Shown: one piece after another, positions 1-20,000 of the stretch
Position numbering within the stretch: position 1 is the stretch's first letter
Layout: each line of letters starts with the position of its first letter
IMG/VR virus record: IMGVR_UViG_3300010356_001334
Source: an uncultured virus (IMG/VR IMGVR_UViG_3300010356_001334)
Taxonomy: Duplodnaviria > Heunggongvirae > Uroviricota > Caudoviricetes
Reading direction: 5' to 3' (one strand)
Length of the DNA stretch: 20,000 nucleotides
Made by a program: the position numbers and the translations under genes
The notes under the pieces: model-generated
What the model saw: the letters and a program-made list of their open reading frames with translations, nothing else
The model's database searches: none
What the model was told of the DNA's origin: nothing

Positions 1-52
1 CTGAACCTGTTTCTGTGGTTTTTGTTGCACGCTCTTTAAATAGTTTGAGCAT
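1..52 (-). CDS. 5' end of a hypothetical gene running off the left edge (MLKLFKERATKTTETGS...)
   Basis: CAT at 50-52 with purine-rich AAAGGAAA/AGGGG upstream on the minus strand. The frame is open to the window edge but only 17 codons are visible. Confidence 0.4.
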   Translation of the reverse strand, partial: MLKLFKERATKTTETGS

Positions 53-130
53 TTTCCTTTAACCCCTTTTTCTTTAAAAAGGAGCAGTATCGATCTACGG
101 ATCACGCACGACCTTAAAAAGGAGTTCCTC

Positions 131-454
131 ATGGCACGTTGTTCTATTCGTTTTATTCTAAGTTGTTTTCTGGCTCTTACTACTTTTCATGCATATAGTG
201 CAAGTAAAGTAGAAGCATTAGAGAAATACATTTCGAGTGCTTGCAAGACGTCTTGTGTCGATCCAAGTCTTTTGTTGCTATCTGTCAACAAGGCATCAGA
301 AGAACTAGATGTAAACCCTGTGACGCTTTTGGCAATTATAGAAGTCGAGTCGTCCTTCAAGCATAGAGCGCTAAATAAAACCAATGGAAGGAGTGTGGGT
401 TTATCTCAGATCCAAGTAAGATGGCATCGAGATAAATTCACAACAACAAACTAC
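131..454 (+). pseudogene. Lytic transglycosylase (SLT-domain) protein, N-terminal part, interrupted by the IS605-family element
   Basis: RBS AAAAGGAG precedes the ATG; hydrophobic signal-like N-terminus; SLT motif I (LAIIEVESSF, catalytic Glu) and motif II (GLSQI). The last 13 codons of the called ORF 131-496 are read-through into the IS left end. Confidence 0.8.
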
Positions 455-1912
455 CTCCGAGAGCGTAAAGCTCTGTCCTTCAGGGCGGAGATGTAAGCGA
501 AGTTGTATTGTATAAAACCTATATAACCTCTCTAATGAAAGGAGTAGTGTATGACAGAAACATCTAAGCTCCTGAAGAAGGGGTTTAAGTTTCCTATCTA
601 TCCGACTGCTGAGCAACAGGAACTCATCGAGCGCACTTTCGGCTGCTGTCGTTATGTCTATAACCGCGCTTTGGCCGAGTCTAAAGAAGACTATAAGACT
701 TATGCTGAGTTGTTAGAAAAACGACTCATGGATAAACAAGCACGACCCGATGTTTCAAGCTATGGGTTGGTTAATAAGTTGCCACGCTTTAAACGCGATC
801 CAGATAGCACTTGGCTAAGTGACGTTTCAGCTGTCGCGCTCCAGCAGAGCCTGCTTCATCTTGGTGCCGCCTATGCACGCTTTTTCAGAACCAAGCAAGG
901 TTTCCCCAGGTTTAAGTGCAAGCAAGGTCGACAAAGCTTCTCACTGACAAAAGCTGCCTTTAATCTTCAAGAAAGTGGTCTTTGTATTGCTAAATGCATT
1001 ACACCCATTAAGGTTGTGTATAGCCGACCTCTCCCGTCAACACCGTCGAGTTTGACAATTAGTCGTACACCTTCAGGTAAGTACTATGTCTCTTTCATTT
1101 GTGAGTACCAACCAACACCAACCTCTGGCACACAGGTTACTGGGATCGATGTCGGCCTTAGTCATCTCTTAGTGCTTTCCAACGGCATCAAAGTCGATAA
1201 CCCACGTCACTATGTAAAAGCACAACAGCGTCTCAAGCGTGCCCAGCAAGCCCTCTCTCGTAAACAAAAAGGATCCCGTAATCGCCATAAACAACGTCAC
1301 AAGGTAGCCAAACTTCACGAACATGTCGCTAACTGCCGACGTGATCATCACCATCAGCTCTCTCGAAAGCTCGTCAACGAAAACCAAGTGATCGGTATCG
1401 AGGGACTTCAGGTGAAAAACATGATCAAGAATCGTCGACTCTCAAAGCACATCACAGATGCAGGTTGGAGAAGCTTCCGAAGCATGCTGGAGTATAAAAC
1501 AGTCGAAAGCCAGCACACCACACTTGTCGTGATGGACACCTTCTTCCCGAGCAGTCATCTCTGTGCAGCCACAGGCCAAAAGCTTGATCGTAAGCTTCTA
1601 CTTAGCGAGCGTAGCTGGGATTGTCCACACTGCGGCCAGCTTCATGATCGTGATGTGAATGCAGCTCAAGTTATCGCAACTGAAGCACTTTTTGCAGTGA
1701 GTCAATACCCTATCGATGTTGTGCGTGGAAAGATCCTGCTGGCTAATGCACGATCTGCTTAGGGAGAAGGATTTGTCAATAATCAACACCGCGATGACAC
1801 GCGGTGTCAGCCCATGGAGCGCTCTTGTGCAGTCAGACATCGCGATGAAGTGGGAAGGGGACTCCGTGAGGACCCTAGGAATCCCTGTCCTTTAGGGCAG
1901 GGAGGATGTCAA
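455..1912 (+). mobile_element. Non-autonomous IS200/IS605-family element (tnpB only, IS1341-like organisation)
   Basis: Left end: AAAG (467-470) plus hairpin CTCTGTCC-TTCA-GGGCGGAG (471-490), preceded by CTAC (451-454, one mismatch from the IS608 TTAC target). Right end: GAAT (1879-1882) plus hairpin CCCTGTCC-TTTA-GGGCAGGG (1883-1902) and terminal TCAA (1909-1912). No tnpA and no target duplication. Removing 455-1912 rejoins the flanking gene in frame. Confidence 0.88.
551..1762 (+). CDS. tnpB: TnpB RNA-guided endonuclease (TnpB-1), 403 aa
   Basis: N-terminal GFKFPIYPT..Q...FGCCRYVYN; RuvC-I GIDVG, RuvC-II IGIEGL, RuvC-III DRDVNAA; zinc-finger region CAAT...CPHC; RBS GAAAGGAG. Confidence 0.96.
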   Translation: MTETSKLLKKGFKFPIYPTAEQQELIERTFGCCRYVYNRALAESKEDYKTYAELLEKRLMDKQARPDVSSYGLVNKLPRFKRDPDSTWLSDVSAVALQQSLLHLGAAYARFFRTKQGFPRFKCKQGRQSFSLTKAAFNLQESGLCIAKCITPIKVVYSRPLPSTPSSLTISRTPSGKYYVSFICEYQPTPTSGTQVTGIDVGLSHLLVLSNGIKVDNPRHYVKAQQRLKRAQQALSRKQKGSRNRHKQRHKVAKLHEHVANCRRDHHHQLSRKLVNENQVIGIEGLQVKNMIKNRRLSKHITDAGWRSFRSMLEYKTVESQHTTLVVMDTFFPSSHLCAATGQKLDRKLLLSERSWDCPHCGQLHDRDVNAAQVIATEALFAVSQYPIDVVRGKILLANARSA

Positions 1913-1932
1913 GTTCCTAAAGTCTTAAAAGC
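1786..1932 (+). ncRNA. Predicted omegaRNA (reRNA) of TnpB-1: scaffold 1786-1912 plus ~20-nt guide GTTCCTAAAGTCTTAAAAGC from the flanking DNA
   Basis: Stem ACACCGCG/CGCGGTGT (1786-1807) with loop ATGACA complementary to TGTCA at 1907-1911 (pseudoknot as in TnpB reRNAs). CCCATGGAG...GATGAAGTGGGAA core. Scaffold ends at the IS right end. Confidence 0.78.
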
Positions 1933-1966
1933 GCACAGTCGTATCGCGAACTTGAAACTTCATTAA
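1913..1966 (+). pseudogene. C-terminal fragment of the interrupted transglycosylase (VPKVLKAHSRIANLKLH*)
   Basis: In frame with codon TAC at 452-454 once the IS is removed. Gives Y-V-P-K-V, matching the C-terminal SLT Y..KV motif, and is followed by a terminator. Confidence 0.72.
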
Positions 1967-1976
1967 ATGTATTTTA

Positions 1977-2004
1977 AGGTCTAGAGGCTAAAGCCTCTAG
2001 ACCT
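1977..2004 (+). terminator. Hairpin terminator between the SLT/IS unit and tnpB-2
   Basis: Perfect 12-bp stem AGGTCTAGAGGC-TAAA-GCCTCTAGACCT followed by a T-rich tract. Confidence 0.75.
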
Positions 2005-2020
2005 ATGTCTGTTTAAAAAG

Positions 2021-2046
2021 TTTTTTAGTCATATATATCTTACATG
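2021..2046 (+). promoter_or_regulatory. Putative phage early-type promoter for tnpB-2
   Basis: TTTTTTAGTCATATATATCTTACATG lies between a terminator and the RBS (CCGGAGAA). The TATAT-ATC-N4-ATG layout resembles the TATATTAC early-promoter motif of phiKZ; the resemblance was judged by eye. Confidence 0.45.
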
Positions 2047-2078
2047 CCATTCTTACAGAAACTAAAACCGGAGAAACT

Positions 2079-3281
2079 ATGACTCAAAATCAAAAGCCTC
2101 TGGTCAAAGGCTTTAAGTGCCGTATTTATCCAACAAAAGAACAAAAAGACTATCTTCAAAAAGTCTTTGGTTCTGCTCGGTTTATCTATAACCATCTTTT
2201 AGCTGAATTAAAAGATGAATATGAAAACTATAAAAAAGACCAAAGCATTCAAAGAACACCAATAAATAAAATATCATTAGCCTATAAACTGCCTTCTTTA
2301 AAACAAAAAGAAGAATATCAATGGTTAAACGATGCCCCTGCACAAGTTCTTCAACACGCCAGTGGTCAACTTGCAGAAGCCTTTTTAAGATTCTTTAAAT
2401 CAAAGATTGGATATCCTAGATTTAAATCTAAACACGGTCGACAATCTGTAACGTTTAGTAATCAAATCTATTCAATCGATGGCAATAGACTCAAGCTACT
2501 AAAATGCAAATCTTTGTTTAAAGTTAAGCTTCATCGAGCATTACCGTCATCTGGTTTAAAATCATGCACAGTCAGTAAAACTCCAAGTGGAAAGTATTAT
2601 GCTTCGTTTTTATGTGAGTATATTCCAGAGAAAACATCAGGAACTGGTTTTCTTGGCATTGACGCAGGCATTACTGACTTAGCAACACTTTCAAACGGAC
2701 TTATTCTTCTAAACCCAAAGCACTATGTTAAACAACAATACAGACTAGCGCAACTTTCAAGACGCCTAACTCGTAAACAAAAAGGATCAAAAAATCGAAA
2801 TAAAGCTCGACTTAAAGTTGCTAGACTTCATGATCACATAGCTAATCAGCGCTGTGATTACATGCATAAGTTCACGACAAGCGTCATACGCGAAAACCAA
2901 GCTGTCGCCATCGAGAACTTGCAAATTAGAAACATGATCAAAAACAGACGACTCTCTAAACATATTGCTGACGCAGCATGGGGTGAGATGAGACAGCAAT
3001 TGGCTTATAAAGCTATTGCTAGTCAAAACTGTCTTCTTGTTATTGCTGATCCGTATTATCCGAGTACTCAACTTTGCCATAGATGTAACACAAAACCAAG
3101 TCAGAAAATTAAACTCGGCGTGACAAAGTGGGTATGTGAATACTGCGGAGAAAAACATCAGCGTGATCATAATGCTTCTTTGAATCTTGAAGTCCTGGCA
3201 AGATCTTACTATTATCAGCAAAAGAGAAATGGAGAAATTGCTAGTATTATTTTAGCCAAACCTTATTCTCCGTTAATTTAG
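2079..3281 (+). CDS. tnpB: TnpB RNA-guided endonuclease (TnpB-2), 400 aa, without IS ends
   Basis: GFKCRIYPT..Q...FGSARFIYN; RuvC-I GIDAG, RuvC-II VAIENL, RuvC-III QRDHNAS; complete CHRC...CEYC zinc finger; RBS GGAGA. Confidence 0.96.
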   Translation: MTQNQKPLVKGFKCRIYPTKEQKDYLQKVFGSARFIYNHLLAELKDEYENYKKDQSIQRTPINKISLAYKLPSLKQKEEYQWLNDAPAQVLQHASGQLAEAFLRFFKSKIGYPRFKSKHGRQSVTFSNQIYSIDGNRLKLLKCKSLFKVKLHRALPSSGLKSCTVSKTPSGKYYASFLCEYIPEKTSGTGFLGIDAGITDLATLSNGLILLNPKHYVKQQYRLAQLSRRLTRKQKGSKNRNKARLKVARLHDHIANQRCDYMHKFTTSVIRENQAVAIENLQIRNMIKNRRLSKHIADAAWGEMRQQLAYKAIASQNCLLVIADPYYPSTQLCHRCNTKPSQKIKLGVTKWVCEYCGEKHQRDHNASLNLEVLARSYYYQQKRNGEIASIILAKPYSPLI

Positions 3282-3294
3282 TTAAGATCTTTAG

Positions 3295-3414
3295 TCAAAC
3301 TACCGTAGGGTATACGGGAAGTCAAGCCTGTGGAGAAGATCGTGAAGTAGGCGACTCGATGAAGCAGGAAGATCTGAAGTCTGGACCATACCACATCTTA
3401 ACTGAATGATACGC
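3295..3414 (+). ncRNA. Predicted omegaRNA copy A of TnpB-2: scaffold 3295-3394, guide ~ATCTTAACTGAATGATACGC (3395-3414)
   Basis: Directly after the tnpB-2 stop. Stem CCGTA/TACGG with loop GGGTA complementary to TACC at 3389-3392; GCCTGTGGAG...CTCGATGAAGCAGGAA core typical of tnpB 3' regions. The guide boundary is inferred from the pseudoknot position. Confidence 0.75.
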
Positions 3415-3452
3415 TAGTATCAATTTTAACAAAGCCCTGAAAGGAGAAAATC

Positions 3453-3656
3453 ATGGCTGCTATTCTTATTGTCATCGGATACTTCGCAGTTATCCTGAGT
3501 ATTACGATGCTGTCGATGAAACTGGTCAGGACAAAAATCATTCGAACTTTGTTCATTGGACTGGGTTTGCTCCCAAGTATTCAACTCATTATTCTTGGGG
3601 TCTTACTGGTTGAACTATATGGACAACGCGCTCTTAAAGGAGTTCATCATGAATAA
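3453..3656 (+). CDS. Small membrane protein, 67 aa
   Basis: RBS GAAAGGAG; two hydrophobic stretches separated by basic residues. Confidence 0.75.
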   Translation: MAAILIVIGYFAVILSITMLSMKLVRTKIIRTLFIGLGLLPSIQLIILGVLLVELYGQRALKGVHHE

Positions 3657-3765
3657 GGTTAAAGCTCTTTGCAAGAATGGCAATGGTCTTGTTCGGTCGG
3701 TCCTTCTGATCACCGCTGGTGTCAGTGTCTGGATGTGGCAAATTGCCACCATCCTTGACAAATAA
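3649..3765 (+). CDS. Small hydrophobic protein, 38 aa (MNKVKALCKNGNGLVRSVLLITAGVSVWMWQIATILDK)
   Basis: RBS AAAGGAG before ATG 3649, overlapping the upstream stop; followed by a terminator. This start is preferred over 3556. Confidence 0.6.
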   Translation: MNKVKALCKNGNGLVRSVLLITAGVSVWMWQIATILDK

Positions 3766-3782
3766 AAAATCATCAAATGTCA

Positions 3783-3818
3783 GGAGAGGTTTTAAACCTC
3801 TCCAGCTTTTTCTTTTTG
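3783..3818 (+). terminator. Rho-independent terminator
   Basis: GGAGAGGTTT/AAACCTCTCC stem followed by T-tracts. Confidence 0.7.
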
Positions 3819-3830
3819 AGGATTTAATAA

Positions 3831-4007
3831 ATGCCTTCAAAATCAGAGAAACAAAAGAAGTTCATGGCGGCAATTTGCCACGATGAAGAGTTTGCTAAAA
3901 AGAACCACATTGATCAAGAAGTCGCGTGTGAGTTCTTTGAGGCAGACAAACAAGAAGAAAAGAAGAAACAAGAAAGTGTTGTTGAGAAGTGGTCTAAGAA
4001 GTCTTAA
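3831..4007 (+). CDS. Small phage protein, 58 aa (MPSKSEKQKKFMAAICHDEEFAKKNHIDQEVACEFFEADKQEEKKKQESVVEKWSKKS)
   Basis: Not in the ORF track; translated by hand. RBS GAGGA upstream. The MPSKS.KQ..FMAA..H...FAKK pattern resembles a recurrent small phage protein of unknown function. Confidence 0.7.
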   Translation: MPSKSEKQKKFMAAICHDEEFAKKNHIDQEVACEFFEADKQEEKKKQESVVEKWSKKS

Positions 4008-4048
4008 AACGCGTTCTGTGCCATTTTAATTGATCTAAGGGGTCTGTC

Positions 4049-4459
4049 ATGCTCAAAGAGCTTAATAACGCCATTGGTGGCGCCTATGTGGCTTCTCATT
4101 GTGTTTCTCGTCGTGTTGATCTAGCTGGGATTCGATATGTCTCAGCATCTGATCAAGTTTGGCCTTTTAATCCCAAACTCTATGTAGAACCGATTGAAGT
4201 CGACAGTATCATCTACACAGGAGTCTACACTCTCCTTAAAGAAGATGTCGTTGATGAAGATCAATATAAACTTTCAAACTCTGAAGGTCAATATCATCTT
4301 GGAACAAAACTGGTGATGTTGAAAAACGATCTTCATCTTCAGATTTTTGATGGTGAAGATGCTTGGCACGAATTCATTCCGAAAGGAAGTCAGGTTGCTA
4401 AAGTGCTTCGAAATGGTCGAGTATATTGGGCAGTGATCTATGCTCAAATCATCCATTAA
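4049..4459 (+). CDS. Hypothetical protein, 136 aa
   Basis: ORF with AAGGGG RBS-like sequence; same strand as its neighbours; no recognisable motif. Confidence 0.65.
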   Translation: MLKELNNAIGGAYVASHCVSRRVDLAGIRYVSASDQVWPFNPKLYVEPIEVDSIIYTGVYTLLKEDVVDEDQYKLSNSEGQYHLGTKLVMLKNDLHLQIFDGEDAWHEFIPKGSQVAKVLRNGRVYWAVIYAQIIH

Positions 4460-4480
4460 GAGACCCTGCTCTTAGAAAAA

Positions 4481-4505
4481 AGATAACAGTGTACATCTCT
4501 AGTGA
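4481..4505 (+). promoter_or_regulatory. Putative promoter for the stand-alone omegaRNA
   Basis: AGATAACAGTGTACATCTCTAGTGA has the same ATC-N4-(A/G)TG layout as 2037-2046. It follows a small hairpin (TAAGAG/CTCTTA, 4457-4474) and lies ~25 nt before the scaffold. Confidence 0.35.
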
Positions 4506-4530
4506 GGAAAGCAAGTTATACTAGCAATTC

Positions 4531-4650
4531 TCAAACTACCGTAGGGTATACGGGAAGTCAAGCCTGTGGAGAAAATCGTGAAGTAGGCGACTCGATGAAG
4601 CAGGAAGATCTGAAGTTTAGATCATGCCACATCTCTATTGAACGATGCTA
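4531..4650 (+). ncRNA. Stand-alone omegaRNA copy B: scaffold 4531-4630, guide ~ATCTCTATTGAACGATGCTA (4631-4650)
   Basis: 95/100 identical to 3295-3394 with no tnpB attached. Pseudoknot partner is TGCC (G-U compatible with loop GGTA); hairpin GATCTGA-AGT-TTAGATC at 4607-4623. Confidence 0.75.
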
Positions 4651-4776
4651 CCACACATCGCTTCAGTTCTTTCTTAAAGAGTGGCTTGAGCTCAACACTT
4701 TTTAATGGAAGATTTTCTTAACGCAAGTAGTTTCCTGTGGCAATCTGCCATAATACCATAAATGAAGGAGTAATCT

Positions 4777-5229
4777 ATGTCCCGCGCAAAACGTGATGAG
4801 AATCTGGTCAACGCCATCGCTTCGTCGCTGTCCAAGGTAACCGATGGTGTGATCTCGTCGGACGGTGATGTCTTTAACAGCAATCTGCCGGAAGGTCTGA
4901 CTCCGGAAACGGTTGAAGCAGTTTCCAACTATACCACGGCTTTCGTTGCCAGTGGTCTGGAAGCGGTTGGTAAGGCCGCAGTGTCTGCCATGGAAAAAGA
5001 CAAGAAGCTGAATAATGTTTCGGCTGAAATTCCCATGGGCGCTTTCGGTAGCGTCGGTTACGGTGTAACCCGTAGTCGTGAAGCTGTGGTTCCGGGTACG
5101 GACAAGACCACAACGGTCTATGGCGGCACCAAGGCAAATGTGGCTTTTGTGGCTGGCAAGAACGCTGGTCAACTGGCTGCTGCTAAGCGCTCTATCAAAG
5201 AGATGGCTGAAGAAGCACTGAAGAAGTAA
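4777..5229 (+). CDS. Conserved jumbo-phage hypothetical protein, 150 aa
   Basis: Strong RBS GAAGGAG, biased codon usage like the sheath and tube genes, own terminator. The LPEGLTPETV pattern is recalled from phiKZ-like phage proteins; function not assigned. Confidence 0.85.
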   Translation: MSRAKRDENLVNAIASSLSKVTDGVISSDGDVFNSNLPEGLTPETVEAVSNYTTAFVASGLEAVGKAAVSAMEKDKKLNNVSAEIPMGAFGSVGYGVTRSREAVVPGTDKTTTVYGGTKANVAFVAGKNAGQLAAAKRSIKEMAEEALKK

Positions 5230-5243
5230 TCTGTTCTGATGAC

Positions 5244-5292
5244 ATAGAGGGAGAGGGCCTAGGCCCTCTCCCTCTGTATCAGTATTTTTTTT
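5244..5292. terminator. Terminator between convergent genes
   Basis: AGAGGGAGAGGGCC-TA-GGCCCTCTCCCTCT inverted repeat followed by a long T run. Confidence 0.85.
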
Positions 5293-6015
5293 TTACCATC
5301 GAGCATAAATAGATTTATTTTCAACTGAAAGGTTTGCAGTTACCAATAGTTTTTCTTTTAAGAAATCTGACTTTGAAATCTCTTTAATTGTAGTTGTTTT
5401 ATATGTATTCCATGTTGAGTTACGATTATAATCAAACGTAATCTCATAATAGCCTGGATTTAAAACATTAACAGAATCAAAGTGAAATCTTTTCTTAATT
5501 TCAACTTTGATTGTTATAACGTATTTTGGTTCTTGATTAATTTGAGGTAATGCTTTTAACTCAGATACATAGAGCTTACCAATTTGCTCTGGGATATATG
5601 TTCTGGTGTTTTCATTGTATGTAACTAGCCAGTGTTCATTACTAGCACGCACATCATAGACTAATCGAGCATTTGGTTTTAATGCATATTCAAAAGAAAT
5701 TGCATTAATATAAAGTCCACCTTTCCATCCTTCATTCTTTCCTTGATATCCAGCATCTAAGACATCATAAGGAAGAACAGCATAACCAATGATTGCTCCA
5801 TATAGGCATGTTGAAGCTGTAATCCGTGGTGTTGTTCGGTCTTCCATATTTGCTTGCCTAAATCCAATACGCGGAATATAGACATTAGGACGATCTTTCG
5901 TAATATGGATAAGGAAGGGATCGGGAAGCTGGTTGGCTGTTACGATGGTGATATTTTTCTGAACTTTATCAGGAAGGCGTTTGATAAAAAATTCAAGTTC
6001 TTGAAGAGAAGACAT
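5293..6015 (-). CDS. Hypothetical phage protein, 240 aa
   Basis: Long AT-rich ORF with motif-like segments H-I-T, YIPRIG, EDRTTPRITAS and EHWLV. Confidence 0.8.
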   Translation of the reverse strand: MSSLQELEFFIKRLPDKVQKNITIVTANQLPDPFLIHITKDRPNVYIPRIGFRQANMEDRTTPRITASTCLYGAIIGYAVLPYDVLDAGYQGKNEGWKGGLYINAISFEYALKPNARLVYDVRASNEHWLVTYNENTRTYIPEQIGKLYVSELKALPQINQEPKYVITIKVEIKKRFHFDSVNVLNPGYYEITFDYNRNSTWNTYKTTTIKEISKSDFLKEKLLVTANLSVENKSIYARW

Positions 6016-6069
6016 TGTTCTTTAGTCCTAGTGTGCGTTACCACTGGATCTTTCAAATGAACAGTGGGA

Positions 6070-6105
6070 GACACAGGGAGAAGGCGAAAGCCTTCTCCCT
6101 GTGTC
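6070..6105. terminator. Hairpin terminator downstream of the tail tube gene
   Basis: 16-bp perfect stem GACACAGGGAGAAGGC-GAAA-GCCTTCTCCCTGTGTC. Confidence 0.8.
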
Positions 6106-6144
6106 AGCACTAGCTTTCTTTTTTGGCTTTTAGACCATTAAAGA

Positions 6145-7014
6145 TTAGATCACATTACCTACGCGAGCCTGGGCAATATTCTCAGTCGACTCTTTATACC
6201 CTTTTTCAATCGAAGCTACATCAGCAGAGATTGACTTAATAAAGGATTCGCGTACCTGTGGTGAACTCCATACTTTATTGATCCCATCGAGCAACTCTTG
6301 ACCAAACACACGTGTACCTTCATTGATAAAGGTCAGCGAGGTCATTTCAACCGAGAGTTCCTTAATCGAAAGCGCAGACGTTTTATCCATCTTGCCTTCA
6401 ATCGGACCTGTGCCTTGCGGCCAGACGTTCGTCGAGATCCAGGTGCGGACAACGCGCTTACCCGTCGGATCCGGTTCAATGAAGGCAATTGTGCCACCAT
6501 ACCAGTCGGCCAGGTTATCAGTCGGACCACCACCTTCGAGCGTCGCTGTCAGCGGGGTCTTGGTCTCAGGATGCATCAGACCATACATAATCCAACGTTC
6601 CAGGAAGTTCTGGAAGACGTTGCCATATTTCTCAACCATATTGATGGTCAGAGTGGAGCGCTCACGCTTGACATCCGTGAACTCCTGGAAGAATTCACCA
6701 CCACCACCAAACGCGTGTTCCGCCACTTCAACCGTCAGGCCAGCCTTCAACCCTTCAATGGTACGAGCGTGTTTTTCAATCATCACCTTCCACGCCGTCA
6801 CCCACTTATCCGGATCAGGCATGAATTGGAAGAATTCAGGCGACTCCAGAACGATCGGGATCAGGTTACGCGGAACATAAGCTTGAGCCGAGACCCATTC
6901 AGCCGGGTTCGTGGCCCAGCCAAATTGACCACCCAGCATTGGGTCAAGCTGAGGCATTTCATTGCCAGAAGACCAAGCCTTAGCGCCAAGCAGCGCATCG
7001 GTAAGACGTGCCAT
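6145..7014 (-). CDS. Tail tube protein (phiKZ gp30-like), 289 aa
   Basis: Directly downstream of the sheath; size and motifs (GGQFGW, QAYVPRNL, EPDPT, NVWP..TG) fit phiKZ-like tube proteins; RBS AAGGAG. Confidence 0.85.
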   Translation of the reverse strand: MARLTDALLGAKAWSSGNEMPQLDPMLGGQFGWATNPAEWVSAQAYVPRNLIPIVLESPEFFQFMPDPDKWVTAWKVMIEKHARTIEGLKAGLTVEVAEHAFGGGGEFFQEFTDVKRERSTLTINMVEKYGNVFQNFLERWIMYGLMHPETKTPLTATLEGGGPTDNLADWYGGTIAFIEPDPTGKRVVRTWISTNVWPQGTGPIEGKMDKTSALSIKELSVEMTSLTFINEGTRVFGQELLDGINKVWSSPQVRESFIKSISADVASIEKGYKESTENIAQARVGNVI

Positions 7015-7045
7015 GTTTATTTACTCCTTAAATGTAGAAGAGGGA

Positions 7046-9124
7046 TTACTCGCCCGCGTAGTCTTCGATACGACGAGCGACCACGTAAGTCGTCATCACC
7101 GTCTTCATACCCGCAGCCCAGATATCGATCGGCAGCGTCCAGGAGTAGTTACGCACTTCATCCAGACTGGTGAAATAAGCGCGCGGACGAATCACAAAGC
7201 GATCGTCAAACTTACCACGGACTTGCTCACTCACGAAGTCATTCACACGCTTAGTGAACTGAGCAGGCGTCAGACCCGAGATACCAGAGAAGGTACGATG
7301 CGCCTTGTGAGCAATCTTGTTCAGCTGAATGATAGCGCAAGCTGTCAGATAGCTCGTCAGGACCGAGGTATCGTCGCCATAGACCGTCTTGATTGCCGGG
7401 AAGACATAGCTGGTGCGATCATAGCGGGTAACCCAGTTCAGACCCACATCCCAGTTACGGTTACGCACGTTATCAGGCGTCCAACGGATCGACAGGTCAT
7501 ACTGTTCTTCAACCAGCGAACCAGGGAAGCCATCGAAGTTACGACCATTCTTCCAGATGCCGTTCCCAGCACCCATATAACGCGCCGACTTCACACCCAG
7601 TTCATAGGTCAGCGGGACCGGATTGACGATCTGACTGGCACGAATACGACCCACGCAACCTTGGATCAGGGCACGGAAGACCGGTGTACCAAAATAGGTC
7701 GATTCAGGATGCAGTGACAGACGCGATTGCAGCGCAGCAGCAACCGAATACTCTTCAGCAGCCGTCAGAACGCGCTCACCATACTCCGAAGGCGACAGGA
7801 CCACGAAGGTGTCCTTACGGTTCGAGATAAACGAGATCAGGTCATATTTGGTCTCGAGCGGGAAACCCGTGTCGTAGATATGACTTTCAACGTGATAAGC
7901 GATGTCGTTCAGTTCATCATTCTCGTTGGCGTAGCGCTTCATGTACTCCGAGACGAGTTGAGCGTGCAGTTCATGCGACATCGTACCGTCACTACCGCCA
8001 CCGGCATAGACGTTGGTCGATTGCGAGAACCGAACTGCGTCATCCGAATCTGTAAAGATGTAGCTGTGGTAAGGAACGTTTTGCGAAGTCGTACCGGTCA
8101 CAAAGTTAAAGAGGTGCTTATCTTCAACATCAGCCGTAAAGTCCGAATCATCATTCAAGAACGGCACTTCGGCTGCTTGGAACTGAGCCAGCAGCAGATC
8201 AATGTTCTCTTGATAAACCTTCACACGACCAAATTCACCATACTGCTTCGCGTAGCGCGGATCCTTCAGACTCTGGTAGTCTTCAATCGCACGTTCACCA
8301 AAATACAGGCGAGAAGTCGTCAGCGGATCAACCACTTCCGGCTTGAAGCTCACCATGATCTGCTGTTCGCCAAAGGTGGATTCCACCATCTTCGCCGAAC
8401 CCGTTGCTGCGTTCTTACGAATCACAGCCATCATGTACGGATAAACCTTCTCACGCGCCATCAGTTTGGTAGGCAGTGCTGATTGGTTATCTGCATTGAT
8501 CGACCACAGACGGATACCGGCCAGGTTACCGTCCTTACCAATGAACGAATGCTCCAGTTCAAAGATCGGATAACGCTGCGACTGAACGCTCGTTGCCGGA
8601 TCAACTTGGTCACCAACAACAATACCAGCCGCACCAAAGGTTTCAGCCAGCGCATGGGTATCCAGATGCTGAACCACAAACTTGACACGGTGACCCGCGG
8701 CCTGACCCGTGATGATTGGATCACCTGCTACGTCAGTCTTAATCGAACCGTCGCTATTGCGCTGATAGATATCAACTTGAGTCGGGAGCACATCCAGATA
8801 GACACGCAGCGTGGGCTTCGGACCTGCATCCACCGGGATCATACGGACATACATTGCCGCATTGCCTTCCGCATTCACGCCATTGGAATGAAGAGTCTGG
8901 TGGTTGAAATACTCACTACGCTCAGTGAACGTTTCTTCACCATACATCTGAAGACGTTCATTGCCCACCAGGAGTTCTTCCGTGGTCGGACCCTTCTGGG
9001 CATAGATAAAGTACTTCGGCAGATGCTGTGGAAGCTCCTCGGGAGCGCGGCCATAGGGCCGGGTGCTCAGATCCTGGACGCCATAGTCAACAACTCCCGG
9101 CGCGCCATTAATGATGGTTTTCAT
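7046..9124 (-). CDS. Contractile tail sheath protein (phiKZ gp29-like), 692 aa
   Basis: INGAPG...G.QD.S N-terminus, PQHLP...YAQKGP, GGSDGT, YDTGFPLETK, and a C-terminal FPAIKTVY.DDTSVL sheath domain; size and gene order. Confidence 0.92.
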   Translation of the reverse strand: MKTIINGAPGVVDYGVQDLSTRPYGRAPEELPQHLPKYFIYAQKGPTTEELLVGNERLQMYGEETFTERSEYFNHQTLHSNGVNAEGNAAMYVRMIPVDAGPKPTLRVYLDVLPTQVDIYQRNSDGSIKTDVAGDPIITGQAAGHRVKFVVQHLDTHALAETFGAAGIVVGDQVDPATSVQSQRYPIFELEHSFIGKDGNLAGIRLWSINADNQSALPTKLMAREKVYPYMMAVIRKNAATGSAKMVESTFGEQQIMVSFKPEVVDPLTTSRLYFGERAIEDYQSLKDPRYAKQYGEFGRVKVYQENIDLLLAQFQAAEVPFLNDDSDFTADVEDKHLFNFVTGTTSQNVPYHSYIFTDSDDAVRFSQSTNVYAGGGSDGTMSHELHAQLVSEYMKRYANENDELNDIAYHVESHIYDTGFPLETKYDLISFISNRKDTFVVLSPSEYGERVLTAAEEYSVAAALQSRLSLHPESTYFGTPVFRALIQGCVGRIRASQIVNPVPLTYELGVKSARYMGAGNGIWKNGRNFDGFPGSLVEEQYDLSIRWTPDNVRNRNWDVGLNWVTRYDRTSYVFPAIKTVYGDDTSVLTSYLTACAIIQLNKIAHKAHRTFSGISGLTPAQFTKRVNDFVSEQVRGKFDDRFVIRPRAYFTSLDEVRNYSWTLPIDIWAAGMKTVMTTYVVARRIEDYAGE

Positions 9125-9162
9125 GTGTCAAATCCTCTCTTTAGAAGAAGTGGAGAAAAAGA

Positions 9163-10158
9163 ATGCCTCTGTTCAAAACGAGTTACGATACAACGGTGGG
9201 TAAGATCTTCGATATGAAGAAACTAGATCTTTCCCTGAAAGAAGCTTTGATCACCGGGAGTCTCGGTTATCGGCGGCTTGGGGTAGAAAAGATCGATCAA
9301 TGCGCTGCTGTCTTTGTGATTGGAGGGCCTGATGAAAACAACATTCCTCCTTTTATCCACCCCTACCTTATTCAGAACTATAAAGGTCAGAATTATTTAA
9401 TTTCTGATCTTCGTTTATTCCGTCCAAATTCACGAGAGTTTTTGACCGAGCGTGAGTTTGAACTGAATGTTCGGAATAAGACAGAATATGGACTTTCTAA
9501 GAGTCGTGCTGTCCTGAATCTGCTTTGGCTCTCGGACTCAGTTTCAAGTCTTCGTACTCGCTTCTCCTTTGCAGGTTCAGTGTTTGCCACTTGGTTAAGT
9601 CAAGCTATTGCCAGAGCATACGCTTTAGATTTCCAAGAACAAATGAAAGTAACAGCTGTAGGAATGTACTATTACTACAGCCTTTTCACCACAGAGACTC
9701 GCCTCACCGATAGTGCGCTTGAAACAGCAGTCATCCATACCATTAAGACGACAAAAATCCCTGCATCTGAAGTCTATTCTTTATTTGAAGGCTTAGGTGA
9801 GATTAAGGGGATTGAAGACTACTGTAATGAAGTCAAAAAAGTTGTTGAGAATGTTCGATTGCGTGACTTTAACCTAGCCATGCTTTTAACGTTAGTTCGT
9901 AATACGTGGTATGGTACAAATTCAAAAGATCTGATTAGCGTTGCACTGGAACATCCGCCTACTTGGATCTCAATCGTTTATGCGACAGCTACTGAGCGCA
10001 GCTATAAGTCGTCTATGTTGTATAAAATTGTGGAATTGCAAGCCAAGCGTGGCAATGGTGATGAGTTCTTGATGAACTATAAGTCTTTGATGAAAGAAAC
10101 TGTTGTGAGTTTTGAAGACGCTGATAATGAAATCGTCTTTAAAGACTTTGAGGACTGA
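9163..10158 (+). CDS. Virion structural protein (phiKZ gp28-like by position), 331 aa
   Basis: Divergent from the sheath; IPPF.HP and ALEHPPTW motifs; gene order matches the phiKZ gp25-gp30 block. Confidence 0.75.
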   Translation: MPLFKTSYDTTVGKIFDMKKLDLSLKEALITGSLGYRRLGVEKIDQCAAVFVIGGPDENNIPPFIHPYLIQNYKGQNYLISDLRLFRPNSREFLTEREFELNVRNKTEYGLSKSRAVLNLLWLSDSVSSLRTRFSFAGSVFATWLSQAIARAYALDFQEQMKVTAVGMYYYYSLFTTETRLTDSALETAVIHTIKTTKIPASEVYSLFEGLGEIKGIEDYCNEVKKVVENVRLRDFNLAMLLTLVRNTWYGTNSKDLISVALEHPPTWISIVYATATERSYKSSMLYKIVELQAKRGNGDEFLMNYKSLMKETVVSFEDADNEIVFKDFED

Positions 10159-10163
10159 GAACC

Positions 10164-12755
10164 ATGTTTTCATTTCTCAGAGACCATGCCAGTAAGAATG
10201 TGTGGTGTAGTCCTGAGCAAGATAATCAAGTTATCTTAGCTGCTCAACGCATCACACGTCCAGGGGGAGAGTTGATCTCTTTCCCTATTATGACGCGTCG
10301 TATCGAGCTTCCTACAAAAGATCGTCGCTACCACATTTTTCAAGTTGGACAAGCCCATCCTTCTGTGCTTGGACTACTACCTCGGTTTCCAAACTGGACA
10401 AAGGCTTCTTGGAAGAAGTTTAGCGACACGGTTGAAAAACTTCCTTTGTTCTGTGATCTCTATACAGACACAGGGGTACATCTCGCACTACATCGTGCGT
10501 ACTATATGTATACCGATGATCGCGCTCTGATCTTTGCAATTGATCTCACAGGAAAATCTCCTATTGACTATCAGCGAGATCAGATCTACCTGCGTCTTTA
10601 CACCAATGCATTCTTTGAAAGTAATCAAGGCGCTGCCTTAGTTAACAAGACTCAGACAGGCGGACTGACAATTCAACGTAGCAGCGACATCTTAGCAATT
10701 CAGACTCAGGTAATTCAAAAGCGTTTATTACCTGGACAAGTTTTTTGTTTTATCAATGGTCACTTAGTTGACGAGATTAATCTGTTTACGGCTAAGATAG
10801 GCGATGTCGTCGAATACATCTATGACGCTTCTATTAAACGAATTGTAGATTTAAAAGTTGAGAGCCTGAAGACATTTACAAGCACGCTCGATAGTAGTTA
10901 TAAATATCTTCTTCATTATCCAAAAACTGGAGAAGACATGATTGACTATGTCGACGATATTGACGTTTATGTGCTTAAGAAAGATGGTGCTCGATTCAAA
11001 GGTCAATACCTTCATCGCAATAAAGAAGACGCGCTCAGGATGGTCACGCATCGTGACTATAGTGTTCCGGTTGATACCTTTGAACACATTGCACGGTCTT
11101 TAGCTGAACTTACCAGCCTTCAGCCGCTTGATCTTCGAGAATTCTATATTCGTCTTTATATCAGAAACAGTGGTCTGAAAAGACCACTTGTCTATGACCA
11201 TCAAAGAATCTTTGAGCTCTATAAACTTGATGATAATGATGTTGTTAACGCCATGGTTGGAGTTGACGCCGTTATTCCTGAGTGGACTGCAACACAGCTA
11301 GAAGACTCCGCCTATACGGAGTTGATGAGAACACCGTATAATGAAATCAACATTGATCTCATTGAACGTGCATACGGGTATAACGCTATTACCAAGATTA
11401 TTGGCGATACTCCGACTAAAACACGTCTATTTAACGGGGTTCAGATCATAGAACTCCCCATTGGACTCTATGAGAAAAGTACCGTTTATGAATACGACGC
11501 GAATGGTGTTCTTTTAGAATACCACCAGCACATGCTCGGAACGGTCTATAGCGCGCGAAATAGTCAAACTAGGATTGTTGAAGGTGTAGCGGGTCTAGGA
11601 AGTAATGAACCTTCTGTGATCTATGGCCTAGACAATATTAATCTCCCATCTACTTATAGCTATCGCGTCTATATGTGTTATTTGGTCGATGGTTTACCCA
11701 ATAATGACTGGCGCGATATTACTGACTCTAATCTTTATCACGTTGTTGATGATGTTCTTATCTGGAACAATCTGGAAACTGAACAGTACTTAATGGTCAG
11801 AACAGATGAAAAGTTCTTAACTTATACACTTGAACTTCATGCTGTTGCTGGAACCTATTATTTTGATCTCACTGAGACCGTGGATGGACTTGAAAGAGTC
11901 ATGACGGTTCCAATGGGAGATTTGGATATTTGGCTCAATGGTAAAGCACTTATTCAAGGTCTTGACTATGTGGTGGACTTTCCACGCGTGATGATCTTCA
12001 ATAAAGCTTACCTGAGACAACCTGCAGGATCTTCTTCACAAACCATTGTTGTTCGTTTTACTGGGTTCTGTGATGAAAACTTAAAGATGCGACAACCTGA
12101 AGACTATGGTTTTATTGAACATGGTGTTCTGTCTAATGATTCTGAATTCGATATCCGTGACGATAAGGTCTTGAGGATCACCGTACGTGGCGACGTTAAG
12201 CATCGTTCAGATCTTAAGTTTTCTGAAGATCACAGTGGTGTCAGTATTGTTGATGTCTTAAATGGTGCACCCTATCAAATCAAAGACGTCATTGTACCAT
12301 TGAGAACTCTGACACATGAAGAGACCTATCGTCTTCGTGCACGCTCTGAAGACCTTGATCAGAGAATCGAAGAGTACATGACGTTGAAGTATCCGCAACC
12401 TGACAGAGACGCAGTCAGTGCCATTTCAAATCGTCATATGCTCTATAGTCCTTTCTTTAGTCATATTGTCAGTGATTTGGCTTCTGGTCAAATTGATAAG
12501 ACACGACTAGAAAGGGTATTAGAAGAAACGGATGTTCTTGAGTTATGTGCACCGTATGAGTACTTACTTGAGACTGATCCTTTGAATGAAAACTTAAAGA
12601 TAGACCAACGTTATATTGTTATTCATCCGACACAGCTAACTTCAGCGGTTGGGCTTGATCTCTATAGCTATAAATTCATGCAGCGTGTCGTTGCGCTCTA
12701 TGGAAAAGGTCTGATCCAATTAAGTCCGTATTTAAATGTATCTTTAGGAGGTTAA
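10164..12755 (+). CDS. Large virion structural protein (phiKZ gp27-like, probably tail/baseplate), 863 aa
   Basis: NVWCSPEQD.Q N-terminus, RMVTHRDYS, AYGYNA, WLNGKALIQGLDY; size and gene order. Confidence 0.8.
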   Translation: MFSFLRDHASKNVWCSPEQDNQVILAAQRITRPGGELISFPIMTRRIELPTKDRRYHIFQVGQAHPSVLGLLPRFPNWTKASWKKFSDTVEKLPLFCDLYTDTGVHLALHRAYYMYTDDRALIFAIDLTGKSPIDYQRDQIYLRLYTNAFFESNQGAALVNKTQTGGLTIQRSSDILAIQTQVIQKRLLPGQVFCFINGHLVDEINLFTAKIGDVVEYIYDASIKRIVDLKVESLKTFTSTLDSSYKYLLHYPKTGEDMIDYVDDIDVYVLKKDGARFKGQYLHRNKEDALRMVTHRDYSVPVDTFEHIARSLAELTSLQPLDLREFYIRLYIRNSGLKRPLVYDHQRIFELYKLDDNDVVNAMVGVDAVIPEWTATQLEDSAYTELMRTPYNEINIDLIERAYGYNAITKIIGDTPTKTRLFNGVQIIELPIGLYEKSTVYEYDANGVLLEYHQHMLGTVYSARNSQTRIVEGVAGLGSNEPSVIYGLDNINLPSTYSYRVYMCYLVDGLPNNDWRDITDSNLYHVVDDVLIWNNLETEQYLMVRTDEKFLTYTLELHAVAGTYYFDLTETVDGLERVMTVPMGDLDIWLNGKALIQGLDYVVDFPRVMIFNKAYLRQPAGSSSQTIVVRFTGFCDENLKMRQPEDYGFIEHGVLSNDSEFDIRDDKVLRITVRGDVKHRSDLKFSEDHSGVSIVDVLNGAPYQIKDVIVPLRTLTHEETYRLRARSEDLDQRIEEYMTLKYPQPDRDAVSAISNRHMLYSPFFSHIVSDLASGQIDKTRLERVLEETDVLELCAPYEYLLETDPLNENLKIDQRYIVIHPTQLTSAVGLDLYSYKFMQRVVALYGKGLIQLSPYLNVSLGG

Positions 12756-12759
12756 GACA

Positions 12760-14427
12760 ATGGCAGGTAACGTTGTAGGTTCAGTCGATGGCGTGGTGCC
12801 TATCTATGACCCAGAAGGACTGTGGCGGATCTGGGATATCAATGTTGTCTGGCAGGGTGAATATGGTTCTAATCGTTTTGTTCCTCGTCAGAACGACTAT
12901 GTCATCGACCCCATGACCTTTGAGACATGGATCGTAGACCATCTTGATCCGGTTACGCTGGTTCCGACATTGCGTTCAATTAAACCGGCTGGAATGAACT
13001 ATTCTTTATCTGAAGACGATGTTCTTTTTGGCGTAGGTCCGGGTAGTGACGCTGAGACCTATCGTGCGTATCTGAACGATAGCGTCTATCCGCACACACT
13101 AGCAGTGGATCAACGTCTTAAGATCCATGGAACCATGAGTAGCTATGCTAAGATCTTCTTGGGTTCTGATACCAGTGAAGCGCGCGGTGAAGTGATCTCA
13201 AAGGTTTATGATGCAAGTGGTAACTTTATTTCAACTTCTGTACCACTAGAGCTTGTCGCTTTAGATAGCCATGTTAACTACGCAGTTAAATCAGTTAAAC
13301 GCTGTCACATTACTCGAAAGATTCCAAATAATGAAAGGATCACCGTTGTCATTTATGCTGATGACGGCCATGTCGTCTCTAAGCGACAGCTCCTTATTGA
13401 AAACACGGATACCATTACTGATGTCAACGCCGGTACAAAATACATCACGGAAATCTCCTTGGAATCGATCTGGCTATCTCCTACGGTGGCGGATCAGCTG
13501 GACTATCCGTTAAATATCCCAATGGACGCCCTCAACATGGTGGGCGTCGTCCATTATTCAGATGGGACTAAACTGAAGCTTCCTGTTGATGGTGGTAAGT
13601 TTGCCATGCTAGGTCTTCAGGGTCGTCTTTCGTCAATCATCGGACAACCTCATGAGTTGGTCTTACGCTATCTCATGTCACCAGGTGAAATCGCCTATGC
13701 GTCCACCGGTGTCAACGGGAAGTACATTACCAAACCCTTTAGGATCGTGACAACAAACCCCAATAACAGCATTGCAGTGAAGCTCTTTGGCTATCCTTTC
13801 TGGGAAGGAGAAGCTTTTGGGTATCGCATGCGCTGGTGGTTGCTGAATTTAACACGCAATATTCGGTTTGAAGTGACGAACCATGTTAAGTTTGCAGAAA
13901 ACACAGGACCGTATGACCCTAAACTTTACGGCTACCTTCAAAGAAAGGCTGTCTCGATCAATTTGAGAGACGTCTCTGGTAGCTTTATTCCATTCATCCA
14001 TACACAAGTGGTTGATATCGTCCTGAATGAACCGCCGACAAATGCGCTACAAGCCGCTTGGACTGTCACGACCGAGTCTAATGAGAGCTATCCGCGTTTT
14101 GGGGTTCAAGTCTATGGCTTAAAGAACAATAACCTTGTTAACTTTAAAGCGGGACATGAAACCTTTAATGATTGGTTAAAGGCGTATTATCGTGACACGC
14201 TTCCATTGGTCAATACGCTTCAAGAAAATGAAGCACCTTCTCCAACGCACTTTATTGTGACGTATGGCAATGACCAGACCGAGTGGTCAATTAGTCAATG
14301 GGATCAAGATCTCAATATAAGCGCTACTGTTAATACTGGAACGACTGCGCTGATTCGGTTCATTCGCCGAACTGCGTCAGGTGACCTTCAGTTGAGCTAT
14401 GCGGCTGCAATGATTAAAGGTGTTTAA
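12760..14427 (+). CDS. Virion structural protein (phiKZ gp26-like), 555 aa
   Basis: RBS AGGAGG; G.DG.VP.YDP...W..W N-terminus; beta-rich; third gene of the divergent structural operon. Confidence 0.78.
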   Translation: MAGNVVGSVDGVVPIYDPEGLWRIWDINVVWQGEYGSNRFVPRQNDYVIDPMTFETWIVDHLDPVTLVPTLRSIKPAGMNYSLSEDDVLFGVGPGSDAETYRAYLNDSVYPHTLAVDQRLKIHGTMSSYAKIFLGSDTSEARGEVISKVYDASGNFISTSVPLELVALDSHVNYAVKSVKRCHITRKIPNNERITVVIYADDGHVVSKRQLLIENTDTITDVNAGTKYITEISLESIWLSPTVADQLDYPLNIPMDALNMVGVVHYSDGTKLKLPVDGGKFAMLGLQGRLSSIIGQPHELVLRYLMSPGEIAYASTGVNGKYITKPFRIVTTNPNNSIAVKLFGYPFWEGEAFGYRMRWWLLNLTRNIRFEVTNHVKFAENTGPYDPKLYGYLQRKAVSINLRDVSGSFIPFIHTQVVDIVLNEPPTNALQAAWTVTTESNESYPRFGVQVYGLKNNNLVNFKAGHETFNDWLKAYYRDTLPLVNTLQENEAPSPTHFIVTYGNDQTEWSISQWDQDLNISATVNTGTTALIRFIRRTASGDLQLSYAAAMIKGV

Positions 14428-14439
14428 GCACATTTAAAG

Positions 14440-14471
14440 CACAGGGAGAAGGCGAAAGCCTTCTCCCTGTG
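14440..14471 (+). terminator. Hairpin terminator identical to 6072-6103
   Basis: CACAGGGAGAAGGC-GAAA-GCCTTCTCCCTGTG just after the stop at 14427. Confidence 0.8.
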
Positions 14472-14563
14472 ATCACCTTTGGAATTTATTTCAGTCACTT
14501 AAATTTAATTAGAGTAGTAGATGTGTTTACCTGTTTAACTCTTTTATCTCCGGAGAACCTACC

Positions 14564-15478
14564 ATGAATCAAGTTGCTGAAATCCTTGGCCTTCCTTTCT
14601 TCCTGAAAAAACAAGAAGTTGATCGTCCTATTCGAAAAATTGGGATTGTCTTTAATTATCCCGATCATTCGAGTTTTACTGCAGCAGTTCTTTTCAAAAC
14701 AATTTATGAAGCTTCTGATTTTGCCAATAGTAAGGAATTAATCCTGCTCGATGTTCGTGATGCGTTCTCGAATGATATTGATCAGTATTTCTGGTTTGGA
14801 ACTGGTACAATTAGTCAGTTTAGGGAATATTACCACGGTATGATGGAACAGATCAATAGCGAAGAAGAACGCAAATGGTACACTTATATGCGTGACAACA
14901 GCACGCATTTTTCAAGTCTGAAAGTGCAAGATCCTGAGCCGGCTGATAACATTGTAGGGCAGATGCTTGCCTATGCACTCGAGAAAGAGTTTCTCTCAGT
15001 AGAACAACATCAACGCTATATGCGTTTTGCTGTTTTAGCTGAAAACTTCATGACTGAAGAACTATCTGCAGAAGAAGCATGTGCATATTACAATGTTCTA
15101 AATCTGGCTAATCAACAATACCATGGTTCTCCTTTAAAGATTGAAGATTTTTATATAGTGACGAAAGTTACTGAAGAAGAAATTAAACTCTTTATCGAAG
15201 AACAAAGTCAGATTAATAAAGTTATCTCAAATAAATGTCGTCAGGTTATATTTGGAGATAACCTAAACTTTTACATTGTGACAACAACCAGTTCAGACTG
15301 TCATGGTCTTCTTCGTCGTCTTGCACTTTCGAAAAAGAAGGTTGTCCATGTGACAATGGGATCCTATGCCCCCGTTGTCTATAGCACGCACAATGTTCCA
15401 AAGAGCATTGTGAGTGTTAAAACCTATCTGGATTTAACAGCACAAGACAATGTTGTAAAGAAATTTAAAGTCATCTAA
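14564..15478 (+). CDS. Hypothetical protein, 304 aa
   Basis: RBS CCGGAGAA; own transcription unit between two terminators; no confident motif. Confidence 0.8.
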   Translation: MNQVAEILGLPFFLKKQEVDRPIRKIGIVFNYPDHSSFTAAVLFKTIYEASDFANSKELILLDVRDAFSNDIDQYFWFGTGTISQFREYYHGMMEQINSEEERKWYTYMRDNSTHFSSLKVQDPEPADNIVGQMLAYALEKEFLSVEQHQRYMRFAVLAENFMTEELSAEEACAYYNVLNLANQQYHGSPLKIEDFYIVTKVTEEEIKLFIEEQSQINKVISNKCRQVIFGDNLNFYIVTTTSSDCHGLLRRLALSKKKVVHVTMGSYAPVVYSTHNVPKSIVSVKTYLDLTAQDNVVKKFKVI

Positions 15479-15485
15479 CCGTTAA

Positions 15486-15530
15486 TAGAGAGCGAAGGGA
15501 TATCCCTTCGCTCTCTAGTATTTTTTTTTT
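15486..15530. terminator. Terminator between convergent genes
   Basis: TAGAGAGCGAAGGGA-TA-TCCCTTCGCTCTCTA followed by ten T residues. Confidence 0.85.
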
Positions 15531-15855
15531 AATCTTCAAGAAGCTTTTCAAGATTTTGATGATGTAACCACTGACCAATGGTACTTCGTTTATGAATTGC
15601 TTGATTTTGAATCATATTAATGTCTAGATCAGACGCTTTACACAAAAGATGAATTCCATTTAATACATCTCCGAGTTCTTTTTCAAGATGTTGTCGATTT
15701 GTAATTTGTTCAGGGTTATGAGGGTTTTGACTCTCATAGCCGTGTTGAAGAATTTTTCCGATAACTTGAACAGATTCTCCAAGCTCTCCCATAAGTACTG
15801 AAAGTCTCTCTAGTTCAGCAGGAGAGAGTTGATTAAAAGGTTGTTCATATAACAT
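15529..15855 (-). CDS. MazG-like all-alpha NTP pyrophosphohydrolase, ~108 aa
   Basis: LMGELGESVQVIGKILQHG...NRQHLEKELGDVL matches the E..E / E..D helical motifs. Start placed at ATG 15855 behind an AAGGAA RBS instead of 15897. Confidence 0.72.
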   Translation of the reverse strand: MLYEQPFNQLSPAELERLSVLMGELGESVQVIGKILQHGYESQNPHNPEQITNRQHLEKELGDVLNGIHLLCKASDLDINMIQNQAIHKRSTIGQWLHHQNLEKLLED

Positions 15856-16165
15856 CTTTTTGATTCCTTTTTCTCTGAAAGTGTTTAAGTTCTTCAAGTC
15901 TTAATCGAGCATGCATATCTACCGAACTCATATCGACAACACCGACTACTCCAGAAACCTTTAAAAGCGTTTTTAAGAACCCTAGTTTAATTTCTAAGTA
16001 CTGAATATTAGTAATATCAATATCCGGTCTATAGGGCGCCTTAAGACCTTCTACGAGAATCTTCGAGATAGTCTTTTCAACCTCACTACATGTTTTAGCG
16101 ATATCCGTAAAAACTACTTTCGCCTGATCCGATATAAGGTCGTCTGACATTGCGAGCTCGCTCAT
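15845..16165 (-). CDS. Hypothetical protein, ~100 aa (start uncertain)
   Basis: Fills the gap between terminase and the MazG-like gene and overlaps both ends. Confidence 0.5.
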   Translation of the reverse strand: MSELAMSDDLISDQAKVVFTDIAKTCSEVEKTISKILVEGLKAPYRPDIDITNIQYLEIKLGFLKTLLKVSGVVGVVDMSSVDMHARLRLEELKHFQRKRNQKDVI

Positions 16166-18257
16166 CTCTTAGTTTATTAATTAGGTCATCTGCTGACACA
16201 ATTTGTCTATCTTGATCTGAGAGTTTTGAGATGGCTCTCTCTAAATCATACTCTAAACGACGAGCGACATATTCATCACCTTCGTCTTTGAGTTGCTGAG
16301 TGAGTCGTTCAACATCTTCTCGTGCCTTAAGCGCTTCAGATTGTTCATAGGCTGAAACAACTTTTAATTGTGCATGATAGACAGGGTTTTCAGAAAGTAC
16401 TTTACTTGGATCAATACCATAGTAACGAAGATTCTTACCAAGTGAGATCAGCCAGTATGAGAGCAACCAGGAGAACGTAAGGTCGTCATTTTCACCTTCT
16501 TGATGGTCGATGCGACCATTTCGAATCTCAAGCCCTAGTGTCTGAAGAATAAGCTTTCGATCCCGCATGAGTGTACCTGTCATTTTAGTCGCACTATTGA
16601 GTGTTCGACTAAAAAGCTCACTTCGAGAAGTCGTACCTGTTCCACTGGTTGCCCAACCAAAATACTTTTTATACTTCAAATATAAATTCTCTCTCGAATT
16701 AAACGGAGTTTGAATTTCTTTAAAGCGTTCAGGAAACTCTTCATGAAACTGAACAATTTGATTATAAATCCGTTTAAAAGGATCAATTCCAAAAGAAGGT
16801 AAAAATTCTAAAAGGTAATCGATAATCATTGCACCTGTACTTCTGCGTTCAATGATCAGTGTTACATTAGGATACTTCTGAAGGAAGGCACCTAACCAAC
16901 GACAAAATGCGATCAAGTTACCTTCACTGATATCGGCCGCCATTGCTGTTTCACCTGTTAAAACATTTCTTAAGGTCAAACCAATTGCATCGCTTCCAAC
17001 TGCTTCAGATGGATCAGAACCTAAAACATGCGGAATCATCAATTTATGTTTAATTTCTTCTTCTTTATAATACCATCGAAGTGCATAGGCTTCAGGTTCA
17101 GCAATCTCAAGATAATGATCTAGGACTTCAGACTCCCGCATTGCTTCAGCAATTTCTTGCGGGAATGGACTTAACGTTGTTCCTGATGGCCATTCATTTA
17201 AGAAGTCAGCCTTAATCTGGATCGGGTCTTCTTGAGCAGATTCACGTAGTCGATCTTTTAACCATTGATCTGATTTTCCAAGCTGACGGTGGTTAAAAGT
17301 ACAATTAACACGAAGATCTTTTCCATTACCTGCTTTCAAAATCATTTTATGAAGTTCTTCCATGTTAGGTGCGTCATAAAAAGATTCTGACCAGATCGCG
17401 CAACTTTGCATAAAGTTATACGCATAACGTCCTTCAGGTGTGTCTCGTTTACCTGAGGTTGTCATGAAAATGTTGCCATAGGGTTCTCCTTTTAACGCCG
17501 CGACCTCGCGTGCTGCCAATGTTGCAGAGAGCATAACAGGAATAGTGATAGCGTTATTATGGATATAGGCAAATTCATCCACAACTGTAATGGGTGAGGT
17601 CATTCCTCGACCCACTAAGTCTGCAAGTTTTGGAGAACGGTTTGGTACGTAGAGTTTAATTGAATTATCTAAAGCGCTTACTTTAAAGACTTCAGTGTTA
17701 CCGGGATCTCGATTTGATCGCTGTTTTAAAAAAGGAGGAAGTGCGGTTTCAATCCCTTTTAAACGATCAACGGATCGCCCACGAAGTTTTTCATCTTTTG
17801 TTAAGTATGAAATTTCAGTCTTAGTCAACCGAACATTAATAAGATAAGTTGTCAACCAGTCAACACCAAAACTCTTACCAGTCTGACGAATCATAATCAG
17901 AAAAGTCAAGACATGATTAAAAAATAGCCAATAAGTTGACATAATTCCACGATTGGCATTAAAGAGAATCGGAAACTCATTAGAACCTGCTGGATCTCTA
18001 GCACAGTTTCTAAGGAACCACCAGAAGTTTCGTTTGGCTTCAATAGCCATCTTTAACGCAATCTCAGGCGTAATATTAGGGTCATACGGATCTTTACCGA
18101 TGAGATCTGAATCAAGTGTTGATAAACAGAAAAGATGGTTTTCTACACCCATCTCTTTTAGTAACATAGCAAAACGTAGGAACGATTTATTAGGCGTGTC
18201 GATATCGACAACTGCATGCGGGTACTTTTTCCAATCGTCTTTGAACAAGATAGTCAT
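16095..18257 (-). CDS. terL: Terminase large subunit (phiKZ gp25-like), 720 aa
   Basis: Walker A RQTGKS, Walker B ITVVDE, motif III MTTSG, RNase H-like nuclease GSDPSEAVGSD ... ENDDL. Confidence 0.93.
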   Translation of the reverse strand: MTILFKDDWKKYPHAVVDIDTPNKSFLRFAMLLKEMGVENHLFCLSTLDSDLIGKDPYDPNITPEIALKMAIEAKRNFWWFLRNCARDPAGSNEFPILFNANRGIMSTYWLFFNHVLTFLIMIRQTGKSFGVDWLTTYLINVRLTKTEISYLTKDEKLRGRSVDRLKGIETALPPFLKQRSNRDPGNTEVFKVSALDNSIKLYVPNRSPKLADLVGRGMTSPITVVDEFAYIHNNAITIPVMLSATLAAREVAALKGEPYGNIFMTTSGKRDTPEGRYAYNFMQSCAIWSESFYDAPNMEELHKMILKAGNGKDLRVNCTFNHRQLGKSDQWLKDRLRESAQEDPIQIKADFLNEWPSGTTLSPFPQEIAEAMRESEVLDHYLEIAEPEAYALRWYYKEEEIKHKLMIPHVLGSDPSEAVGSDAIGLTLRNVLTGETAMAADISEGNLIAFCRWLGAFLQKYPNVTLIIERRSTGAMIIDYLLEFLPSFGIDPFKRIYNQIVQFHEEFPERFKEIQTPFNSRENLYLKYKKYFGWATSGTGTTSRSELFSRTLNSATKMTGTLMRDRKLILQTLGLEIRNGRIDHQEGENDDLTFSWLLSYWLISLGKNLRYYGIDPSKVLSENPVYHAQLKVVSAYEQSEALKAREDVERLTQQLKDEGDEYVARRLEYDLERAISKLSDQDRQIVSADDLINKLRDERARNVRRPYIGSGESSFYGYR

Positions 18258-18328
18258 ATAGGGGCAGACCTTAAAATAGGGTGTTACTCACTCACCACGA
18301 TTTCTTGTGTTTATTTAAAAAGAACAGA

Positions 18329-18374
18329 GATGATACAGCGAGAGAGGCTATAATGCCTCTCTCGCTGTATCATC
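18329..18374 (-). terminator. Long hairpin terminator
   Basis: 20-bp perfect stem GATGATACAGCGAGAGAGGC/GCCTCTCTCGCTGTATCATC just after the stop of 18379-18792, with a T-tract on the minus strand. Confidence 0.8.
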
Positions 18375-18378
18375 GCAC

Positions 18379-18792
18379 TCACTTCTTTTCTTTTCTAAGC
18401 TGCGCATAGATCATATCCAAATAAACATCACTTAGTAAAGACAGAATTGCTTCATTATCCTTACCAAATTCATTCATTTGTCCATTGAAGTAATAACACT
18501 TTTTATTCATGAGTTTTAAAGCTTGAGGTAGAGTATCCTCATCTGAGAAATATGCCCTCACAATAAAACTTGAATAGGTATCGCCAACAAGACTTCCTTG
18601 ACGAAGTACTAAATCAACACATTCAATTTGATAGACAATAAAACGAACATGATACTTATTATCCAAAAAGTACTCAACTTCATGGACAGGACGACATTCG
18701 TTTACATCTACCCACTCATAGAACCGTATGCCAAAGAAATATAACTTTGCGCGAAGTAGTCCTTCTCTAAGACTTTTAAAGAACCTGCCCAT
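18379..18792 (-). CDS. Hypothetical protein, 137 aa
   Basis: Strong RBS AAGGAGG upstream on the minus strand; followed by a terminator. Confidence 0.8.
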   Translation of the reverse strand: MGRFFKSLREGLLRAKLYFFGIRFYEWVDVNECRPVHEVEYFLDNKYHVRFIVYQIECVDLVLRQGSLVGDTYSSFIVRAYFSDEDTLPQALKLMNKKCYYFNGQMNEFGKDNEAILSLLSDVYLDMIYAQLRKEKK

Positions 18793-18854
18793 GGAAGATA
18801 TCCTCCTTATCTTTCCGGCATAGTGAATCCGCCATCTGATTTTGGGAAAAGTTT

Positions 18855-20000
18855 TTAGCGGGATGTCGAAACGATGATGGCTCTTAAAGTAATATAGAGA
18901 ATCGTCGAGGTTCGTGTTGCCATAGCTAGGCTATTATTGATACTTCCGTTTGCTGCTTTAATTAACTCATCTCCAAGTTTACGGATCTTTAAAAGATCTT
19001 CATCCGAAGACCGAGTTGAAAGATAGAGATTCTTTAATAGTAAAAGAAGACTTGGATAGTCTTTCAAAATCTTAGGATCTGATTCACTAAGAAGATGGAA
19101 ACTATGAATAACGATCAGACGAATATATTCATCGATCTTTAGATGGTATTTTGGATTATTGTAATGATCACTTAGCCATCCTAATGTGAATGTCAGCATA
19201 CGTTGACTGGTATTCGTATTAATGCTAACAATCGCTTCAACTAAATCAGAACGTACAAAACTTGGTTTATCGAGGATTGCTGTTCGGATATAGGAAACAT
19301 ATTGTTCAGTTGAATTGATCTTCTCTCTAACTTTCTCAACCCCTTCTGCATCGATCATGGTAGAAGAGGTACTGGTGATCTTATTACCTTCTGTATACGC
19401 CTGATGGAAAACCTTATAGTAGTTCTTATAAAGGTCTCGAATACGGTTCTCGCTATCACTGATTGCGTAAGTAATCGCTGTATCGTCCATAAAGACTACT
19501 AAAGTCTGGTAATGAAGTCCTTTTGGGTCAACCAGTTCTTTAGCGCGATACTCCATGACTGCACGCCAGGTCCCTACTTTCTTAATCAGAAACTTATTAC
19601 TCAGTTTTGCATAAGCGGCTTGAGCAATCTTTGGATCGGCAGGAAAATGAAAGTAATCACTTTGTCGAATTGCAATACAGCGATAAAAGAACACCAAAGC
19701 CATGTCATAGACAGCACGTTTTTTCTGTGCATCTGTCAGCTTCGGGGAGGTTGCTAGACGATGAACCATGTACATCATCGTCAAGTTAAATGCGTCACTG
19801 ATGATCTTAAACTCTTGACTGATGGTTGTGACTTTCTTTAATGCTCTTTCAAGTTCAAGATAGTCGACATCGACGACATCTTTATAAAACTTTAAAGTAT
19901 CTGCGACTCTAAACCGAATCGCGTGCACGCCGATCAAGTTACTACCAAAAAATGCCAGATGTTCACTGTTTCGATTTAAGAACTCAACCTGATAGCGATA
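18855..20000 (-). CDS. Conserved phiKZ-like phage protein, 5'-truncated by the window edge
   Basis: The frame stays open beyond the called start 19937 to position 20000 (YRYQVEFLNRNSEHLAFFGSNLIGVH...). FFG.NL.GV, SD.FNL, YF.FPAD and LS.KF.IK..G.W motifs are recalled from phiKZ-like phage proteins. Confidence 0.8.
   Translation of the reverse strand, partial: YRYQVEFLNRNSEHLAFFGSNLIGVHAIRFRVADTLKFYKDVVDVDYLELERALKKVTTISQEFKIISDAFNLTMMYMVHRLATSPKLTDAQKKRAVYDMALVFFYRCIAIRQSDYFHFPADPKIAQAAYAKLSNKFLIKKVGTWRAVMEYRAKELVDPKGLHYQTLVVFMDDTAITYAISDSENRIRDLYKNYYKVFHQAYTEGNKITSTSSTMIDAEGVEKVREKINSTEQYVSYIRTAILDKPSFVRSDLVEAIVSINTNTSQRMLTFTLGWLSDHYNNPKYHLKIDEYIRLIVIHSFHLLSESDPKILKDYPSLLLLLKNLYLSTRSSDEDLLKIRKLGDELIKAANGSINNSLAMATRTSTILYITLRAIIVSTSR

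Follow-up and report, generated by a model that had tools for sequence, protein, structure and literature searches.

Polymorphic TnpB/omegaRNA units in a phiKZ-like jumbo phage, one of them without a protein gene, as candidates for RNA-guided homing

Introduction

TnpB, the ancestor of Cas12, is the RNA-guided nuclease of IS200/IS605/IS607 elements, and how such a one-guide transposon nuclease gained several independent guides is an open question. The closest described elements are those of the ISDra2-type IS200/IS605 group (TnpB-only, IS1341-like), with a scaffold RNA at the 3' side, a guide derived from the flank and sharp insertion ends beside a short motif. PATE-like elements frequently carry omegaRNAs that depend on TnpB supplied in trans (Meers et al. 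2023 preprint, PMC10055086). The categories already recognised include spread independent of TnpA and homing into coinfecting phages, as set out in the available part of PMC13565253. Finally, TldR-type repressors pair a TnpB relative with a guide RNA and lack transposon end hairpins, according to the available part of PMC10705468.

Here we describe a locus in a 20,000-nt stretch of DNA (the window) from an uncultured virus (IMG/VR IMGVR_UViG_3300010356_001334), a jumbo phage of the phiKZ-like, nucleus-forming type. An intergenic stretch holds IS2, a block made of the gene tnpB-2 and omegaRNA scaffold A, and unit B, a protein-less insertion with a second scaffold. IS2 resembles the ISDra2-type elements in its three Pfam domains, its triad and zinc finger, its 3' scaffold, its flank-derived guide and its sharp ends beside a short motif. 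It differs from them in having no recognisable subterminal hairpins, a left end of 36 nt that holds the RBS, a scaffold wholly after the stop codon and a left-flank motif that recurs as the last bases of the element; moreover, it has been found so far at one site, in phages. Like the PATE-like elements of PMC10055086, as far as the available part of that source describes them, unit B is short and non-coding, combines a complete omegaRNA scaffold with its own flank as guide and would need TnpB in trans. Unlike them, it has no palindromic ends and occurs once, at a fixed site with a 9-nt direct repeat on either side; PATEs keep both parental ends, whereas only the right part of unit B resembles its putative parent (scaffold A, 95%), the left part being unrelated to the parental left end. 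The two units share with phage homing endonuclease genes and transposon non-restorative homing, in the terms of the accessible text of PMC13565253, a site-specific polymorphism among related phages, a predicted target that is the empty allele, and the super-Mendelian inheritance and competitor damage expected in co-infection. They depart from homing endonuclease genes in using an RNA guide instead of protein recognition, in that one unit has no nuclease gene, and in that flank co-conversion is not visible. As regards the TldR-type repressors, in the portion of PMC10705468 at hand, the likeness lies in the guide RNA and the missing end hairpins, while TnpB-2 has an intact RuvC, a polymorphic locus and guides that match the element's own flanks only. 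Within the known TnpB kind, the locus is unusual in lacking hairpin ends, in its flanking repeats and in the similarity of its two target sites.

Results

The gene tnpB-2 (2079-3281; annotated features are all given on the + strand) encodes a full-length ISDra2-like TnpB of 400 aa. Its Pfam domains are HTH_OrfB_IS605, OrfB_IS605 (RuvC) and the Cas12f1-like_TNB zinc ribbon, with E-values of 1.2e-17, 5.2e-30 and 2.2e-15, all three better than the curated cut-offs, and its residues 10-371 align with the solved ISDra2 TnpB 8H1J (E 2.5e-67). The RuvC triad (D195, E279 and D363), placed by the catalytic residue numbering of ISDra2 TnpB, and the CxxC...CxxC zinc finger (C333/C336/C353/C356) are kept in 15 of 15 aligned sequences and match the corresponding motifs in the 8H1J alignment. 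The intact D-E-D triad and C4 zinc finger read by a first-pass annotation of the window are thus confirmed. By its domains, its triad and its 3' omegaRNA, TnpB-2 is, judging from sequence, a member of TnpB. It is 46% identical to the product of tnpB-1, the gene of a neighbouring element, and its close relatives, on ENA/Logan contigs, show 95%, 86%, 67% and lower identity. A protein search of the viral contig set gave no match and that of the genome contig set a single one (30% identity); metagenome contigs yielded the same phage (L003, 99.9%) and otherwise relatives of at most 51%. By tblastn, 423 of 50,697 phage records contain TnpB, all below 60% identity to TnpB-2 (best 41.5%). The locus itself had no megablast match in these records and one blastn match (116 nt, 75.9%). 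No Y1 transposase or resolvase domain was detected by Pfam among 20 window ORFs.

IS2 spans 2043-3400, a block of 1358 bp comprising the 36-nt left part with the RBS, tnpB-2 and scaffold A; its boundary may shift left by up to 6 nt owing to a 6-nt repeat. L082, a contig of a phiKZ-like phage about 90% identical to the window, is without exactly this block: it aligns to 1913-2042 and then runs straight on at 3395 onward, with sharp ends and with ATCTTA shared by both sides. One X6 contig stops at 2042. The left copy of the repeat, ATCTTA at 2037-2042, is the candidate TAM for IS2. The GC content of IS2 is 0.32-0.42, as against 0.51-0.55 in structural genes. Three further carriers, P0122, P0126 and P0132 (418 aa; cluster at 90% or above), have 18-residue N-terminal extensions that translate the left flank and left end seen in the window. 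The carriers that can be checked by their left flank therefore hold tnpB-2 at the same site, which is a homing-like distribution and not one of scattered transposition. No copy of IS2 or unit B was found at other loci in the window, in L001, in the 73-kb contig of L082 or, by exact match, in IMG/VR. The depth of tnpB-2 in X6 is low relative to the backbone, a hint at most.

The left backbone of IS2 (1977-2042), present in L082, consists of a terminator-like hairpin of 12 pairs (1977-2004, terminator scan) and an AT-rich stretch reaching 2042, as had been proposed. Since tnpB-2 lies directly 3' of these sequences, its transcription by the phage is plausible. The RBS said to be shared with phage gene 14564 fared less well: CCGGAGAA does occur at 2068 and 14550 only, but the coincidence is statistically weak (0.39 expected; 14 of 200 shuffles reach 2). 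On inspection, the DNA folds of the IS2 and unit B ends lack a strong subterminal hairpin, in agreement with the earlier statement that the tnpB-2 element has no classical hairpin ends, whereas IS1 next to it has a 9-bp stem at its right end. The absence of hairpins in IS2 is a judgement by inspection, and hairpin shuffle z-scores fail to separate IS2 from IS1. The sole stem found there has 7 bp (2093-2113) and lies inside the start of the ORF.

Scaffold A (3295-3400; structured part 3295-3396, element end 3400) scores 95.1 bits with our covariance model and is located wholly 3' of the tnpB-2 stop codon. Scaffold B (4531-4632), identified by repeat comparison, fold and the same model (94 bits), has no tnpB beside it. 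The two copies are spaced by 1236 nt, as first reported; 3295-3410 and 4531-4646 are 92% identical over 116 nt, and the first 104 nt of the scaffolds are 95.2% identical. A search of 1-6000 yielded no further repeat of similar length, and the model gives exactly two matches in the 20-kb window. The G001 record, covering window positions 6102-20000 only, contains no scaffold. The consensus fold (RNAalifold, 8 sequences) has 22 pairs, 5 of them with compensatory changes, and its closing stem begins at the first base of the scaffold. Rfam returned no family at threshold, RAGATH-18, at 26.6 and 27.1 bits, staying below its gathering score of 44.9. A 17-nt inverted match (3236-3252 and 4513-4529) is near the chance expectation for 6 kb by a rough estimate.

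The predicted guides A (3401-3416) and B (4638-4653) are the backbone flanks to the right of IS2 and unit B, their length of 16 nt being an assumption borrowed from characterised TnpB systems. Each guide is simply the sequence bordering its own insertion, which is the general arrangement in IS200/IS605-type elements. The empty site of L082 reads ATCTTA followed by the guide-A sequence with one mismatch. Neither guide matches the rest of the window at up to 3 mismatches. The sequences 3' of the two scaffolds, previously described as different, are indeed distinct in register, with a resemblance of about 11 nt at a 1-nt offset. The target sites of IS2 and unit B are alike across the insertion point, with a local score of 10 that 112 of 19,869 random 30-mer pairs reach. 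A promoter-like motif shared by both target sites was considered and rejected: TGAAYGAT is found 6 times where 2.6 are expected, a count reached in 11 of 200 shuffles, and a longer degenerate version matched unrelated places only.

Unit B (4502-4637) is a 136-nt protein-less insertion composed of a 29-nt left part (4502-4530) and scaffold B, and it ends with ACATCTCTA. The left copy of this 9-nt repeat (4493-4501) constitutes the target and candidate TAM. One X20 contig joins 4492 to 4629, the 9 nt being assignable to either side. The 136 nt are absent from contigs of two relatives (runs X20 and X6) and present in L082. One copy lies in the window and an orthologous one in the 73-kb L082 contig. 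No tnpB-2 was found on the latter, which represents 27% of a genome. Because L082 has unit B without tnpB-2, and X20 and X6 lack unit B, the two units assort independently; on these contigs they are independent insertion/deletion units. Taken with the left repeat (4493-4637, 145 nt), the unit B copies of the window and L082 share 98.6% identity (2 differences), as against 72.7% and 82.0% in the flanks, which indicates that unit B is either under selection or recently spread. Its left part has no similarity to the IS2 left end, by repeat comparison and by eye; unit B is thus not a simple internal deletion of IS2. An exact scaffold 30-mer had no match in IMG/VR, and two other exact patterns matched the L082 contig only. 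Contigs from the X19 and X20 RNA libraries span portions of the locus, and two of those from X19 open with adapter sequence (3419 and 4546); being contigs, they give no information on transcription or RNA ends.

IS1 (455-1912), a TnpB-only IS200/IS605-type element with hairpin ends, is inserted in an SLT-like gene and contains tnpB-1 (551-1762, Pfam). In L082 and one X6 contig, 129 other nt take its place between 454 and 1913. A 98%-identical tnpB-1 is found at another locus of the L082 contig, and IS1 also occurs with other flanks and in a tnpB-less mini form (502 joined to 1789). Rfam gives a sub-threshold HgcC match at 1793-1925. Between IS2 and unit B lie four small phage backbone genes (3453-3656, 3649-3765, 3831-4007 and 4049-4459), all collinear in L082; phrog_16759 matches 3831-4007.

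Related scaffolds are located 3' of TnpBs of about 50% identity in L005, which encodes chimallin, and in L006, L008 and L010; besides these and the window, the covariance model matches 3' of tnpB in L007, L042, L051/52 and L011. Additional tnpB-less scaffolds are present in L005 (one) and L006 (two), and one of the tnpB-less scaffolds stands directly upstream of a chimallin gene in a jumbo-phage contig. The two in L006 keep 90-120 nt of a truncated tnpB 3' end, which shows that such decay occurs in the family.

Discussion

We lean, if only slightly, towards the view that IS2 and unit B are selfish TnpB/omegaRNA homing elements that spread between related phages, one being an omegaRNA-only unit served in trans, with guides that match empty alleles. 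IS2 would be a non-autonomous element in which a phage transcript yields both the nuclease and, through cutting at its 3' end, the omegaRNA, while unit B would borrow TnpB-2 in trans. Since each guide is the backbone flank right of its own insertion, the RNP is predicted to recognise the uninterrupted allele of related phages, where ATCTTA adjoins the guide-A sequence and ATCTCTA the guide-B sequence. The empty alleles seen in relatives do contain sequence matching the guides. In a mixed infection the RNP would cut the empty allele, and the unit would be copied into it during repair templated by the carrier genome; this would amount to TnpA-independent, non-restorative homing in which the competitor is damaged simultaneously. 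Homing or cutting of related phages, both among the roles first put forward, is what we favour as well, and it is from sequence that we infer expression, RNA processing, the TAM, the use of omegaRNA B by TnpB-2, cleavage and homing.

This proposal is supported by the exact absence of 2043-3400 from L082, where the empty site retains ATCTTA and nearly all of guide A, by the separate segregation of unit B, missing from the X20 and X6 contigs and kept in L082, and by the common site of tnpB-2 in P0122, P0126 and P0132. The full-length TnpB-2 with invariant catalytic residues, the compensatory changes in the scaffold fold, the conservation of unit B above its flanks, and the scaffold homologues beside distant TnpBs with tnpB-less extras in L005 and L006 point the same way. 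Several observations do not fit as well. The left-flank motif is identical to the last bases of each unit (ATCTTA or the 9-nt repeat); if it serves as TAM, the occupied locus is a target too, and the avoidance of self-cleavage lacks an explanation. Homing repair should co-convert flanks, yet those of unit B are only 73-82% identical between carriers, which is explained at least equally well by site-specific insertion or by selection acting on an RNA inherited vertically. The left part of unit B is unrelated to the IS2 left end, and the L082 contig, for its 27% of the genome, offers no tnpB-2 as trans partner. A rather unlikely extension of homing is that unit B is a guide-RNA gene living on its own, a homing element of 136 nt and no protein that would move among jumbo phages with TnpB-2 borrowed in trans and reach new sites when a guide meets a near-cognate sequence ("RNA-guided ectopic homing"). 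It is suggested by the similar target sites, by the conservation of unit B above its flanks and by its presence in a phage without adjacent tnpB-2.

Transposition by peel-and-paste, in which a Y1 TnpA from the host or from elsewhere in the phage moves IS2 and a PATE-like unit B while TnpB does no more than restore excised copies, seems unlikely to us. ISDra2 TnpB, from a Y1-TnpA family element, is the closest to TnpB-2, the ends are sharp, one short motif occupies both the left flank and the end of the element, in the manner of TAM and TEM, and IS1 clearly transposes, as judged from its second locus in L082, its other flanks and its mini form. However, no subterminal hairpins were seen at the ends of either unit, apart from the 7-bp stem in the coding start, the left ends of the two are unrelated, and no copy was found elsewhere in the window, L001, the 73-kb L082 contig or IMG/VR. 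Moreover, the repeat of flank and end differs between the units (6 nt versus 9 nt) instead of being a single fixed motif; both repeats allow three readings, namely TAM with TEM, duplication, or recombination at microhomology. The first-pass annotation had instead proposed a domesticated, immobile phage tool with at least two stand-alone guides, for cutting competitors or regulating promoters, which we regard as quite unlikely. The missing hairpin ends, the lack of tnpA in the window, the single tnpB-2 site in carriers with a readable left flank, the conservation of unit B and its persistence in L082 away from any adjacent tnpB-2, and the recurrence of tnpB-less scaffolds, one upstream of a chimallin gene, would all suit it. 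Immobility finds no support in the sharp presence/absence polymorphism of both units among phages about 90% identical, and the intact RuvC sets TnpB-2 apart from the known domesticated TnpB repressors in the available part of PMC10705468. The GC content of IS2, well below that of structural genes, also argues against domestication. Nor does the locus support the minimal CRISPR-like system that had been put forward: two scaffolds in 20 kb, separated by 1.2 kb and four backbone genes, form no array, and the guides are the units' own flanks without another match in the window. We consider it very unlikely that scaffold B is a functionless remnant, the right-hand end of a once full-length copy whose tnpB was lost. 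The tnpB remnants beside the L006 scaffolds give this idea a precedent, but unit B differs at 2 of 145 nt between the window and L082, against 18-27% for the flanks, keeps the entire fold, has a clean start ahead of the closing stem's first base, and is missing from two relatives as a clean 136 nt, which resembles a unit and not erosion.

If the units were ordinary IS debris, their description would be routine annotation. Here, a TnpB element and a guide-only unit segregate independently, at fixed sites, within a natural phage population, and related phages contain the predicted targets. To our knowledge, nucleases other than those encoded by the phage should not gain access to the DNA of nucleus-forming phages. 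The locus could serve to test RNA-guided homing, the use of an orphan omegaRNA in trans and RNA-guided competition of co-infecting phages of this type. If true, a jumbo-phage TnpB clade with satellite guides would represent a natural step from a one-guide nuclease to a multi-guide CRISPR-like system.

Phage identity and closest relatives

Judged by its Pfam matches (phiKZ gp28 vertex protein, gp29PR, tail tube Phage_TTP_14 and DUF7193), the window is that of a phiKZ-like jumbo phage. Among cultured phages, its 863-aa protein has its closest relatives in Burkholderia and Ralstonia jumbo phages (about 38% identity). The 7.2-kb JGI contig L003 comes from the same phage (99.9% identity across window 506-7715), and L082, an IMG/VR contig of 72,962 nt, is about 90% identical to the window at the nucleotide level and was the sole IMG/VR contig recovered with the phage protein 4777-5229. 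Three consecutive 100-nt bins (5701-6000) are 100% identical to L082, with adjacent bins at 81-90%; recent recombination possibly accounts for this block, which covers the 5' half of the minus-strand gene 5293-6015 (phrog_5043). A GC-rich terminator hairpin is present at both 6070-6105 and 14440-14475, and the assembly graphs of sequencing run X2 cross between the two, with loose ends at 6103/6104.

IS1, IS2 and unit B are separate insertion or deletion units

Comparison with these relatives resolved the locus into units. L082 matches the window over 2-454, after which 129 nt stand in place of 455-1912, the TnpB-only IS200/IS605-type element IS1. It matches again over 1913-2042 and then resumes directly at 3395, the hexamer ATCTTA being common to both junctions. 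L082 thus lacks exactly tnpB-2 and its omegaRNA scaffold A, a 1358-bp block (2043-3400, termed IS2) whose limits may be placed anywhere along the 6-nt repeat. At the empty site L082 reads ...ATATATCTTA and goes on with the window sequence 3' of scaffold A, save for a single base difference. Unit B, a protein-less insertion of 136 nt (4502-4637) carrying scaffold B (4531-4632), is present in L082 in the same place and arrangement. Relatives without it were found in Logan contigs of two runs, X20 and X6. In X20, 4492 is joined to 4629, with 136 nt absent and 9 nt (ACATCTCTA) that could be assigned to either flank. In X6, 32 letters of other sequence connect 4505 to 4677; this joint, with a short side of 28 nt, is weaker than that of X20. 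An X6 contig without IS1 stops at 2042, the left boundary of IS2. These junctions define IS1, IS2 and unit B as three separate insertion or deletion units, which assort independently among phages that are about 90% alike.

IS1 is clearly mobile. It occurs with other flanks in runs X2, X19 and X20, and a tnpB-less mini form, 502 joined to 1789, is found in X20 and X2. Another locus of the L082 contig (L083 337-1566) encodes a protein 98% identical to TnpB-1 (393/403 residues); the right-end hairpin and terminal TCAA there are those of IS1. In the window IS1 splits a gene for an SLT-like lytic transglycosylase (131-496 and 1913-1966), whose ORF enters the element after residue ~108, with 129 nt (43 codons) missing beside the insertion; L082 6020-6526 holds an intact 168-aa version.

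TnpB-2 and the ends of its element

The two TnpB genes of the window, tnpB-1 (551-1762) and tnpB-2 (2079-3281), encode proteins sharing 46% identity. TnpB-2 carries all three TnpB domains (Pfam), and its residues 10-371 align to the solved structure of ISDra2 TnpB (E 2.5e-67). The RuvC D-E-D triad (D195/E279/D363) and C4 zinc finger, read as intact in the first-pass annotation, are indeed kept, the triad and all four cysteines being invariant in 15/15 relatives at 59-97% identity. Clustering at >=90% identity gave 16 members, the window protein included. Three of them, of 418 aa, have 18-residue N-terminal extensions that translate the left part of IS2 and the left backbone flank (VIYIL) as in the window; these variants therefore occupy the same site. 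No close relative of TnpB-2 was found among cultured phages (best match 41.5%), in IMG/VR, or among 185,579 species genomes, which gave a single 30% match. So far the element looks site-specific and phage-borne. In two relatives 64-65% identical to TnpB-2 (P0005 and P0006), the ORF runs on into the scaffold, producing C-terminal extensions with GSQACGEDR; the position of the stop codon relative to the omegaRNA thus varies across the clade.

Upstream of tnpB-2, a terminator-like hairpin (1977-2004) and an AT-rich stretch were both found, as first described. The ribosome-binding site CCGGAGAA is shared with a phage gene, as had also been noted, but this is weak evidence, as two hits occurred in 14/200 shuffles. 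On inspection neither end of the tnpB-2 element showed a subterminal hairpin, in agreement with the first reading, the only stem being one of 7 bp inside the ORF start; the neighbouring IS1, in contrast, has clear hairpins.

Two omegaRNA scaffolds, one without tnpB

Alignment bore out the second scaffold reported downstream without a tnpB: 3295-3410 and 4531-4646, spaced by 1236 nt, are 92% identical over 116 nt and 95% over the first 104 nt. Together with six homologous sequences of other contigs, the two copies gave a consensus fold of 22 pairs, 5 with compensatory changes, whose closing stem starts where the repeat itself does. The covariance model built from these 8 sequences gave hits at these two copies alone in the window, and no hit across 16.6 kb of the related record G001. 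No Rfam family was found for the scaffold, RAGATH-18 matching both copies below threshold.

Window 4493-4637 (145 nt) shares 98.6% identity with L082, whereas the flanks of unit B reach only 72.7% (left 33 nt) and 82.0% (right 139 nt), and the neighbouring genes 87-91%. The conserved block takes in a 29-nt left part with no homology to any part of IS2. Such an island within divergent flanks is at odds with a decaying relic, and also with homing accompanied by long co-conversion tracts. It points either to purifying selection acting on a functional RNA unit or to unit B having reached this site recently and independently.

The left part also contains a TATACT hexamer (4517-4522), whose end lies 8 nt upstream of the scaffold B start and which could be the promoter -10 of a stand-alone omegaRNA. 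A promoter scan gave no signal at this hexamer; promoters of jumbo phages are unlike those of the sigma-70 type. An inverted 17-nt match (88%) links 4513-4529 to the tnpB-2 3' end (3236-3252); we estimate it to be roughly at chance level in 6 kb, though its position is curious.

Related scaffolds in other contigs

Homologous scaffolds lie 3' of TnpBs of about 50% identity in four other contigs (L005, L006, L008 and L010). L005 encodes a homologue of chimallin, the phage nucleus shell protein, and so represents another nucleus-forming jumbo phage; its one tnpB-less scaffold (4854-4951) lies ~100 nt upstream of the chimallin gene (5053-6885), on the same strand. L006 has two tnpB-less scaffolds that retain truncated tnpB 3' ends. 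Among the loci retrieved, 14/70 tnpB 3' ends recurred elsewhere within their own locus, mostly reflecting a second full tnpB. Several top protein matches of TnpB-2 sit on contigs of 187-274 kb, the size of jumbo phages. Within the clade of ~50%-identical TnpBs, homology among independent copies begins only ~13 nt before the ATG, which makes the very short left end characteristic of the family.

A TnpB/omegaRNA element with an orphan omegaRNA unit

In characterised IS200/IS605 elements the DNA adjoining the right end serves as the omegaRNA guide and TnpB cuts the element-free allele beside a TAM; established categories include homing into coinfecting phages and spread that does not depend on TnpA (PMC10055086, PMC13565253). 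The anatomy of IS2 and unit B fits this scheme, with empty alleles in related phages that carry the motif and the guide sequence. Unit B would contribute an omegaRNA alone and ride on TnpB-2, as has been proposed for PATEs (PMC10055086). Several features sit less easily with it: end hairpins and co-conversion tracts are absent, and IS2 and unit B have unrelated left ends. Each element also ends in the bases of its flank motif (6 nt and 9 nt), raising a problem of self-targeting. The target sites of IS2 and unit B are alike across the insertion point, with a local score of 10 that was reached by 112/19,869 random backbone 30-mer pairs. This hints, though not strongly, at sequence-directed and perhaps guide-directed site choice.

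The proposal of a domesticated, immobile, CRISPR-like tnpB-2 is not supported, IS2 and unit B being polymorphic, sharp-ended and independently assorting. Sharp-ended tnpB-2 and scaffold units at unrelated loci had been named as evidence against it; the sharp ends are there, in the spirit of that evidence, but no copy of IS2 or unit B was found at an unrelated locus. Among the roles suggested for the system, homing or cutting of related phages is the best supported. We file the locus as a TnpB/omegaRNA element with an orphan omegaRNA unit, of a known kind but with an unusual end structure. It offers a good test case for orphan guides acting in trans in jumbo phages.

Follow-up and report, generated by a model that had tools for sequence, protein, structure and literature searches.

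Why should the guides of two TnpB-associated units resemble the DNA that lies at the start of those same units? This question was raised by a stretch of 20,000 nucleotides of viral DNA (the window, by which we mean the whole of the DNA analysed), which derives from a phiKZ-like jumbo phage and for which a Pfam scan of the open reading frames (ORFs) across the 20 kb identified two tnpB genes. The first of these is as follows.

551-1762: tnpB ORF no. 1, with PF12323, PF01385 and PF07282 all above cut-off

The second, tnpB-2, belongs to a unit that we refer to as cassette A, and a far shorter unit, B, lies downstream of it. An earlier note, made from the sequence alone, had proposed that each guide resembles the putative promoter of its own unit. 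The reading we prefer, to which we give a probability of roughly 0.7, is that these are homing-type selfish cassettes that have captured promoter-like modules of the phage, accompanied by a guide-only hitchhiker, and that the resemblances are footprints of insertion.

Two insertions relative to sister phages

The sister phages compared were G002 (a 73-kb contig), L196, L197 and one X4 contig; the nearest record, G001, ends at about position 6100 of the window with sites A and B uncovered. Site A is empty and site B filled in G002, both sites are empty in L197, and L196 has an empty site B and a variant sequence at site A. The single X4 contig is missing exactly 1358 and 136 bases by comparison with the window. 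The alleles without cassette A (G002, L197 and the X4 contig) keep one ATCTTA at the joint, and those without unit B (L196, L197 and the X4 contig) keep a single 13-mer. The two insertions and their junctions have the following limits.

2037..3394, + strand: cassette A, a 1,358-bp insertion consisting of a short leader (2037-2078), tnpB-2 and a guide-RNA scaffold
2037..2042, + strand: ATCTTA, the repeat at the left junction, with which cassette A opens and which together with the flank rebuilds TATATATCTTAC
4495..4630, + strand: unit B, 136 bp, of which the first 11 nt are target-like, the next 25 nt a spacer and the last 100 nt scaffold, with no tnpB
4493..4505, + strand: left copy of a 13-nt direct repeat, ACATCTCTAGTGA, with G at position 8
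4629..4641, + strand: right copy of the 13-nt repeat, ACATCTCTATTGA, in which 2 nt from the end of the scaffold are followed by the opening 11 nt of guide B

Unit B lacks a protein gene, and the sole ORF across it (4502-4705) is a frame that runs through the scaffold.

The strings on which the earlier proposal was built are present where it placed them: ATCTTACATG at 2037-2046 and ATCTTAACTG at 3395-3404 for A, and ATCTCTAGTGA at 4495-4505 and ATCTCTATTGA at 4631-4641 for B, with AC before both B copies. The likeness claimed for B was borne out, as ACATCTCTATTGA with at most one mismatch occurs in the 20 kb only at these two places, where about 0.06 occurrences are expected, and a single one of 200 shuffles reached two matches. 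The A pair (8/10) is also present but alone is not above chance, there being 32 matches with at most two mismatches against 24.5 expected; it has meaning only because the empty alleles show ATCTTA to be the junction repeat of the 1,358-bp insertion. The two guides do resemble each other, with 12 of 16 positions identical.

The background-level count for the A pair is what one would obtain if the likenesses were accidents of AT-rich intergenic strings. The 13-mer pair, however, is far above background, and both pairs fall exactly on junctions set by independent empty alleles. Chance is a negligible explanation, refuted for B by the 13-mer statistics together with the empty alleles, and for A by the position of the junction.

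Both insertions lie within promoter-like modules

The intergenic modules that contain the two sites have a common order: a T-rich stretch, an AT-rich box, ATCT(T/A)A..TGA and, beyond a variable hairpin and a T-run, a ribosome-binding site and ATG. The box is of two classes, ending in ...CATATAT or, in a diverged class, in ...GTGTAC.

1977..2004, + strand: terminator-like hairpin of the preceding SLT-like gene, a 12-pair stem followed by a T-rich tail
2013..2036, + strand: upstream half of module A, the T-rich stretch and the AT-rich box ...AGTCATATAT, whose last 5-6 nt are a candidate TAM
4465..4494, + strand: module B, upstream half (...GAAAAAAGATAACAGTGTAC), with GTGTAC as a candidate TAM; the module is a paralogue of module A that has diverged

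At site A the intergenic module begins with this hairpin, which is also found before the empty site in G002, L196 and L197. Similarly, the string at 2013..2036 stands before the uninterrupted module in G002, L197 and L196, and that at 4465..4494 is identical in the empty alleles of L196 and L197. A second paralogue of module B, containing ATCTCTAGTGA, was identified at 37506 in G002 and at 3114 in G001. In the 73 kb of G002, TATATATCT was observed 6 times against 0.52 expected, and four of the six copies are followed at +63 to +71 by GGAG..ATG.

The early promoters of phiKZ have been described as a T-rich region with an extended -10 box and, in another description, as an AT-rich motif of about 10 nt centred near -10. 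The architecture and enrichment of the modules agree with these descriptions of phiKZ-type early promoters, and we infer from architecture and position that modules A and B would act as promoters. A sigma-70-type promoter was not called upstream of unit B.

Cassette A and unit B are each inserted exactly between the AT-rich box and ATCT, so that the guide is the first 16-20 nt of the displaced downstream half; guides A and B are alike because modules A and B are paralogous. Each cassette also opens with a short copy of the downstream half (ATCTTA in A, the 13-nt string in B). Since the left copy joins the box to an ATCT... start, the core of the putative promoter is left intact before the cassette, from where it presumably transcribes tnpB-2 and the guide RNAs. 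Siting within promoter-like modules would give the cassettes cost-free transcription. The likeness of each guide to its own unit is thus real as an insertion footprint, and a special design for targeting promoters is not indicated.

TnpB-2, its guides and their targets

The components of the putative nuclease system were assigned as follows.

2079..3281, + strand: tnpB-2, 400 aa, an RNA-guided nuclease of ISDra2 type
3295..3394, + strand: omegaRNA scaffold A, the part common to unit B
3395..3414, + strand: guide A, the right flank, where the downstream half of the split module A begins
4631..4650, + strand: guide B, the right flank, in the downstream half of module B

TnpB-2 matched HTH_OrfB_IS605 (PF12323), OrfB_IS605 (PF01385) and Cas12f1-like_TNB (PF07282), all above cut-off, which supply the HTH, RuvC and zinc-ribbon domains of a TnpB. 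Its best solved relative is the ISDra2 TnpB (8H1J, E 2.5e-67), with ISFba1 at E 3.2e-37. Residues D195, E279 and D363 are invariant among 25 aligned relatives and align with the motifs of 8H1J; judged by this alignment, the D-E-D triad is intact and TnpB-2 is predicted to be catalytically intact.

A 116-nt repeat from scaffold A is 92% identical to 4531-4646. Scaffold A does not have the terminal hairpin that is kept by unit B and the rest of the family and may function poorly as a consequence; the start of its RNA may lie upstream, inside tnpB-2. The boundary between scaffold and guide that the earlier note had drawn at CCAC/ATCT fits the family. Among 21 viral loci that share the RNA core, 18 have a 3' end in TCAC, after which the copies diverge; one of the other three ends in CCAC (unit B of the sister phage) and two could not be placed. 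This pattern fits scaffolds that end at ...CAC, with the adjacent flank as the putative guide.

Perfect targets are present in the sister phages. Guide A matches the empty allele of L197 at 20/20 positions, that of G002 at 19/20 and the L196 variant at 16/20, and guide B matches the empty alleles of L196 and L197 at 16/16 (19/20 when taken over 20 nt). By comparison, the units' own left copies match the guides at 8/16 (A) and 11/16 (B). In this window the identity of left copy and guide breaks off after 6 nt in A and 7 nt in B, so that the occupied allele should escape cutting. TnpB-2 with guide A, and probably with guide B in trans, would be expected to cleave the vacant alleles of sister phages that infect the same cell, and repair of the break would copy the cassette in, that is, homing, if the family's known behavior applies here. 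Of the options offered earlier, that in which the guides target early promoters of related phages while the self copies escape by mismatch stands in a plainer form, as the related phages do carry perfect targets, namely these two loci in their uninterrupted form. This conforms to the usual rule for TnpB, by which the right flank serves as the guide. The option of homing into promoters with rebuilding of a resistant variant fits the comparison of filled and empty alleles, the left junction of cassette A still carrying the module core TATATATCTTAC.

The bases 5' of the left copies had been put forward as TAM candidates. ATATAT does recur in the window, in G002, L197 and L196 and in one unrelated context, standing each time before cassette A or the vacant site. 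ISGst2 TnpB2 has the TAM TTTAT, its element ends in TTCAC (PMC10055086), and ATATAT/TATAT is a reasonable TAM candidate given its resemblance to TTTAT; GTGTAC at site B differs from it. The 5' flanks TATAT (A) and TGTAC (B) agree at 3 of 5 positions only, and consequently one TnpB may not serve both guides.

The remaining option of the earlier note was autoregulation, in which seed-only binding of TnpB and guide at the left copies represses the cassette's own promoter, as in TldR, the nuclease-dead repressors of prophages. The left copies adjoin a TAM-like flank over the presumed start region, the left copy in G002 matches guide B over 11 contiguous nt, and some TldR use guides of 9-11 nt to block promoters (PMC10705468). 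There is a further likeness to TldR in that the guide matches a promoter-like region beside a candidate TAM in a phage setting (same source). We nevertheless consider autoregulation quite improbable: the catalytic triad of TnpB-2 is retained, contiguous matches from position 1 in this window extend just 6 nt (A) and 7 nt (B), and the repeats are wholly explained as junctions. Unlike those of TldR, the perfect targets here are vacant insertion sites and not a host promoter.

A possible anti-guide was considered and rejected. The minus strand at 3273-3288 matches guide A at 13 of 16 positions and the two are paired in the predicted fold, but the fold was no better than shuffles (z -1.39) and such a match is not rare across the window (0.46 expected).

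Unit B has moved recently

Unit B has spread laterally. It is identical at 134 of 136 positions between the window and G002, lineages whose flanks are 83-92% identical, which indicates recent movement. At position 8 of the repeat the left copy has G, as does G002; L196, L197 and the right copy in the window have T. As the left copy has the G002-type G where the local target has T, it arrived with the cassette. In the same way, a relative of cassette A with 96% identity, located in another genomic context, shares sequence beginning at 2031, so that the left ATCTTA string also travels with its cassette. Unit B shows that a bare guide-RNA gene can itself be a mobile parasite.

One observation does not sit easily with homing. 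The tract of donor type at unit B reaches no further than 9 nt beyond its left end and 8 nt beyond its right end. With flanks about 88% identical, homing recombination would be expected to co-convert flanking markers, and so short a tract counts against it.

The ends of the cassettes are not of transposase type

We found no transposase-type hairpins at the ends of cassettes A and B, where folds were no better than shuffles. The left ends of A and B gave -3.6 and -3.2 kcal/mol (z -0.33 and -0.94), and of the right ends A has no hairpin and B only a 6-pair stem. By contrast with these ends, the hairpins at the ends of IS-1, also in the window, are clear, and IS-1 has no junction repeat. A search for tnpA among 18 ORFs of the window found none.

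These results bear on the possibility that the units moved by IS200/IS605 transposition, in which a Y1 TnpA acted in trans, the left boundary shifted so as to capture the first bases of the target, and the extended element re-inserted beside the same TAM in an intact copy. Alternative boundaries are tolerated and flanking sequence can be captured in this family, and most tnpB elements are without tnpA and thought to be moved in trans (PMC10055086); moreover, both right junctions lie directly 3' of a short motif, as the rule for the family demands. Such a route is unlikely, in our view, as the subterminal hairpins seen in IS-1 are missing from A and B, the 18 ORFs scanned include no tnpA, and the terminal hairpin of scaffold A is degenerate.

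Cassette A is nonetheless like the IS200/IS605 elements ISDra2 and ISGst2 in its TnpB domains and intact D-E-D triad. The scaffold here is likewise at the right end, with ...CAC resembling the TTCAC of ISGst2, and the guide is likewise the right flank, which matches the vacant site beside a short 5' motif. The differences, in addition to the end hairpins and tnpA, are that these cassettes reside in a jumbo phage of lytic type, inside promoter-like modules, and that junction repeats of 6 and 13 nt are present here, of which the empty alleles keep a single copy. IS200/IS605 elements have been described as making no target duplication, and the 6-nt and 13-nt repeats are therefore unexplained by the chemistry of the family.

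A possible origin of the junction repeats

An alternative account of the repeats is that they are scars of an insertion that did not depend on a transposase: TnpB cuts, gap repair that copies the donor leftward from the guide side is aborted, and the broken left end is sealed by end-joining. The broken left end would keep about 11 nt of target, generating a TAM-proximal duplication, often with a guide-only stump, and the repeats would have no function. This account agrees with our preferred reading except on why the repeats exist.

In the 21-locus family, only L178 and the sister unit B stand out for a guide-start repeat in the upstream DNA, and 6-nt matches in L179 and L192 were at control level. 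Unit B and L178 (where TATCTGTTTAT occurs 357 bp apart) are two independent units without tnpB that have 11-nt guide-start repeats, with control fractions of 0.00 and 0.01, and none of 10 tnpB-bearing loci of the family had a prefix match above controls. In addition, cleavage by related TnpBs falls 16 nt from the TAM on the non-target strand and 22 nt from it on the target strand. We regard the scar account as possible though doubtful, since the repeat occurs in only 2 of 8 clearly tnpB-less loci of the family and the full-length cassette A has 6 nt only. Furthermore, the left copy of B equals the consensus of its module class (as at 37506 in G002), and promoter mimicry would suffice without duplication.

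Homing-type capture of promoter-like modules remains our preferred reading. The role accepted for TnpB is to restore the transposon at its own donor site after excision by TnpA. We raise, as a speculation that is itself rather unlikely, a broader idea: that transposase-less TnpB cassettes insert by an RNA-guided, TnpA-independent route of their own, which duplicates the first ~6-13 nt of the target and spawns guide-only mini-elements. If this were true, guide-only units such as the 136-bp unit B would pass from one phage genome to another with the help of TnpB borrowed in trans, and a guide-like repeat would be the signature of an undescribed insertion mechanism with a preference for early promoters in jumbo phages. 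Were such repeats general, they would suggest that the ancestors of Cas12 had a second way of inserting.

Comparison with other mobile elements

Unit B resembles PATEs, which are non-autonomous elements that encode an omegaRNA alone: it has no protein gene, and its guide RNA would depend on TnpB supplied in trans, as has been proposed for PATEs (PMC10055086). It differs from them in its 136-bp size with no clear palindromic ends, its flanking 13-nt direct repeat, and its being seen as present or absent among sister phages and near-identical across diverged lineages.

Another resemblance is to Seg and Mob, the free-standing homing endonucleases of the T-even phages, as in both cases a nuclease cassette lies between conserved genes and is present or absent among sister phages, and the expected target, as far as sequence can indicate, would be the unoccupied allele of a co-infecting phage. 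Target choice here would be made by an RNA guide and a short motif, whereas it is made by the protein in Seg and Mob. The occupied allele here would also be protected by the insertion itself, and the nuclease can carry a guide-only unit as a separate passenger.

The scaffold contains the core CCUGUGGAG...CGAUGAAGCAGGAA of RAGATH-18, the reRNA of IS607-type elements such as ISFba1. However, the Rfam scores of 27.1 and 26.6 bits are below the gathering score of 44.9, about 25 nt lie 3' of the core here as against 64 nt, and the flanks TATAT/TGTAC differ from the IS607-type TAMs AGGAG or GAGGG. TnpB-2 is also closer to ISDra2 than to ISFba1. Rfam searches of 15 loci of distant relatives (35-46% identity) gave no RAGATH-18 match.

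The natural filled and empty alleles indicate that both units, a tnpB cassette that has no tnpA and a guide-only unit of 136 bp, behave like homing elements between virus genomes, and these alleles supply ready-made pairs of target and guide for tests of TnpB homing in phage co-infection. They also document short junction repeats that the known chemistry of the family does not predict. Neither junction repeats at TnpA-less TnpB cassettes nor mobile guide-only units in phages were found described in a literature search that covered article listings and passages of PMC13565253, PMC10055086 and PMC10705468.

Relatives, composition and transcript coverage

The region had no match as DNA among GenBank phages, near or distant. 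A protein search with the SLT-like ORF also gave no match, and the ORF150 protein had weak matches only, of about 25-32% identity. The exact 60-nt scaffold pattern had no match in viral contigs, the sister phage differing by one base, and a search with TnpB-2 alone found no close relative among the viral contigs. Distant relatives were identified at 35-46% identity in the genome and viral collections; these were left out of the analysis of ends, as their ends could not be placed without empty sites. The GC content of cassette A is 37%, compared to 42% for the backbone. Lastly, tnpB-2 and unit B are covered by RNA contigs, whose source is a metatranscriptome that possibly includes DNA.

Insertions and empty alleles in sister phages

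Cassette A (1,358 bp, 2037-3394: leader, tnpB-2 and scaffold) and unit B (136 bp, 4495-4630: guide RNA only) were shown to be two insertions with exact limits inside paralogous promoter-like modules, and sister phages carry perfect targets for their guides. These guides (guide A, 3395-3414; guide B, 4631-4650) are the right flanks of the insertions. The right two-thirds of the window is that of a phiKZ-like jumbo phage, with tail tube, gp29-like sheath, gp28 vertex protein and DUF7193 (Pfam), and the left 5.3 kb holds the following genes.

Genes in the left 5.3 kb
131-496, SLT-like gene
551-1762, tnpB-1 (Pfam HTH_OrfB_IS605, OrfB_IS605, Cas12f1-like_TNB)
2079-3281, tnpB-2 (same three Pfam families)
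four small ORFs
4777-5229, 150-aa ORF downstream of unit B

The 150-aa ORF matched no Pfam family and had only weak matches, to Erwinia and Bacillus jumbo phages (25-32% identity). It had the top summed contig depth in a metatranscriptome run (58 in bin 4681-4860).

Sister phages were identified via the flanking genes. Two loci (L194, L195) were from the same phage as the window (99.9% identity). L197 had neither cassette A nor unit B, G002 (loci L163/L164) had unit B and lacked cassette A and IS-1, the other tnpB element of the window, and L196 was without unit B and carried, at site A, a variant module together with an additional ORF. In addition, one 2,139-nt contig from public run X4 had exact gaps of 1358 bases, between 2039 and 3398, and of 136 bases, between 4492 and 4629.

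Junctions of empty and filled alleles (slash, junction)
Site A, empty: ...CATATAT/ATCTTAACTGAATGATACGC
Site A, filled: ...CATATAT/ATCTTACATGCC...CCAC/ATCTTAACTGAATGATACGC
Site B, empty: ...AGTGTAC/ATCTCTATTGAACGATGCC
Site B, filled: ...AGTGTAC/ATCTCTAGTGAGGAAAGC...GCCAC/ATCTCTATTGAACGATGCT

Guide A matched the empty alleles of L197 and G002 at 20/20 and 19/20 positions, respectively, and the L196 variant at 16/20; guide B matched L196 and L197 at 16/16 (19/20) each. The empty-site alleles and perfect matches in related phages to which the earlier note had looked were found, for guide A in L197 and for guide B in both L196 and L197.

At L196 4473-4796, the variant module reads ATTTTAAATGAACGAT and agrees with guide A at 13/16 positions, differing at 3, 8 and 13. 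It is followed, before the membrane-protein ORF, by the additional ORF, which is Cys-rich and ~107 aa long, and this promoter-proximal site resembles a gene-gain hotspot.

Origin of the guides and left copies

The four strings that the earlier note had reported as resembling each other were all present at their positions. For the site B pair, ACATCTCTATTGA with at most one mismatch was found only at 4493 and 4629 in the 20 kb (0.06 expected), well above chance. The 8/10 likeness of the site A pair was not by itself above chance (32 such matches versus 24.5 expected). The reported likeness between the two guides was upheld (12/16 identical). Left copies, starting at 2037 and 4495, agreed with their own guides at 8/16 and 11/16 positions, respectively. 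Each cassette starts with a short copy of the downstream half of the module, so that the left junction still reads TATATATCTTAC at site A or GTACATCTCTAGTGA at site B, and the guide is the first part of the displaced downstream half.

Two observations showed that the left copies belong to the cassettes and travel with them. The unit B left copy has G at position 8, matching both copies in G002, and the local target has T there in L196, L197 and the right copy of the window. In runs X4, X10 and X19, a relative 96% identical to cassette A (55 differences in 1351) has other genomic surroundings; it shares sequence from 2031 onwards, and its preceding 30 nt are unlike the window.

The target module

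In the 73-kb sister contig G002 there were six copies of TATATATCT (0.52 expected), four of which had a common layout: a terminator-like end, a T-rich stretch, (C)AGTCA or AGCCA, TATATATCT(T/A)AC(T)TGA, a hairpin with a copy-specific stem, a T-run and GGAG..ATG at +63 to +71. Site A is itself such a copy, and L197 has a further one directly before its SLT gene. The module at site B is of a diverged class, ...GAAAAAAGAT..CA..TAC(AT)ATCTCTAGTGA, with a paralogue at G002 37506 and G001 3114. Both insertions fall precisely at the point where the AT-rich box meets ATCT. The phiKZ-type early promoter has been described as a conserved AT-rich motif that is ~10 nt long and centred near -10 (PMC7598289), and as an extended -10 box that has a T-rich region 5' of -19 (PMC8244752). 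The module layout fits these descriptions, and we interpret the modules as putative phiKZ-type early promoters.

The site B paralogue (minus strand), TACATATCTCTAGTGACGAG, agrees with the sister phage's guide B over the initial 11 nt, adjacent to a TACAT flank, and may serve that phage as a partial self-target. Hairpins followed by a T-run occur after ATCT..TGA at G002 3533, 19002, 33672 and 66208 (minus strand) and at 3407-3422 of the window; their stems vary yet pair (GATGCTA-tcat-TAGCATC, GATGCTA-ccaa-TAGCATC, TGATAC-gcta-GTATCA), and could be a conserved 5'-leader structure or attenuator-like element. Two TATATATCT boxes pointing apart around a GC-rich palindrome, GGCGCGAAGCGCC (G002 48430-48460; G001 14035-14065), look like a divergent promoter pair.

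Scaffold RNA and its boundary with the guide

A direct repeat of 116 nt (92% identical) follows tnpB-2 at 3295-3410 and stands alone at 4531-4646. Both copies gave a sub-threshold match to the RAGATH-18 core (27 bits versus a gathering score of 44.9), and an ISFba1-type RAGATH-18 system was rejected. Scanning viral contigs for the RNA core identified 21 loci that have, downstream of it, a hairpin and then a short terminal motif: GTTCAC in 15 (including L184), AGTCAC in three, GCCAC in one (the sister phage's unit B) and not placeable in two. In near-identical scaffolds (L174/L187 and L182/L190) divergence starts directly after the terminal CAC, and Geobacillus ISGst2 has the same motif at its terminus, TTCAC (preprint PMC10055086). 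Together, these data supported the scaffold/guide boundary of the earlier note, CCAC/ATCT.

Unit B has a hairpin of 5-6 pairs (4617-4630) as the final stem-loop ahead of the guide, and in cassette A (3381-3394) four transitions break it. The match of the 96% relative also ends at 3381, making this the most variable part of the scaffold. Guide A (3395-3410) agrees with the minus strand of 3273-3288, a segment spanning the stop codon of tnpB-2, at 13/16 positions, the first 9 nt perfectly; the two segments are complementary. The minimum-energy fold pairs these segments, closing the whole scaffold, and was not better than shuffles.

Activity, mobility and junction repeats

The best solved relative of TnpB-2 was ISDra2 TnpB (E 2.5e-67), and D195, E279 and D363 were invariant among 25 relatives; a TldR-type repressor was rejected on these grounds. 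Cassette A has a GC content of 37% versus 42% for the backbone. Unit B is 134/136 identical between the window and G002, against 83-92% for the surrounding intergenic and coding DNA, and is missing from L196 and L197, which are closer to the window than G002. By this comparison, recent lateral spread of unit B fits better than old inheritance.

Metatranscriptome contigs covered a tnpB-2 relative, and one (4546-4772) reached from scaffold B to the 150-aa ORF leader, DNA carry-over being possible. Two RNA-library contigs of run X19 start immediately after sequencing-adapter letters, at 3419 (24 nt downstream of scaffold A) and at 4546 (15 nt into scaffold B), starts that only hint at RNA ends.

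No subterminal hairpins were found at the ends of cassette A or unit B, and no tnpA among the 18 window ORFs scanned. IS-1, an internal control, has end hairpins and no junction repeat. The junction repeats are 6 nt (cassette A) and 13 nt (unit B), whereas IS200/IS605 elements are described as generating no target duplication. By tnpB, the 21 loci comprised ten with the gene upstream (three being one element with a split tnpB), eight without it within 2.5 kb, two with only fragments of it and one cut by a contig end. A guide-start repeat was present in 2/8 tnpB-less units and 0/10 full-length units; the tnpB-less L178 carries its 11-nt guide start, TATCTGTTTAT, a second time in direct orientation 357 bp upstream. 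These repeats could have arisen from gap repair that was aborted and joined at the TnpB cut, from capture of a boundary by TnpA before re-insertion, or from selection for a promoter-completing leader.

L178, L174 and L187 (the latter two on the same 170-kb viral contig) are tnpB-less guide-RNA units in other large viral contigs, with a sigma-70-like -10 box (TATAAT or TATACT) a few bases upstream of the conserved GTAGGG scaffold start.

Proposed mechanism

As established for the family (PMC10055086), TnpB and its guide cleave a vacant site adjoining a TAM, and recombination restores the element. We propose that during co-infection TnpB-2 would cut vacant modules in sister phages and the cassette would be copied in, with unit B borrowing TnpB in trans. 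The rebuilt promoter core would drive cassette transcription, and the occupied allele would be spared, as its identity to the guide ends after 6-7 nt. The TATAT flank 5' of site A is a TAM candidate resembling the TTTAT TAM of ISGst2 TnpB2; the TGTAC flank of site B agrees with it at only 3/5 positions, and service of guide B by TnpB-2 is therefore uncertain. Such a system would resemble both IS605-type TnpB elements and phage homing cassettes in the way it works, but A and B differ from the IS605-type family in lacking end hairpins and in having junction repeats.

The earlier note's proposals were partly right. Its targeting of early promoters in related phages holds in the plainer sense that the perfect targets are empty alleles in sister phages, and its homing into promoters in the plainer sense that the insertions lie inside promoter-like modules with a left copy rebuilding the core. 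Seed-only autorepression was unsupported.

The IS-1 element

IS-1 (455-1912) belongs to the classical IS605-type elements and has clear end hairpins; it is inserted after ...AAACTAC within the SLT-like gene and terminates in ...GTCAA; its guide RNA region had a weak HgcC match (E 0.0016). L196 has an element at the same site (2741-4159), with ends 90-97% identical to IS-1 and a tnpB middle of 72%. Compared with G002, L197 and L196, the window SLT gene is missing ~129 bp immediately right of IS-1, so that the IS-1 guide now reads a different flank, GTTCCTAAAG...

What the first reader, a model, noticed from the sequence alone, without database searches (positions are those of the whole stretch)
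4481..4670. Stand-alone omegaRNA gene whose substitutions preserve structure
Seen: 5 differences in 100 nt relative to copy A. One lies in the variable middle region. Three improve the terminal hairpin (GATCTGA-AGT-TTAGATC pairs fully in copy B, only partly in copy A). One changes the pseudoknot strand TACC to TGCC, which still pairs with loop GGTA through G-U. The copy sits in its own intergenic slot behind a small hairpin and a promoter-like motif, with no tnpB remnant in the same orientation. Inference: a selected trans-acting guide RNA gene, not a decayed IS fragment.
Basis: partly seen in the sequence, partly recalled or inferred. Interest (0 to 1): 0.8.

Follow-up and report, generated by a model that had tools for sequence, protein, structure and literature searches.

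The report
Gene-less TnpB guide-RNA mini-element in phage
A 136-base insertion in a large sludge phage carries only the guide-RNA scaffold of a neighbouring transposon nuclease (TnpB) and probably borrows that nuclease to copy itself into phage genomes that lack it, which is a known kind of element.

Summary
Window 4531-4630 is a second copy of the omegaRNA scaffold that follows tnpB-2 (3295-3394).

A covariance model built only from 44 omegaRNAs of distant tnpB loci finds both copies full-length: B 32.1 bits, A 30.1 bits. The family structure, pseudoknot included, is well supported by covariation. The five A/B differences alone prove little. All are transitions, and polarity from a third copy suggests most changes fell on copy A.

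New here: B is a discrete 136-base insertion/deletion. One public DNA contig of a near-identical phage joins 4492 to 4629 and also lacks IS-2. A phage about 10% diverged keeps B at 161 of 164 bases, between flanks only 50-67% identical. IS-2, a second IS-2 copy and B all sit at the same spot of a repeated promoter-like phage motif, which explains why their guides look alike.

Best reading: a gene-less, PATE-like stand-alone omegaRNA that uses TnpB-2 in trans to home into empty sites. Expression and activity are not shown. Stand-alone omegaRNAs are already described, so this is a new member of a known kind.

The parts
4487..4501 (+). Left flank of the mini-element: CAGTGTACATCTCTA. It is a diverged copy of the core of a repeated promoter-like phage motif. 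ACATCTCTA (4493-4501) recurs at the element's right end, and ATCT (4495-4498) is the candidate TAM.
   Evidence: Identical to G002 at 15 of 15 bases. The repeat is shown. Motif copies are listed.
4502..4530 (+). 29-nt left part of element B (GTGAGG...CAATTC). Origin unknown; it is not like the IS-2 left end.
   Evidence: Identical to G002 at 29 of 29 bases. No similarity to 2037-2078. It lies inside the segment missing from the X4 contig.
4531..4630 (+). omegaRNA scaffold, copy B. Helices: P1 4539-4543/4549-4553; P2 4563-4566/4601-4604; P3 4569-4571/4591-4593 and 4576-4578/4588-4590; P4 4607-4613/4617-4623; pseudoknot 4545-4548 with 4625-4628. It ends ...GCCAC.
   Evidence: CM R1, built without A or B, matches 4530-4629 at 32.1 bits, E 1e-7, model positions 1-124. 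It is 95/100 identical to copy A. The helices were placed by hand on the family structure.
4631..4650 (+). ATCT (4631-4634), which is either the transposon-end motif or the first guide bases, followed by the 16-nt predicted guide CTATTGAACGATGCTA (4635-4650).
   Evidence: The family rule places the right end 2 nt after the pseudoknot strand. Identical to G002 at 19 of 20 bases, falling to 15 of 30 immediately after. The same sequence follows ACATCT in the natural empty site.
4637..4667 (+). Hairpin that includes most of the predicted guide. It looks like the hairpin of the phage promoter-like module.
   Evidence: Folding 4631-4670 gives -9.4 kcal/mol, z -3.8, with 2 of 200 shuffles as good. 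Analogous hairpins follow the other motif copies.
3295..3394 (+). omegaRNA scaffold, copy A, at the right end of IS-2. Its terminal hairpin (3371-3387) is degenerate.
   Evidence: CM R1 matches 3294-3393 at 30.1 bits, E 4e-7. The hairpin alone folds at 0 kcal/mol.
3395..3414 (+). ATCT plus the predicted guide of copy A (TAACTGAATGATACGC), which is the phage sequence at the IS-2 insertion site.
   Evidence: The G002 empty site reads CATATATATCTTAACTGAACGATACGC.
2079..3281 (+). tnpB-2, 400 aa, the presumed partner nuclease.
   Evidence: Pfam hits OrfB_IS605 5e-30, HTH_OrfB_IS605 1e-17 and Cas12f1-like_TNB 2e-15. D195, E279 and D363 are invariant in 35 aligned homologues.
2039..3398 (+). IS-2 (tnpB-2 plus omegaRNA A). 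About 1358 nt are absent from G002 and from the X4 contig. The boundaries are ambiguous by 3-6 nt (ATCTTA occurs at both junctions).
   Evidence: for G002. One search shows the joint 2039->3398.
455..1911 (+). IS-1: left-end hairpin (455-490), tnpB-1 (551-1762) and a canonical omegaRNA (1780-1911). It is a second, 47%-identical TnpB lineage, used here as a comparison.
   Evidence: Pfam. CM R1 scores 68.4 bits. G002 carries a 98%-identical copy at another place.

Best explanation
Copy B is a 136-nt, gene-less derivative of the IS-2 (IS200/IS605-type tnpB) lineage. It consists of a 29-nt left part of unknown origin plus a complete omegaRNA scaffold, and it sits in a diverged copy of a repeated promoter-like motif of a phiKZ-like jumbo phage.

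Shown here:
- The scaffold is complete and fits the covarying family structure, including the pseudoknot.
- It is a discrete indel that a near-identical natural phage lacks.
- A compatible TnpB-2 is encoded 1.25 kb upstream.
- The conserved block (4487-4650) ends about 16 nt into the flank.

Inferred: the element is transcribed, either from the motif on its left or by read-through from ORF 4049-4459. TnpB-2 binds the scaffold in trans. The guide is the flanking 16-20 nt. The RNP cuts genomes of co-infecting relatives that carry the empty site (ACATCT + CTATTGAACGATGCTA). Recombinational repair from the B-bearing genome then copies B in. This would be the homing logic proposed for TnpB, carried out by a guide-only passenger.
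For: (1) Family model. CM R1 was built from 44 non-redundant omegaRNAs lying 3' of tnpB homologues of at most 46% identity, with neither A nor B included. It matches B at 32.1 bits (E 1e-7), its G002 orthologue at 32.9 bits and A at 30.1 bits, all over model positions 1-124.

(2) Family structure. 89.4% of 1202 cells are paired, against 66.0% in shuffles (0 of 500 reach it) and 40-49% when partners are slid. 25 of 28 pairs show compensatory change. The pseudoknot has 4 of 4 pairs in 38 of 44 sequences; shuffles average 23.1 with a maximum of 32 in 1000. B keeps it (GGUA x UGCC, one G.U).

(3) Empty site. Contig record 25 of DNA run X4 (2139 nt, roughly 98% like the window where it aligns) joins 4492->4629, skipping 136 nt with 9 nt shared. 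The same contig joins 2039->3398, so IS-2 is absent too.

(4) Conservation. Window against G002: 4487-4650 is 161/164 identical, while 4460-4486 is 18/27 and 4651-4680 is 15/30.

(5) Partner. TnpB-2 has all three Pfam TnpB domains. D195, E279 and D363 are invariant across 35 homologues. Their identity as the RuvC triad is recalled, not tested.

(6) Terminal hairpin. B's hairpin is intact, like that of a third IS-2 copy seen in run X4 (GATCTG..CAGATC, pseudoknot strand TGCC).

(7) RNA library. One contig in RNA run X19 covers 4546-4772. This is weak, because contigs cannot prove transcription.

(8) Precedent. Stand-alone omegaRNAs that work in trans are described (passages read in PMC10691335, and PMC10055086).
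Against: - No direct evidence of a transcript, of 5'/3' ends, or of binding to or cutting by TnpB-2.
- B is known at one locus only: 1 hit in the viral-contig scan, and 1 metagenome contig that is 99.9% the same phage. Mobility therefore rests on one presence/absence polymorphism, which deletion between the 9-13-nt repeats could also produce.
- The left 29 nt are not a recognisable IS-2 left end and carry no hairpin like the right end, so TnpA-type transposition is doubtful. No Y1 transposase is found among the 19 window ORFs scanned or in G001/G002.
- G002 has B but no TnpB-2 in the 73 kb held, which is 27% of a genome.
- The bases before ATCT differ between site B (GTAC) and site A (ATAT). 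If the TAM lies there, TnpB-2 may not recognise site B.
- The high conservation could simply reflect recent spread or co-conversion.
- No sigma-70-like promoter is found upstream.
Confidence: 0.6

Rival explanations
1. Inert relic. B is what remains of an older full-length IS-2-like insertion after an internal deletion removed tnpB. It is neither used nor selected. It looks intact only because it is young or was recently exchanged between phages by ordinary recombination. The X4 variant lost it by slippage between the flanking 9-13-nt repeats.
For: - B is known at a single locus.
- It is bounded by a direct repeat (ACATCTCTA, or 13 nt in G002), a classic deletion substrate.
- The A/B differences are all transitions and are statistically uninformative.
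- No sigma-70-type promoter-like site is found upstream.
- No TnpA is found.
- Even copy A, which is linked to the nuclease, has lost pairs in its terminal hairpin, so this lineage tolerates decay.
Against: - The left junction is not the IS-2 left end, so a simple internal deletion of the present IS-2 does not produce B.
- The conserved block is sharply delimited at 161/164 against 50-67% just outside. It ends about 16 nt into the flank, where a guide would end.
- B scores at least as well as A on an independent model and keeps every helix.
Confidence: 0.25
2. Domesticated guide-RNA gene. The phage keeps B for its own benefit. It might cut the corresponding promoter allele of rival phages during co-infection (RNA-guided marker exclusion), or it might bind promoter-module copies as a regulator.
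For: - B sits at a defined spot in a repeated promoter-like module, and its guide resembles other copies of that module: 12 of 16 bases match two G002 sites.
- Conservation spans the motif core, leader, scaffold and guide.
- Empty-site alleles coexist in similar habitats.
Against: - B is polymorphic between near-identical phages, unlike a fixed gene.
- TnpB-2 keeps the invariant acidic residues, so it is not a nuclease-dead regulator.
- The 12/16 matches have their mismatches at the TAM-proximal end.
- Exact-match scans for the guide in IMG/VR gave 8 hits other than G002, and none extends beyond the 17-mer, so all look like chance.
Confidence: 0.1

Closest known systems
Stand-alone (effector-less) omegaRNAs of OMEGA systems (Altae-Tran et al. 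2021, as summarised in PMC10691335; passages read)
   Same: A mobilised omegaRNA with no nuclease or transposase of its own, in the same genome as an effector-bearing locus with a near-identical scaffold. Such RNAs are reported to work in trans.
   Different: This one is in a jumbo phage, 1.25 kb from its presumed effector. It sits in a repeated promoter-like motif, and a natural empty-site allele has been seen. Trans activity was not tested here.
PATEs (palindrome-associated transposable elements) of IS200/IS605 that encode omegaRNAs (Meers et al., PMC10055086; passages read)
   Same: A minimal, protein-less IS derivative that keeps the right end with its omegaRNA and would need TnpB in trans.
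   Different: PATEs keep recognisable left and right ends with similar hairpins for TnpA. B's 29-nt left part is unlike the IS-2 left end and unlike its own right-end hairpin, and no TnpA was found.
Canonical IS200/IS605 TnpB-omegaRNA, e.g. ISDra2 (recalled) and IS-1 in this window
   Same: A scaffold with a loop-to-3'-tail pseudoknot immediately before the guide. The guide is the DNA flanking the right end.
   Different: The IS-2-type scaffold is minimised to 100 nt, with a short middle hairpin and a 7-bp terminal hairpin, and it lies wholly after the tnpB stop codon. B has no tnpB at all.
Free-standing homing endonuclease genes of T-even phages (intronless homing and marker exclusion; review PMC13565253, passages read)
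   Same: Predicted spread between co-infecting phage genomes by cutting the allele that lacks the element, followed by repair from the allele that has it.
   Different: Here the specificity would reside in an RNA, and the mobile unit (B) would not even encode the nuclease.

Membership tests
TnpB omegaRNA scaffold (IS200/IS605 OMEGA), IS-2 lineage | Sequence and structure match a model of omegaRNAs found 3' of tnpB genes | tested here: met
   CM R1, built from 44 sequences excluding A and B, matches 4530-4629 at 32.1 bits, E 1e-7, over model positions 1-124. A sequence-only HMM gives E 5e-7.
TnpB omegaRNA scaffold (IS200/IS605 OMEGA), IS-2 lineage | Pseudoknot between the loop of the 5' hairpin and the 4 nt at positions -6 to -3 from the right end | tested here: met
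   The family rule holds in 38 of 44 sequences; shuffles reach at most 32. B pairs GGUA (4545-4548) with UGCC (4625-4628), 4 pairs including one G.U.
TnpB omegaRNA scaffold (IS200/IS605 OMEGA), IS-2 lineage | Lies at the 3' end of a tnpB gene, inside the transposon right end | tested here: not met
   No tnpB is adjacent. Upstream is a 136-aa ORF with no Pfam hit, then 71 nt of intergenic DNA. This is the feature that makes B 'stand-alone'.
TnpB omegaRNA scaffold (IS200/IS605 OMEGA), IS-2 lineage | Transcribed and bound by TnpB | not testable with these tools
   The only evidence is a contig in one RNA-library run covering 4546-4772. Contigs cannot show transcription.
Rfam families | Match at the gathering score | tested here: not met
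   0 matches across the 20-kb window.
Stand-alone omegaRNA / PATE | No protein-coding gene inside the element | tested here: met
   The element is 136 nt. The overlapping 67-aa ORF is not conserved in G002.
Stand-alone omegaRNA / PATE | Compatible effector elsewhere in the same genome | tested here: met
   tnpB-2 (2079-3281) has a scaffold 95/100 identical.
Stand-alone omegaRNA / PATE | Evidently mobilised (polymorphic presence or several copies) | tested here: inconclusive
   Precise absence is seen in one X4 contig, but only one locus is known. Deletion between the repeats is not excluded.
Stand-alone omegaRNA / PATE | Both transposon ends present, with similar TnpA-type hairpins (PATE in the strict sense) | tested here: not met
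   The left 29 nt are unlike the IS-2 left end and carry no hairpin like 4607-4623. No Y1 transposase was found.
Exapted or domesticated TnpB guide system (nuclease-dead regulators) | Inactivated RuvC site and fixed, immobile locus | tested here: not met
   D195, E279 and D363 are invariant, and the locus is polymorphic.

The most novel reading that the evidence does not exclude
B is a guide-only 'passenger' that parasitises TnpB-2. Transcribed from the phage motif it sits in, it directs the nuclease to B-less genomes of co-infecting jumbo phages and is copied in by repair. The whole IS-2 lineage is specialised for one position in a repeated phage promoter-like module. Each insertion is therefore expressed automatically, and the phage accumulates a small set of guides aimed at promoter alleles of its rivals. 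That would amount to RNA-guided homing and marker exclusion between phages.
Probability: 0.3. Interest if true: 0.65.

Novelty: new member of a known kind. Interest (0 to 1): 0.35.

Why it matters
Stand-alone omegaRNAs are known, but their biological role is stated to be unknown (PMC10691335, passage read).

This locus is compact and testable. The nuclease, its own guide and a gene-less second guide lie within 2.6 kb of a phage genome. Natural genomes that lack either or both insertions occur in the same type of habitat. This would allow a direct test of whether a guide-only element gains biased inheritance by borrowing a TnpB.

It also shows an IS lineage that repeatedly lands at the same spot of a repeated phage regulatory motif.

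Tried and rejected
- DNA searches of the phage collection with 1-5300 (near mode) and 4460-4776 (distant mode) found no match.
- The window's own assembly is not held. The nearest record, G001, stops at window 6102 and does not cover the locus.
- Relatives of TnpB-2 at 59-95% identity exist among proteins. Their DNA could not be fetched. The loci found in viral and genome contigs are at most 46% identical, so no close omegaRNA homologues were available for an A/B-level covariation test.
- The metagenome scan returned only a contig 99.9% identical to the window.
- Single-sequence folding of A and B is no better than shuffles (z +0.55 to -1.56).
- RNAalifold missed the long-range helix P2, so I added it by hand and tested it.
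- In one search one of my 12 seed sequences (L060) was mis-trimmed to 14 nt. The HMM still recovered the family.
- A guide-B target outside the phage: 8 IMG/VR hits to a 17-mer besides G002, none extending further, judged chance. Guide A gave 1 unrelated hit.
- B as an off-target of guide A: 10 of 16 bases match, but the mismatches are TAM-proximal. Paralogy of the promoter-like motif explains the similarity better.
- The TAM of distant relatives is TTCAT/TCAT. A TCAT lies 6 nt upstream of the IS-2 junction, but the register does not fit.
- The exact end of the right end (after CCAC or after ATCT) could not be settled.
- My first hand-made consensus for the motif matched nothing, because of a 1-nt register error. 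I repeated the search with a real copy.
- RNA-run depth is 0 over 4444-4537 in X19 and X20, and their contigs start at 4546 and 4666 next to adapter sequence. This is not usable as evidence for RNA ends.

Full report
**Context.**
The window comes from a phiKZ-like jumbo phage. Pfam finds a phiKZ gp29-type sheath, the gp28 vertex protein and a tail tube protein. The sheath protein is 45% identical to that of Burkholderia phage FLC9 and about 40% to Ralstonia phages RP12 and RP31.

Two tnpB genes lie in tandem: tnpB-1 (551-1762) and tnpB-2 (2079-3281). Both carry the three TnpB Pfam domains. None of the 19 ORFs scanned is a Y1 transposase. Rfam gives no match in the window.

**The observation.**
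A direct repeat joins 3295-3410 (copy A, starting 14 nt after the tnpB-2 stop) to 4531-4646 (copy B) at 92% identity. The alignment shows homology beginning abruptly at TCAAACTACCG.

- 4574, in the middle region
- 4617, 4619 and 4622, in the 3' strand of the terminal hairpin
- 4626, in the strand TACC/TGCC that faces loop GGTA

Taken alone, B's terminal hairpin folds into 7 pairs at -4.4 kcal/mol, and 0 of 200 shuffles fold as well. A's does not fold. No tnpB remnant precedes B. The 67-aa ORF over B is not kept in the related phage.

**Is it an omegaRNA, and is the structure real?**
Whole-copy folds of single sequences are not better than shuffles, so I turned to relatives.

TnpB-2 has 2391 homologues at E <= 1e-20. 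DNA could be fetched only for relatives of at most 46% identity. I built an HMM from 12 downstream regions; one of these I had mis-trimmed. It found a homologous element right after the gene in 93 loci over its full length. It also found both A (E 7e-7) and B (E 5e-7) in the window.

A k-mer filter left 44 non-redundant sequences, which I aligned. On a structure of four helices (P1 to P4, six helix segments as counted):
- 89.4% of cells pair, against 66.0% in shuffles (0 of 500 reach it) and 40-49% when partners are slid.
- 25 of 28 pairs show changes on both sides.

The loop of the 5' hairpin pairs with the four bases at positions -6 to -3 from the right end in 38 of 44 sequences. Shuffles average 23.1 with a maximum of 32 in 1000. 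Covarying pairs include GACA/TGTC, GACT/AGTC, GAAC/GTTC, GATC/GATC and GAGC/GCTC.

A covariance model built from these 44 sequences, with neither A nor B included, gives these scores:
- IS-1 omegaRNA: 68.4 bits
- B orthologue in G002: 32.9 bits
- B: 32.1 bits (E 1e-7)
- A: 30.1 bits

All match over model positions 1-124. No further copy appears in the window, the 73-kb record G002 or L001. A and B are therefore minimised but complete members of this omegaRNA family. By the family rule their right end falls after ...CCAC, at 3394 and 4630.

**What the five differences do and do not show.**
All five are transitions, and by the wobble rules about half of transitions in helices leave a wobble pair. 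Run X4 holds a third IS-2 copy, in another context and about 96% identical. It has the terminal hairpin GATCTG..CAGATC and the strand TGCC.

Using it to infer polarity:
- Copy A acquired three changes: one to a wobble pair, one breaking a pair, and one turning G.U into A-U.
- B acquired one change that adds an A-U pair, plus the change in the bulge.

So B has largely kept the ancestral fold, while the nuclease-linked copy has drifted. It is not statistical proof of selection on B.

**B is a discrete 136-nt insertion/deletion.**
The related phage fragment G002 is about 90% identical in this region. It lacks IS-2: the window's 2042 joins 3395, reading CATATATATCTTAACTGAACGATACGC. It carries IS-1 at another place. 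It has B in the syntenic slot.

A 2139-nt contig in DNA run X4, from a much closer relative, joins 2039->3398 and also 4492->4629. The second joint skips 136 nt, and 9 nt (ACATCTCTA) fit either side. Natural genomes therefore exist that lack both IS-2 and B exactly.

Identity between the window and G002, by segment:

| Segment | Identical |
|---|---|
| 4460-4486 | 18/27 |
| 4487-4650 (15 nt left flank, 29-nt left part, 100-nt scaffold, ATCT + 16 nt) | 161/164 |
| 4651-4680 | 15/30 |

The two scaffold differences lie in a bulge (4574) and a loop (4582). The conserved block thus runs from just before the element to about where a 16-nt guide would end.

**Why the two guides look alike.**
G002 holds four copies of one module: TTTCAGTCATATATATCT(T/A)A(A)CTTGAC. 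In three of them CGATGCTA and a hairpin follow, and in all four AAGGAGAAA..ATG lies about 45 nt further on. One of the four is the empty IS-2 site.

IS-2, the X4 copy of IS-2 (flanks GGTAATATATATCT | ACTTTGAGCGCTG) and B (flanks CAGTGTACATCT | CTATTGAACGATGCTA) all sit at the same position of such a motif, next to ATCT. The similarity of the sequences after A and B is therefore paralogy of the target sites.

Whether ATCT is the target-adjacent motif mirrored at the right end, or the first four bases of the guide, cannot be settled from sequence.

**Mechanism.**
Passages read in PMC10055086 and PMC10691335 report two things. TnpB-omegaRNA cuts sites that lack the element and so drives its restoration by recombination. 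Gene-less omegaRNA elements exist and can work with a compatible effector in trans.

The simplest reading here is that B is such an element. It would borrow TnpB-2, whose D195, E279 and D363 are invariant among 35 homologues, and would be aimed at its own empty site. An inert relic and a domesticated guide remain possible.

Points against an active element:
- B is known at a single locus.
- Its left part is not an IS-2 left end.
- No TnpA is seen.
- There is no sigma-70-type promoter upstream. From recalled knowledge, phiKZ-like phages use their own polymerases.
- The only hint of expression is one contig of an RNA library covering 4546-4772.
- G002's held 27% lacks TnpB-2.

**Novelty.**
Stand-alone omegaRNAs and omegaRNA-bearing PATEs are in print. 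Notes from this scan report several gene-less omegaRNA copies in large phages of other genomes (unchecked leads). This is a well-documented new member of a known kind.

It has three useful particulars. A natural empty-site allele exists. It sits in a repeated phage motif. The solo copy is better preserved than the copy beside the nuclease.

My literature searches for TnpB with 'jumbo phage', and with 'homing' plus 'phage genomes', listed no paper describing this arrangement. I saw only the listings for most of those papers. Supplementary files were not consulted.

Noticed in passing
window 131-496, 455-1911, 1913-1966: IS-1 (left-end hairpin, tnpB-1, canonical omegaRNA) interrupts an SLT-domain lytic transglycosylase gene. 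G002 has the gene uninterrupted, with 129 nt that the window lacks. G002 carries a 98%-identical IS-1 copy about 65 kb away.
   Followed up: partly
G002 (L174-L177) at 66209, 33673, 19003 and 3534, minus strand; window 2020-2042 plus 3395-3455: A repeated promoter-like module: TTTCAGTCATATATATCT(T/A)A(A)CTTGAC in all four copies, with CGATGCTA and a hairpin following in three, and AAGGAGAAA..ATG about 45 nt further on. There are four copies in 73 kb. IS-2 splits one of them in the window.
   Followed up: partly
G002 37488-37533 (minus strand) against window 4463-4508: A paralogue, 80% identical, of the sequence just left of B (GAAAAAAGAT..ACATATCTCTAGTGACGA), with no omegaRNA behind it. ACATCTCTAGTGA-like words also precede tnpB-1 (window 526-538).
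   Followed up: no
window 4518-4529 against 3236-3247: A 12-nt exact inverted match (ATACTAGCAATT) between B's left part and the 3' end of tnpB-2. It was the best hit of a short-word BLAST (E 0.015). Meaning unknown; possibly chance.
   Followed up: no
window 6072-6103, 14440-14471, 5245-5276: Two identical 32-nt palindromes (CACAGGGAGAAGGCGAAAGCCTTCTCCCTGTG) and a 75% relative lie between genes. They also occur in G002. They are probably terminator hairpins.
   Followed up: no
window 3419, 4546, 4666 (runs X19, X20): Contigs of RNA libraries begin at these places directly after adapter sequence. Depth is 0 over 4444-4537 in both runs. This cannot be read as RNA ends from contigs.
   Followed up: partly
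window 15529-15897 (minus strand): A small ORF with a MazG nucleotide pyrophosphohydrolase domain (E 3e-5).
   Followed up: no
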